DNA from: Octopus bimaculoides
Lineage: Eukaryota
Assembly (NCBI RefSeq): GCF_001194135.2
Contig: NC_068981.1
Span: forward strand, 187,027,109-187,089,381
Direction: 5' to 3'
Length of the DNA: 62,273 nucleotides
The position numbers were made by a program, and so were the translations under genes. Shown in pieces: positions 1-62,273 of the stretch. How positions within the stretch are numbered: position 1 is the stretch's first letter; the number at the start of each line of letters is the position of its first letter. The notes below the pieces were generated by a model. It did not search any database, was not told the origin of the DNA, and saw only the letters and a program-made list of their open reading frames with translations.

Positions 1-130
1 TTAATGCGCTAGAAATAGATCACATTTTGTGTCTATTAAGACCTAAAAAGTTCTCAACATGAAATATAGCAGCATACCAAAAACGTGAGCGGGCAAGACA
101 TTTAAAATCACCTAAAAAAAAATCATTATT

Positions 131-196
131 AAACAGGAACCAGGTTTCGGATTTAACAAATTCTTACCATTTGTCTATTCCTCATCAGCCTGATTT
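131..196 (-). ncRNA. Candidate minimal type I hammerhead ribozyme
   Basis: CUGAUGA (188-182), stem II closed by G-C, GAAAC, 2-bp stem III, GUU triplet, stem I CAGG/CCUG; activity untested. Confidence 0.45.
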
Positions 197-400
197 GTAA
201 TGTAGCAGCAATTTTCAGAATCGTATACATAGTTGCCCACCGCCATGTGTGCGCGTGCATATGGTTCTGCTAATTACAGCTTAATGGTAAAGTTCAAAAG
301 TCTTCGTTTTGGCGCACTAATTCCAGGAATATATCCGCAGAAACTATTTACTGCGTCGAATATATTCAGAATGAGAATATGAGTAATGGGTGTCATTATT
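150..400 (-). promoter_or_regulatory. CpG-retaining segment, possible promoter/first exon of a downstream minus-strand gene
   Basis: Many CpGs against a CpG-poor background; ATGGCGG (YY1/start-like) at 246-240; GCGCGTGCAT NRF1-like motif; donor ATG|gtaaga at 168/167. Confidence 0.35.
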
Positions 401-434
401 ACACTACGGTTTTTTTGGGGTCACCCTGTATGTG

Positions 435-468
<34 letters not shown>

Positions 469-484
469 CTAACACACATATATA

Positions 485-1039
485 CAGGGTGACCCAAAAA
501 AAACCGAGCCCACAAACTTTTGAATAAAACGATGCAGAGGGATAGATCGAGATGAGCGGTGGTTACAGCAAGATGGGGCCACTCCCATCGCATCAAATAA
601 CTCCCTAGCCTGGGCGAGACAACGATTTCGGGCGAGACAACGATTTCAGAAGAGACTGATCAGCAGGAAGTGTGTGACGTTGAGTGGGCACCACATTCAC
701 CGGACTTGAACCCCACCAGATTCTTATCTGCGGGGTTATCTCAAGGATAATGCTTATCAGAACACTCCCTCAAACGATTGGTGAACTGAAGACAACAATC
801 ACAGCAGAAATCAGGGAAATCCCCAGAGGAAAGTGTTTGAGTAATTGACAATCTTGCATGACGTATGCAAGTGTTTGTGCAACGTATGCCATTTGGAGCA
901 TATTTTGAAAAGAGCATGACATTTATGCAAAGGGAATGATCGTACACAGACCAAAGTCCAGCAAATTTCTTTTGAAATTTGCTGGACCTTTGTAGGATTT
1001 AATAAAATTTTTATGGGTTGTTTTTTTGGGGTCACCCTG
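485..1039 (+). mobile_element. Internally deleted Tc1/mariner DNA transposon
   Basis: TA-cagggtgacccaaaaaaaacc ... gttttttttggggtcaccctg-TA terminal inverted repeats; broken transposase remnants QQDGATP, WAPHSPDLNP, YLKDNAYQNTPQTIGELKTTITAEIREIP. A solo TIR of the same family lies at 408-428. Confidence 0.9.
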
Positions 1040-1340
1040 TAAGTTGCGACACTAACGTTCTTCTCTGGACATATGTTGCTCACTGAAGAAAAGTGGTTTA
1101 ATTATTGAAAAGCTTAACCCCATGGCAATGGGCTTTTTCTATCAGGCAATTAGGTTACACCAACGGTATTCATCTCAGCCAAGATCAGCAATTAACACAC
1201 GACAATGGTTTGGCGTATATTTACGTCAACCGCTTTAAAGTGTGCACTGTTTATTTATGTAAACTGTCATCACTGCGTGGACCGTAAATTCAATGAAAGT
1301 GGCATGGTTGGATGCAACCTAGGTGCATTGGTATCAAGCC

Positions 1341-1375
<35 letters not shown>

Positions 1376-1379
1376 GAAC

Positions 1380-1590
1380 GATGGCAGAATTGTTAGCACG
1401 CCGGGCGAAATGCTAAGCAGCATGTCATCCATCTTTACGTTCTGAGTTCAAATTCCACCGAGGTCAACTTTGCCTTTCATCCTTTTGTGGTCAGTAAATT
1501 AAGTACCAGCTGTGTACTGGGGTTGATCTAATCAATTGGCCCTCCTCCCCAAAAAGTGCAGGCCTTGTGCCTAGAGTAAAAAAGATGATA

Positions 1591-1623
<33 letters not shown>

Positions 1624-1826
1624 GAAGACGGCAAGCGCTGGCAGAATGCTAAGCAGCATGTCATCCATCTTTACGTTCTGAGTTCAAATTCCACCGAGGT
1701 CAACTTTGCTTTTCATCCTTTCAGGATTGATAAATTTAGTACCACTGAAACACTGGGGTTGATGTAATCGACTAGCACCCCCACCCAAAAAAAATTTCAG
1801 GCCTTGTGCCAATAGTAGAAAGGATT
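1380..1826 (+). mobile_element. Two tandem tRNA-head SINE copies (~1380-1583 and ~1625-1826) separated and flanked by (TTA)n
   Basis: Both share a B-box-like gttcaaattcc and the core gaggtcaactttgc(c/t)tttcatccttt...gataaatt(a/t)agtacca. Related copies at ~9290-9497 (+) and ~7130-7280, ~7380-7500, ~9100-9270, ~21300-21480 (-). Confidence 0.82.
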
Positions 1827-1860
1827 ACCATCATCATTATATAGAAATTGAATACTTTAC

Positions 1861-1983
1861 TTTTCGTTTTTCTTCCATCTCTCTTCTCTTTTTACGTTCT
1901 GCTTCTTCTTCCTTCTCTAACTCTCTTCGCCTCTGTTCTCGTTCTAATTGCCGTTGTCGCCGTTCTCTTTCTCGATCTGCAAT
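1861..1983 (-). CDS. ACIN1: ACIN1 exon [41 protein letters not shown] (R/E-rich tail; 3' boundary uncertain)
   Basis: Acceptor ttgttgcttag|ATT. Putative weak donor AAA|gtaaag; otherwise the frame reads on as VKYSISI to TAA at 1839-1837. Confidence 0.85.
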
Positions 1984-4900
1984 CTAAGCAACAATTGGTC
2001 ACCTTTAGTTTCATGGAAACATTAACAAAAGAGACACCATATATTAACCAATCAAGTTCCTCGGTCACCCTGACTCCAGTTCCTACAGGATATTCGTGAA
2101 CAGTAACATTCTCGGTCACATAATTTCATTGGACAGAGGTTATGATAATCTCAAACCACCACACCCTTCATCATCAACATCCATCTTCCATGCGTGCATG
2201 AGTAGGATGGTTAACAGGAGCTGGCCAAGTAGAAAAACTACCCTAGGCTACTGTGCCTGTTTTGGCAGGGATTTTTCCAGCTGGATGCCCTTCTTAACAC
2301 CAGCAGAACCCTGAAACCATGTAACATGAAACAAATAATTCTAACCATGATAAATCTTGTAGTCTTGTGATGTCATCAATATCGTTAATTCCAGCATATT
2401 TCATCACAAGGTAAATAGAAATTCTTCATCATCATCATCATCATTTAATGTCTGTTTTCCCAGCTGGCATGGACTGGACAGTTTGGCAGGAGCTGGTAAG
2501 GCTCGGAGCCACACTAAGCATGCAGTACAGTTTGTAAAAGTGGTTGGTGTTAGGAAGGGCATCCAGCTGTAGAAATCATGCCAAAACAGACAACTGGAGC
2601 CTGGAGCAGCTCCCCAGCTTGCCAGCTCCTGTCAAACCGTCCAACCCATGCCAGCATAGGAAACAAACACTGAATGAAGATGACAATGATGATGATGAAA
2701 TGCTAATTTTATAGCATGTGCTGCATAAATTGCATAAGTTTTGTATGTGATACGAAATAAATGATCTTCATTTATGGAAACACAAACAACATTGATTTGG
2801 CTTTCCTACAATTAAAATAATTATATATTTCATCGGCACAGGCACGTGGGTGTGGCTAAAATGCTTGTTTTACAGTCACATGGCTTCAGGTTCAATTCAA
2901 CTGGACAAATGCCTTCCACTATAATCCCAGGTTGACCAATGCCTTATGAGCAAATCTGAATAACAAAAACTGTGTGGAAGCCTGTCATGTGTGTGTGTGT
3001 GTGGTTGTGTTTGGCCTCAAACCCCACCTTGACAACTAGCGTCAGTTTGTTCACATCCCCATTAAATTAGCAGTTCAGCAAAGGGGACTGATGGAATAAA
3101 TGTGTTAAAAAAAAAATGTACTGGAGTAAATTTGTTCAACTAAACCCTTCAAGCATGGCCGCAGTCCAATAACTGAAACTGGAGATAAAGAGAGACAAGA
3201 ATATTCTTACCTGACTTTCTGTTAGTGGCAACCAGTATATACACGGAACAGCTTTGGTTTTCCTAAATAAATCATCTAGTAATTTGGCAGGGGCTTCTTC
3301 TTCTATTACTTTCTTTTCTGCAAAACAATAAAACAAAAAAAATAAAATAACTACAGAAATCTATCTAGAGAATGTCATCTCAAACTTTTGGAAAACCAGG
3401 AAGACTGGGACACAGCAGTGAAAGCCAATCTCAAAATATCAAGGCTTATGAAGGAGATGATAGAAGAAGGAGATATGTGGCGCATTGCTGTACTCAAGAG
3501 GAGCCACCCCACCACAAGAGAACTGACAGTCTAAAACCACCTTGGTAATGCCAGTTCATAAAGGGCTCTGCCCTGTCAACTTTCACCTCCCACCCACATT
3601 TCGCTCCCTAACACCTAAAAAGCACTGGTGATGGTGACAGGGCCATGTAAAGAGCACTGGTGATGGGGCCACGGAAAGAGCACTGGTGATGGGGCCACGT
3701 AAAGAGCACTGGTGATGGTGCCACGTAAAGAACACTGGTGGTGGGGGCCACGTAAAAAGCAACTGGTGATGGTGACGGGGCCATGTAAAGAGCACTGGTG
3801 ATGGTGCCACGTAAAGAGCACTGGTGATGGTGCCATGTAAAGAGCACTGGTGATGGGGCCACGTAAAAAGCACTGGTGATGGGGCCACATAAAGAGCAAT
3901 GGTGATGGTTCCACATAAAGAGCAATGGTGATGGGGCCACGTAAAGAGCAATGGTGATAGTGTAAAAAGCACCCAGTACACACTGTAAAATGGCTGGCAG
4001 ATAAAGGGCATTCAGTTGTAGAAATGAAGCCAAAACAGACTATGAAACCTGGAGCAGCTCTTGGCCTTGCCAGCTCCTGTCTAACCCATACCAGCATGGA
4101 AAACAGACAATAAATGATGATGAAATATAGCCTGAAAAAATAAATCACTAATCACATGGGAACCAAACACCACACCTGTACATGTAGTGAATGGTTAAGA
4201 AGTTCGCTTTGCAATCACAAGCTCCTAGGTTCAATCTCACTCTATGGCATCTTGGGCAAATGACTTTTACTCTTGCCTCGAGTCAACCCAAGCCTTTTTG
4301 AGTGAAATTGGTAGGAAACCGTGTAGAAGCTTGTCAGAGGGATGCTTACTGCAATCCAAAGGCACAGTATTGTCACAATAGTGTCACACTACACAACTGT
4401 AGTGGAGGATTACTTTAATGGTAAACATGTCTGTGGAATACTCAACCACTTACATGCTAACTCAACAAACAGGTAATACAGTTGTTCAACCAAATGACCC
4501 AACTGATGGAGATCTTTTTATTAATACAGGAACAGAATACCTATTCACAAGAGACTCTAAAGCAAAACAACTGACATGAAGAATCCAGACGTCATTCCAG
4601 TATAAGGAGCTAAACTATGAAATGGCCTGCCATATATATTTCATTTTGGTCCATACTTCAAACCACAATGTCTAATGTTATTAAAAATATATTCTGAAAG
4701 TATAACTACAAAGGAAGACCTGTATATCTAACTGAAACCCTTATGACTCCTGGAGGTCCGTATAAAATTTTAGGGAGTCCATGCAAGAAAATAACAAATT
4801 GGGAGTCCACATAGTATTTGAGGGATCCAGACATATTTATTACAAGAAACAACTAGGTTTCTTTCTCTAATGCTTTACAACATGTTCCTGGCTGCTAAAA

Positions 4901-7900
4901 CATGTTTTCTCAGAGAGTGCTGTTGCTAACTTACACAAGTGAACATGTGAAAAACAAAATAAAACTTAAGACTTCTGAAAGAATTATCTGTAAAAGTATT
5001 ATTTAAACATCAAATGGCTATGGGGATTCACCAATGTAAAACTGGAATCCAAGGGATCCATAGATAAAAAATGGTTGAGAACCCCTGACTTAAGTATAAT
5101 TACAAGATGCAAAATGACTGAAAGATATCAGAAGCTCTGTGTGTGTGTAACTATAATATTAACCCTTTCATTACTGTATTTATTTTGAGATGCTCTGTGT
5201 TTCTTTTAATTACTTTTAATATAACAAAGAATTTAGTAAAATAACTTAGTTATCATTAAGCTAGTGTTAGGAACATAAATTGTGACTACGGTTTGGTGGA
5301 AGATTTTAATTCAAAACTTATGAAAACAAGACATTTATACTATAGGGCCAAAGTTGGTTTCAGCCAGGTTAGTAACGAAAGGGTTAAATCAGTTACCTTT
5401 CTTTTCTCTTTTTTCTCCACTTAGTGCCCGTTTTTTCCTTTCTCTGGACCTTGACCGAGACTGTGAACAAGACGCTGACCTCGACCGCCGTCTCATCTTA
5501 CCACGATCCCATTCTCTCACTTTTTTAATATCTTCTTTCTTCTTCATTTCTCGCACTGATTTCTCAGCCGATTTCACTGTTTTAACACTGACATCTTGCT
5601 GGATTTCTCGGATAATGTCCTGAGGGCCTTCCTCTTTGGAACGATAGTAACTCACCTGAAATGCAAGACAAGAAGTTAGAACTATGCATAACATATACAC
5701 AAGTAAATCATATCCCAATCAAAACTAATAAGATTCAATAAAATGCTTCAAATAATTATTTTAATTAACCCATTTGATACTTTTTAAATGGTTTAAATTT
5801 AAATCTTCCATCAGAATTTCATGTTAATCTATATTCCAAACAAATGCTAGCTTAATCCTTTAGCATTTAAATCGCCATATCCAGTTAAAATATTCTGCTC
5901 ATTTTATCTTAAACTGACCATATCTGGCCTATCACACTTACCCGAAAATATCGTTCTGCTTATGCCAGTGCCACATGACTGGCACCCATGCTGGTGGCAC
6001 ATAAGAAGCACCATTCGAGTGTGACTAATGCCAGTGCTACCCGACTGGCACCTGTTCCGATGGCATTTAAAAAGTACCATTCAAGTGTGGCCAATACCAG
6101 TGACACCTGACTGGCACCTGTGCTGGTGGCACGTAAAAAGTACCATTGAAGCATGGCCAATGCCAGTGCCGTCTGACTGGCACCCATGCCGATGGCACAT
6201 AAGAAGCACCATTCGAGTGTGACTAATGCCAGTTCTGCCTGACTGGCACCTGTGCCGGTGGTACATAAAAAGCACCATCCAAGCATGGTCAATGCCAGTG
6301 CTGCCTGACTGTCTGCCATGCCAGTGGCACGTAGAAAGCACCCACTAGACTCTCGGAGTGGTTGGCATTAGGAGGGACATCCAGCTATAGAAACATTGCC
6401 AGATCAGATTGGAGCCTGGGGCAGCCTCCTGGCTTGCCAGTCCTCTGTCAAACTGTCCAACCCATGCCAACATGGAAAGCAGACATTAAACGACGATGAT
6501 GATAATGATGATCACTGAAATCTCAGATCAATGCGAATAAATAAGCATTACGTTTGACAAAGAAATCTGAATGCTAAAGTAATGATAATGACAATGATAT
6601 TTTACAAAATTCTTCATTATTTTCAAAATTAATTGAAACAGAAAGGCATTACTCTTCAACAGAAATATGATAACAAAAGAATTTAAAACTACTTCTAAAA
6701 AGATTTTAAAAAACGTTGCAAAACTATCAAAATTCAGTTTACCTCATCATCTGTTGCATATTCTACTCGCAAAATTTTTGGATTAGAAGATGGCCATTTG
6801 GTTCCATGTAGAGCTTTTCTGGTTAGGATAGCTTGTTCTTCTGTTTCATACTAAATAAAGAAATAATTCAGAATATATTAGAAAAGAAATGAGAACATTT
6901 TTCTCGAGTCATTTTAGAAGTATGCTATTTATATTTAGTTAACATTTCCTAATTTTACAAGTAGATGTATATTTACTATTTGCAGGTAAAAATATAGCAT
7001 CTATTCAAAATAAAATTCATGATTTTACTTCATTTTTCAAATTTTAAAACATCAAACAACCTGAAAAGTCATTATAAATTATAAGACTAAAATAAGCTCA
7101 ATTTATTACAATATATGCAATAGTTTCTAATACAGGCACAAGGCCAGAAATTCGTCAGGAGTAGATCAATTTAACTGACCTTCATATGTGATTGGTACAT
7201 TATTTTATCAAATCCAAAAGATTAATGACAGATAAAAGTTCATCTTCACAGAATTTGAATTCAGAAGACAAAGAATCTTGACTATAAACCACAATTTGTT
7301 AAACACTAATAATTCTCAGTCTACTACCATATAATAATTTTGTTTTTTCTCTAATTTAATTCCAAGGCCAATTTCCAAAGGAGATAATTAGTTGATACTA
7401 AAACCTCAATACTTGACAGAAGTTTTATTTCCTTGACCCTGGAGGAATGAATGGCAATGTTGGCTTCATTCATGGGATTTGAACTGAAGGTCTTGTTTTG
7501 CAAGTTACTTGTTAACCACTGTTGCCAGTGTCACGTCAAAAAGCACCCTATACACTCTGTAAAATAGTTGACATTAGAAAGAGCATCCACCTGTAGAAAC
7601 CATGCTTAAGCAGATACTGGAGCCCAACAACATCGTCAGCTCACCATTGCCCCTATCAAACCATCCAACCATGCCAACATGAAAAACAGATGTTAAATGA
7701 TGATGATGGTGATTGGTAGGGGATCAGTCAATAAAATCGACCCCAGTACTTGACTGGTATATGTAAATAATAATAATAAAAAAACCTACCTTGGCAAAAC
7801 AATGGGATTTAATCTTGTCTATCCAGAAACCATTTTCCACAACTGCTCCAGTTCGTTTTAAAAGTTCCTTTAACTGACCAATTGTAAAAGGACGAACTAA

Positions 7901-10900
7901 ATTTCGGACATGCACTATCTTACTAACTGGATTATGAGCAGGTGATGGAGATCTCCGTGCAGCCATTGGTTCCTCGGGTTCAGTAATTGACAGCTGATGG
8001 CTGACCCTTCGAACAGTTAATGGGGACGTAAAAGTTTTGTTGGTCACTACCACAGCGGGGGCTTGTTGGTTAACAACTATTGGAGTGACAGGTTCTGAAA
8101 ACATACAAGTGTTAAGTTATTAGTACAGTGAGTCATGTTATGTGCAGTATTGTGTATTTAGTGCATACTACTAATATGTTGCAACATTATTCTACACCAG
8201 CAGTTTATAGAATGTGGCTTTGTTTATAGAATGACAGTTTAGAAACTTTGGCTTTGAATATTAAGAAATTCCTGTGTCTCAGCCTTTCCATAATGCAAAA
8301 ATAATTTATGTAAATTTTGCTATTTAAATATTAATGCAAGTTTACAGATGTTTCTAAACTAGATACAGAAGAAGAACTTCACTTAGTCTAACCCTTTCGT
8401 TACCAAACTGGCTGAAACCAACTCTGGCTCTATAGTATAAATGTCTTGTTTTCAGAAGTTTTGAATTAAAATCTTCCACCAAACCTTAGTCACAATATAT
8501 ATTCCTAACACTAGTTTAATGATAACTAAGATATTTTACTAAATTCTTTGTTACATTTAAAGTAATTGGAAGAAACACAGAGCATCTCAAAATAAATACA
8601 GTAACAAAAATGTTAAAGAACACAATACTCTTTGCACAACACAAATATTCAATAATGTTAAGACAAGAGTTTTAATAGCAAATAAGAATTATATAAGTCT
8701 TTGGTAAACAGTATAAATACTCAAACTGCAAATTTAGATTACAAACTTGTATTTATATTCAAGTATTTAACTTTTATTTTATTTATGAATAACTAATTTA
8801 ACCCTTCAACATTCAGATTACTGTCAAATGTAAGGATTATTTATCATTTTATTTTGTATTAAACATAGATTATCTTGTAGCTTTGAGTTTTTGAGGATGC
8901 GATTGTTAATTTTTAGAATAACATTGTAGAGTTAGTGCAAGAGGTTAGATCTAGCCAGTTGAAGCATGATACATGTAGATTATTTGGGTGGATACAACCA
9001 GTTTAAATGCTAAGGGGTTAATGGAAGTAAATAATAAACATCTGAAACCTTAGTCTACCTTAAAGGAGCACTAATCCAAAGAGAGGATATTCCCACTTAT
9101 TTTTTGCTAGTTTAAGTACAAGGTTAGTAATTTTTTGATGGGGGTGGTCCATCAACACCAGCAATAGACTGGTACTTTATTTTATCAACTCCAGAGAAAC
9201 AGAAGACAAATTTGACCCCAGCAGAATTTAAACTCAGAACATGAAGAATTGCTAATCCACTGCCGTAAGCACAGCTAATTAATAAAACTTGAATGTGGCA
9301 GAAATGTTAGCATGCTGGGCAAAATGCTTAGTGGTATTTTGTCTGCCGCTACATTCTGAGTTCAAATTCTGCCGAGGTTGACTTTGCCTTTCATCCTTTC
9401 AAGGTTGATAAATTAAGTAGCAGTTGCATACTTGGGTCAGTCTAATTGACTGGGACCCTCCCCAAAAATTTCGAGTTTTGTGCCTAGAGTAGAAAAGAAA
9501 ACTTGAATGTCTACTAAATATTTGCTTTAATATTACCTCTCTCAATTGGTGCAGCAGTCGCAGCAATGGGCACTGGTGCTGCAGCTGCAACTTCAGAAGA
9601 AACCTCCAAATCAGCATCAGTTAAGACTTCTCGTGCAGTAGTGACCAATTCAACTTCCTCCTCTTCCTCTTTCATCTAATCAACAACAAAAAAAGAAAAT
9701 CACTGAAGCTTGCACCAATTAAATTCCTGCATGTCAACATGCTAATGTAATACAATTAATCATGCTGGTACCACGTCAAAAGTACCGATGCTGGTACCAC
9801 ATAAAATGTATCCAGTACACTCTGTAAAGTAGCTGGCATCAGGAAAGGCAACTGACCAAAGAAATCATGCCAGAAAGGAGAATGGAACCTGGTGCAATCC
9901 CCAGCCTTACCAGCTCCTGTCATACAATCCAACTTATACCAGTATGGGAAACAGACATTAAATGATGATGATGCAGATCAGTTCTTGCAACTTCTTTCTA
10001 CTGGACTGTATGTCATATGAAATGTGGAGAATTCTGGAAAGTACCCCACCATTAAAAACAATTCAGTTCTCCTGTCTCAAGTGCACAAGCACAGAGCTGA
10101 GTATACACAGTTACTGAGCAATGATGGCCTAAACATTATTGTGAAAATTTTGCAAAAGACACAAAATACTTGCTGACCTCGTGGGTGCTGGTGCCTTGAT
10201 GGCCCTGCAGGTACTGGTTCCACATAAAAACCATCTGTGCTAGCGCCACATTAAAAGCACACATGCTGGCACCACATATAAGAGCACCTCAGAATACTCT
10301 ATGAAGTGGCTGGCATTAAGAAGGGCATCCAGCTGTAGAAACCATGCCAAAACAGACAACTGGAGCTTGGTGCAGCTCCCCAGCTCCTGTAAAACTGTCC
10401 AACCCCATGTCAGCATGGACATTAAATGATGAGGACATGATATATTAAACAACTAATATACAAAATAATACAATTGGTCCATAAAATAATACATACCTGT
10501 ACTGTTCTTCGGAACTTCACTTCCACTTTTTCTTCTTCGTGGTCAGAGAACGAACATTCATCGTGGCTGAGATCTAATATAGCCTCTTTTATAGAACTTG
10601 GTTTTATGTCAGGAATTAAACCCTAAAATAATCAATGTAAGTCAATATGATAAAATTCACAAAGATTTTTTTCTTTGCTCAATATTTAGCAAAACCATAG
10701 ATATTTAAGTTACCTTTAAGGAATCTGTAGAAATATCTATTGTCGTTGACTTGGTGGGTTTAGCACTGGTTCCCCATTTACGTTTACGTGGTACAGCAGA
10801 GGGAGCCGGTGCTGTAGCCTTCCCATCACATTTATCACTCGATTCTTCATTTTGCAACTTAACTACAACGCAAAATAAACAGAAAAATTAAAAACAACAG

Positions 10901-13900
10901 GAACAGAACCATTTAAAAAAAACATTTTTTAAAATTATTTTTTTATGAAAAATATAACTGTTGATATTTGTCATATCAAGAATATAGTTGGTGAGTTGAA
11001 GTAAGGTTATACTGAATGTGCAAACAACGTTGCACATAGATTCCTGTTTTACTTCACCATATTACAACCAAAAAGAGAAACAATGGTTAAATTTACTCAC
11101 GAGACAACTGTAGAGATGTACGCTGAGTGGTATCATTATCTTGGTTTTTCTGTCCCTCCTCCTGCTGAAAGACAACCAGCTGACATTTTTTACTCAGATT
11201 AAAAACAAAAAGTAAAATAAACTAACATAAGATAATGTCTCATGGTGAAACATTTTTGTGGCTCTTTCATCACTTTAATCCATCAGAATATAAAATATTC
11301 ATAAAAAAAAAAGAAAAAAGGAAATATTAATTGCTTAACTATCTGTCTACTCTTTATTTTCGTTGCTTCCAACCACTGGAATGTAGAACACATTCCCCAT
11401 CAAAATTATCTAATACCATCAATATTAGGAGCATGAAGTAAAACCTTTTATCTCAAGATAAGTAGTCATTAAATAAATAACGAATAGAAGAGCAATGTTT
11501 TTTGGGTTTTTTTTTCAAATAGGAATCATAAACAGGGTGTTCAAAAAGTCTCTCCACAGTAAGTATTTAATGGTTTTCGGGCAATTCTTGTACACTGATC
11601 CTTTACTTGCTCCCCAGAAAAAAAAAAGTCTGGCGGTGTTAAATCAGGTGATCTTAGTGGCCAAAGTCCCTTCGAAATAATCCGTTCACCGAAAAACTCT
11701 TGAAATAGTGCCATGGTGATGCGCACGATGGAAAAACTTCACTGCGGAGAGACTTTTTGAACACCCTGTACAAAGTATTAATCATGTAATTATAATCATT
11801 GTTTAACGTCCGCCTATAATAACCAAATATACTAAAAATATTGTTTTCTTTTTATCCAAATAAATTTAAACCAACACTGTATTTTCAAACTTCATGCTCA
11901 TCTCATTTTGTTTTTTATCAACTAAATAGCTCCTTGGCTCAGAAAGCAATATCTTAGTAGATATATATCTTAAGTGATATCTTAGTAGACGTACTGATCT
12001 AACACATGGTAAAGGTTATCAATACAGTCACAAAGTAGTGACAGCGTCAGTCAATACTTTCTATATCAAAAAGGCCTATACTGACTGATATCAATGTAGC
12101 TGCTCAAAAGATTCAAAGAATTACTGAGAACCGTAATTTTCAAAGTTAGAGGTTTTGGGGGTTTTCTTTTTCAGCTTCTCGGCTTAGCTGTAATTAATTT
12201 ACATTTAATGTAAAATTCTAAAAAGTCACTGAAGAAAACAATCGTATATAAAGCCATCTCAATGACTATTTCTATCATAATAATTTTATCTTTTTTTCCT
12301 TTCATATACAGTAATCTTAATTTATGAGATGTCTGGATACTTTTAAATTGCTTTAATAAAGGATGTTACTTTTTGGCATATTATTTTCATTAAAATATTA
12401 AATTAATAAAATCTTTAAAACTAGAGACAATATGTAATAAATTATGAAATCTAATTAACATAAACATTCCACTGTTAAATTAAAAGTGAAAGAGTAAAAG
12501 TACTAATTAGAACGTTATCACATTAAATATGCTTTAATAGTAATATATTTTAAGTTATTAGCTTCAAGATCTATACATTCAAAACAAACAAAGAAATTTT
12601 AAATAATAAACAAGCTAGATATTAAAAGATTTACACATATTAAAAGGTATACATAATTAGAAATGGCTAGGTTTTTAACTAATTTACATTTTTATGAAAA
12701 TACTAAAGTGAAGATATTTCTAAAATAAGAGAGCAAATGTTGAAGTTATTGCTGCCCAGTTTAGGCACTGCCAAAATACCAGCCTCAGTGAACGCTCTAA
12801 GCCTCCTCCTCCTCCTCCAGTAACATTGAACAAACAACCCAGCAGGAGAAGCATCATACATGTCATGCCATCTGACACAGGCAGGTGAAGTTGTCGCCGT
12901 CATCATCGTCACCATCATCAGCAGTATCATCACATCTTTGGGTATGACTCAAGGGCATGGGAAGTAAAAATATTTTTCTCATCAGTTGGTGCACGTTCTT
13001 CTAGTTTGATGTTCCGCATCTTCGATGAGTAAAGTTGCCAACCACCAGGGCTTAAGATTGTACACAACAACCAGAGATATCGATAATCTAGCTTCTTGAA
13101 AATGTTCGTAAAGAACTAAAGAAAGAAAGGTGTGTCGGTTTTTTTCTTTTTTTTTTTGTCTTTTGTTTTGTTTTTTAAATACGTTTTCAGAATACTGAGA
13201 CAGGAGATGCATTAATGCTTTTACAAACAGTTCTTTCTAAGAAAGAAGTACATCGTATAAAATTATGAGAATGTCACTGCTTAAATATATTTATCAATGA
13301 ATTCAACAAAATGGTTGTGAAAAAGTAATATTCTTCTGATAAACGAAGTCTTTAGAATAACAACAGAGGAACATAATAACTTAAAGAGTAGAACAACAAG
13401 AAGTTGAACACATTCAATGAGGATGGTGTAGCATGGTTGCATCAAACATTTCACTGCAACATAATAAGTATGGCTGATTCAAGCAGTCAGTCGAGTTGAT
13501 TCATTCAATTGAGAATAAGAACATTCACAGATTTCCTTGTGTTGGTTAAGTTGTGTACTTCAGTATTTCACCAGTCTCAATGAAACGAAATAATAACCAC
13601 AAATGACGTTGGTACTCTGGGAGAGCAGAAGATTGGTAATGTACCAATAACCAAAGAGCCTGAATTCTAGTAGCTTCCAAGAGATACGTTTGCAATACAC
13701 AGGTTTCCTTTCTTTTTCTTTTTTCTGTTTTTGGTAACCAAAAATCAACAAAATGCTGTTGAGTGTGGAGCCAGCATTCTGTTAACAGATCCAACTACTA
13801 CTGAAGAAAGAATGTCAATAATAATAACTAAATCAATCAATTAGTGATTGATTTAGAAAGTTCAATTAAATTATGATTGTGTGCAAATGTGAGATTGTTA

Positions 13901-16900
13901 TTTATGTTAGCATATTTTCCATGATGCATGTAGAAAATTCCAAATAACTTTTGAGGTTGTTGTTTTTTTGTATGTTTGCTTTTTTTTTTAAATGCTATTT
14001 ATGATCCAATTATGGTGGTGGCTTCTCACTCAAACAGTGAAAGTGTATGTGTTCATATATGAGATGTGTAGAGGTAGAATATAGTGACAACCTGAAATAT
14101 CTAGAACCAATCTCAAGAAACAACTTCAATTCTGGTTGTGTGGTTTAAATATCAGTAGTAGTAGTAGTAGTATGGAAATTGGTAAAATCCTTAGGTATTG
14201 CATAAATCCTTTGAATATTGTTCCAATGGTGATAAACATGGTAATTCTCTCACGAGAAGTTCTGGCAATATGCCTCTCTTTCAAAATGATTTCAAGTTTC
14301 AATGAAACGTAGAAAAGTTCAATAAAGAAAATGCCATGGTAACAATATTCAGCATTGAAGAGATTTTTCCATCTGGCAGAATGATGATATATCGATGACT
14401 GCAAAACAACACTCCTCCTTTTGGCAGCGATATTCTCTTGCTTCAGATGAATTTTCCCCACATCTTCCTTTTCAGGGTGTCATGAGTTAAGGCTGGAGAG
14501 CGCATATCAGGTGAGACCAATGGCTACAAGTGGCTGATGTTGACATCAGTGTTGGCGTTCGCCCTTCAGCAGCTCACAGATTTGCAATTCTCTATTGCAT
14601 TGAGGAGATAGTAAGGTGAAATTAAACACTGGGGAGGAACTGTGTCAAAAAAAAGCTAAGGACAATCAGCTCTTATCCTTGGCATCAAATATCTTAAAAT
14701 TTTTCCCAGACTCAAAACAAAACATACATTTCCTTTTACCAAAACTCAAGATTTGTAAAAACAAACACTAAATCAAGACAATACTAAATAAAATTAAATA
14801 AAAAAAAAGCTTTTAACATTCACAATATTTAGAAAGCTACTTAATTAAAACTACTGAATTTCCGATATTATATTACACTATGTAAATTCTATTCTCACTG
14901 TTAATCTAATCAACTTATATTAAATTCTATGAAATTGTTCTATTTAAAAATTTAGTTTTTATAAATGGCTACAGGAATGCAAAAGAAATATTTAATATTT
15001 AACTAACCAGTTTTTACAACATACATTTGAGTCAGTAAAAAAAAAAAAAACCAAATAAAAATATTTTTAAAGTATATATATATTACAAAACTATCAAATT
15101 TATATTGTTGTAGACAATTTTTTTGGTGTAATTAAAACTAGAATTTACAGAGTTGGTAACTTAGTCTAATTATTTCAAAGAGTAAAAGAATCAAGCAGAA
15201 GTATTAATATCTCTCTGAAATGACTCAATAAAGTTTATTCAACAAAACTGGCTGCAAGACTTATTTCAACACCATTTTTATAAGTAATAAAAGTAATTTC
15301 ATTTATCACTAATGGTTTATTAATTGCTATTTCTAACAATCAAAATATTTTACAAATCATTAAGCATATAAATCTTTATTCATACAGCCACTTATTTGTA
15401 TAACATGATCAGAGATCTATACATCATTTACTGATCAAGGTTAAGCTAACATATGAAATAAAGTCATCTACCCAACAGCAGATTTGAACTCAAAACTCTT
15501 AGCAAGTTGTTCAATACTTTATCCAGTTGACCTGTTCGCTTCTACATCATATTCAATTCACATAATAAAATACTGAATACAGGCTTCCCTTACATTACAG
15601 AAGTGTTGCACTCGTGAAATTCTTGCCAAAACCTGGAGTTTCATAACATGAAACCTTGACTACACCTTGTTACATAAAAGTCAGTTTTATGTCAAACTCC
15701 ATGCTAGAGAGCAATATTTTTTCGACATTTTCTGGACTGCAATATTTCTTCCATAGTACTGAAGATGCTCATTTGTAATCAGAAGTAGCTGATTTCAACA
15801 ACTACAGTAACACAAGATGATTTATCTTCAGCAAAAGTTAAAAAATTTTTAACAAAAAAACTTTTCTAATTATTACGTTTCAATGTGAATTAGACTAAAC
15901 CGTAATACATTTTGCTTATCATTTCAGATACCAGAGGAAGTATGTAATCAGCTTTCACTCAGAAACACTGACTACATTCGTTTTCAAAACTTTAATCTTT
16001 TATCATGTTATAATTATAATTACAAATTTTACCACAAATATATATTTAATATATAGTTATAATTAGCATTTTAACGCATATTTATATTTAATATTTAGTT
16101 TAGAAAGATATTATTGAAATTATTTTTTACAATTAGAAAGTAATTTGGGATTCACTAAGTTCAAATCTAATTCTTTGATTTAAAAAAAAACAAACTATTA
16201 GCAAATAAATATTACAAGCAACATAAAACACACATACATACATCCACACTCAAATATACAAATATTCTCAAATAGGAAATGGGAGATAAACAAAAGCATT
16301 TAAAATAAAATTTAAAATGTTTGAAAACTGTAAATTTGTAAATTTTTATGTAAATAATATCTAGGAAACAAAAAAAAAATAAATAAAATCATTATTAAAC
16401 ACAATCTTGCAGAATATTTGTTTCAAACAGCCTAATATCAACAATTTCATTAAATAAAAAGTTCAAGTGTATTTCTCATCAATCAGATGAGCAGATTTCC
16501 AATGTTTCAGAGAATAATAACTTAGAATTAAAATTAAAACAATTGTTTTAAAGAAATAGTTAAGATCTTTCTGTGTACAATATTTGTTTAATTAAATCTT
16601 CAGGCAAAATTTTGAATTTAAATTTACATAGCAATGCATATTCAACATCAACGAGTAAAAAATGTATCACTTTTAATATTTAATAAAAGTTTTTTTTAAA
16701 AGGATGCAAAGTATTTTCACTTTGATCATCTTGGAAAAATTTCTCTTCTGTTTTACTTTTCCATTTTGTGACTAATTCCCCGTGATCATGAGATCTACTT
16801 TAACGTAAAGAGGAACTAAAACGTGATGGCCAGTTAATGTCAGGATAGATTCAGGTCTTAACGAAAAAAAAAAAAAAAAATGGTTTCTTTCCAAGTTCTT

Positions 16901-19900
16901 TCTTTCTTACAATACATGAGAAAATAACATGCATCACACTTTGACAATAAAGTGAAATAGTGCAAACAGCAATCAAACAAGTCAAAATTTGAGCTGGGAA
17001 TGTATACAAAGCTAAAGGACTAACTAGAAAATATGATGGGCTTTTTTGTCTAATTGTAATGGACATTAATCAAAACAGTATCCTCTCCCAAAGAATATAG
17101 ACATATAAATTTAAGAATACATTAATAATTGACAACTTTACCTCGTTATTTTCATTTGCTGCCACTTCCTCTTTCGGTTGCTGGGGTTCACTCTCTACAT
17201 CACTAAAACACAAATTGAGTAAATTGACATCAGCACAGAAAGTCACAAGCAGTCAACACAACCAGTCTAGATTATAGTACAAAGATTCTGCTCAGCAGTA
17301 GTGTCACCTCGTGAGATATCAATTCCCAATCAATTAGATATCAATCATTGTAACACATTCTATAAACAAAATTCCTCTAAATTTAAAAATTGATCTTAAA
17401 ACATCAGCTGAAATTGTCAGCCAGAAAATAAAGGTAACAATCAAAGAATACTAATGACTTACTAAAACTAAATCAGTGTTGAGAATATATACACAGGCTA
17501 ATACTTCACACTACAGCTTTTGAATCTTACACATTACATTAATGACACAAAATCCAGCAGATATTAGTTTACAACAGATTTTTTTTTTTTTTTTTTTTTT
17601 TGTCCATCATATGAATTTTTTTAATTGAAAGAAAAGGGAAAAAAAATACAAAACTATCCAGGATGTGGCCAAGTGTTTTCACAACGAACCACAGCCACAA
17701 AACTAACCTATCAGCAGCGGCAGGGGAGATAACTTCATCTCGTTTATTTTTTTTCATTTCACAACTCGGAACTGCTACATTAGTAACAATTTCCTCAGTT
17801 TCATTTACTTCTTTTTTATCCTGAAATGGAGTAAAATGTCATCACATTAAATGGAATATTACTATCACTTCTATCATTAATATTATCATTAGAAGTATTA
17901 TAATTATTGATATAGATTTTATAACTTTAGTCAGTTCAATGCTTTAAATCTAAATTCTGTCACCAAACAATAGCAATCCTTGTTTGATCAACTCCAGGTT
18001 TACTGTCTGTTTTTTTTTTTTTTGCATGCTAGTATGGGTTAGATGAATACTCATTATTGGGACAATGTTTCACAGCCAAGCACCCTTCCTATTAATAACC
18101 AGTACCTTGTTTCCAAGCAAAGGATCTTTTTCTTATTCCACTTCTTATCAATATGAGATTGAGGGTGGTTTTTGATTAACAATTCCATACAAAGGAATGA
18201 TAAATGAACATTCTCACACACACACTATGGGCTTCCACAAAGTTTCTGTCTACCAATTCCACTCACAAGGCATTGAAAACCCATGAAGAAACTTGCCCAA
18301 GGTGTCACACAGTCAAATAGAACTTGAAACTGTGGCTATAAAAAAAAAAAAGTAACATTGTTATTCCAGTGGCACTCCATCAGTTACAAGCATTTCAGTT
18401 GATTCGATGAACTGAACAGCCTACTCATGAAATTAATGTGCAGAAGGGTTAAATCAATATTTAACTGGGAAAGAAAAGGCCAAAAGATTCTATATCTGAA
18501 CTTTGGATTAATAAAATCCACTGTAAGACAAAATGGGAAGCTATCTAAAACAAGAAAAATGGCAATAATAATTGCAACAGTAAAAATTCATTTCTTACAT
18601 TGACATAGGGGGGGGGTGAAAGACTACAGTTGAGTGATTTGACACAAAACATGAAAATCTTTATTTTATTGAGGAAAATATGTCAATTTTTGTATGATCT
18701 AAATCAAAAAATCATCCTAATATTTCTGCCAAGACACCATCACATTGGTAGGGTGTCAGGTTACTTGTGAGTCCTCTTATAAATGCTACTAATAACATGG
18801 AATCTAGTACAACTTGTTGCATGCTCAGGTCGTCAGCAACTAAACTGGCACTCCCATTAAGCTTGCCTGGTGAGGCGAGTTGCTAGAGACCCACCAGGAT
18901 TAAAAACAAGACCTATCAAAAGGACAAATGAACCCAGTGTAGGTTCAACAAGTACCTAGCAATAGCAAGAGCCCTCAGAAATTCCAGGTTGGTGTCCAGT
19001 GTGCTGGAAGGCCACTGGGAGTAAAGCACCCCTTAGCGTTTGTTAAAGCATGCTGCTTCAAACCCAGGCTATGTCTGCTCTGATAAATGGCGGTAACTTG
19101 GTCAGTGAATCTTCTGCAACAGTCGACAAGATGACAGATCGTGTGTGTGTGTGAGTATACATGTGATCAGGAGCCACGTGTGAACTTGAATTCTCACTGA
19201 AACACCAAACATGCATTGATCAGAGCTGGCTCAACACCCCTGGGTGAATGCCGCCACCAGTACAAGTAAGTATTTAGTTAAGGCAGGGAACTATATAACC
19301 ATCTAAGCCAACCAGTATGGAGTAGAAGTCTTAAAAATTATAGTGTTTATACTAGTTATTTTATACACCATTACTCACTGTTAAATTGAGGTTATTATTT
19401 TAAAGTTTAAGAATAACAAGAGAACATTTACTGATGGGAAAGGGGCCACAATACTGTAAGGTCTCAAATTTATTGTAAAAGTCCTAGTCAACACAAATAT
19501 TACTATGAAGATATTCATATAAAAGAAATTTAGGGGTATTCCTATTTCTAGATTACCTGGTATTTTAAATTAATTACTAAACTAATTATACACACAATTT
19601 TAAATACCTGTTCCTCTGAAGACTTTGTGGGTGTCTTTTTCTTTGCAGGTGAGCTAGAAACGGAGCTGGATCTGGAATGGGATGGGGATCGGGATCGAGA
19701 TCTAGACCGTGAAGGAGACCGTGATGAAGCCGAGTTTGACCATGATCGGGAGCGGGATGCTGAACGGGATCTCGAAGATGCAGATCTTGATCGGGCTCGA
19801 GCTTCTGAAGACTTCATGTCAGGTTCCTTCCGTGAACTACTCGAAGACGACCGAGATCTAGACCGAGAGGAATGAGAACGAGATCTTCGGTTGCTTGAAT

Positions 19901-21863
19901 GAGACGACACAGACCTGCAAAGAAAAAGATTTAAAAGGAGCTTAATTATCAGTCATACAGAAAATCAAAATGTGTTTAGTATACACTATACAATAAAATA
20001 AAAACCCAAACGAAGCTAATCAATTTTAGACCATTTTGCAAAAAAAAATTTTAAAAAAACACTTTACATTATTTTCACATTTTTAATTAGTAGTATTAAA
20101 AATAAAAATCACTTGCTCAAACTAGTTAGTAAAACAAACATCCTAGAAAAATATTTGTATAAATAGTGAAATATTCTAATCTTCAAACTCAGATTTTGCT
20201 CCCAAAAAATTATATCAGTTCTTACTTAATCTGTGTAATTCTTGAAAGTATGAACAACTAAAGAGAACTTCCCTTGAGTAAACTTTTTTGAAAAAATGTT
20301 GACCACAACATCTATGAACCTGAAATATAAAACCCTTTTGGAATGTTTTTTCAAGTGGGCATGTGCGAACCACATATAACCCAGTTTTTAGAAAAGGTAC
20401 ACCATGTACCTGCTGTCATAGAAGGCAAATGAAAGTGTTAGTATCTGGAAGGGTCTCTGGTTGTAAAAAGACACTGCCCCAGAAAGATCCATCTAACCCA
20501 TGTCAGAATGGGGAAGTAAAAACAATGATTATATAATGTCAGAAATTCAACAGAGCCATTTATAAGGGCAATGAGATTATTTTATGAACTTAATTCTCGA
20601 AAGTTTATCTTCTACTATTGGAATATTTTCAGCTTCCAAATTCTAATGGCAGAATATAGCAAGCATGAAGATGCTAGATGTTATTTGGTGGTAATATAAT
20701 CCTGAAAACTGGTGGCTTCACTAACTAGAAGCTAAATCTACTGTAATATTCAATATTACAGGAGATAGTTTACTGCAATTAGCGCTTCATCTTCTTTTGA
20801 ACTGAACCACACCAACTGAAAATACTATGACAGACTTTATTTTCTGACAACTTTGCCTTTTGTAGCTTGTTTGCAACTTTCCACAAAACTACAAAGCTTT
20901 TGTTTTCTCTAACCAGGAAATAAATTTCTAACAAAGTACCAATGGAAGCTGTAATTCTCACACCATTTCTCCATTAGTATTAGTAAACATTATTGAAACA
21001 GCTGGTCTGGAGAACAAGCTACAAACTTAGTCATCTGGAGCCCATCTTCTATTTTATAACACTCGCTAAAGAAAGACTTCAGTCCAGCACTTGAAGTTAA
21101 TGAACTACAAACTGGTTATGCAGTATTTCAACCAATTACAATCATGAACAGTTTTTCTCCATGACACGTCTATATGGTAATTAAGATTGGTGGAATGCAA
21201 TGCCAAGCTAAGGGCTCTCAACTCTTTAATGGAGCACACAGATGCCATGATGACAATTTGGACTTGGTGGAACCCATCCCTCTCCAGGTATGATCACAAC
21301 TGGTTTCTTCCAAAAAGAGAATAATCAACTCCAGTACTTGTCTAGTACTTTATTTTATCAACCCTGAAAAGACAAAAGGCAAAGCTGACCTTGGTAGGAT
21401 TTGAACTCACGAGCACAGAGAGCTGGAGAAATTACCACAGAGCATTCTATCCAATGCTCTAACAACTCTGCTAGTTGGCCATCTTAAAGACAATAACAGT
21501 GATAGAATACATGCCTTCAGCCAGTAAGCAGCAATCTCACTATCACTGCCTATTTAGGCTACGTAACACTACATAATATATGCTGTCAACTAGTAAGCTG
21601 ACAAGTATATATTATGTATTGTTGTGTAATCTTAACAGGCAGGGATATTGTAGTATTCCTACTCTGCAGTATCCCTATCAATCAAGACTACATTGCAATG
21701 ACATAAACAAACTAAGAAACTTCCTGAAATATGGCAAAAGTATATAAATAAAGCTTAATCATGACTTTTAACTATAAGAGACCACTGTAAGTGGTAATAG
21801 GCAGGGATAAATACATCTTCCATCAAATGCCAAAAAATGTTAGTACTAAATAGTTTTTTGTAA

Positions 21864-21906
<43 letters not shown>

Positions 21907-24380
21907 ATTACTGAACAAAAACATTTTATACACTCTTCCAGTACTTTTAATAATATATTAGTATTTCAGACATTTGAACTGATATATTTATCAAAATGCA
22001 TTTTAAGAAGAAAAAAAAATTCAAAAATTAAATGTGTACTTCAGCAAAATTAAATATCTGATGTGCAATTCAAGTGACTTCAGTGCAATTATTTCCTTGT
22101 GTACAAAAAAAAAATTACTTCAGAGACCATTTGAAACTTAGTATTTCTATTATTTTCTTCAGGTTTCACATAACTGCAACAGTCATCATATAATCAACTT
22201 TGCAACTCAACTGTTAAATTCATTTCAACAAACCATTCCAAATTGTAAATATAGAAAATTATTCCAAAGATAGACATGAGTTATAGCAAGTCTACAAAAA
22301 TGCACTTAACTATTTCATTATTCTATTAACTCTTTTGTAACCATAATTCTACTGAAATACATTGCCTTTATTTCAATTAATTGTGAAAATTACAAAGAAA
22401 TTAGTAAAAATAACTTTCCATTATTAATCTGGTATTTTGAACATAGTTTAACGTGAAGTTTTTAAGGAAGGTTTTTAACTTAGCCAACATTAAAACAGAA
22501 AGTTTGCATCATAGAATCAAGGGCAATCTGAGACAGATTGATACCAAACAGGTTAAATAGAATATATATAGTCTATGGAGTTGAGCAAGAAAGATATAGA
22601 ATTACTTTACTAAAGTACAGGAAAGACACTGCAGTAATGTGCATTGTATTTTCATCATGTCTTTCTAGAATATTTAAATATCTTGAAAGAAATATTCCCT
22701 ACTAAAAGGAAAATCCACACAGATCATATGTACAGGCATGGCTGTGTGGTAAAGAAGCCTGGTTTGGAGTTGTCTCATTGTGCAGCATCTTGGTTAAGTG
22801 TCTTCTATTATAGCCCTAGATTTAACCAATGCTGGGATTGAATTTGGTACAATTCTTCCAGTTAAAAGTATTATGGCATGAACCTACCAGAAAAACTGTT
22901 ATGAATTTGACATAAAATGTTGATTGAAAAGATACCCTTGAAATTAATTATTGTTAGTATATACATTTGATTTCTAATTCCTCAATAACAAAACTAGTAA
23001 CAATAGACTTAACGTAGATGAAATTTCTTGATTTTAAAAACAGAAAAGATTTCTTTGTGACTAGTGTTAAATGAATCAGTACAAAGTTATCGAAGACCAG
23101 AGTGAGAAACAACAAATGTTAGATCCAAAAGACAAAAAAGACCTACGGATCCAAAATAGAGTCAATGAAAACAAATTCAATGAAAGCCTTAGGATATGAC
23201 ATACATACTTTTCCAAAAGGTGAAATAAGTGTGGAATCTAAATGAAATGTACAAAAACACTGCTGAAACTAAGTTGTAATTAACAGTTGTGTTTTCTTAA
23301 TAAGACAATTAACAAAGTAAAAGAATAAGTTCCAGAAGGCAAATAGCATAATAGTGCCTACCCAAAGATGTATTAAAGCCTTCAGCAAGTAATAGAGTTA
23401 TACATGCAAAAGAATCACCCCATAGCCAAGATTTTGGGAAATAAGATCAGCCACTACACTGTACATATGTCTCAAATATACCGACACAGATAAATGAATG
23501 CAGTCAATAAAATATTTTTATGTTAGGTCTGTAATCACTATTGACTAATAATAACTGCAGAGCCATTTGCTCAGTAACACTACCAGTAGCAATGGTTTGG
23601 GGGGGGGGGAAGCATTTTGCACTGAAAAGAATCCTTTGAAGAAGAGATGGCATTCATACTTCTCCCAAGATGAACAATAACAAATCTTGAATAATTCTAA
23701 GAAATAACTAAAACAATAATAATTTGAAAAAGGAAAGTAAATAGGAAAACTTGACAAATCATTCTAGTCATGCCACTGTAAGAAGATAAATGGTAATGTT
23801 GTTATAAACATGCAGACAGTGTGATACTGTAAGAAAGCTTCTACTTGGCAGTCAACTGTGCTGGTCTGACCGAAATTACTTTCCTTTTTATAAAGTTGTT
23901 CAAAGATATATGCTAACAATTTCATTCAAGCTACTAATAAAAGCATCTATTTCTGACAAAATCAGAATCATTTAGAAAAAATTCTTGTGTATACTTATCA
24001 AGATGTATTTGATAGAAAATGAACACCACAATGATTGACAACTTGGAGGCATTGTAGATAAATCACATGAAATACATAGATTGTGTTTAAAAAACCTGAG
24101 GTGAATAAAACTAATTTAGAATATAAAAATTGTGTTGTTTAACATTACATTGCAATAAAAAGAAATTTTCTTAGTGTCTCACTCTCTTTACATTAAAGAG
24201 AGTCAAGTTACAGTGTATTCAGAAGTTCTTAGTGTATGCAAAAAAATTTGCTTGAATTTTCAAAATCAGTTAACCAAAGATGAGAGACCAGAAGAGATGA
24301 TGATGATAATGATAATGATAAAAATAAAGAAAACAAAATTAAACCAGCACACAAAATTTTTTAAATATGTTGCTTAGGAT

Positions 24381-24411
<31 letters not shown>

Positions 24412-25983
24412 CAAAAAATAAAATTGTCCAAGTTAGGTTAAAATTGGTATTTGCATATTTGAACTAATCCTACCTTCATTTAGAATATGAAAATATAGTG
24501 AAAGATAACTGCAAGGAAAATATAGCAAAATATTTTTCTTAAATTTATTTTTTTTTATTTTTTTTTTTTGTTATGAGAGCTATGATTATAAAACAAAAAA
24601 AAAAAGAAAATAATAGAATGGTGCGAAGTTAGTTCCTTTTCAGTTTTAAATTCAACAATACATCAAATAACCACCGTGTTTGATAGCAACCTTTAAAATC
24701 TTCCAAAATACTTGGATCAAACATTCAAGGAATTCTTTCCAAACAAAAATATCAATAGATACAAAAAAAAAAAAAAAGGAAACAATGTTTTTAATATAAT
24801 TATTGCTTGATATTCCATTAGGTATTTGCTCATAATGGTTGGCACCAATTGGAATATCATGGAACATGAAACCAGTATGGTCAGTTTAGAAAATAAAATT
24901 TAAATGCTATTAGTATTAAGGAATATTTTATTAAATGGTTTTACTTCAATCATTCCACTTTTAAGAAAAATACTTAAAGCTGACACACATACACACTGGA
25001 TCTAATAAAAATAAAAAAAAATAAGGGTAATTAAATTGTTTTTAAAAATTGAAGCATTCAAAGTTCATAAATAAAATAATTAAAACATGGAAATAATTCT
25101 CTTTTATAAAGTAGATCAAATGCAAATGACAGTAACAGCAATAGCTCACAATATACTGGGCAAATACAGGTGGTTGTTTTACCTGGTATATTACGAGATA
25201 CTTAGCTATAGCTTCATGTGCACTGAACATCATAAAGGAGACATATTTTCATATTTCCCCCAATGCTTTGTAAATTAAGATCAAAATATTTTAAATACTT
25301 TCAACAAATACTTTAAAACTACATCTTTTAATAGCTAATTGATCAAAGGGACAGTTTTTGAAGTACTTTAATAAGAGACATTAAATAATTCAGTCTTTGA
25401 TGTAATTCCAATGAGTCTCATTTGACAACTGGCTATGGTCATATGAGGAACCCAAAGACAGCTCATACCAATCTGTAAAACATTTCCAATATTAACAAAG
25501 TCATGTTAATAAAGATGCTATATAATAAAGCCATTAATATGCTCTTTACTTTTCCTTGCTTGCAAGAATTGGGCAGATTTAGAAAACAGAATCTAAGGCC
25601 TCAGGCCTGTTTGTACGAGAATTTCATCATCAACCACCGTCACTGATTAAATCAGCTGCTTCAATGTGACATCGGCATAAGAGAAGATTTCATGGATTCA
25701 GAAACTCCTCAACTCCAATATCAAGAATCAGGAGTAATCATGATGGCTATATTAACTGTGTGTACAAGAACAATAAAAAAGTGTACTTCCTTAGGACTGA
25801 GGGATTCTTTATACTACATTAATATCATTTAGGTTGGTTGTTCCCAGGGAAGGGTTACATCATCCAATCCAAACATTACAGCAAAACAAATAAATATACA
25901 GACACACACACACACACACACACTATATATATATATACACACACACACACACATTCTATATATATATATAAACACATTCTATC

Positions 25984-26015
<32 letters not shown>

Positions 26016-26051
26016 TTCTATCTATAAATATATATATAAACACATTCTATC

Positions 26052-26087
<36 letters not shown>

Positions 26088-26184
26088 NNNNNNNNNNNNN
26101 NNNNNNNNNNNNNNNNNNNNNNNNNNNNNNNNNNNNNNNNNNNNNNNNNNNNNNNNNNNNTATATATATATATACACACACACA

Positions 26185-26246
<62 letters not shown>

Positions 26247-28917
26247 TTACATTACATACGTACATACATATCAAATTGAGAAATTCCATGTAACATCATT
26301 CCACAGCATTTCATATTAGGAGTGTCTTCTCTACCTGAAGACTGTTTGCAGGAAGAAACTCAGTAAAATGTACATTACATTGAATGTCTTAAACTGATAT
26401 ATACATAAATATAAACACACATACACTTTTTTTACCATTTAAAGCTACTACATGCCGGTTAGTGTTAATGTATGCCATCATAAGCAAGTGTGAGTGTGTG
26501 TTTATGTTATATTTTAAATACATGACCAATCTAAACATAAGAACCTACAAGACTGAAATAATTCCAAATCCAACATAAACCATCCACCTATAATTGCTCA
26601 AAGGTGACAAAGGCTTTAAGCAAGTCACAGTATGATTAGAAAGGACATTATCATAAAGTACAGAAAAATACACAAAATGTTCAAAATTTGGTATTTTGGC
26701 TAACATACACTATGTTCAGAGATTTGGAGTAATCCTCAATTCAATAGGTAGGATGTAACATGACTGGGCTATTTGATGAAACACAGCATGCCATCGATAC
26801 AATACAATTCAAACTACAAAACAAAATATTTAGAACTTAACTTGCAACATTTAATACTTGATAGAAATAAACTGTGCAAAGAAACTCAACAAAAAGAAAA
26901 ATATTTACAGAATTCCTCAGAGCTACAAAATTATCAAGATACACAAACCTAAGGAATACATCAATTCTATGACAGAAATAAACGATATAGTAAAATAAAA
27001 TATAGAGAATTCAAATCCCAAAACATAAATAGTTCAAGACTGAAACAATTAGAGGATAGACCAAGGTAGACAACTCTGTACAATCTAATCACAATAGTAA
27101 CTTTTCTCCTTTCCCTACACAAGAAAACTTAGTTCTCAAGCCAGAATTAGAACGGTTAAATTTATGAAAATTTCCAACAATCATTGTCAACTAAATATTA
27201 CCATATTTAATATTGAAGATATTGATTCTGAATAGAGCAAGTATTTATTGAAAACAATGGCACAACAGGAAATAATCTACCTAATGTATTAAACCACCTA
27301 CACAAGATTTAAAATGGAAGCTATTAATGAATTTAGTTCAAACCATATATTAAACTATCTAAACTTATTAAGAAGACAAAACAAAATATAAAAGGTGAAA
27401 TATATATTTTACAAACATAGAGTCCAATAATAACTTGGGGAGAAATATACCCTGCAGTTTCAAATATTTCAATAGATTAATTCAATTATATCATAACTTT
27501 TATTAAGAAAACTAAATTTTATAAAAAGGAAAAATATGTGAAGACAAATTTAAAGGATTTTTGATGCTAAATTAAAAGGTGCTTTTTAGTGTCAATATTA
27601 AATTAGCCCAATTTCTAAGACACAAGGACTGTTTAACTACTCTAATGTGAATATCACATTTAAAGATAATTTAAAAAGCGAAAAGAATATACATAACAAC
27701 ATGGAAAATAGAAGTAACTTATGAAAACTATATGCATTGAACTATGACAGGCTGAAACATTGAAATTACAAATTAAAATTAAAAAGGGAGAAAAAGAAAA
27801 GAATTTCCTAAGCAACACTTACTTTAGTACAGCCACTTGTTATACTGGCTCCAAGATCAGTTCGGTCCAAATCGCCAACAAAGTGTCAGGGAATTGACAG
27901 TGACTGTGTGTACACAAAGCCAATCTTTTGACCAATAGCACTAATTAGTTGCTAGCAGTCACAGCAAGTGTCATTTGGTTTTGCTTTCACTTTTTTTTTT
28001 TTGCTTTCTTTTGGTTTTTTTTTTTTTTTNNNNNNNNNNTTTTTTTTTTTTTTTCTCTTTTAACATAAAAATAACTGTTGAATTCTAGAGTTTAAGCTTG
28101 TGGGTATATAGTATTCAATATAAAATATCATAGAAAAACCAACTCAAATTTAGTACAAGTATATATGAAAGATCACAGAACATGGAATTGCCTATATTTC
28201 ACTAATACTGACCAACTAAGTTGCAGAAATAATTTCAGCATAATTAGCCTTAATTAATAAATGGTAGCTAACGCCTTACTTACAATCAAAACTATTGTTA
28301 GTAAACGAATGACAGTAAAAATCACAAAAGTCTACCTTAGCAAATTGAAAAAGATGTTTGTGTGTCCATGTATGTTACGTAGAAAAGACAAAAGATATCT
28401 GGTGTACTCAATAAACATTTAAATTCACAATTCTATGAACATCAAATTTTATTTCTAGAAACATCATAATCATTTTCAGCAACCATTTTTTTTTTTTTTT
28501 TCATTCACACATTCTCAAAACTACAAATTCATTTCCTTTTATATCTCAATCTCTCTTTATTTGTATTTCATCTCTCAGAAATGGGGGGATGGGGGTTAAT
28601 ATTTAATCTTACATTACAAATAAATATCTCCATGTGGGTTTCATCAATGGTTCATTTGGTGTGTGGCAAGATATTTGAAACAAGTTTATTCATGTTTATT
28701 CATTTTCAACAGTTCACTCACCAAACAGAGCTACAAATAGCTCTTGTTTTATCAGCGGTTCTCAACCGGGATCCACAAGATTTTGTTGTTAAAATTTATG
28801 TGCAATAAATTGCTTATATTTCTACAATACACAAAATATTAAAAAAATTTTTTTTTTATACAACTCTAAATATTTAATTATAAAAATTTATTTATATATA
28901 TATATGTATATATATAT

Positions 28918-28957
<40 letters not shown>

Positions 28958-30428
28958 AATGGCTACGAACGTCCAGCAGAATAAAATAGGAATCAAAGAG
29001 GGCTGTAGCCAAAAAATGGTTGAGTACCACTGCATTGTACATTGAAAGTAGACTTAATAACATTTTAAATTCCAGCATGTGCTAGACAATTTTTTTTTTT
29101 TTGTGCTTCATTTGTTTTGTTTTTTGTGTATGTGGATGGGTTGGATATTTTCCCAGTTTTGCACTGCCAGAATTTCAGTTTAATGTTTCTGGATTTTAAT
29201 TTACACATAAATAAAAATGTTTCTTCAAAAATACATTGCCACTGTTTTCTAATCAATCAAGTCAGACAGACATATTTCTGTAAGCAAACAACTTATTGAA
29301 CACACCACATATCTATATAGGCATCTCTATAAACATACATATATGCACAAACAATAATGATAATAATAATAATATTCAATAAAAGTTTCCAAAAATATAA
29401 TGGTCTGAGTCTTCTAATCAAGTCTTACTGCAAGGGATTCAAGTTACAAATTTTGATTTAACCAAATTCTGTTGATAAAGGAAAATCTGTCCGCAACACC
29501 AAGCTGTATTGCTACTACAAACAACTGCTCGTTTGTCAGTTGGAAAATATACAAAATATTAATAAAACCAAGAAGCTTAATCCCTGAATTCAACAGAAAA
29601 TGAGCAGCAGAGCAGAAGAAATAAGATCAACTGCAAGCAGAATCCAGAAACAACCAAGTCAGTCCTGTTCAATTGAAACTTCTTTATTTTGTACTAGAAG
29701 GTACAAGTACTTATACAAGTTTTCCAAAGAGAATTCTTCTTGCAACGACATAGTATGTTAGTATGTCAGTCATACAATATAAAACATGCTACAGTCTAGC
29801 AGGTTTTAGTTTTAAAAAAAATTAAAAAAACTAACACATACATTTTCATTTTTTTTTTTATGAACATTTTAATGGAAACAAAAAAATTGTTTGTTTTTTT
29901 TTTGAATGGTAGAAATAAAAAATAAAATGAAAAATATAAGCACCACTACAACTGATTTACTATGAAATGAATAAAGAAAGGCAAGGATATACATCCATGT
30001 GTCCAGAAAGTGGCAGCTGTTTAACAATTACAAATTGTAGTTAAACAGATACCACCAAGAAATATTCAATAGAAAAGGGGTTTTTATATTTTAAAGGTTA
30101 AAGAAATTTTGGATTTGCCACCATTTCTGACTCCCTTACATCAGTCTTTTTTATTTATTTATCTCATTTACGTACATATATGTGTGTGTGTTTGTGATTG
30201 GTCCCAAAAAATCTCACAACTGAAGAAGACTACAAATATTTACTGGTCTTACAAGAATAAATGTTATGCTAAGAAAACGTAATACGTTTTTCTCATCATT
30301 CTTTTCAATTAAACAGATACCTTTAAAATGCTCAAATATCAATTTAAGAGTGACAATTCTTTTGACTTATAAACGTGTTTCATCAGGTGAAATACACATT
30401 AAAAAGGAAACACAATGGAGAAACTACA

Positions 30429-30459
<31 letters not shown>

Positions 30460-33400
30460 NNNNNNNNNNNNNNNNNNNNNNNNNNNNNNNNNNNNNNNNN
30501 NNNNNNNNNACACACATACACACACAAATAATGTAGTTAAAAAAAAAAAATCTACTTTTACATACATACACAACTACAAGAATGGCATTTGAAAGTGAAC
30601 TGTGAAATGGTGGCATGTTGAAAAATAAAATCTCCACATGTTAGTGAAATTTAAAAAAAAAAAAAATACTAAACTACATTTGCCCTCATTTTAAAACTTT
30701 TTCATAATTCAGGAAAAAGGTTACAAGATAACTAAGAAAAAACTTAGTACCGTTTCATATTATTAATAAATAAATAAAAATAAATAAATAAAAAGTTACT
30801 GAAGGCATAAAATTTACCTTCAATATTACATAGAATGGAAGGTTTTGATCATGCAAGCTGAACACAGAACTTAACCTTAAACAACGAAGTGATTTTCACA
30901 TTCTTTTCTACACAAATGCAAAAAAGCTTAAGTTTATTAATGATATAGCACTGAATAATAATGATAAATGAAAAAATATATGGTTTTTTACCAGCTAATT
31001 GAATAACCCATCCCTGATTTGGCTGTGATAGCATTTTGAAGTTTAGAAAAAAAAAATCCCCAAAAAAAAGCACTGGTAAAGAACTCTACAGTGTATGACA
31101 AAAGTAGTTAAAAATGATGTGAAAAGACAGACGATCTAGTGAAAATGATTGAATTTGAACAATGGATGGTGAGGTGAGGGTAAATATCAACACCCATATT
31201 AACAGAAAATTACAACAAATGAATGAGTGGATAATAATCTACCAAGATGCTTGTAATTGTTAATTTAGGTTATTGTGTTCTATCTAGAATAGATATCCAG
31301 TTTGTCAGGAGACATGCCTGACACTCACATATACTAGTCTGAGAGAGAGAGAAAAAAACTTCCATGTAAATGGCTGTTCATTATTTGGAATTTTTAAGTT
31401 GGGGGATATGAAAAGTGTAAACACTATACAGAGAAACTTTAGGGGGATGTATATTAAAAAAAAAACAACTTTTAACTTAAAATCTCAAGTTCTCTTTTTT
31501 TCTGATTTTTTCAAGATACAATTTGACAGCTTTGTTCCCAAATCATTATCTTATTTATATAAAGGTTTAAAAAAGAAACTACTTGTTTAAAATGCTTTAA
31601 TTTCATTGAAAATAAAATGCTACATAGAACTGACATGTTTTGTGAAAAGGCTCATTGTAAAAAGAGGAACAAATCACACTAAGTGAATTAATAAGGAAAT
31701 TGTTATAAACTGATAGAAGTGTGTTCAACAGTAAATAATGCTGTTTTTTTTTTCTTCTTTAAATGCAGTTTTCATTATAAAATTACAACAGGTCATAAAA
31801 GAAGCATGCATACAATGTCAATGAGTAACAATTGAACTCATCTCACATAACAAAAAAAAATATTAATACATTTGCTGGGGAAGAGGAGGAATTATAAATT
31901 ATTTCATCTAATTATTAGTGAATGTTAGACAAAGCAAAGTTATTCTAATTTGGGACAATTACTTCTTTAATGAAATTAAAAAGATTTTCAGAAAAAAAAA
32001 AAATTCTTTTCGTTTTGTATAAAAAGTCAAAAGGAACAATTAAAATATTGAAATTAAGATTCAACAAAATATAGCCAAAAATTTCCATTGAAAATCATTT
32101 TAACATTAATATATGAAAGAAGAACAGAGATTAACAAAATCAACTCGTTAGAGAGTGGTGTGTTATTTACTACAGGCAAATAATTACATTACAATCTTTT
32201 TTTAATTTTTCAAGTGAACCAAATATAATTAATTTGTTTGTTACTTAAAATTGTTTGTTAACAGAAGTGTTATGTTGCCTCCATCATATAAATATAAACA
32301 GTCATTATGTATGTACACACACAGTGTATGTATAAGCACAGCTAGACTAGAAAAGTAAAGTTCGACAAAGAAGAATTTGTTCAAAATAAAGAAAAAAATT
32401 GCTTTGACACCAATTACCTCCATAAAATACAAAGTAATATTTTTAATGCTATTATTACTAAAAGTGAATTTATTCTATGTACCACAAGTGATTGTAGATC
32501 AATAGTATTGAGTACAATTCAATACAAAGAGAGAAAAGGCACAAGATAAATCCCATCGAAATGGAAAAGGGATTTTTATTATTAACAAGTTAAAATTGAA
32601 AATCTTACATTATATATTTTGTTACTGCTCATTTTGTAAACATTAAAATTGAAACAGCAACCCAATGAGTTATTTAACCATCAGATCAATTGATAGGAAT
32701 AACTATTTAATCCAGTTAATTAAGACAAATTAAGCACTAAAATGTTCATAAATTAAATTAGCTAAGATAATGACTAAAATATATACTATATGTCTTAATG
32801 AGAAACAACTTTAAAATTTTTTAAATTATAAAACTAGTAATTTTAATGGCATTTTAACAGCTGGTTAATTAATGTAGGAACAATACTATTTAAAAATCTC
32901 AATATTTGGCTTTCTTCCCTTCCCCCCACCCAATTTGTTTATTCTTTTAAAAATTAAAATGATAAATATATAAACACAGCATCTAATTTGAAGTGACTGT
33001 ATTTACATCTTAGAATTCGCTAAACTATATTTGGTTGTCAATAAGACAATCTCCCATAATTGTTTATCACTCATACTTTCCAGCTTTCAAGATTTACTGG
33101 TTAAATAACTGGGTTACTTTACCAGTGTTCCCTATATATGTGATGTGTGTGTGTGTGTGTGTATGTGTGTGTGTGTGTGTGTACAGGTATAGGTGTGTAG
33201 CCAAATGGTTAGTATCGATGTCATCATCATAAAGATGACAGTTCAACTACTAGACCAGGCGGCGTATTGTGTCCTTGAGCAAGGCACTTCATTTCACACT
33301 GCTCCAGTTTAAATCAGCTGAAAGTATCAGCCAAATACTGGTGCAACCCTCTCTCTCCCCTTCCAGTTATCACATCCTCCATGTTTTGCTGGATCAAAAG

Positions 33401-36400
33401 TGGGAGGGCCCAGAAGGTGTCTATGTCTGCTCACAACTACTTAGGCACCTAAAGCAATTAGCAAAAGCAAAGTACATACTACCAAGTCACACTCATTTAT
33501 GAGTGACAGTTTTGCTGCTGGTTTAGATGTGTGGAAGTTTATACATGTGTGTGTTTATATGAGTACATTGATATGTGTATATTTATGTGTATATGTGTAT
33601 ACACACATCCATCCATACATACACACATGCATGTGTTTGTGAAGGAAGAAAATAGATTTCAATTCCTAAAGGGACAAAATTATTGAATTTTTAATTTTTA
33701 TATGATTGGCTGAATGTAACTGAATCAGTCACTACTATAATACACTGAAAAATTCGTTTTTGCATTATTATATTTGGTAATTGAATGCTTATAATTCAGG
33801 CATTCGTTTTAGGAAGGAGGGGAAAAAATCAATTAGCATTTATAGAAGAAATGTTTTTCTTTCAAAAACAAATTCAAGTCACATCTCATTAGAGTTATTC
33901 TTTCTATTCCTTGAATAGCAATATATAATTTTGAATTACAAGAAAATATGTTAACCCAACAAAGAACATTAGGCTGCAATGAATAGTTAATCCAATACTG
34001 ATAATATATTTTTTAAAAATCAAGTTTTTAAAACCAACAGTAAATGCTGAATAACATACAATACTATCAGAATTAAAATGGCAGTTTACTCTTGGAAAAT
34101 CTAAGATTCCAGGTATTTTACCTAACAAGTTTATAAATAGCCTCCAAAGTGGTCTAACCATTCTTTGCAAATTTATAAATATGTAATAATTTTGTACACA
34201 CTAAAATATAAACAGTTGAGCTCACTGGTTCATAGCTTTTAAAACACAAAATAAGCCTGATTCAGAAATTCACTTTCTGATCATGGAGTTTCATGTTCAG
34301 TGAGGCACCTTCGGTAAGTGACTCCTACGAGAGTCCAGAGCCAACCAAAGCCACAAGGCTGTAAAACTGGTAGAATGGAAACCCAAAGAAGCCTGTTCTT
34401 ATATGTGTATACATGTCTGTGTACATTTGCATGTGTGAGTTAGTATATATTTCGTTTGTCTTCACGTGAGTTCACTGGATGTAAACAATGGCCTTGCTAA
34501 TGGTGTTTGCTAGAAATCCACCACAAAAGCAGGTCTGGGCTCGAGATATAGGATGTTAGTAAACAAAAAGCTCATTCCAGTTCTCCATGTAAACATGTTC
34601 ATGTTGTTTGTTGATAGATTGAGAGATAATTAACTCGTTTGGCAAAAGATGGGGTTAGTGACAGGAAGAGACACCTACCCACCCCCCTCCACTATACTTT
34701 TTGTGCGACCCATGCAAGTGTGGAGAAGTAGACGTTGAAACAATCATCATCATTTAACGTCCGTTGTCCATGCTGGCATGGGTTGGATGGCTTGACCAGG
34801 CTGGCACGCTGGGAGGCTGCACCAGACTCCAGTCTAATTTGACATGGTTTTCTACAGCTGGATGCCCTTCCTAATGCCAACTACTCTGAGAGTGTAATGG
34901 GTGCTTTTACATGCCACCGGCACAGGTGCCATTCGCATGATACTAGAGTGCTTTTATGTGATGCTGGCACGAGCCCGTGATGATGAAAACAAGTTGTATC
35001 TAACCCAACTAATGAAACTAAGTTTACTCTGATAAAACAACTTCCAGAATAAACTCAGCAATACTTTGCATTCAATTTTACTTTATGAATATATGTCTAT
35101 GAATCTATTCCTTTTAATTGCAAAACTTCAGTGGTTGAAATTCTTATGCAATTAACTGAATACACAAAGTAATGATCAGTCATACAATACTGTAGTTACA
35201 TTTACACATGCATCATTATCTGCTTTCCATGCTGGCCTAGGTCGGACAGTTTGACAGGATTCAATAAGTCAGAGGGCCATGTTGTGCTCCAATGTCTTAG
35301 TTTTGGCATGGTTTCTACAGCTGGATGCTCTTCCTAATAACACTTTACAGAGTACACTGGGAGCTTTTTACATGGAACCAGCATTTTTAGCAGGATTGCC
35401 TTGTAACTTGCAAGACTGAAGTGTCCCCACAACAAAGGAGAATAAGAGAGTGATGATTTAAGATGAGGTAGGGATTATATAAAACAAAAATAAAACATTA
35501 CTCAAAAGTATGTTATATTTTTTATCTTTTTTTTTAATGTGAAAAATCCCAGTTTAAAGCTGCACGAAACAAAATCTGTTTTATCTGTTAGAAAATTAAC
35601 ACAGACCAACTTCTTGTTCTTCAAATAATACATATGATCCATCTCCCAATCATTAATTCGAGTATCCATTTCCTTGTACAGGTCTTAACAAGTGACAAGA
35701 CTTGTAGTTTGCACAAGAATGACACTTCAAATGTTATTGGTATCCAGTTGATAAATTCTGTGATCTATGACTATACAATTTCTAACTGCTGCCAATTCAT
35801 GCAATTCCACAATGGCATAAAACTGTTAAAATTTTCAGCTGTTTTCTTCTAAGAATCTTCTCATAACCGACAGAACAAGAGATGGGTAATACTATGTCAT
35901 CAACATCATCATATCATTCATGACTGAGAAGTAACCAGTTCTTCACCTGCTAGAGTATTGCGATACTCTAGATCATTATCTTGACCTACATATACCTCAA
36001 TCTGTTCTTGTCACCATCATGTGGAGGGAAAGGATGCCGCATCTACAGCTTTAAAACCAGCTGTAGATGTAATGGATCTACAGCTGTAAAACCAGCTTTT
36101 TGGGACAAAGAAAAAAAAATGTTCAGTAATCTTTTGATTAGATGAATCACATCCAATCATGTGATGCTTTTGGTGAGCTATTTATGGATGAATTATTGAT
36201 GTGGTGTTTGATGGAAGCGACAGTTTAAATTAACATTTACAACAGCTGAGTAGGTACATTGTAAGTATATGTATCAACAAGCAATACAACTTGTCTATTC
36301 TTCAGGGTCATCACTCTCAAATTCTCAGTCATGCTTTATGTCTCCAGTCAATTTTGCTAGTTATATAAGATCGCTAAACATAATTCACAGGATGTGAATT

Positions 36401-39400
36401 CTTTACATTTTTTCTTCTTCTTTTGTCACTTCCTGCTCTGTTGCAAGCTTCCTCAACTAGAGGCCCATCAAATCTCAGGTAACACCAGTTAAGCCCAGTA
36501 ATCAGCAGTATTTAGGCTTCTGTCTTCTCATAATGAAGCTTCTTGAATCCAATGTAATATCTTTTTCATCAGAACAACCATCTGTTCATAGGGTTTAATG
36601 ATCTAAATCTTTGACATTCTAGTAGCACTGGTCCTGATAATCACTCTGGACCTGACCTTAGTAACCTGTTTAGGATAATCACTGCATTACACTAGAATCT
36701 TTTCTACATCATCTTTTCTTTTTACATGTTGCTGCTATTACTTTCTTCAATGATAGTCTGGATAATTGGGAATACCTAGGAGTTACTGCAATGTGTAATC
36801 CAATCTTGAATGCCACTCATTGTGGATACAGGCATAGCTGGGTTTACAAAGTTTGTTTCACAATGAGAAGCCACATTCAACCCCACAGCCATTGCATCTT
36901 GGTCAAGCCATGCTAATGAACCTGAATAAATATAATCAATGGAAGCCCATCACATGCACTGGACACATGATTTGAAAGGGTCAGCTTTGTTACTGTGCCA
37001 CACTGATTCTGTCTAAGGTTGTCTGAAAAAAATCAGCCATTAACACCTATAGCTTGATAAATAGACAGTTCAGTCAATCAAACACCTGGAATACTCATCG
37101 TTGAAACTGATGGAAGACTCATTTACTTCTGTCTTTACTAATAAATGACTATGGTTTATAAACCAATCCATAGGCCTTATAAGGACCAGAAACCAACACA
37201 TACTCCAAACTTATTCATGCTGTTAACCTTGAAACAACCTACCTGAAGTCAGACCTGGTTCTATCATACAAAACCTCTAATTTTAAAGTGTATTTAAATT
37301 AAAACATCCCAACCTATTCTTATGTCAGAATCTTTTCTGATGTTAAATTTCAAATACCAACCAAATCAATAATGACAAAGTTATTTTAGTAAATGCCATC
37401 AAATTCTTGATTACTTTCAGACAGTCTGTTTTATAAAAAATAAGGCTATGAAAGGATTGAGTTCATTACTCTAAACGACAAAAACTGTTTACATTCAACT
37501 TACTTCCAGCAAGTCCAAGCTATTTTTTCTTGATATGGATATATCAACCATTTGACTTATCCCTTATGAGGCTTTTCACATCCTTTTGCTATTCTTCAAT
37601 TACTAAATTTAGCCATGTTCATACGTCCCAACAATGACATGTGGGTTAAGAGATACGCAATACGTTAAACCATAGGCTAATGTAATTAATGACAAAAACA
37701 AAATGCCATCTCTTCATTGCCTGATTCAAAATTACCTTTCTATAATTCATTGAAATAGTCTAACTAGAATAAATCAGACATCAGTTGAATAAGACATAAG
37801 CATGAAATAGTATTGTGTATTAGCATTATTTTATCATGGAAGCTTTCAGAATAACTTCCTTCATATCAAATCAAATAGACATTCAATGTTAAGCTACACG
37901 TACCAAATGTTTTTTTCATTCACAAATGGAAAAGAAAAACCTTATGTAATTAACTGAAATTTACTTTATTTGCATATGCAATTAACCAGTCAATTTTTAC
38001 ATTGCAATTTCATAAGTTATGCAATTAAGCATAATCTACTGTAATTGGATTATAAATCTGAAACATATTGATCAGAGAGTTGTCACTGTTGTTTAATTCC
38101 AAGTCGGCCCTGACTGAGTAGATCTATGATCAGAAATATTCCAGGCAAGACAGTCCCAATTTTTTTGTACATCTAGGACTCCATTCTCTATTGTGTTCTT
38201 TTTTTTAAAGACAACAAGATGTGATTTGAGAGAAACTAGTTGCTATATCTAGCAGCTCAGACAACTAGCAAGTTTTAGCCTCATCATTTTGTTTTCTTTA
38301 ATAAAATGTTTTGCTTCGTTTAAGCAATTTAGTCACTACGTGTGGGTGTGTGCATAGAATGGGATCAAACTCCCAAAAGCATCCATGTAAAACTTCAACA
38401 CTCGTTTTAATATGCCATAGACAAACCATCTTGTCCATGGTTTAATAGAGTAAAAATATTGAAGCTGATCACATGTATTGATTAGCAAACAAGCTAAATC
38501 ATTTTTAGAAATATGACAGCCCAGAAATATTTACACATGTTACTTGCATTGTAGAGTTTAAAGAACTGATACTTTTGTCCACATCATTTACTAGATGTGT
38601 GTACAATATTAAACTATACACACAATTTCAGAGTTTGTAAAACATTTAATGATTTAATAAAAACTTAAATTATTAATGAGATTTTTTTTTTTTTTTTTGC
38701 TTTGAACTAAAGCAGGAAAAAAATTTCTTAGTCATATTTTTATCAAATTTTGATTAAAACTACCTCAATTGTTGAAAAATAAATTGCAGCCCAATGAGTT
38801 AATATATTTTCTTTTTTAAGAGCTCATGATTGTAAAAGCCAGTTTTCCTAACATCAGCTGTAATATTGCTATTACAATATATTATTATTATAAATAATTA
38901 CAATAAAAATTTCCTTAGAAAATAGAAATTTTAATTTATTTACATGCTTCAAAGTATATCTAAAACTCAATCTGTTATGATAATAAACATTTCGCTTGAA
39001 AAAAAAAAAAAAATGAACATATAAGGAAGAAAGAGGTATGAAAGAATAAATTTGATATGATATAAAATATCGTGAATGGTCATTTGTGAAGAGCAAAGGC
39101 CAGAAGGAATGTCAAATAAACTCAGTATCCAAGCAGACCTAATATCTACAAAGGAGAAGAATACTTACGAACTAGAACTGGAACGAGATTGCGATCTTGA
39201 AGAACTTGAGCTTAGAGAACGTGACCAGCTTCCTTTTCTTTTCTTTTTATCAGATTTTGGACACGTTTCTTCAGCCCGATCTTTTCTTTTCTTTTCGTCT
39301 AAGAAATAAAAATAAACAAGTTTCCATCAACTTCTGGGAAGTCATAAGGTTAGGAAAACAATAAATTTGTCGTATTTTCTAACCAAGTAGCAAAAGAAAA

Positions 39401-42400
39401 AACTTAAAAGCTTTGGAGTGTAAACTATATAAATGAAATTTTAAATGTTATGGTATAAACAATACTGACATATGTACATTATTCATCTTCAAAAATAAGA
39501 AAATCTATTCTAAGACCCTAATACAAAAACCATCTAAGTTACATTGATTTTCAGGCAACTTGTGTACATTTTGGGACTGTGGGTCTTTAATTCTACTGCC
39601 AACAGAATCAACAATAAATGTAAATATAATGTAAACACAGAAACACACACACCAAGAAACACATTCATATATACACAGCATTGGCCAAAAATCCAGAGCA
39701 CTTTCAGCAAATAAATGCCTTCAACAGACAAATTAAAAAGAAATGTAGCATGAGGGTCATATGTATTTGGATGAAATGTGTGACCTGGCTAGTCTTTTAG
39801 ATTATATGCACAGTTCATCTGACAAACTTTCATACTGTTTCTGTTAACTCGATTTCAAATTCAAGAATTTGGTGGACATGGGACTACAGTAAAAGACATT
39901 AGCTCAAGATGCTACACAGGGAAATCAAATGATTGTGATAGGAAAATGAATTTCTTAATCACACTTGCATATTTATATGCAGACCCAAAACAAATGTGTG
40001 TGTAGATAATGGAAAAAAACTCATAGATGTGTAATGTTAACCAGCACAAACAACAGCACAAAGGAACTGAAAGAAAAAAAACTTGCTATAAAAGGAATAA
40101 ACTATGACATGCAAAATAGAAACCTGCACTAGTTATGTGTATGAAGGATGACAATGGGGTACACATGTGCAAGCAATCAAATATGAAAAGATCCAAGGAA
40201 AGAAATTCATGAACTGTTTGATTTTTTTTGCTTACATAAGCATAAGCAGTAATGGAGAAAGGGGACCCTTAGTCTTGTCTTGCATGTGCCAGATAAAATT
40301 CAATGAAGTAGATTTTCTATGGCCTAATGCTCTTATCACAACCGCTCACCTCTTTCCAAGCAAGGTTGCTCCTAATCTTTTGACCACAAGCAGCACAATG
40401 CCCAGGATTGTTTCCATGAAAGATTGCAAATAAATGAGACCACTTGTATGATGGTTATATTCATTTAATGTCAAAGCAAGGAAATATGAATATACAGAGG
40501 TGAATATGATGGGCTTCTTTCAGTTTCTATCTCCCAAATCTACACATAAGGATTTGGTTGGCCCAGCTACAAAAGACATTTGCCCAAGATGTCATGCAGC
40601 AGGACAGAGTCCAAGACCACATGATTGCAAAGCACACTTCTTAACCATGTAGCTATGCATCCACCTCTATAAATACATATATAATGCTGAGGGAAAGAAG
40701 AAAAAAAGAAAGGAGAGGAAGAGATGCAATGCAGTTTGGTCTTGTGCCAGGAAGGGCTATTACTGATGCCATCTTTCTAGTGAGACAACTTCAGAAGTAT
40801 CTCACTGGGAATAAATCTCTATAACTAGCATTTGTTGACCTAGAAAAAGCTTTTGACAGGATTCCTCATTGTGATCTGGTGGTCACTAAGGAAGTTTGGA
40901 GTAGATAAACGGCTCGTCAGAGTTGTACAAGCCATGTACAGAAGCGTAGTCAGCAGGGTGAGGGTGCAACAGGACTGTCCTCAGACCCCTTCTGTTTATT
41001 TTAGTCTTCCAAACCATATCAGACTTTGAGACTGATTACCTATGGGCATTTCCTTATGCTAAAAACTTAGTTCTTATAGCTATAGCAGAATTCTAGACAG
41101 GAAAACAAAACTTAAAATTGAGAGGCCTCCAAGTGAATTTAAAAGTGACTAAGTTATAAAGAGGAAGGAAGACTGGACCAGACTACCTTCAGAAGAATGG
41201 CTATGTTTGATATTTAGAAAAGGAGTATGTAGGAATTTCATATGATGCACCCAGTATAAACTACAGATGCAAAAGAGGATCAGTGGGATCATAAGCAGAC
41301 TAAGAGAGAAGGTAAACTTCACATGTGGCAGGTACACAGGATCGGTAAGTACTTAGAGCACATGTGAAATAGTCTCCCTTCAATGCCCATTGCAGCTCTA
41401 CGAGTAGTTGATAGCTTCTATTAGTTAGGGAATCAAATTAGGAGTAGGGTGGGTGTTCTGAAAGCATAGTAACCAGAATAAGGACCGATTGGGAAATGGT
41501 TAGGAAGCTATTGTCTCTGCTGGCAACAAAGGGCTTTTCCTTCAGAGAAAAGAGATTGAATGCTGCCTGCATGTGAAGCTTGATGCTACATGGTTATAAG
41601 AGGACCTGGAACACATGATTAGCAAAGTCTAAAAAGGAATGGAACAAACATGTTCTGATGAAAGTGTAATGCTGGAGTCCACATACAATCAAGCACAAAT
41701 AAATCAAAAGAAGAACTGAACACAAAGGGAGTCAAATACAATGCAAGAGAGATGATTTAATATGGACATGTGATGTACATGTAGGACAGCTGTATAAATG
41801 CTGCATGCTCAACATAACTGGAACCTGTGGAACCACGCCTAATATCAAACAAGCTTTTTCCTTCATACTCTTACTTTCATCTTTCCTCTTCTCAATTTCA
41901 ATGCACTATGCCACCAGTGAGACAAAGGATGGCAGTGAATGTCTTGTATTCACCTATATTGCTTCCAATGTAACAGGATGCCACTGGATATATCTAAGAC
42001 CCACACCAACACTCCACCCGTCTCCCCTTTCTCATCTTTACCATTCTAATGTTTTACCTATCTTGAAACATATACATAACAAACCTAATCCAATATACAT
42101 GTAACTCATACACTATACTCCCTCCCTCACTGGTCATTTGATATCAATGTCTATCACTTACTCTGAAAGGTATGTAGAGATTGGGCTAAAAATGGAATGT
42201 GTGAGCATTTGAGTCCAACCCTGACTCAAACTAACAACTTAAACAAGGAAAATGGATGGATTGTAATGAAGATTATACTAAAAACTTTTTATATTTTATT
42301 TTCCTGCTACCATGAGTTGTGTAGAGTTTTTTTCTGAGGCAGCATCTCACAGCCAGAGACTCTCCCTATCTTCAATTATTTGTAGCTACTTTGCATGACA

Positions 42401-45400
42401 TACAGGAAAGCAGTGTACCTATTCTAAAAGCAGGATTCAAATATACATCATCCTTACTGAAACAGTTTCTGAACAAATTCAAAGAAATCAATTAACCCTT
42501 TTGTTACCATATTTATTTTGAAATGCTCTGGGCTTCTTTCAATTAATTTTAAATATAACAAAGAATTTTGTAAAATAACTTAGTCATTATAAAGCTAGTG
42601 TTAGTAACATAAATTGTGACTACGGTTTGGTGCAAGATTTTAATTCAAAACTTATGAAAACAGAACATTTGTGCTACAGAGCCAGAGATGGTTTCAGCCG
42701 GGTTGGTATAGAAAGGGTTAAGAACATTATCAATTTTTCACAACCATCATCATTTTGACTAAGACGTGAATTTTAACAACTTCTGCATTTTAAGAGAATA
42801 ATATCAGTTGAATCATACAAAACCACAAACCACAACTGAATTTTGGCTATGAAACATGCTGATTAATAAAGTGAGAGTTGCTTTAGATAAAGCTAACATA
42901 TATCTAAAGGAAAAAAATGCTTTAACAATTCAGCATTTGGAAAGATATTCTTGCAATTTTCAGAGAATTTTATGAAAGCTATTTTCTGTAGAAATCAATT
43001 ATTTCCATTGATCTGCAGCAACTCTAACCAGAAGTTAGGTTTGCAATCATAACTGATGAATCAGTTGAATGATTAGATCTAAAATATATATTACTGATAC
43101 AATAATTACACAGAAACCAAAGCAATTTATTCCAACATGTAGATACCTAAACTGTAACATTACAATAGTTTAATGAACAGTTTTTTTTCTTCATTATGCT
43201 GAATATCATTAATGAAACTAATCTATTTCGTAACAATCTCAACTGTAGACAACTTGTATTTTTTTTTAATGAAATTATGACTGATATCTAATATTCAGAA
43301 TAATTTTGCTAAAATACGTATTCTGGTAGCAATAAAATAGCCTTCCTTTGCCCCCAAAAATTACATTTGCATCATGAATCTTTTTATTAATTCAAGTCAT
43401 GTTAGACAAAAAAATATAATAAAGGGAAGTAACCATGCAACGTTGACAATTTAAAAAAGGAGAGGCCATCCTATACTTCATATTTTATTATATATTTCAA
43501 CTTTATGCGGCTGTTTCACTATACTGCTAACAATGCTTTCTCTTCTTCCTCAGACTAACAATTTTTTTTTTTAATCATTACAAAACTTCTTACAGCAAGT
43601 AGGTCTTTTATAAATTGTTAGCAAATTCCAGAATTTGTAATGAAATGTTACAAAGGAACAAACCAACTGACAATGACAAAGTAGAGACAATAGGATATTT
43701 AACAAATTACATGTTCATACCATAAGTAAAACTTTGAAAATTCTAAAACTGCTTCATATAAATATTCTTAAACATAAGAAACTGACAAGAGTCAGGCAGC
43801 ATTTATCAAAATGAAGATTTTATTTCACACTTGATTCAAGATAACACCCACAAAACAAACAGATCCATTTTGATAAGAAGCAAGATAACTTCAATGTTCT
43901 GGAAATACTCTTAGCCATTTAGCATTCTGATTACTGTCAAATGTAATGCTTATTTATTCACATCGTTTTGAATTAATCATATATTATCTCATAGCTTTGA
44001 GATTTCAACGATGTGATTCTATATTTCTAGAATGACATTGTAGGCTTGGTGTGAGAGATTGGATCTGGTTGATTTGAATGCAAAACAGGTAGAATACTTG
44101 TACCGGATATGACCAGTTTAAATGCTAAAGGACTAAACAGTGTGGATAATTCTAAATCCAGTTAGCATGTGTACCTAGAAATCTCTGGGTCTAAACAAAA
44201 GAGTATCAAATTAAATTAAACACCATGAATGAATTTATTTAATTGAATCATACAACCCCAGGACTGAATTTTAGATGGTGAAATCCACTAACTGATAAAA
44301 AGAATTATTAGTCATTTCACACAAAGTTGACATATGCCTCAAAGTGAAAATGTTTAAAATTCTAGCATTTTGCTAAACAACATTCAGTTTTTACAAAGAC
44401 TGGTTTCTATTCCATTGATTTGTAATACCTTCAATCAATGTAATTCTCTTAATCATCAGAAGTTGGAGTTGCAATCATTCACTAAAGAGCCATATTGTTA
44501 ATTAGACCACATTTGTATAAATATTGTACATATCTCAATATAACCACTTCACTGATAAATGTACAAGTGCCTGTTTTTCCTGACTTATGGATTCTTAGAT
44601 GACAAAATTAATTTTAAGTCAAAAATTTCATACAAGTACAGTTTACTTCTTAAAGTCAAAAGAAAGAAAAATTGATGAAAAACTTGATGATGCCCTCAGC
44701 CAACTTTTGTTCCCAGCCGTTTAGCATAGGCATTAACCACTTCAGTCTTCAATGGACAGAACACTCAACTGAGTCAGGGAGTGAAATTTAAATTCATAGA
44801 TGTAAGAAACAGCCAACAATGACTTCAACTTATAATTATCCCAACAGATTATAATTGTGTAATGAGTGACATTGTTTTTTTCTTAAAATTAATGCTAATT
44901 TTCTATTTCATAATCTGGACTGGTTTGAGTTCAAATCAACCAATGTAACTCCTGTTTTGATAGTAACCTCACTTGTGTTAGCATTTTCCAAGATACACAC
45001 CTTATAGAGAACACCTAAAGAAATAATTCAAAATAGTTAACTTCTGGCCAGGAAAATCACTTTTGCATTGCGAGTCCAGTTTTAAATTTTGTCATTAAGT
45101 CAAATTTTTAAAAAAATAATAATTGAGGGGAAGTAACTACGTAACAGTGACAATTTATATCGAAAAGGTCATCCAAACTATATCTTTTTTTTTTTTTTTA
45201 ATCTTTATCCAGTTCTCTATATACTGTAGTTTTAGTTGATTTGAAGAACCTAAACAACTACTTTGTCTCTTTCCTCAGATGAGTGAAATAAAAAGAATGA
45301 AAAATATCAGCATTGTATGGCTTCACACAGAAAGAGACATTTCTATTTTGATCATCAGGAATTTCAAATGAAATGTTGCAAAAAGAACAGCTCTGAACAC

Positions 45401-48400
45401 CTTGCAGTGTTACTAAAACTCCAGATGTTGCTTTTCAATTTTATTACTTTAATTTGACAAATACTAACAACAAAAAAAGTTAAGACCATCAAGCTAAATC
45501 AAAATAAGATATACACAATAAAATATTTACACTGTAACTAAAAAATTTTTAAATTATAAAACTATTTCATGTACTCAAATATAAGAAACTAACTGACAGG
45601 AGTAGTCAGGTAGTATTTCTCAAAATTTGAGATTTTATTTTACACACCTGACTCAAGATAATACCCACAAAGTGAACAGTTCATCTTGGATAAGAGGCAA
45701 GAAGAAGCTTCAATGTTCAGGGCAAACTCTTAAAAAGTGTGTAAATAGCAAATCCATAAACATGAGGATATAATAGAGTAAACATCAAACTAATGTTGAA
45801 AATGATGCTGGAAAATGCTGGCCCTTGCCAACAGGTATCCTAGTTGCAAAATACTTTTAGCTTAACCAGTGGTTCTCAACTAGGGTCCCATATTACCCTT
45901 GGGGGTTCACATAAGATTTTGTTGCTGGAGTTTATGTGCAATAAACTGGTTATACTTCTACAATACATAATATTTATTATTTTTTTTTTATACATAATAT
46001 TTACTTATAAAAATACTTAAGATTCTTTTTAAATATTGAATTGCTATGGGGGGGGGGTCCAATAAAGCAAAACAGAAATCAAAGGAGTCCAATAGGAAAA
46101 AATTGGTTGAGAAACACTGGGTTAAACTGCTAGGTACATGTACAAAAGATGGTGGCGAATTCAGTCAAAAGACTTCTAACCAGTGTAGCTTTCAACCAGG
46201 AGCAGTCATCAATCAGGTGTGTCCGACTTTCCTCAGGCATTTCAACCCTAAAGCACATCTTCAGCAGTAATGACTAGTTAACAGTCCATCTGGTTTCCAG
46301 CATAATCCCTGCAGCTGGTTAAAAAGCCAGCAGCATGTCTGCTCTTCTGCCTATCCCAACCTGCAAGCAGTTATCTTCCTCTCCCTTCTTGCCACCCCCA
46401 GAGCAGTCAGCATCTTCCACGCCAAATGTACCAAGAATCTCCTGGAAAAAGTCAAACCTGCCAAACTTCTCCCACCTCAAAAAAATGAGCAGAAGAATAT
46501 GCAAATATTTAAAAAATTCATATCTCTTCTAATTTCTGCATTATCACTAGATGAAACAGTATAGTGTTTTTTTTTTTTTTTGCTTAGTCATCATTGAAAA
46601 GTATTTCATATATATATAACCAAATTAAACAAGCTGTCTTTCAACTGGCCTGTAAAATACATGAACTTGATAATTTATTTCAAGTGTACATGATACATAC
46701 AATAACATGTGACTAATTTGTAATGAATTGAGGCTTTTCTAAAGCCATCATAAAACACATTGAATTGTAGTAGTTTGCTACACAGGATCTACTAAAGGAA
46801 AATTTTTTAAATATCAAAATAATGGTAAGTGATGCACAGGCCCTGCAATGCCCTAGCCTGGACAGTTTTATCTCTGAATGGTCCCTAATGCAACATTTCA
46901 AATTAAATTCAATGATCAATCTATTTAACATGACAAATAGCCTAGCAAAGAATGATGTTCCAGCAATGGTTCTTTATGCAGGCATCAGATCAAACTGGCA
47001 ATACACACACTATTATAGCTTCTTTCTAAACTTATGAAGAATTCCACAATGGATACAATTCTACCCTATTGACCAAATGTATACAATAAAGTGACAATTA
47101 GATGCTCAAACAAAATGCAAATATTTACATTTGTGAAAAATATTCCAGCCATACAAGGACCTGATAAACGCATGTTTAAAATTAAAACATATACTATGCA
47201 ATATGCATTTTCATCATCATCCACTTTTCCATGTTCACATGGATCAGATAGAATTTGTCGAGGTGGATTTTCTTCAGCTGGAAGCCCTTCCAGTTGCCAA
47301 GCCACACCTGTTTCCAAGCAAGGTAATATTTCCCCCATGACCAGATATGTTTTCAGATAAGACTGGAAATGAAGGACACTGCTAGCTTAACTGTGACATT
47401 CGTTTACAACTATCACACAAAGTTACAATAAGGAGCCACTAACACATGCGCATACACACACACACATCAGGGTTCTTTCAGTTTCTGTCAATCAAATCCT
47501 CTGAAAAGACTTGTTCGGCCCAGGGCTATAGAAGACACTTGTGCAAAGTACCACACAGTGGGACTGAACCTGGAGTTATGTAGTTGAGAAGCAAACTTCT
47601 TATCACAGCCATGCCGGCACCTATCCACACTTAAGCCTTCACTAATAAACATATGCATTTTTTTTTTTTTATATATCGTTTTTTTTTTTTTTCTTCTCTT
47701 TACCCACACGCCGAAAATAAATTATTGAAATCACTTACCTATATTTTTGTCGTCCACTTCCTTTTTGGTCTGTTCAGAAATGATTTCTTTATTTTCAACT
47801 TCTTTTTCTACATTATTTTCATTACCAATTACTTTCCCTTTCTTCTTAGCCATTTTGTTATTACTATTATTATTGTTATTATTGTTGTTGTTGTTGGTGG
47901 TGGTGCTGTTATTATTGTTGTTGCTGTTATTGTTGTTGTTATTACTATTAGGTAAACTAACAGAACTAGACTGTTCTTTAATTTTAGACTCGACAGGAGA
48001 AAGTTTTTCGTCAACAGTAGTTTGTTGTATATCTCTATCTACTAAAACTTCTTTTACTCTATCAGTATTTTCACTCGATTCCTGGGAACTTTCATCAAAA
48101 GACTGTTCACTTTCACGCTGTTTTCGCCGTAGTTCTTCCTCTGCAAAGCAAGATGTTCAAAATAAATTAGCTGCTACAAAATCAAAATCAATAATGAAAA
48201 TAGTCTACAAACAAGCAACGTGTATAATTAACTGAAAAACAAAAATCTATAATTTCTGAGTAAAAACAAACGAAAATAGAATATTCAAAACGCTGAAAAA
48301 TACATTGCAAATTGCACCAGAATAGATTTTATTAATACAAGATAAACTCGAAATTTTTCTATAAATCTATAGAATTTTTTTTTTTTTTTTTCGTCCAAAT

Positions 48401-48885
48401 CAGACATTTATCTTTCGAGTTAACAGCAATAACTTAATGACAAATACAAAATTAAAAATACAATTAACACAAACTCTGTATTATCTGACATATTAAGAAG
48501 GAACGTTCAGATGGTCTGGATCAAGTAAGAGTTTGTTTAATCACTTTCTAAAGGTATAATAAATCTAATTTTTCAGCTTTATTAGATCGAAGAAAAAGGG
48601 GGAAAAATGCATCCGGTTTTGTTTTTTTTAAGAATGAAATTTATGAAATGCAAAAAATTATATATATATATAATATATAACGTACTGTTAATTGGGGATA
48701 GAATTGCGTCCATTCGATNNNNNNNNNNNNNNNNNNNNNNNNNNNNNNNNNNNNNNNNNNNNNNNNNNNNNNNNNNNNNNNNNNNNNNNNNNNNNNNNNN
48801 NNNNNNNNNNNNNNNNNNNNNNNNNNNNNNNNNNNNNNNNNNNNNNNNNNNNNNNNNNNNNNNNNNNNNNNNNNNNNNNNNNNNN

Positions 48886-48930
<45 letters not shown>

Positions 48931-49159
48931 CACAGCCAGATCCGCCATATCTGGTGGATGATGATAAGCAGGACCAAAGAGTAAGAAAAACCAGCAAAGA
49001 TACAAATTGATCGAATCATAAAAAAGTGAATCGTTTATTTCAATAAAAGAGAAATTTCCATTCGTAAACACTCAACAAAACCTGCAATATACACGCACAC
49101 ACACATACATACATCAGTGAACGTATATATACATATATGTGTGTATATATACATATATA

Positions 49160-49190
<31 letters not shown>

Positions 49191-52100
49191 GTAAGTTTAT
49201 AATAGAAGGCTAAAGGGCCTCCCCGCTTCTGGCACTGAGCAAAATTTCACAAAGGTTAGAACAAAGCAATTTATCCTTACAAGATAGATTGCTTTAGAAA
49301 GAAGCGCAGGAGTAGACAATGGAATAAGATTTGTTCTAGATAAGAGAATAAGGAACAGAAAGGCTGAACAAAATTTTTTTACTGAGAGAGAGAGAGAGAA
49401 GGAAAAAACGGAGAAATATGAAGTGATAAGCATTGAAGCCATCCCGACATGGAAAATATTATCATCACAACGAGAAATAATAATGTTGAATAAAATGAAG
49501 TGAAGACATTTCGTCGTCATGTTTAAAGATTCTTTTGTGAAATCTAGGTGGAAGATCTAGAAAGATTAGTGATTAGCCGAGCGTAAGAGGGGAGATTGTG
49601 GTTATTGAAAAGGAAAGAGTGAAAGGGATATGGAATGAATAAAAGCAGTCATTTCACACAGATTATTTGTAGATGGAGGTGGCGGCGACCTTGCTTTAAA
49701 ATGAGGACAAAAGATTTGCAAAGAGATGGGAAATAGCTGAATAAATAAATTAGATTATTTCGGCTTTCGTCTCGTTTAAACTGTAACTGCTTAGATTTAC
49801 ACGTTTCAAAAATCTCTATCCGTATAATCGATGCTATTTCGCAAAAAAGCCACCGAAATTTTTTTTGTTTCTTTCTCAATAGATTCGGCCATTTGTATAT
49901 ATACAGAAATAGTCGAAATGTGGCAGAATTACTTCCCAACGATAAAACGAATGCAACTGGGAAATAATCTAATGTACGACTGATTTACTGGGTTCGTTTT
50001 AATGTTTACTTTGTATATTAAATGCAAAATATAATGGTAACAGATATTATTTTTCAAGTAGAGTAAATTAGAAATACGTCTAATACTTACATCCGTTTCC
50101 TCTGAATGAGGAAGGCGAAACGCAGCAAGGTCATATGTTCGTTAAATACATTCTGGCATTCTACTGCACTAGGATTAGCAAACCGATTGACAGAATGTAG
50201 TTCGGTTAAACTAAGATTATAACTTTCGCTTTGTTAAACATTTATTAATTTTTTATTATTATTATTATTATTATTACTATTATTCTTACGGTGATTATTT
50301 AAAATTAACGACTAAAAAAAATATCTGAAGACTTAAACTACTTTTAAATTGGCATTTTCTTTCACATTTACTGAGACGATAGAGAATGAAATTTAAAGCT
50401 CTATTTTTTTTTTAATTTTATTTTACAAACTTAGGGGTTCAATTAAAACTGATAAAATACTACAATAAAAATTACAAAATAATTATGAAACAAAATAGTG
50501 CAAAACATTATTCTAAAAATAATATTTCTGATAAATATGCAAGCCTATCTATGTGTGTGTGTGTGTGTACGTGTGTTTGTAAAACATTTTACAAAAGTGT
50601 TGTTTTCATTTAGTTAAAAACCTTGGATATTTGCCACCAGAACAGAAAATAACTAAACAAAAAAAATTACATATATTTATTCAGTATGAAATTCCTAAGA
50701 TAATGAAAGACAGACATATTATCCTCATAATCATATGGTTGAAAACAGAAGAAATCAAGAAAACTATAAATGTTCTGTCACCAAAAACGAATCTAGTCCA
50801 GATGGTGCCATGTTAAAAATATGAGAGAGAGAAACAGTGCCACCTTAAGACATCAGCACACTGGGCAATTACTAGGGGGCCCTCATGGGTAACTGGGCAA
50901 TTACTAGGGGGCCTCATGGGTAACTAGGCAATTACTAGGGGGCCCTCATGGGTAACTGGGTAATTACTAGGGCCCCCTCATGGGTAACTGACCTATGTAT
51001 GCTGTGGTTTGCTGTTGAATAAATAAATATTATAGGGTGCAGTGCATAGCTTTGCCCAAAAGTCTATAATGCTGTGAAGATGACCCTAGAGAGAGAAGTC
51101 TAATATTTTGGGCAGAATACATTCTTCAGAGAAACAAAAGATGCTGTTTCATTTCTCTCTGCCAGAAATGGCAAACTTTTCTTCCTTGCAGCAAAAAATT
51201 TATTCTACTGCTGAAATCTCGTTTGTATATCTTATAACTGTTTTTATGTTGCTATTTCAATCAGTATCCTTTGCCTGACTTCAGTCAGGATTCCACAGTT
51301 TTACATACTAAATTACAAACAGTTAACATCTGTCCAGTCCAAGAGACCACTCAACAATGATCACAACGGGCCTACAGATCACAACCAGCAAGTTAGTTCC
51401 TCCACTTTGGTAAAATCATGAATGAGAAATAGGAACAAAAGGGTTTTATGCTCACTATTGTGAGCATAAAATGGAATAAAGTGTAGAGTACAATTCGAGG
51501 GAGATTTAGCTGTTAGTTCTAACAGGCCAAAAAAAAAATCATGCAGTGATTCCCTGGTTGGACATTTCAAAAAGCTAATGGTAAATCAATATTCTTCTCT
51601 TTGATATACATTACTCAGCTATTTTAATAACAAGTTATCATGGATTAGGATATTATATTCTATATCAAAAACTGTATAAAGGGAACGTGTCTAGCAGTTA
51701 TTGCTTGCAGGACCAAGCTGTCGACTGATTTATCAACCATTAAAATGAAAAAGAAACAGTCCATATGTAGGAACTGAATTAAAATATGGCATGCTTAATT
51801 TCACTACGCATATTTTGGTCTGCATATATTAAATATAACATTTCAAGTCTTAGCTGAAACTTATTAAAATTTCACAACAAAGAAATATCATAGGTATAAA
51901 GATGTGGGGAAAAAATTATGAATTACCACCAGTTGTTTTTGCTGTGAATAAAAGTCAGCTATGAGAAGAAGAATGAATGAAAGAAAAAAAAGAGAGTTTT
52001 CTAGTTTCAAAATGTTAAATTTAAATGCAAAGTATTCTCTCAACAGATTTCTTCAGTAAGAAATCAACGACTTGGTCTTGAAGACAGGAGTTGGATCACC

Positions 52101-54247
52101 ATACCCGAGGCAGAATTGGTCTGGAAAAACAGTGCTAATTACATGAAATAAGAATGTCAGGATTCAAAGAAAAAGGATGTTACTACTGCAACAAATGTAA
52201 TCTTAATAGTCTTTCTCTCTTTTTCTCTCTCCTCATACACACAGTATTATAATTATCAGAAATAAAAGTTGCCACATTCGAAGTAACATCATATATACAC
52301 ATATACAATGTTAACAGTTTATCTTCATTTGTTTATGATTTTATTAATAAATTATAATAAACAATTCACACAAACACACATATCATTAACAGTAACATAC
52401 ATGCTATACAAACACATACATATATATGTACATACACACACATACATATATATGTACATACACACACATACATATACATACACATTTTACATGAAGTCAG
52501 TTTTTGATTGGAGACATAAGTAACCTTACACAAAATGCATAAATCAAACTGCTTAATTGAAAGAATGCATACATACACACCATTAAATAAAGAGAAAAGT
52601 TAAACATGCAATCAATTCAAGAACTAATTAATTGACTGTTTCCATGGTGATTTAATGGCAACTGTGCAAAGAGAGGTGAGATTTACAGTGAAAAAAAATA
52701 ATCAGACAAATTAGAGAACTGAAAAAGCATTTCTTGCAACACATGGTGAGAACAAACATTAAAAGAAAACAAAATGCAAATTTATGATGGATTATTAGAC
52801 AGAAATGAAGTTAGAGAAATATTAAAATGAAGATTATATTTTCTTATTTCATTATATTTTATTGATCTTTTTATTAGTTTTCTTCTGTGTTGGTCATTAA
52901 ACAAAAATAGAAATGAAATTAATCCAACTTCAACAGCATTAGCACACATCAGCTAACGACATTGTCATCTGCTCAATGGTATGCAAAAATATTTTTTTCA
53001 ATTCCACCATCATCGTTTTAATGTCTGTTATCTGTACTTGCATGGCTTAGAGAAGACTTGCTGAGGCAGATTTTTCTAGAGGTTGATGCCCTTCCTGCTA
53101 TTAACTCTCATTTGTTTCCAAGTAAGATAACATTTTCCCCAAGTCTGGGCAGGGAAAATTGGAAGCAAATGACACTGCTTTCAGGACAGTAAAGTTTGTT
53201 TACAATTACCATGTGATATCAAAACAAGGAAAACACACACACACACACTAAACAAGTGATGGGCATCTTTTCAGTTTCTGTTAACCACATTGACTCAGAA
53301 GGCCTCAGTCCACCTTGTAGCTATAGTACAGGGGTCACCAAATCTTTTTCATGGTGGACCAGATAATTGAGAGAATGACAAGTGAAGGCCGCATAACCAT
53401 TTTGTTCAATTACAGTACAGAGAATACACAAAAAATAAAGACAACCAGCTTATTTATTTACCAAAAAGTTATCAAAGGTGACATTAGCAATAAGATGGTT
53501 ATATCACACTCAGTATGCACACATATCCAAATCTCACAAACTAAGCAGCAAAAAAGGTCAGTGAGATTTGTGAAACTGGTGTTTTGCTTTTAAGATATCA
53601 TCAATATTTGCTTTGGAATTGCTGCATCCAACCAAGAGAATTGCTTTCAAATGTTCATCAGCCAACCTCGTTCGATGAGCTGACTTCACATTCTTCATTA
53701 TTGAAAACGTTTGCTCAGAGACATAAGTTGTTCCAAACACTGATGCCATACCAGAGGCAAATGAACTCTAATTGCAGGTAATTACACAAAAGGTACAGTG
53801 CGACAGTAGGCCGAATGAACTGACCTTGTGGACCATAGTTTAGTGACCCCTGCTATAGTAGAATACATCTGCTCACTTGCTACTGCATAGCACTGGGATT
53901 GAAACTGAAACCACAAGGTTGCAAAGCAAACTTCTTAACAACACAACCTTACCTATGAAACCTAATACTGTAGAAGAGTTGAAATCACTGTAAACAGTTC
54001 CATCATTCATACAGACCAGACCATCAAGTTGGCTGTCACAACAATACTTCAGCAATGTCTTAAAGAATTTTACACACGAGAAGGAAGGGGAGCCAAAAAA
54101 AAAAAAAACGCCAGGCTTCTCTCACCATTTATGTATCTTACCTTCAACTCTTTTTTTCACTTCTCGTTGCATTTCAAAAAGCTTCTTCTGTTGTTCAAGG
54201 TACTGCTTGATAAATTCGCTTTGCCCTGCAACTTCATCGTTCTGCAG
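1861..54247 (-). CDS. ACIN1: Acinus / apoptotic chromatin condensation inducer in the nucleus, multi-exon gene, 5'-partial in this window (15 exons, 2499 nt, 833 codons)
   Basis: Fifteen GT-AG exons join with consistent phases and no stop. Recognisable Acinus motifs: [12 protein letters not shown]-rich block, PRKRKWG...ISTDSLK|[11 protein letters not shown] ([23 protein letters not shown]...[10 protein letters not shown]...WPSSNPKIL), [11 protein letters not shown] motif ([21 protein letters not shown]). No SAP-domain exon found in 54250-62273. Confidence 0.97.
2427..2700. mobile_element. Back-to-back fragments of the abundant (CAT/ATG)n-tailed retroposon family forming a foldback
   Basis: Left arm catcatcatttaatgtctgttttcccagctggcatgg...; the right arm is its reverse complement, ending in gatgatgatga. 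Confidence 0.8.
2835..3190 (+). mobile_element. tRNA-derived SINE with internal (TG)n
   Basis: Head gggtgtggctaaaatgcttg...ggttcaattc, (TG)n, tail gcatggccgcagtccaataactgaaac. Fragments of the family at ~4175-4325 and ~22735-22850 (+), and ~18215-18335, ~40490-40635, ~47460-47620, ~55340-55520, ~55625-55795, ~59540-59930, ~60215-60370 (-). Confidence 0.78.
3211..3317 (-). CDS. ACIN1: ACIN1 exon with the RNPS1-SAP18-binding (RSB) motif (phase 1 to 0)
   Basis: Acceptor ttgttttgcag|AA, donor CAG|gtaaga; [31 protein letters not shown]. Confidence 0.96.
3540..4125 (+). mobile_element. (ATG)n-tailed retroposon copy with an internal ~26-bp minisatellite (3620-3960)
   Basis: About 12 copies of aaagagcactggtgatggggccacgt, then the family 3' end (gggcattcagttgtagaaa...gatgatga). 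Confidence 0.82.
4735..5087. mobile_element. Degenerate hAT-like MITE
   Basis: Right end atggttgagaacccctg and internal gggatccat/gggagtccat motifs shared with copies at 28753, 45867, 56102 and 56725; left end eroded. Confidence 0.6.
5163..5383 (+). mobile_element. piggyBac-type MITE, family A (221 bp)
   Basis: TTAA-ccctttcattac ... gtaacgaaaggg-TTAA; homologous to 8392-8612 (inverted) and 42496-42717 (direct). Confidence 0.88.
5397..5655 (-). CDS. ACIN1: ACIN1 exon [10 protein letters not shown]...[15 protein letters not shown]...EKREKK (phase 0 to 1)
   Basis: Acceptor gcatttcag|GTGAGT, donor AAG|gtaact; track ORF 5389..5718. Confidence 0.93.
5853..6578 (-). mobile_element. piggyBac-type MITE, family B, split by a nested (ATG)n-tailed retroposon (~5955-6512) containing ~6 copies of a ~66-bp unit
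   Basis: cctttagcatttaaa... at 5856 resumes after the insert with ...aaatctgaatgctaaag at ~6560-6578, matching the reverse complement of 8802-9017. Confidence 0.7.
6743..6850 (-). CDS. ACIN1: ACIN1 exon [36 protein letters not shown] (RRM C-terminal part, phase 0 to 0)
   Basis: Acceptor ctttatttag|TAT, donor GAG|gtaaac; conserved ALHGxKWPxSNPK motif. Confidence 0.96.
7790..8094 (-). CDS. ACIN1: ACIN1 exon with N-terminal part of the RRM (phase 1 to 0)
   Basis: Acceptor tgttttcag|AA, donor AAG|gtaggt; track ORF 7724..8104. Confidence 0.96.
8392..8612 (-). mobile_element. piggyBac-type MITE, family A, inverted relative to 5163-5383
   Basis: About 18 differences in 221 nt from the 5163 copy by manual comparison. 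Confidence 0.88.
8802..9017 (+). mobile_element. piggyBac-type MITE, family B
   Basis: TTAA-cccttcaacattcagatta ... aaatgctaagggg-TTAA; another copy at ~43915-44131. Confidence 0.82.
9537..9675 (-). CDS. ACIN1: ACIN1 exon [17 protein letters not shown]...AAPIER (phase 0 to 1)
   Basis: Acceptor tttgttgttgattag|ATG, donor GAG|gtaata; open and in phase. Confidence 0.86.
9765..10440 (+). mobile_element. Two (ATG)n-tailed retroposon fragments (~9765-9975 and ~10190-10440)
   Basis: Family signature ggcattaagaagggcatccagctgtagaaaccatgcc...gacattaaatgatga; another at ~7520-7710. Confidence 0.75.
10497..10622 (-). CDS. ACIN1: ACIN1 exon [42 protein letters not shown] (phase 0 to 0)
   Basis: Acceptor attttag|GGT, donor CAG|gtatgt; LIPDIKP motif. 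Confidence 0.93.
10714..10862 (-). CDS. ACIN1: ACIN1 exon ...[32 protein letters not shown] (phase 1 to 0)
   Basis: Acceptor gcgttgtag|TT, donor AAG|gtaact; conserved RKRxWG...ISTxSLK Acinus motif. Confidence 0.94.
11101..11164 (-). CDS. ACIN1: ACIN1 exon [21 protein letters not shown] (phase 0 to 1)
   Basis: NAGNAG acceptor gtctttcag|CAG, donor CTC|gtgagt. Confidence 0.82.
11533..11768 (-). mobile_element. Deleted Tc1/mariner element (236 bp)
   Basis: 28-bp TIRs cagggtgttcaaaaagtctctcc(a/g)cagt, right TA; internal [14 protein letters not shown] transposase motif (track ORF 11541..11726). Confidence 0.9.
17142..17202 (-). CDS. ACIN1: ACIN1 exon [20 protein letters not shown] (phase 2 to 0)
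   Basis: Acceptor tgtgttttag|T, donor GAG|gtaaag; 61 nt restores phase 0. Confidence 0.82.
17708..17820 (-). CDS. ACIN1: ACIN1 exon [37 protein letters not shown] (phase 0 to 2)
   Basis: Acceptor ccatttcag|GAT, donor ATAG|gttagt; open and in phase. Confidence 0.82.
18820..19130 (+). mobile_element. Probable 5'-UTR fragment of a non-LTR retrotransposon
   Basis: GC-richer block unlike the surrounding intron; resembles LINE 5' UTRs from memory only, no ORF attached. Confidence 0.35.
19608..19914 (-). CDS. ACIN1: ACIN1 RS-rich exon (307 nt, phase 2 to 0)
   Basis: Acceptor tttttctttgcag|G, donor CAG|gtattt. Matches track ORF 19548..19910 (SRSRSRS...[15 protein letters not shown]). Confidence 0.92.
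25900..26245. repeat. Compound (CA)n/(TA)n/(GA)n microsatellite around an N gap
   Basis: Recurrent cacattcta units between CA and TA runs; gap at 26088-26160. Similar TA/CA runs flank the gaps at ~30460, ~48719 and ~61078. Confidence 0.95.
28753..29032. mobile_element. hAT-like MITE with internal (TA)n(CA)n
   Basis: cagcggttctcaacc ... ggttgagtaccactg TIRs; left half homologous to 45867; TSD not recognisable. Confidence 0.7.
34660..35400. mobile_element. Cluster of (CAT)n-tailed retroposon fragments (~34660-34750 +, ~34745-34980 -, ~35210-35400 -)
   Basis: catcatttaacgtccgttgtccatgctggcatgggttggatgg...ctacagctggatgcccttcctaatgcc signature. Confidence 0.75.
39169..39298 (-). CDS. ACIN1: ACIN1 exon [43 protein letters not shown] (phase 1 to 2)
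   Basis: Acceptor tttatttcttag|AC, donor GTTC|gtaagt. Starts the RS/S-rich region. Confidence 0.9.
40722..41830 (+). mobile_element. Decayed RTE-clade LINE, reverse transcriptase region (antisense to ACIN1)
   Basis: Broken frames read [77 protein letters not shown]; many stops and frameshifts. Confidence 0.88.
42496..42717 (+). mobile_element. piggyBac-type MITE, family A
   Basis: TTAA-cccttttgttac ... gtatagaaaggg-TTAA. Confidence 0.87.
42780..45720. repeat. Old tandem duplication (~42780-43905 versus ~44230-45720)
   Basis: Colinear shared blocks: ttgaatcatacaa, actgaatttt, cagaagtt..tgcaatcat, gggaagtaac...tgacaattt, ttcctcaga, and a ~150-bp block taagaaact...ttcaatgttc. Confidence 0.7.
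45867..46119. mobile_element. hAT-like MITE
   Basis: cagtggttctcaac ... gttgagaaacactg TIRs; 8-bp flanks agcttaac/ggttaaac partly match. Confidence 0.78.
47739..48140 (-). CDS. ACIN1: ACIN1 exon, acidic/low complexity with poly-Asn tract (402 nt, phase 1 to 1)
   Basis: Acceptor cttgctttgcag|AG, donor ATAG|gtaagt. Open frame [13 protein letters not shown]...KKEVDDKNI, in phase with both neighbours. Confidence 0.88.
48250..50250 (-). promoter_or_regulatory. CpG-retaining intronic region, candidate internal ACIN1 promoter
   Basis: CpGs are visibly more frequent than in flanking intron, no recognisable TE, and a strong orphan donor CGGAT|gtaagt lies at 50091/50090. Confidence 0.4.
50835..51088. 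mobile_element. hAT-like MITE with four tandem ~32-bp subterminal repeats (50860-50990)
   Basis: Degenerate TIRs cagtgccaccttaag / tgtgaagatgacccta; flanks gagagaaa/gagagaga; unit actgggcaattactagggggccctcatgggta. Confidence 0.62.
53329..53852 (-). mobile_element. Deleted hAT (Charlie/SPIN-like) transposon, 524 bp, nested in a SINE
   Basis: TIRs caggggtcac(c/t)aaa; perfect 8-bp TSD CTATAGTA; C-terminal dimerisation-domain remnant [30 protein letters not shown] (ORF 53558..53749). Confidence 0.92.
54142..54247 (-). CDS. ACIN1: ACIN1 exon [35 protein letters not shown] (phase 0 to 1)
   Basis: Acceptor tgtttttag|CTGCAG (a second in-frame CAG lies 6 nt inside), donor GAAG|gtaaga. Resembles the human SQNSFIKQYLEKQQELL segment just after the SAP domain. 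Confidence 0.93.
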
Positions 54248-54734
54248 CTAAAAACAACCAGGAAGAAGTTTTAAAAAATCAGCCTTGCAGACTAATTAGA
54301 CATCTGAAGAAGGGGGGATGGATATACAACAGTTAGGTACTTTCTTTTCTACTTTAATTAATAAACATATCCAACAATTAGAACTTATAATGTACACAAT
54401 ACAAAATATACAATCATAATTATTCTTTAATTATCAATCAGAAGAAATACAGCTGTTAAATATATTGAACAATATACAGAATTATCAATGACAAAATTAA
54501 AATGTTGTTGAAATAAAAATTACTAATTTTAATAGTTTTTATAGTACAATAAAGATTAACATCAATGCAGAAGGATTGAGAAAATAAATTATTTTACGAT
54601 GCCAGGTATGTCCATCAAAACTTTTAAATATGAAGGCATTACATTTGATATTAAAACATAATCCTTAGAAAAATGTCAAGCAACAAAATTCAAAATTCTT
54701 ATATATTTATTATATTTATATATGTGTATGTATG

Positions 54735-54784
<50 letters not shown>

Positions 54785-55049
54785 ATACACTAAATGAGTA
54801 AAAGGAAAAAAGAGAATAATGGAATCAAAGAGAAAAATTGTTTTTACAAAATATACATGAATTGTGTGTGTGTGTGGGTGTAAGTATGTATATGTATTAT
54901 ATATCTCCGCATTAATGAGTTTAAGCATTATAAATGAACAGTCAATGTTTTAATACAAATGACATTAGACATCATAAGCAGAAAAAAGAGCACCAGGCAT
55001 AGTGAGAATTTCCACACGAGGTATTACTTGTCGAGTAATCATAGCTCTG

Positions 55050-55345
55050 GGTGAAAGCACATGGCTTAGTCATTAGGGTACTCACCTCATGATCATAAGG
55101 CCAGGTAGTTCAATTCCTGGTGGAGAGTTGTGTCCTTGACCAAGACACTTTATTTCACATCTGCCTAGTTCACTAAGCTGACAAAACTGAGTAGTAACCG
55201 TATTTCAAAGGACTGGCCTTGTCACATTTTGTGTCACGCTGACTCCCCCAGAGAACTTATATTAAGAGTATGCATGTTTGTGGAGTACTCAGCCACTTGT
55301 ATGTTAACTTCACGAGGAGGCTGTTCTGTTGATTGGATCAACTAT
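55050..55345 (+). mobile_element. tRNA-head SINE with a CORE-like central segment
   Basis: A/B-box-like tggcttagtcattagg...gttcaattcc, then ttgtgtccttgaccaagacactttatttcac; related pieces at ~33190-33330 and ~4340-4480 (+) and ~18360-18445 (-). Confidence 0.72.
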
Positions 55346-56101
55346 TCTTTTATTCTTTTACTGGTTTCAGTCATTTGACTGCAGCCATGCTGGACCACCG
55401 CCTTAAAGGGTATTAGTCGAAGAAATCGACCCCAGATCTTATTTTTCATAAGCCTAGTACTTATTCTATCATTCTCTTTTGCTGAACCGCTACATTATGG
55501 GGAACAAACACAAATACACAAACACAAAAATATATATTTATATATGCCTGGCTGGCTCCTGTGCAGGTGGCATGCAAAAACCACCATTTGAGCGTGGTTG
55601 ATACCAGTGCCACCTGATTGGAATGCATGCACAACAGGCTTCTTTCAGTTTCCATCTACCAAATCCACTCACACAGCTTTGGTCAGCCTGAAGCTACAGT
55701 AGAAGACACTTGCCCAGGGTTCCACACAGTGGGACTGAACCTGGAACCATGTGGTTGGGAAGCAAACTTCTTACCACACAGCCAAGCCCACACCTAAAAA
55801 CAAAAAAAATATCATTTACTCCAATCACTGTTTTTCTCATTAGCATCACCTAATAAGATTCAGCCATTTCCCTCTCTAATTAGCAGTTCTTGTATTTCAT
55901 ATACTTAATTAAACAAAACCTTATTCCCTAAGGCTACATTCCTGACATGAAAATTACAAATATGCAAAAAAGACTTTCTCTTCATCCAGTTTATAGAGAG
56001 AATAAATACGTATGCTTCCTCCAAACTTTCTTCATGCTTAACAGCTACAGAAGTAGCGCTTAGGTTGCCTAGGGAACAAAATTAATCACATTAGTCTATA
56101 T

Positions 56102-56681
56102 CAGTGGTTCCCAAACTGTGGTCTGCAAAGGTAGTACTGGGAGTCCATGAACTAAATTCAAAATTTCATATATATATATATCATCATCATCATCGTATAA
56201 TGTCCGCTTTCCATGCTAGCATGGGTTGGACGATTTGACTGAGGACTGGTGAACCAGATGGCTGCACCAGGCTCCAATCTGATCTGGCAGAGTTTCTACA
56301 GCTGGATGCCCTTCCTAATGCCAACCACTCCGAGAGTTTCGGGCCAGTCAGGCGGTACTGACAACGGCCATGGTCAAATGGTGTTTTTTACGTGTCACCT
56401 GCACAGGAGCCAGTCCAGCAGCACTGGCAACGACCTCACTCGAATGTTTTTTCACGTGCCACCAGCACAAGTGCCAGTAAGGCAACACTGGTAACGATCA
56501 CGCTCAGATGGTGCTTTTTACATGCCACCTGCATGGAAGCCAGACAACTGCTCTGGCAATGATCACGCTCGGACGGTGCTGTTAGCGTTCCACTGGCATG
56601 GGTACCAGTCATTGAATTTGGTTCAATTTCGATAGGTGTTCATAAGAATACTCATTTAACTAAAAGGGTCGGGAACTACTG
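56102..56681. mobile_element. hAT-like MITE with a nested young (CAT)n-tailed retroposon (~56178-56620, -)
   Basis: cagtggttcccaaac ... gtcgggaactactg TIRs; TSD gtctatat/gtgtatat (7 of 8). Confidence 0.8.
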
Positions 56682-56724
56682 GTGTATATCTTTTCGACAA
56701 ACACTTACACCATTGTTTCGAATG

Positions 56725-57998
56725 CAGTGCTTCTCAACTGAGGTCCATGTGACTCCTGAGGATCCATGTAAGATTCTTAGGGATCCACATAAACAAAGTA
56801 GTAAATTGGATCCATAGTATTATTTTGAATGCTAGAAGAGATGTGTCCCACCCACTCCACCCTAAGAAACCGAACAACTCCTCCTCTTCTAAACTGCATT
56901 TTCCTCTTCATAAACCATGATTGTTTTCCAATCCCCTTTCTTGCCCTCACTGCCCTGCTCAATGTATCGCTGCTTCCTTCCAACCCCCATCACTCACACC
57001 TTATTTTTCTACCCAGGTTCTATGCTCAGATCCTTGTTACTTGTGAGTATACCCTAACACAACATCATCTCTCTCTTCTGCTCTCTCTTACATCTTTGTT
57101 GTTTCTTACTTTCTCTCCTTCTTTCCTCTTGTTTTTCCTCTGACTAAGTCACCAAGTGTCTCCTTAACATTAGCACACTTCTTTCTGGCTGCTTTCTTGT
57201 ACCTCTCTCACTAAGTAACCATGTACCTCCTCTATAGCAAGACACCTATTTCTGCCTCCCTATTTCCCTCTTACATTCTAACCTTTCATCATCTTGATAC
57301 TGGCTCATCTCCTCTAATGCACCCTCTGTTGTGGCAAAACACCTACTTCTGTCTCTCTGTCTCTTTGATACACTCTAGCATCTCATCCTCTGACACAAGT
57401 TTCCCTCCTCAAATGCCCTGCCCCTCTCATAATTCCTTGTCTTGCAAGTTACTTGGTTACCCTGCCAGTGCTGGTGCCATGTTAAAAGCATCCAGTCCAC
57501 ACTGTAACATGGTTGGCATTTGGAAGGGTATCCAGCTGTAAAAATCATGCCAGAACTAACCTCACCTGTGCTGGTGCCACATAGAAAGTATCGAGTCCAC
57601 TCTGCTGGGTGGTTGGTGTTAGAGGAAGGGCATCCAACTGTAAAATCCCTGCCAAAACAAACACAGTAGTCTAGGGTAGTTTTTCAATGTGGCCAGCTCG
57701 TGTCAACCATCCTACCCACGCATGCATAGAAGATGGACATTAGATGACGATGATGATGATGATGATGAAAAAGCTTTGCTATAGATGTATTATTTATTGC
57801 AAGAAACAGTTAGGTTTCTCAAACAATTTTACATATTTCAACCTACACAAGTGGATGTGTGATGAACAAAATAGGTATTTTGAAAGAAGTATCTATAAAA
57901 CTAGCTTTTATACATCAAATGGCTATTGGCCCCACCAGAATAAAATAATCATCAAAGGGGTCCATAGATAAAAGAAAAAAAATGGTTCAGAATCACTG
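56725..57998. mobile_element. hAT-like MITE expanded by nested insertions, including an (ATG)n-tailed retroposon (~57450-57770, +)
   Basis: cagtgcttctcaac ... ggttcagaatcactg ends, with family motifs ggatccat/ggggtccatagataaa near both ends. Confidence 0.62.
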
Positions 57999-59629
57999 TT
58001 TTAAAGCATTTAGCAAACTTGAATATCTTTCCATTGACAGTTTGCATTCAGTTCTAAAGTACCTTCTGAGATCTGTAAAATTATACGGCTTACATAAAGA
58101 CCATACTTGCCAATCAAACTATGACAAATTCTTGCATTCTTTGCTACTTCCAAACAAATATTTAGGAAAATCTACACTCTGAAATGAAACTAACACTATT
58201 TTAAATAGTAAAAAAAGTTGAATACAATTTGAGAGGACAGACACGCTAACGCTAATGTCATATAGTTCTGTTACTTACCATTGTCAGTGCAGTTTAATTC
58301 AACTGAACAGAATTATTTTATTTTATGTTGGGTGGGGGGGGGGACAATAGCAGAGAAATAGAAGGGATTAAGATGTGGTCTTAGCTGTTAATTAGTTAAA
58401 ATACAGTTAAATAACCTTTAGATTAAAGGTTGAAATCCTGATACAAGTATTTCTTTATAAACTTAGTTGGAAAACAATGTACACCATAATCCATGTTTTT
58501 GTTTATTTGTTGGTTGTGTTTTGCTCAAACAGAAGAGATATACACTCTGAGACATGGACAGAGAGAAAGTTTCCATGGATTAAAGATTGGTCTTAGCGTA
58601 AAGTAATAGCATATAAAAAAAAAATAAAACTCTCTATTGTGATTGTTGTTCAAGTGAAGGAAATCGTTTAATGTTTACTTTAGAATTTGAAAAAGAGCAT
58701 AATCTTTCGTTTTATGAAGCAGAAAATGAAAGTACTAAACTCAGCTGAGATCAGCGTTTGGCAACACTCACTCACAATTCAGCAATAAAATGAAATGTGA
58801 AAAATCTTTTTCTTTCAAACTGACTGCAGGCATCATTCTCATAAACAAAATGCATTAGAGAATGTAATTTAGTTTTACTTTAAGATAAAAACAACATCAT
58901 ATACAAGCATTAGATATTAGTATCCAGTATGTTCATTTTTCCTTCTGGTTTCATTTACAAAATAAATCTTACAGACTTTACATACACACATTAATCAGAT
59001 CTTCCAGATTCTCTTTATTGCTCTAACACACACCTTCGTTTATGTGTGTTTTCTAAAACAGGCTTTCAATATCAGCAAAAATAATACTTTCACTTTCATT
59101 TTTACTATTGAGATTGCAGCAAATGACAATCTTTGCAGAGTTCAGTAGTTTCTCTTTCTAGTTCATAAAACGAAAGATCTCTGAAAAGAGAGATAGAGCA
59201 TGGACGGCAAATAGCAAGATGTATGGATCGGGTTAGTTTTGATGAGGGAAAGCAAATTCCAATGCAAAACAAACAAACAAAAAAATCTAAATTGGAAAGG
59301 ATATATGCGAGACATCAACTACAAAACAAAAATGTATCCATAAGAACAGTAGAAGGAAAATATAAAGAAAATGTTTGAATATGTTTAAAGCTAAGGCTTA
59401 AAAATATCGAGAATTTACTGCTAGAGTAGCAGAAATAAATTATAGGATCTAAGGAAGGTGATGATGATAATGATGAGATGAAAGAGAAGAAATAGCAGCA
59501 GCACAAGAGTGTAAATGCTTATGTGGTTAACTTCTACCTTTTCTTCGTTTCAGTCATTAGACTGCGGCCATACTGGAGCATCGCCTTGAAGACTGTTTAG
59601 TCAAACAAATCAACCCCAGCACTTCCTCA

Positions 59630-60875
59630 TCATCATCGTCGTCATCATTATTAACATCTGCCTTCCATGTTGGCATGGGTTGGACAGTTTGACAGGAGCT
59701 GGCCAGACAGAAGCCTGCACCAGACTTCCGGTGTCTGTTTTGGCAGGATTTTTATGCTTGGTTGCCCTTCCTAACACCAACCGCCCAGCAAAGTGGGTTT
59801 GTTTTTTTTTTTGTTTTTTTGTTTTTAAACCTGGTACTTATTCTATCAGTCTCTTTTGCCAAACTGCCAAGTTACAGGGACACAAATACAGTAACAGCAG
59901 AGGTAGGGGACAAACGCAGACACAAAGACACACACATATACACACATCTCAAAACCCTGTAAAATCTATATGACAGCAACCAAACTCTCATATATACATA
60001 TCTAATAATCCTCGTTTTAATATCACTTTTTACATGTTCACATGGGTTAGATGAAGTTTTACAGAAGTAAATTTTCTATGGCCAGATGCCAGCCTTCACC
60101 TGTCTCCAAAGCAAGGTAATATTTACCCATGGCCAGGTAGGTTTTTGCAGAATACTGGAAATGAATGGTATTCATTTACAACAATTGTGCAATGTCAAGA
60201 TAAGGAGACACAGACATACACACGAAAGCTTCTTTTAGTTTCCATCTACCAAATCAATTCACAAGACTTTGATCAACCCAGGGCTATTGTAGAAGACACT
60301 AGTTCAAAGTGCCACACAGTGAGAAGAATTCAAGACCAAATAGCTGCGACACAAACTTCTTAACCTCCATCTAAATATGCATGTGTGTGTGTATGCCCAT
60401 AAAGGCGAAGTGGTTGAGTTCCATTTGAGTGTTGCGCCTCGCAGACACAAGGTGGCTGAGCTCCATTCGAGTGTTGGGCCTCACGGAGGCAATGACCAAG
60501 ACCTTTGGCATAATGTCGTGCTTGACAAGATGACCCATCAAGCCAAGGAAATTCGCAGTCATGGCGGATACCAGTGTCACATAAACTGGCACCCATGCCA
60601 GTGGCAGATAAATGTATGCTGGTGTCATGCAAATGGCACCTATGCCAGTGGCACATAAAAGCATCCATTACACTCTTGGATAGGCTGGTGTTAGGAAGGG
60701 CATCCAGCCATANNNNNNNNNNTACACTCTTGGATAGGCTGGTGTTAGGAAGGGCATCCAGCCATAGAAAACCATACCAAATCAGACTGGAGTCTGGTGC
60801 AGCCTTCCAGCGTACCACCCTAGTCAAACCATCCAACCCATGGACAACAGACATTAAATGATGATGATGATGATG

Positions 60876-60911
<36 letters not shown>

Positions 60912-62230
60912 GAAGGGCATCCAGCTGTAGAAACTCTGCCAAATTAGATTGGAGCCTGGTGTTGCCATCCGGTTTCACCAGTCCTCAGTCAAATCGTCCA
61001 ACCCATGCTAGCATGGAAGGCGGACGTTAAACGATGATGATGATGATACATCCACATTTAGGGAATAGAGTAGATAANNNNNNNNNNNNNNNNNNNNNNN
61101 NNNNNNNNNNNNNNNNNNNNNNNNNNNNNNNNNNNNNNNNNNNNNNNNNNNNNNNNNNNNNNNNNNNNNNNNNNNNNNNNNNNNNNNNNNNNNNNNNNNN
61201 NNNNNNNNNNNNNNNNNNNNNNNNNNNNNNNNNNNNNNNNNNNNNNNNNNNNNNNNNNNNNNNNNNNNNNNNNNNNNNNNNNNNNNNNNNNNNNNNNNNN
61301 NNNNNNNNNNNNNNNTATATATATATATTTATATTTAGAGTACAGATAAAATTGCAACTAATGGCATAATGTAATAGGCATATACATTTTGCTAAGAAAT
61401 GCACCATATGCATAGCTATTCTAGAAACGGCTGTAAGAGACCGTCTGCACACCTTTTTACTCCCTTATTTCTATGATATATTCTACTCCAACAACTCCAC
61501 AATTATGTTCAAATTATAAATTCCATGCTCTAAAGTGATATCAATTATTTGCACATTCATTTTTTTTTTTTAATATATATATATATATATATATAGACAT
61601 TTATATCCCATTTATATTCTGATCCTCATCACTTGTGAGTATGTCCGGCATTTTGCCACCATCTCTATCCTGCTGTCTCCCACTCTGTCTTTCTCTTCTT
61701 CTCCTGCACTTCCTTCAGATTGGGTAACCATGTATTTCCTTTGCAGTAGGACACCTGTTCCCATCTTCATTCCTGATCTCTCTCTCTCTCTCTCTCTCTT
61801 TAGCCGGGTAATCTTATATTTCCTCTACAGCAAGACACCTGTTTTTGTCTCATTGTCTCACTATAACCTTTCATCATCAGACATAAGATCACCTCCTCCA
61901 ATGCTTCCTCCCCCTCTTGAAAGCTCTTTTTGTCTTGCAAGTACTTGGTAACCCTGTCAGTGCAGGTGCCACTTAAAAGCACCCAGTCCACACTACAAAG
62001 TGGTTGGTGTACGGAAGGGCATCCAGCAGTAAAAACCTTGTCAAAACTGATCTTGCCTGTGCTTGTGCTACATAAAAAGCAGTAGGTTGGTGTTAGGAAG
62101 GGCATCCAGCTGTAAAAATCCTGCCGAAACAGTCACAGAAGCTTGGTGCAGGCTTCTGCCTGGCCGGCTCTTGCAAAACCGTCCCACACATGCTAGCATG
62201 GAAGGCAGATGTTAATTGATGATGATGATA
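59630..62230. mobile_element. Dense cluster of (CAT/ATG)n-tailed retroposon and SINE copies in both orientations (~59630-59790 -, ~60020-60200, ~60540-61050 +, ~61600-62230 +)
   Basis: Repeated gttaggaagggcatccagc...ccatgc(t/c)agcatggaa...gatgatgat signatures. Confidence 0.78.
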
Positions 62231-62273
62231 TAGATGTATATCTGTATATATATATATATTTTTTTTAAAATAT

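Follow-up and report, generated by a model that had tools for sequence, protein, structure and literature searches.

In other animals the EJC is deposited about 24 nt upstream of the 3′ end of an exon. Human recursive-splicing (RS) exons, which are mostly constitutive, are repressed by the EJC core together with RNPS1 and PNN (PMC6224609), and the relevant complex is PSAP (PMC9178013). Knockdown of ACIN1 had a ‘very weak’ effect on human RS-exons (PMC6224609) and none on the RS-exon of KPNA1 or on other EJC-dependent events (PMC4268817). Recursive splicing requires prior splicing of the upstream intron; most RS-exons do not respond to EJC knockdown, repression is incomplete at some of them, and those that are EJC-sensitive combine a strong rebuilt site with a weak donor of their own and strong flanking acceptors (PMC6224609). 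Fly regenerated sites have been termed ‘functional, but evolutionarily fortuitous’ (Joseph and Lai 2021, PMC8184009). EJC repression of rebuilt sites in human and fly, which a first-pass annotation of the octopus locus described here had invoked, is documented (PMC6224609; PMC8184009). A search of the literature for recursive splicing or EJC control of splicing in cephalopods returned no description.

The locus lies in a window of 62,273 nt from Octopus bimaculoides (GCF_001194135.2, NC_068981.1:187,027,109-187,089,381, forward strand), by which we mean the whole stretch of DNA that was analysed and within which all positions below are counted. Its minus-strand gene is the orthologue of ACIN1 (Acinus), an identification already made in the first-pass annotation and upheld here by the domains and structure of the product. 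An RRM precedes the RNPS1-SAP18 binding (RSB) motif, giving the Acinus-type domain order; the Pfam RSB_motif match is above its curated cut-off (E=3.1e-25), the RRM_1 match (E=0.0013, 19.0 bits) falls slightly under its own of 20.7, and chain B of the ASAP structure, PDB 4A8X, matches with E=5e-12. The best homologue matches carry the name ACIN1, and Octopus vulgaris CAI9716624.1 is nearly identical to the spliced product. Fifteen exons were modelled in the window and yield an open CDS of 2499 nt. A SAP domain exon was not found within the window. The Sepia-type orthologue of Acanthosepion pharaonis (P0122) has its SAP upstream of the part aligning to 54247, so the octopus SAP exon is probably located past the window's end. 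Homologues were collected with a 730-aa concatenated query, a 301-aa query having listed no cephalopods, and the listing seems restricted to matches whose length, relative to the query, is between ~0.6 and 1.75. None of the six possible genomic ORF calls over exon 13 was present in the protein collection on exact look-up.

Four exons at the 3′ end of the model, all on the minus strand, are central here. Exon 12 (6743..6850) encodes the second half of the RRM and ends in GAT GAT GAG/gtaaac (the slash marks the splice junction), exon 13 (5397..5655) is 259 nt long with start phase 0 and end phase 1, exon 14 (3211..3317) encodes the structurally defined RSB motif, and exon 15 (1861..1983) has the donor AAA/gtaaag, the final coding exon or exons lying beyond the window. 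Exon 13 had been recognised correctly at the outset, although the span then assigned to it, 5397-5660, takes in five nucleotides of the acceptor. Its product runs through REWDRGK into an RS-rich linker, a stretch that takes in the N-terminal portion of the Pfam RSB_motif match, and GAA/AAG repeats are abundant in its sequence. The upstream intron (5656..6742, minus strand) is 1087 nt long and contains a 66-bp tandem array (5962-6342) adjoining a copy of an interspersed repeat (6378-6512); the downstream intron (3318..5396, minus strand), of 2079 nt, contains a 26-bp tandem array (3632-3958) that adjoins another copy of the same repeat (4009-4123), and its acceptor, ttttattttttttgttttattgttttgcag/A, is preceded by a long pyrimidine tract.

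The acceptor of exon 13 reads cttgcatttcag/GTGAGT (tttcag/GTGAGT), so that 3′ and 5′ splice-site motifs are juxtaposed as CAG/GTGAGT at 5650..5658 on the minus strand, with the exon starting at 5655. Because the first two codons, for Val-Ser, are GTG AGT, the exon opens with a consensus donor hexamer, and once it is ligated to the GATGAG end of exon 12 the junction becomes GAG/GTGAGT, as had been read originally and as the sequence confirms. A candidate branch site, TTCTAAC (5675..5681, minus strand), has its branch A 20 nt ahead of the AG at the acceptor and is followed by a pyrimidine-rich tract; together these would be predicted to form a strong 3′ splice site. The exon's boundaries were set by homology, and the spliced peptide from RVEYATDDE onward, whose last residue closes exon 12, finds exact matches in an Octopus vulgaris protein and in an octopus mRNA. 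Another AG, 5 nt downstream (gtgag/TT), was considered as the acceptor and discarded, as homology is lost when it is used. Exon 13 is included in an octopus mRNA contig (L003) and in two proteins (P0240, from O. vulgaris, and P0241); every mRNA or protein model recovered contains it, and the orthologous exon is likewise present in a Sepia mRNA (L004).

The strength of the rebuilt donor was assessed with two simple proxy scores, a generic PWM and predicted U1 duplex energy, rather than with MaxEntScan. GAG/GTGAGT reaches 11.3 bits and a duplex energy of -10.5 kcal/mol. The exon's own donor, AAG/gtaact (5391..5399, minus strand), which has no G at +5, reaches 8.65 bits and -6.5 kcal/mol. Compared with the gene's 15 real donors in the window the rebuilt site comes first by PWM and second of 16 by U1 energy, and it is the top donor-like 9-mer across the entire spliced CDS. 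The initial claims that it outscores the exon's own donor and that no other junction rebuilds a comparable site both hold, the latter for all 14 junctions in the window; ‘perfect’, the word first used for it, overstates a strong but only near-perfect site that agrees with the consensus at 8 of 9 positions and has G at -3. The sole other exon in the window to start with GT is exon 4, where TTC/GTCTGT scores -2.7 bits, and exon 13 itself holds two additional donor-like sites, both octopus-specific. RNA structure masking the rebuilt site was sought, and nothing exceeded the shuffled controls (z = -0.30). With two copies of YAGGTRAGT in the window and 1.98 expected, the motif shows no enrichment. 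A rough codon-frequency estimate gives ~1% per gene as the chance of a site this strong falling right at the start of an exon; this rarity by composition, in a gene of the relevant pathway, is an observation that speaks against fortuity.

Published work defines a putative annotated RS-exon as a normally included exon whose junction with the preceding exon recreates a 5′ splice site scoring beyond a cut-off that 90% of canonical donors attain. By our PWM proxy the rebuilt donor stands above all 15 real donors, and exon 13 is by that sequence definition a putative ‘annotated RS-exon’, a looser class that accounts for 3.6% of human exons and is found in 21.7% of human genes (PMC6224609).

Were exon 13 skipped, the reading would run GAT GAG/AAA AGA AAG TAA in a shifted frame, with the TAA at 3306..3308 (minus strand), 95 nt upstream of the 3211 junction and with at least two more junctions downstream of that one (1861 and beyond). 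The loss of 259 nt, the frameshift and the position of the stop had all been called in the first-pass annotation, and each checks out against the sequence. The same is true of the proposal that the product would be an NMD substrate, in so far as the predicted stop satisfies the usual rule by lying more than ~50 nt upstream of a junction, as is also typical of AS-NMD. Skipping had been said to delete the RSB motif. The motif would indeed be lost, but through the frameshift: as defined by 4A8X chain B it maps to exon 14 and the beginning of exon 15, not to exon 13, although the Pfam RSB_motif match, which is longer, starts within exon 13.

Comparison across animals separates the intron from the motif. 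The phase-0 intron position is ancient, being shared by octopus, Sepia, snail, oyster and pufferfish. As the first six exon bases, two octopuses have GTGAGT, Sepia has GTGAAC, the snail Batillaria ATGGAG, the oyster Saccostrea CTGGAA and the pufferfish Tetraodon CTGGAC. GTGAAC was seen in Sepia esculenta mRNA, in Sepia officinalis genomic DNA (retrieved via cluster member P0244) and in five further contigs, and the Sepia exon is likewise 259 nt long. The residue that follows the junction was compared in 215 homologues: Leu leads with 166, and Val (20), Met (13), Ile (5) and Phe (5) come after it. Within this set Val-Ser is restricted to Octopus. Agreement of the two octopuses on GTGAGT is uninformative, since their synonymous divergence at 4-fold sites is only 0.22. 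Conservation of GTGAGT across cephalopods and other molluscs, which the first-pass annotation had put forward as a check, largely fails, and the nucleotide conservation across related lineages expected of an AS-NMD cassette is absent. Two apparent Val starts elsewhere proved to be artefacts of proteins that read into the intron, namely the annotated Batillaria protein (EE-VVHSL..., intron gtagtt) and a Logan protein (P0077, EE-VSQCEF..., intron gtaagt). The Sepia version of the junction, GAG/GTGAAC, scores 6.15 bits and -7.0 kcal/mol, much like some real donors of the gene such as GAG/gtaaac, and a weaker rebuilt site may for this reason predate octopods.

Taking these data together, we favor, with a probability of about 0.72, the reading that exon 13 is a normally included coding exon whose rebuilt donor is a lineage-specific by-product of coding drift, kept silent by the EJC. 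The drift would have left Val-Asn (GTGAAC) in cuttlefish, Val-Ser (GTGAGT) in octopus and Leu, Met, Ile or Phe codons at the same place in other animals, and the rebuilt donor is probably fortuitous and of a known kind. By analogy with human and fly, an EJC on exon 12, ~24 nt upstream of its 3′ end, would silence the rebuilt site, and would do so through RNPS1 and Pinin, not Acinus. Without this repression, splicing would run from the rebuilt site to the 3318/3317 acceptor, exon 13 would be lost and the frame shifted, the RSB motif would go untranslated and the mRNA would become a predicted NMD target. Silence of the site is itself suggested by a few assembled mRNAs. Some use of it is plausible, because the rebuilt site is unusually strong, the exon's own donor is weak and the acceptors on either side are strong, a combination characteristic of EJC-sensitive RS-exons (PMC6224609).

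A more ambitious proposal, made in the first-pass annotation, is that exon 13 has been selected as a sensor repressed by EJC/ASAP, such that when the activity of the RNPS1 complex falls the exon is skipped, the transcript is lost to NMD and ACIN1 output tracks its own complex. The relative strengths of the rebuilt site, own donor and flanking acceptors, the frameshift with its stop 95 nt before the next junction, and the standing of the rebuilt site as unique among 14 junctions and the best donor-like site in the CDS all fit such a device, and the mechanism is known in human and fly (PMC6224609, PMC8184009); a literature search found no paper describing ACIN1 feedback of this type. Against it, the motif is unconserved, being GTGAAC in Sepia and opening with ATG or CTG in other molluscs and a fish, and it is confined to Octopus, where the match between two species is uninformative. 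The human data also count against it: repression runs via PSAP (EJC core, RNPS1, PNN), and with ACIN1 knockdown very weak across RS-exons (PMC6224609) or null on KPNA1 (PMC4268817), ACIN1 would not be sensing ‘its own complex’. The loop would also have the wrong sign, in that less EJC activity would mean more skipping and hence less ACIN1, a positive feedback; the complex would promote inclusion, the opposite of AS-NMD autoregulation. Moreover, NMD itself requires the EJC, which would blunt the read-out at precisely those times when EJC activity is low. We regard this proposal as very improbable, and a regulatory reading of exon 13 is not supported. Much the same slim chance attaches to a variant in which A recently became G at +5 in octopods, with the Asn codon AAC giving way to the Ser codon AGT. 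The rebuilt site, weak until then, would have gained consensus strength and exon 13 would have become a genuine EJC-repressed RS-exon, whose skipping, via NMD or a truncated Acinus with RRM and no RSB motif, would couple ACIN1 dosage to EJC/RNPS1 activity. If true, this coupling would be a feed-forward or bistable link in the EJC network undescribed in any animal.

Two further explanations dispense with selection for a sensor and differ in how far the rebuilt site is open to the splicing machinery. EJC repression might be incomplete, with the site used at a low or tissue-specific level and the unproductive isoform lowering ACIN1 without dedicated feedback. Its strength relative to the exon's own donor favors such use; the recovered transcripts, on the other hand, all include exon 13, though NMD targets are rarely assembled, and the rebuilt motif is unconserved. 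We consider low-level use unlikely, if worth keeping in mind. At the other extreme, GTGAGT may never be available for recursive splicing, whether through prior removal of the downstream intron or through dominant exon definition by the exon's own donor and purine-rich enhancers, in which case the motif would have no consequence with or without the EJC. That recursive splicing needs the upstream intron spliced first, that most RS-exons are EJC-unresponsive (PMC6224609) and that exon 13 is rich in GAA/AAG would agree with this, but of the two flanking introns the upstream one is both the earlier transcribed and the shorter (1087 nt, the downstream one having 2079 nt), an arrangement that favors upstream-first removal, and we give this explanation little credence. 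Coding drift with EJC silencing remains the account we prefer.

Should the site be used and EJC-controlled, lophotrochozoans would gain in exon 13 their first documented recursive-splicing exon, and ACIN1 would be an EJC-associated factor whose own mRNA relies on EJC protection, with a bearing on the reach of the EJC safeguard outside deuterostomes and flies. At present the locus illustrates that rebuilt donors can arise as coding sequence drifts in the ordinary way, and that regulation should not be read from a suggestive host gene. A practical yield is a checked 15-exon model of octopus ACIN1 in the window together with a table of orthologous junctions from five lineages.

Among known systems, intronic ratchet points and cryptic RS-exons (Duff et al. 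2015; Sibley et al. 2015, as cited in PMC6224609 and PMC8184009) share the polypyrimidine-CAG/GTRAGT motif with exon 13, whose sequence cttgcatttCAG/GTGAGT at 5658..5650 conforms to (Y)nCAG/GTRAGT. Ratchet points, however, lie in very long introns (fly mean ~50 kb), are highly conserved and leave no residue in the mRNA (cited in PMC6224609, PMC8184009), whereas the octopus site opens an included 259-nt coding exon between introns of 1.1 and 2.1 kb and is not conserved, which sets exon 13 outside that class. AS-NMD autoregulation, as in SR-protein poison cassettes and RBM10, resembles the predicted skipping of exon 13 in that a gene encoding an RNA-processing factor acquires a premature stop by alternative splicing. 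There, however, the protein drives its own unproductive isoform, giving negative feedback, and high conservation of the elements is the rule (PMC5737846, PMC6547761), while in octopus the productive isoform is the one that ACIN1 or its complex would favor, and the element belongs to a single lineage. Closer are the regenerated junction sites of Drosophila, e.g., in CkIIbeta, where a donor-like site is likewise remade at an exon-exon junction, between short introns, with poor conservation and drifting encoded residues; those sites are mostly weak consensus matches validated with reporters (PMC8184009), and the octopus site is near-consensus and known from sequence. The nearest likeness is to mammalian annotated RS-exons such as that of KPNA1 (Blazquez et al. 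2018, PMC6224609), constitutive coding exons that begin at a strong acceptor, end in a weak donor of their own and, once joined to the preceding exon, recreate a strong 5′ splice site whose use would lead to their skipping. The sequence context of exon 13 would fit this, with its TTCTAAC candidate and pyrimidine tract, its own donor without +5G and its introns of 1087 nt upstream and 2079 nt downstream. It differs from the mammalian RS-exons (PMC6224609) in being recognised from its sequence, in belonging to a cephalopod and in residing in a gene that itself encodes a peripheral EJC factor.

One minus-strand gene spans nearly the whole window. Its spliced peptide matches the Pfam RSB_motif above the curated cut-off (E=3.1e-25) and RRM_1 just under that of its own family (19.0 bits; cut-off 20.7), its closest database relatives carry the name apoptotic chromatin condensation inducer or ACIN1, and chain B of 4A8X, the Acinus RSB peptide of the solved ASAP core structure, aligns with it (E=5e-12). 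Guided by P0240, a near-identical protein from Octopus vulgaris (CAI9716624.1), and by the cuttlefish ACIN1 P0122, 15 exons were placed on the minus strand, all with canonical AG/GT borders and together forming an open reading frame of 2499 nt: exons 1 (54247-54142), 2 (48140-47739), 3 (39298-39169), 4 (19914-19608), 5 (17820-17708), 6 (17202-17142), 7 (11164-11101), 8 (10862-10714), 9 (10622-10497), 10 (9675-9537), 11 (8094-7790), 12 (6850-6743), 13 (5655-5397), 14 (3317-3211) and 15 (1983-1861). The final coding exon or exons fall outside the window, and so, probably, does the exon for the SAP domain. Exon 2 encodes a long poly-Asn/Ser tract, absent in the cuttlefish orthologue and immediately past which the O. 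vulgaris model begins; it looks like a lineage-specific coding AAT-type microsatellite.

At least 14 copies of a SINE-like interspersed repeat (~100-160 bp, 72-85% identity) lie scattered over the two strands, among them those at 2425-2720, 4009-4123, 6378-6512, 9860-9971, 10326-10416, 34744-34864, 35224-35327, 56180-56308, 57631-57770, 59618-59754, 60755-61018 and 62103-62203. Several copies adjoin tandem arrays (26-bp at 3632-3958, 66-bp at 5962-6342), and the introns either side of exon 13 hold one copy each in the same orientation. The assembly here is of draft quality, with N runs at 26088-26160, 28030-28039, 30460-30509, 48719-48885, 60713-60722 and 61078-61315, several of which adjoin TA/CA microsatellites.

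The first-pass annotation had singled out the start of exon 13, and this sequence observation was confirmed. The acceptor, cttgcatttcag, is followed directly by GTGAGT; the exon is 259 nt long and ends in AAG/gtaact (slash, exon border), and exon 12 ends in GAT GAT GAG/gtaaac. The O. vulgaris protein and an octopus mRNA contig carry exactly the same junction peptide (...RVEYATDDE), and it is this junction homology that fixes the exon start; with an alternative acceptor AG 5 nt downstream the match with homologues breaks. Donors were scored by predicted U1 duplex energy and with a generic position weight matrix (PWM) serving as a proxy. On both measures the rebuilt GAG/GTGAGT beats the exon's own donor, as had been claimed (11.3 vs 8.65 bits; -10.5 vs -6.5 kcal/mol); set against the gene's 15 real donors it comes first on the PWM score and second in U1 energy, and it is the best donor-like 9-mer of the entire spliced CDS. 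Nor was a comparable site found at the other window junctions (14 in all): the only other GT-starting exon is the RS-rich exon 4 (cag/GTCTGT, start at 19909-19914, minus), whose rebuilt TTC/GTCTGT (-2.7 bits, -0.2 kcal/mol) is far from consensus and useless as a donor. No masking of the exon 13 site by RNA structure was found (z = -0.30). Exon 13 also contains internal donor-like sites at 5498 and 5517 (minus), GTG/GTAAGA (8.1 bits) and AAA/GTGAGA (7.4 bits); splicing from the former would drop 105 nt in frame, an RS-rich stretch.

Skipping of exon 13 would give GAT GAG/AAA AGA AAG TAA, the predicted frameshift with a stop 95 nt ahead of the following junction; downstream of that one come two or more further junctions. 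The RSB motif would indeed be lost, but by frameshift and not by the deletion originally proposed, as the structurally defined motif is encoded by exon 14 together with the first part of exon 15; the longer Pfam match starts within exon 13. The acceptor of exon 13 has a good candidate branch site (TTCTAAC) and a pyrimidine tract, its own donor is weak, the downstream acceptor is strong, and the upstream intron (1087 nt) is shorter than the downstream one (2079 nt). The best-supported reading is that exon 13 is constitutive, and that an EJC deposited on exon 12 would hold the rebuilt donor silent, a role carried over to a mollusc by analogy with human (PMC6224609) and fly (PMC8184009). Exon 13 is a putative annotated RS-exon, previously undescribed although of a known class; a literature search turned up no report of recursive splicing in a cephalopod.

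Oyster, snail, cuttlefish and pufferfish share the intron position, which is ancient (phase 0, following the D/E-E at the end of the RRM). Conservation of the GTGAGT motif, raised earlier as a check, did not hold. The exon starts GTGAGT in the window and in an octopus metatranscriptome contig (L003, SRR3401912; PMC11662614), GTGAAC in Sepia esculenta mRNA (L004) and in a Sepia officinalis genomic contig (L005) plus five more contigs, ATGGAG in the snail Batillaria, CTGGAA in the oyster Saccostrea and CTGGAC in the pufferfish Tetraodon. The Sepia exon is also 259 nt (own donor AAG/gttagg), and its rebuilt site, in which the +5 G and +6 T are missing, reaches 6.15 bits (U1 energy -7.0 kcal/mol), within the range of ACIN1's weakest real donors. 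Of 215 homologues, 166 have Leu after the junction, 20 Val, 13 Met and 5 each Ile and Phe; Val-Ser is confined to Octopus. Two apparent extra Val-start cases were rejected: the Batillaria attramentaria model P0020 (L002, JACVVK020000047.1, 4575-5085) reads past its donor GAG/gtagtt into the intron and continues out of frame through the exon that follows, losing the conserved REWDRGK (correct start cag/ATGGAG), and the Logan protein P0077 (L001, SRR26950824) is an intron-retaining transcript reading through GAG/gtaagt. Among the cephalopods covered (two sources from octopus, two or three from Sepia), the consensus donor at the exon 13 start is octopus-specific. Divergence at 4-fold sites is 72% between Octopus and Sepia and only 22% between the two octopuses, so that sharing of the synonymous GTG AGT positions by the latter is expected by chance (~0.6 for identity at both, by our estimate). 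The internal donor-like strings are likewise in both octopuses and not in Sepia, and drift in Lys/Arg/Ser/Glu-rich sequence therefore generates such strings.

Nor is YAGGTRAGT enriched, since the window has two copies, one at the exon 13 start and one in a real donor (47739), and 1.98 would be expected; its sole unusual feature here is its location exactly at an exon start. A rough codon-frequency estimate puts a strong donor there at ~0.1% per exon and ~1% for ACIN1. The empirical class is much commoner: at a threshold capturing 90% of real donors, rebuilt donors occur at 3.6% of human exons and in 21.7% of human genes, and 93.8% of the exons concerned are constitutive (PMC6224609). Given this, and that the site was noticed post hoc, its presence alone is no argument for function. 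The first-pass annotation had proposed that ACIN1 could sense its own complex, its level being coupled to EJC/ASAP activity through exon 13 skipping and NMD. We give this a small probability. The motif is not conserved; in human cells RNPS1 and PNN are the relevant peripheral factors and ACIN1 has a 'very weak' effect (PMC6224609); KPNA1, like other EJC-dependent events, did not respond to Acinus knockdown (PMC4268817); and reviews credit suppression of cryptic 5' sites to the EJC core plus PSAP (PMC9178013). The sign of the loop would also be unsuited to homeostasis, since a drop in the complex would increase skipping and so reduce ACIN1, and EJCs are themselves required for NMD of the skipped mRNA. 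The rebuilt donor is lineage-specific and most likely fortuitous.

In its sequence context exon 13 fits the profile reported for EJC-sensitive RS-exons (PMC6224609). In known AS-NMD autoregulation a protein drives its own unproductive isoform, and the proposed ACIN1 loop is of opposite sign. Regenerated junction sites in fly are described as 'functional, but evolutionarily fortuitous', and their wobble-type codon divergence is also the pattern at the start of exon 13 (PMC8184009).

Follow-up and report, generated by a model that had tools for sequence, protein, structure and literature searches.

Repeat-driven Circular RNAs in Described Systems

Complementary repeats in the introns flanking an exon are known to promote back-splicing, as demonstrated for human ZKSCAN1 (PMC4201285) and for Drosophila laccase2, where the repeats belong to DNAREP1_DM (PMC4617980). 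In laccase2 and PlexA, these inverted transposon-derived repeats lie near the splice sites of the circularizing exon or exons, and their base-pairing has been proven necessary (Kramer et al. 2015, PMC4617980). Long repeats are able to act co-transcriptionally, and ADAR disrupts such repeat pairing (PMC4617980). In human ZKSCAN1, HIPK3 and EPHB4, which have been validated experimentally, inverted Alu SINEs accompany multi-exon circles (exons 2-3 in ZKSCAN1); at ZKSCAN1 the complementary repeats occupy short stretches of the flanking introns, and a repeat beside the 5' splice site is tolerated (Liang and Wilusz 2014, PMC4201285). Not every repeat works, and stronger hairpins or GU wobbles can inhibit circularization (PMC4201285). 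Because hairpin strength, GU wobbles and the particular repeat segments used can abolish circularization altogether, a favorable layout is insufficient as proof of a circle (PMC4201285).

Two further systems are related to the present one by element type and by host gene. In the newt Pleurodeles waltl, opposite-strand MITE-type elements are found in introns flanking back-spliced junctions (PMC11872487), and mouse Acin1 gives rise to mmu_circ_0005278, a detectable low-count circRNA of the brain (PMC5153657). More generally, circRNAs occur preferentially at loci with recent transposable element (TE) insertions, with no signal of selection on dimers (PMC8516420). In Octopus vulgaris, only 296 confident circRNAs have been reported, at low level (PMC9699675 and its supplement).

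The locus described here lies within a 62,273-nt stretch of DNA (the window) and comprises three exons of an Acinus homolog bracketed by two inverted MITE copies. An earlier note had called this layout classic for back-splicing, and it indeed fits the experimentally established repeat mechanism (PMC4201285, PMC4617980). The repeats of laccase2 match at 75% over 106 nt, within introns longer than 9 kb that flank a single exon, whereas those at the Acinus locus match at 92% over 228 nt and flank three exons in introns of 1.4 and 2.1 kb (PMC4617980). The MITE family is lineage-specific, like DNAREP1_DM. The laccase2 circle is among the most abundant in the fly (PMC4617980), and the Acinus circle is a prediction. 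Unlike the human Alu pairs (PMC4201285), the element is a DNA-transposon MITE, and it differs from the newt nMITEs in that these are hAT-derived rather than TTAA/piggyBac-type (PMC11872487). Moreover, the newt relationship is a genome-wide statistical enrichment at observed circRNAs, in contrast to a single locus with a predicted circle (PMC11872487). Mouse Acin1 shares the host gene family, but its flanking repeats are unrelated, so any likeness would be convergent (PMC5153657).

Gene Identity and Exon Structure

Judging from its domain matches, the gene is an Acinus (ACIN1) homolog. The RRM, encoded by exons A-C, corresponds to the human Acinus RRM structure 6g6s_A (E=1e-36, query residues 55-143), although the Pfam RRM_1 match is weak (E=9e-4; 19.5 bits, under the 20.7-bit cut-off). 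The RSB_motif (Pfam PF16294) is recovered with E=1.4e-21 and 77 bits against a cut-off of 27.1 bits, exon 3317-3211 matches the Drosophila Acinus RSB peptide 4a8x_B (E=2e-9), and the homologs carry the name 'apoptotic chromatin condensation inducer'. For the N-terminal SAP domain of Acinus-L, a tblastn search of the window with two SAP queries gave no match above noise; the corresponding exon may be outside the window or interrupted by an intron. Protein databases contained no close relative of the RRM region, and both an exact-ORF look-up and a metagenome scan were empty. The RRM is kept in all described Acinus isoforms (PMC5441173).

All exons of the region are read from the minus strand. 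Following an upstream exon of 139 nt (9537-9675) that ends in phase 1, exon A (7790-8094, 305 nt) is entered in phase 1 and encodes a linker and the N-terminal half of the RRM, exon B (6743-6850, 108 nt, phase 0 to 0) encodes its C-terminal half, and exon C (5397-5655, 259 nt) encodes the end of the RRM together with a K/R/S-rich linker, which constitutes the N-terminal part of the Pfam RSB_motif model, and ends in phase 1. The RSB core resides in a downstream exon of 107 nt (3211-3317). The four introns measure 1442, 939, 1087 and 2079 nt in order of transcription. Exons A, B and C have canonical AG/GT sites throughout, including ttttcag|AAC and AAG|gtaggt at the acceptor and donor of exon A and AAG|gtaactga at the exon C donor, and all five splice sites look strong by sequence.

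The arithmetic of the earlier note agrees with these coordinates and phases: the three exons sum to 305+108+259 = 672 nt and run from phase 1 to phase 1. The predicted back-splice junction, ...GAAAAGAAAG|AACCTGTCAC..., is in frame as claimed and reads AAA G|AA CCT; it would be recognized by the tag AGTGGAGAAAAAAGAGAAAAGAAAG|AACCTGTCACTCCAATAGTTGTTAA, the linear counterpart being the C|R junction. The predicted circle comprises 224 codons with no in-frame stop over two laps, as had been proposed, and holds three in-frame ATGs (codons 42, 173 and 190). The absence of stops adds no independent evidence, since any set of in-frame coding exons whose lengths total a multiple of 3 will yield such an ORF. 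Totals of this kind have a prior of about one in three. The predicted skip junction between 9537 and 3317 (U|R), GCGACTGCTGCACCAATTGAGAGAG|AAAAGAAAGTAATAGAAGAAGAAGC, likewise proves to be in frame, and the RRM lies inside the bracket with the RSB core outside it.

The Flanking MITE Copies

Two oppositely oriented copies of a MITE, here termed MITE A, had been described as about 92% identical over 221 nt, and the coordinates match this description. Copy A1 (5159-5387, plus strand; body 5163-5383, 221 nt) is located in the intron that follows exon C, and copy A2 (8388-8616, minus strand; body 8392-8612, 221 nt), whose reverse complement is 92% identical to A1, in the intron upstream of exon A. 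The distances to the splice sites, given earlier as 13 nt past the exon 5397 donor and about 300 nt before the exon 8094 acceptor, are borne out: the first nucleotide of the A1 body is intron position +14, and the A2 body ends 297 nt ahead of the acceptor. A third full copy, A3 (42491-42721, plus strand), has the orientation of A1, to which it is 88% identical, and is 86% complementary to A2. Conserved, colinear exon blocks of the minus strand lie on either side of it (47733-48147 and 39150-39300), and it is therefore probably located in an upstream intron of the same strand; no Pfam matches were found for the 39-48 kb exons.

The 221-bp body of MITE A is AT-rich, and the window contains three full copies and two fragments. 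The termini (CCCTTTC(A/G)TTAC...GTAACGAAAGGG) form inverted repeats of ~13 bp (CCCTTTC...GAAAGGG), and a self-fold of the element closes via these termini; a single A2 terminus is degraded, with CCC mutated to CAT. Intact TTAA target-site flanks are present at five of six ends (A1 TTAA/TTAA at 5159-62 and 5384-87, A3 TTAA/TTAA, and A2 TTAA at 8613-16 with CTAA at 8388-91). By its TTAA flanks and CCC/GGG termini alone, MITE A is classified as a piggyBac-type (TTAA-targeting) MITE, and A1 and A2 are best explained as independent insertions of one ~221-bp TTAA-targeting family. No piggyBac transposase was found in the 62-kb window, and neither an ORF of at least 60 aa nor a significant protein-homolog match was found within A1 or A2. 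The 86-92% likeness among A1, A2 and A3 points to diverged insertions rather than assembly duplication. In 20 kb of the orthologous contig of a distant relative, no copies of MITE A, MITE B or the SINE were found, and the MITEs appear to be diverged, lineage-restricted insertions without sign of conservation. A degenerate MITE-A-like fragment (6580-6679, minus strand, ~71-79% over 95-99 nt) occurs in the A2 orientation within the B-C intron. As a candidate partner of A1 it is weak, and such pairing would bracket exon C alone.

Family B elements had been proposed as a second inverted pair. The intron that precedes exon A does contain an intact TTAA element of ~220 bp (8798-9021, plus strand; TTAACCC...GGGGTTAA), and its oppositely oriented counterpart (5853-6578, minus strand) lies in the B-C intron, interrupted by ~550 nt of SINE-like sequence that includes a 66-nt tandem array (5962-6342). 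Their pairing, however, is much weaker than suggested, with common stretches of only ~42 nt at 83% and ~108 nt at 68%, and the pair misses the E=0.01 cut-off in inverted self-blast. A further relative of the intact element is located at 43911-44131 (76%).

The Predicted RNA Duplex

The arms of the MITE A inverted repeat (5159-5386 and 8389-8616) extend over 228 nt at 92% complementarity and are separated by a spacer of 3002 nt. With 331 bits in blastn (E=2.5e-93; 18 of 228 positions differ), A1:A2 is the top-scoring inverted pair of the entire 62-kb window, followed by A2:A3 (261 bits, 86% complementary over 229 nt). In the 22-kb gene body, the runner-up between different sites reaches 72-78 bits, and the best pair within either flanking intron, which does not involve the MITEs, reaches 41 bits versus the 331 bits across introns.

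RNAcofold of the arms on the pre-mRNA strand yields -320 kcal/mol and 219 intermolecular base pairs, compared with -48 and -45.5 kcal/mol for the single arms and -84 +/- 4 kcal/mol for shuffled controls. The duplex consists of 210 Watson-Crick pairs, 7 GU pairs and 11 mismatches, with unbroken helices of up to 41 bp. In the global minimum free energy (MFE) structure of the 3.6-kb segment, 217 bp of A2:A1 pairing are retained, the back-splice 3' splice site is unpaired and the 5' splice site mostly unpaired. In these models, the arms are complementary enough for an intramolecular duplex of ~220 bp in the minus-strand pre-mRNA. With exons A, B and C looped out by such a duplex, the exon A acceptor (297 nt from the stem) and the exon C donor (13 nt from it) would come to lie close together.

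Interpretation of the Inverted Pair

We consider it somewhat probable (about 0.6) that the A1/A2 pair represents ordinary TE-insertion architecture, with dominant linear splicing, editing and at most a low-abundance, non-adaptive circRNA. The two copies would have landed oppositely in the introns flanking the RRM-coding exons of an Acinus homolog, and normal linear splicing would prevail, as the strong-looking splice sites and short introns suggest. Since A1 is transcribed ~3 kb later than A2, the A2-bearing upstream intron could be removed before A1 exists. Long near-perfect RNA duplexes are textbook ADAR substrates, and the likeliest molecular traces would be A-to-I hyper-editing of both intronic arms, joined at most by a 672-nt exonic circRNA of low abundance as a non-adaptive by-product of young transposon insertions. 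Exon sets between inverted repeats mostly lack abundant circles. These are the yields of linear mRNA, circle and editing that we infer, and the circle could exceed the assumed abundance, given an unusually favorable architecture with one dominant pair and no strong within-intron competitor, complementarity far above that of the laccase2 repeats, the co-transcriptional action possible for long repeats (PMC4617980) and the circRNA of mouse Acin1 (PMC5153657). A low-level circRNA from exons A-C is a plausible outcome, if a doubtful one, and function or translation of the circle is unlikely.

A stronger effect, in which the MITE pair drives appreciable 5397 to 8094 back-splicing and a readily detectable 672-nt three-exon circRNA, is possible at considerably lower odds. 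Complementary repeats are present in both flanking introns near canonical splice sites, pairing across introns lies far above any within-intron pairing, and the global fold retains the duplex and leaves the splice sites unpaired; there is also precedent in the ZKSCAN1 constructs that tolerate a repeat beside the 5' splice site (PMC4201285), the DNAREP1_DM-driven circles of laccase2 and PlexA (PMC4617980), the nMITE pairs enriched at newt circRNAs (PMC11872487) and the mouse Acin1 circle (PMC5153657). On the other hand, short introns and strong splice sites would speed linear splicing, and circularization can be inhibited by very stable hairpins and by GU wobbles (PMC4201285), of which the duplex has 7. 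If the host is a cephalopod, ADAR antagonism is expected and the small number of confident octopus circRNAs (PMC9699675) weighs against an abundant circle. A3 at 42.5 kb is able to pair with A2 as well. Were A2 to pair mainly with A3, the upstream exons (~39 to 9.5 kb) would be looped out and a different exon set circled or edited. The orientation of A3, its 86% complementarity over 229 nt (261 bits), its probable intronic position on the same strand between conserved colinear exon blocks and its transcription before A2, with A1 following after, are consistent with this arrangement, but A3 lies 33.9 kb from A2, compared with 3.0 kb for A1, and is less complementary to it (86% against 92%), splicing may have removed the A3-bearing intron well before A2 is transcribed, and the 39-48 kb exons are only putatively part of the Acinus unit, showing neither a SAP domain nor Pfam matches; we regard it as improbable.

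Still less probable is a functional role, whereby the circle is translated as a rolling ORF into RRM polypeptides and/or skipping supplies a regulated RRM-less Acinus that still binds RNPS1-SAP18. The 224 stop-free codons with three in-frame ATGs and the in-frame skip junction, which retains the RSB core matching 4a8x_B, are compatible with this idea, but the in-frame arithmetic carries the one-in-three prior noted above and does not indicate translation, the RRM is common to every Acinus isoform described (PMC5441173), skipping of exon C would also lose the N-terminal half of the Pfam RSB_motif match, and the MITEs are diverged and lineage-restricted with no sign of conservation. An even more speculative proposal is that, if the host is a high-ADAR coleoid cephalopod, the duplex serves as an editing-sensitive switch coupling ADAR activity to ASAP-complex composition: the unedited duplex would promote back-splicing or skipping of the RRM exons, giving an endless-ORF circRNA and an RSB-only Acinus that titrates RNPS1-SAP18, and the edited duplex would permit normal full-length Acinus. 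Finally, the six N gaps of the window mark a draft assembly, and the inverted pair might be an assembly error or a chance match; this is scarcely credible, as the 3-10 kb region is gap-free, the arms differ at 18 of 228 positions, a third diverged copy has its own TTAA flanks, and the blast match has E=2.5e-93.

Significance

The layout can promote circular RNA, yet it is also a common by-product of transposon insertion. The structural annotation is correct and the prediction testable yet unremarkable, adding no new principle. If the circle is real, it would be one further case of young transposon pairs making species-specific circRNAs, and an unusually clean one: the host gene is a splicing regulator, the introns are short, one 228-nt duplex dominates and the three-exon circle would be in frame. 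Such a clean layout would make the locus a convenient natural minigene for setting ADAR editing and co-transcriptional splicing kinetics against repeat-driven back-splicing.

The inverted MITE pair and its duplex

Two copies of a MITE family (family A), A1 at 5159-5387 and A2 at 8388-8616, lie in opposite orientation within the Acinus gene, which is encoded on the minus strand, and bracket three of its exons. The pair described in the earlier note is recovered almost base for base by a repeat search, with arms at 5159-5386 and 8389-8616 that span 228 nt, are 92% complementary and stand 3002 nt apart; no other inverted pair between 2.5 and 10.5 kb reaches 40 nt. A blastn comparison of A1 with A2 yields 331 bits (E=2.5e-93), and in an all-against-all inverted self-blast the pair ranks first across the full 62-kb window, the runner-up between different sites in the first 22 kb reaching 72-78 bits and consisting of SINE fragments.

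Three-way alignment with a third copy, A3 (42491-42721), resolves the element as a 221-bp body that opens with CCCTTT(C/T)(A/G)TTAC, closes with GTAACGAAAGGG and is set between two TTAA sites. TTAA is present at five of the six flanks of the three copies, and one terminus of A2 is degraded. Because the copies are mutually 86-92% alike, they represent diverged insertions rather than an assembly duplication; this divergence and the existence of the third copy lead to the rejection of an assembly artefact, and no N gaps occur within 3-10 kb. The invariant MITE core, used as an exact pattern, had no match in metagenome contigs. Neither an Rfam scan covering the entire window nor a tRNA scan gave a match, and the MITEs are not among the known structured-RNA genes.

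The distances to the splice sites also agree with the earlier description: downstream of the donor of exon C, the TTAA occupies intron positions +10 to +13 and the A1 body begins at +14, and 297 nt separate the end of the A2 body from the acceptor of exon A. Cofolding of the two arms on the pre-mRNA strand gives -320 kcal/mol with 219 intermolecular bp, against -48 and -45.5 kcal/mol for the single arms and -84 +/- 4 with a shuffled partner. Of the positions in the duplex, 210 form Watson-Crick pairs, 7 form G-U pairs and 11 are mismatched; the longest helix measures 41 bp, and A-runs of at least 5 are absent. In the global minimum free energy structure of the 3.6-kb precursor segment, 217 bp of the A2:A1 pairing are kept, and the acceptor AG and donor core are unpaired. 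These cofold and global folding results make the structural premise of the proposed back-splicing model sound. A hairpin-type MITE is rejected: lone copies fold only via termini of about 17 bp, and folding of this kind competes only weakly with the duplex between copies.

Bracketed exons and predicted junctions

The bracketed exons, A (8094-7790, 305 nt), B (6850-6743, 108 nt) and C (5655-5397, 259 nt), all on the minus strand, possess canonical, strong-looking splice sites and, as originally counted, total 672 nt from phase 1 to phase 1. Their joint translation matches the human Acinus RRM crystal structure 6g6s (E=1e-36) with residues from all three, and the downstream exon at 3317-3211 matches 4a8x_B, the Drosophila Acinus RSB peptide in the ASAP core structure (E=2e-9). 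Searched for homologs, the RRM-RSB region gave distant Acinus proteins only (46-68% identity, none longer than 453 aa), and the exon-A ORF had no exact match.

The predicted back-splice junction joins AGTGGAGAAAAAAGAGAAAAGAAAG to AACCTGTCACTCCAATAGTTGTTAA. The predicted circle contains three in-frame ATGs and, in keeping with the rolling frame claimed for it, stays free of stops in the coding frame through two full laps; this follows of necessity when in-frame coding exons sum to a multiple of three and provides no additional signal. The predicted skip junction, in which GCGACTGCTGCACCAATTGAGAGAG meets AAAAGAAAGTAATAGAAGAAGAAGC, connects 9537 to 3317, and its translation bears out the claim that the frame is kept.

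Elsewhere on the minus strand, a 134-codon open frame at 19551-19952 displays extreme Arg-Ser dipeptide richness without a Pfam match and is plausibly the Acinus-L RS-domain exon.

Competing repeats and other features

A3, in the A1-like orientation, is 86% complementary to A2 and forms the second-ranked inverted pair in the window. It is located between two minus-strand blocks, 47733-48147 and 39150-39300, which are conserved and colinear with ERZ21867824:ctg122618l, a 403-kb ENA contig from a distant relative, found by searching with the ORF of the exon located near 48 kb. The contig counterparts (L001 10025-10355 and 15811-15959) show 76-84% nucleotide identity, with 62% amino acid identity for the first block. 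Such conservation and colinearity argue that the blocks are real minus-strand exons and that A3 is probably intronic. The two blocks probably represent low-complexity or RS-rich exons further upstream, in either Acinus or a neighbouring minus-strand gene; as a SAP domain search and a Pfam scan of the candidate upstream exons at 39-48 kb gave no usable match, the placement of these exons and A3 in the Acinus transcription unit is tentative. In the 20-kb stretch of the contig, whose end is still about 30 kb away from the RRM exons, introns are unalignable, and MITE A, MITE B and the SINE family are absent.

Closer to the exons, a degenerate A-like fragment at 6580-6679 has weak potential pairing with A1. 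The second TTAA-type family, family B, had been put forward as another inverted pair; its intact copy at 8798-9021 and its copy at 5853-6578, split by a SINE/66-nt tandem array of about 550 nt, are indeed oppositely oriented, and the complementarity between them proves weak, confined to one segment of about 42 nt (83%) and another of about 108 nt (68%). This pair brackets exons A and B only, 413 nt and out of frame, and is rejected as a second driver for being overly diverged and interrupted. Within the introns of Acinus, six SINE-like copies (2537-2700, 4004-4123, 6357-6512, 7561-7706, 9826-9971 and 10304-10416) are all antisense to the gene and therefore add no inverted pairs within 2.5-10.5 kb, leaving the MITE pair without nearby inverted competitors. 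ARAGORN made no tRNA call in these repeats.

Intronic retroposon orientation is thus strongly biased at the Acinus locus, and oppositely oriented SINE-like copies appear just downstream (2186-2302 and 2422-2500). Two tandem arrays reside in SINE-like elements, at 3632-3958 (26-nt unit, 12.3 copies, 86% matches) and 5962-6342 (66-nt unit, 5.8 copies); their units share the motif GGCAC(G/A)TAAA(A/G)AGCAC, and the 66-nt unit holds short self-complementary GCCAGT...ACTGGC segments. A further family-B copy (43911-44131) sits 1.2 kb from A3, mirroring the arrangement at 8.4-9.0 kb, in which a few hundred bases separate A2 from a family-B element; shared TTAA-rich targets or local hopping may account for this adjacency. 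Local palindromes at 407-506 and 21538-21650, about 100-114 nt in length and with self-complementarity of 86% and 75%, are intronic or flanking. An ORF fragment at 53561-53767 (minus strand) matches PF05699, the dimerisation domain at the C-terminus of hAT-family proteins, with E=1.3e-4 and 22.1 bits (cut-off 21.4), and represents a decayed hAT transposase remnant. The minus-strand frame at 11544-11738, which we take to resemble a Tc1/mariner transposase C-terminus, has no Pfam match at E<=1. Six N runs (26088-26160, 28030-28039, 30460-30509, 48719-48885, 60713-60722 and 61078-61315), several adjoining (TA/CA)n or 'IYIYIY'-type microsatellites, indicate that the window derives from a draft assembly.

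Likely outcome at the locus

Repeat-driven back-splicing is well established: the laccase2 circle needs inverted DNAREP1_DM transposon repeats (PMC4617980), and newt circRNAs show an enrichment of nMITE pairs (PMC11872487). Only some repeats allow circularization, however; hairpin strengthening 'sometimes strongly inhibited circularization', G-U wobbles can block it (PMC4201285), and repeat pairing is disrupted by ADAR (PMC4617980), so an inverted-repeat layout is insufficient by itself. CircRNAs prefer loci of recent TE insertion, with dimers showing no sign of selection (PMC8516420). In Octopus vulgaris, 296 confident circRNAs were reported across 18 tissues at low levels, for which the authors blame ADAR (PMC9699675), and the prior for a circle falls further if the host is a coleoid cephalopod, a guess based on the AT-richness and SINE density of the sequence.

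At Acinus, short introns (1442 and 2079 nt) flank the bracketed exons. A2 is transcribed about 3 kb ahead of A1, from which we infer that the upstream intron could be excised before its partner exists. Together with the strong splice sites and the circRNA literature, these features favor passive MITE insertions able to form intronic dsRNA, with linear full-length Acinus mRNA as the main product and hyper-editing of the arms as the likeliest trace of the duplex. Under this passive-insertion model, a low-level 672-nt circle would be plausible, its chance of being detectable estimated at about 30%. Neither the RRM-less isoform of the earlier note nor translation of the circle has support, and both are very improbable; described Acinus isoforms all keep the RRM (PMC5441173).

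Relation to known systems

Judged from sequence, this is a candidate repeat-driven circRNA locus in which all defining features but one are present and the last, the back-splice junction, is predicted; it would operate in the manner of laccase2, ZKSCAN1 and the newt nMITE pairs. Within the same host gene family, mouse Acin1 produces a low-count brain circRNA, mmu_circ_0005278. At the present locus the repeat is a TTAA-type MITE, and the host gene encodes a splicing factor.
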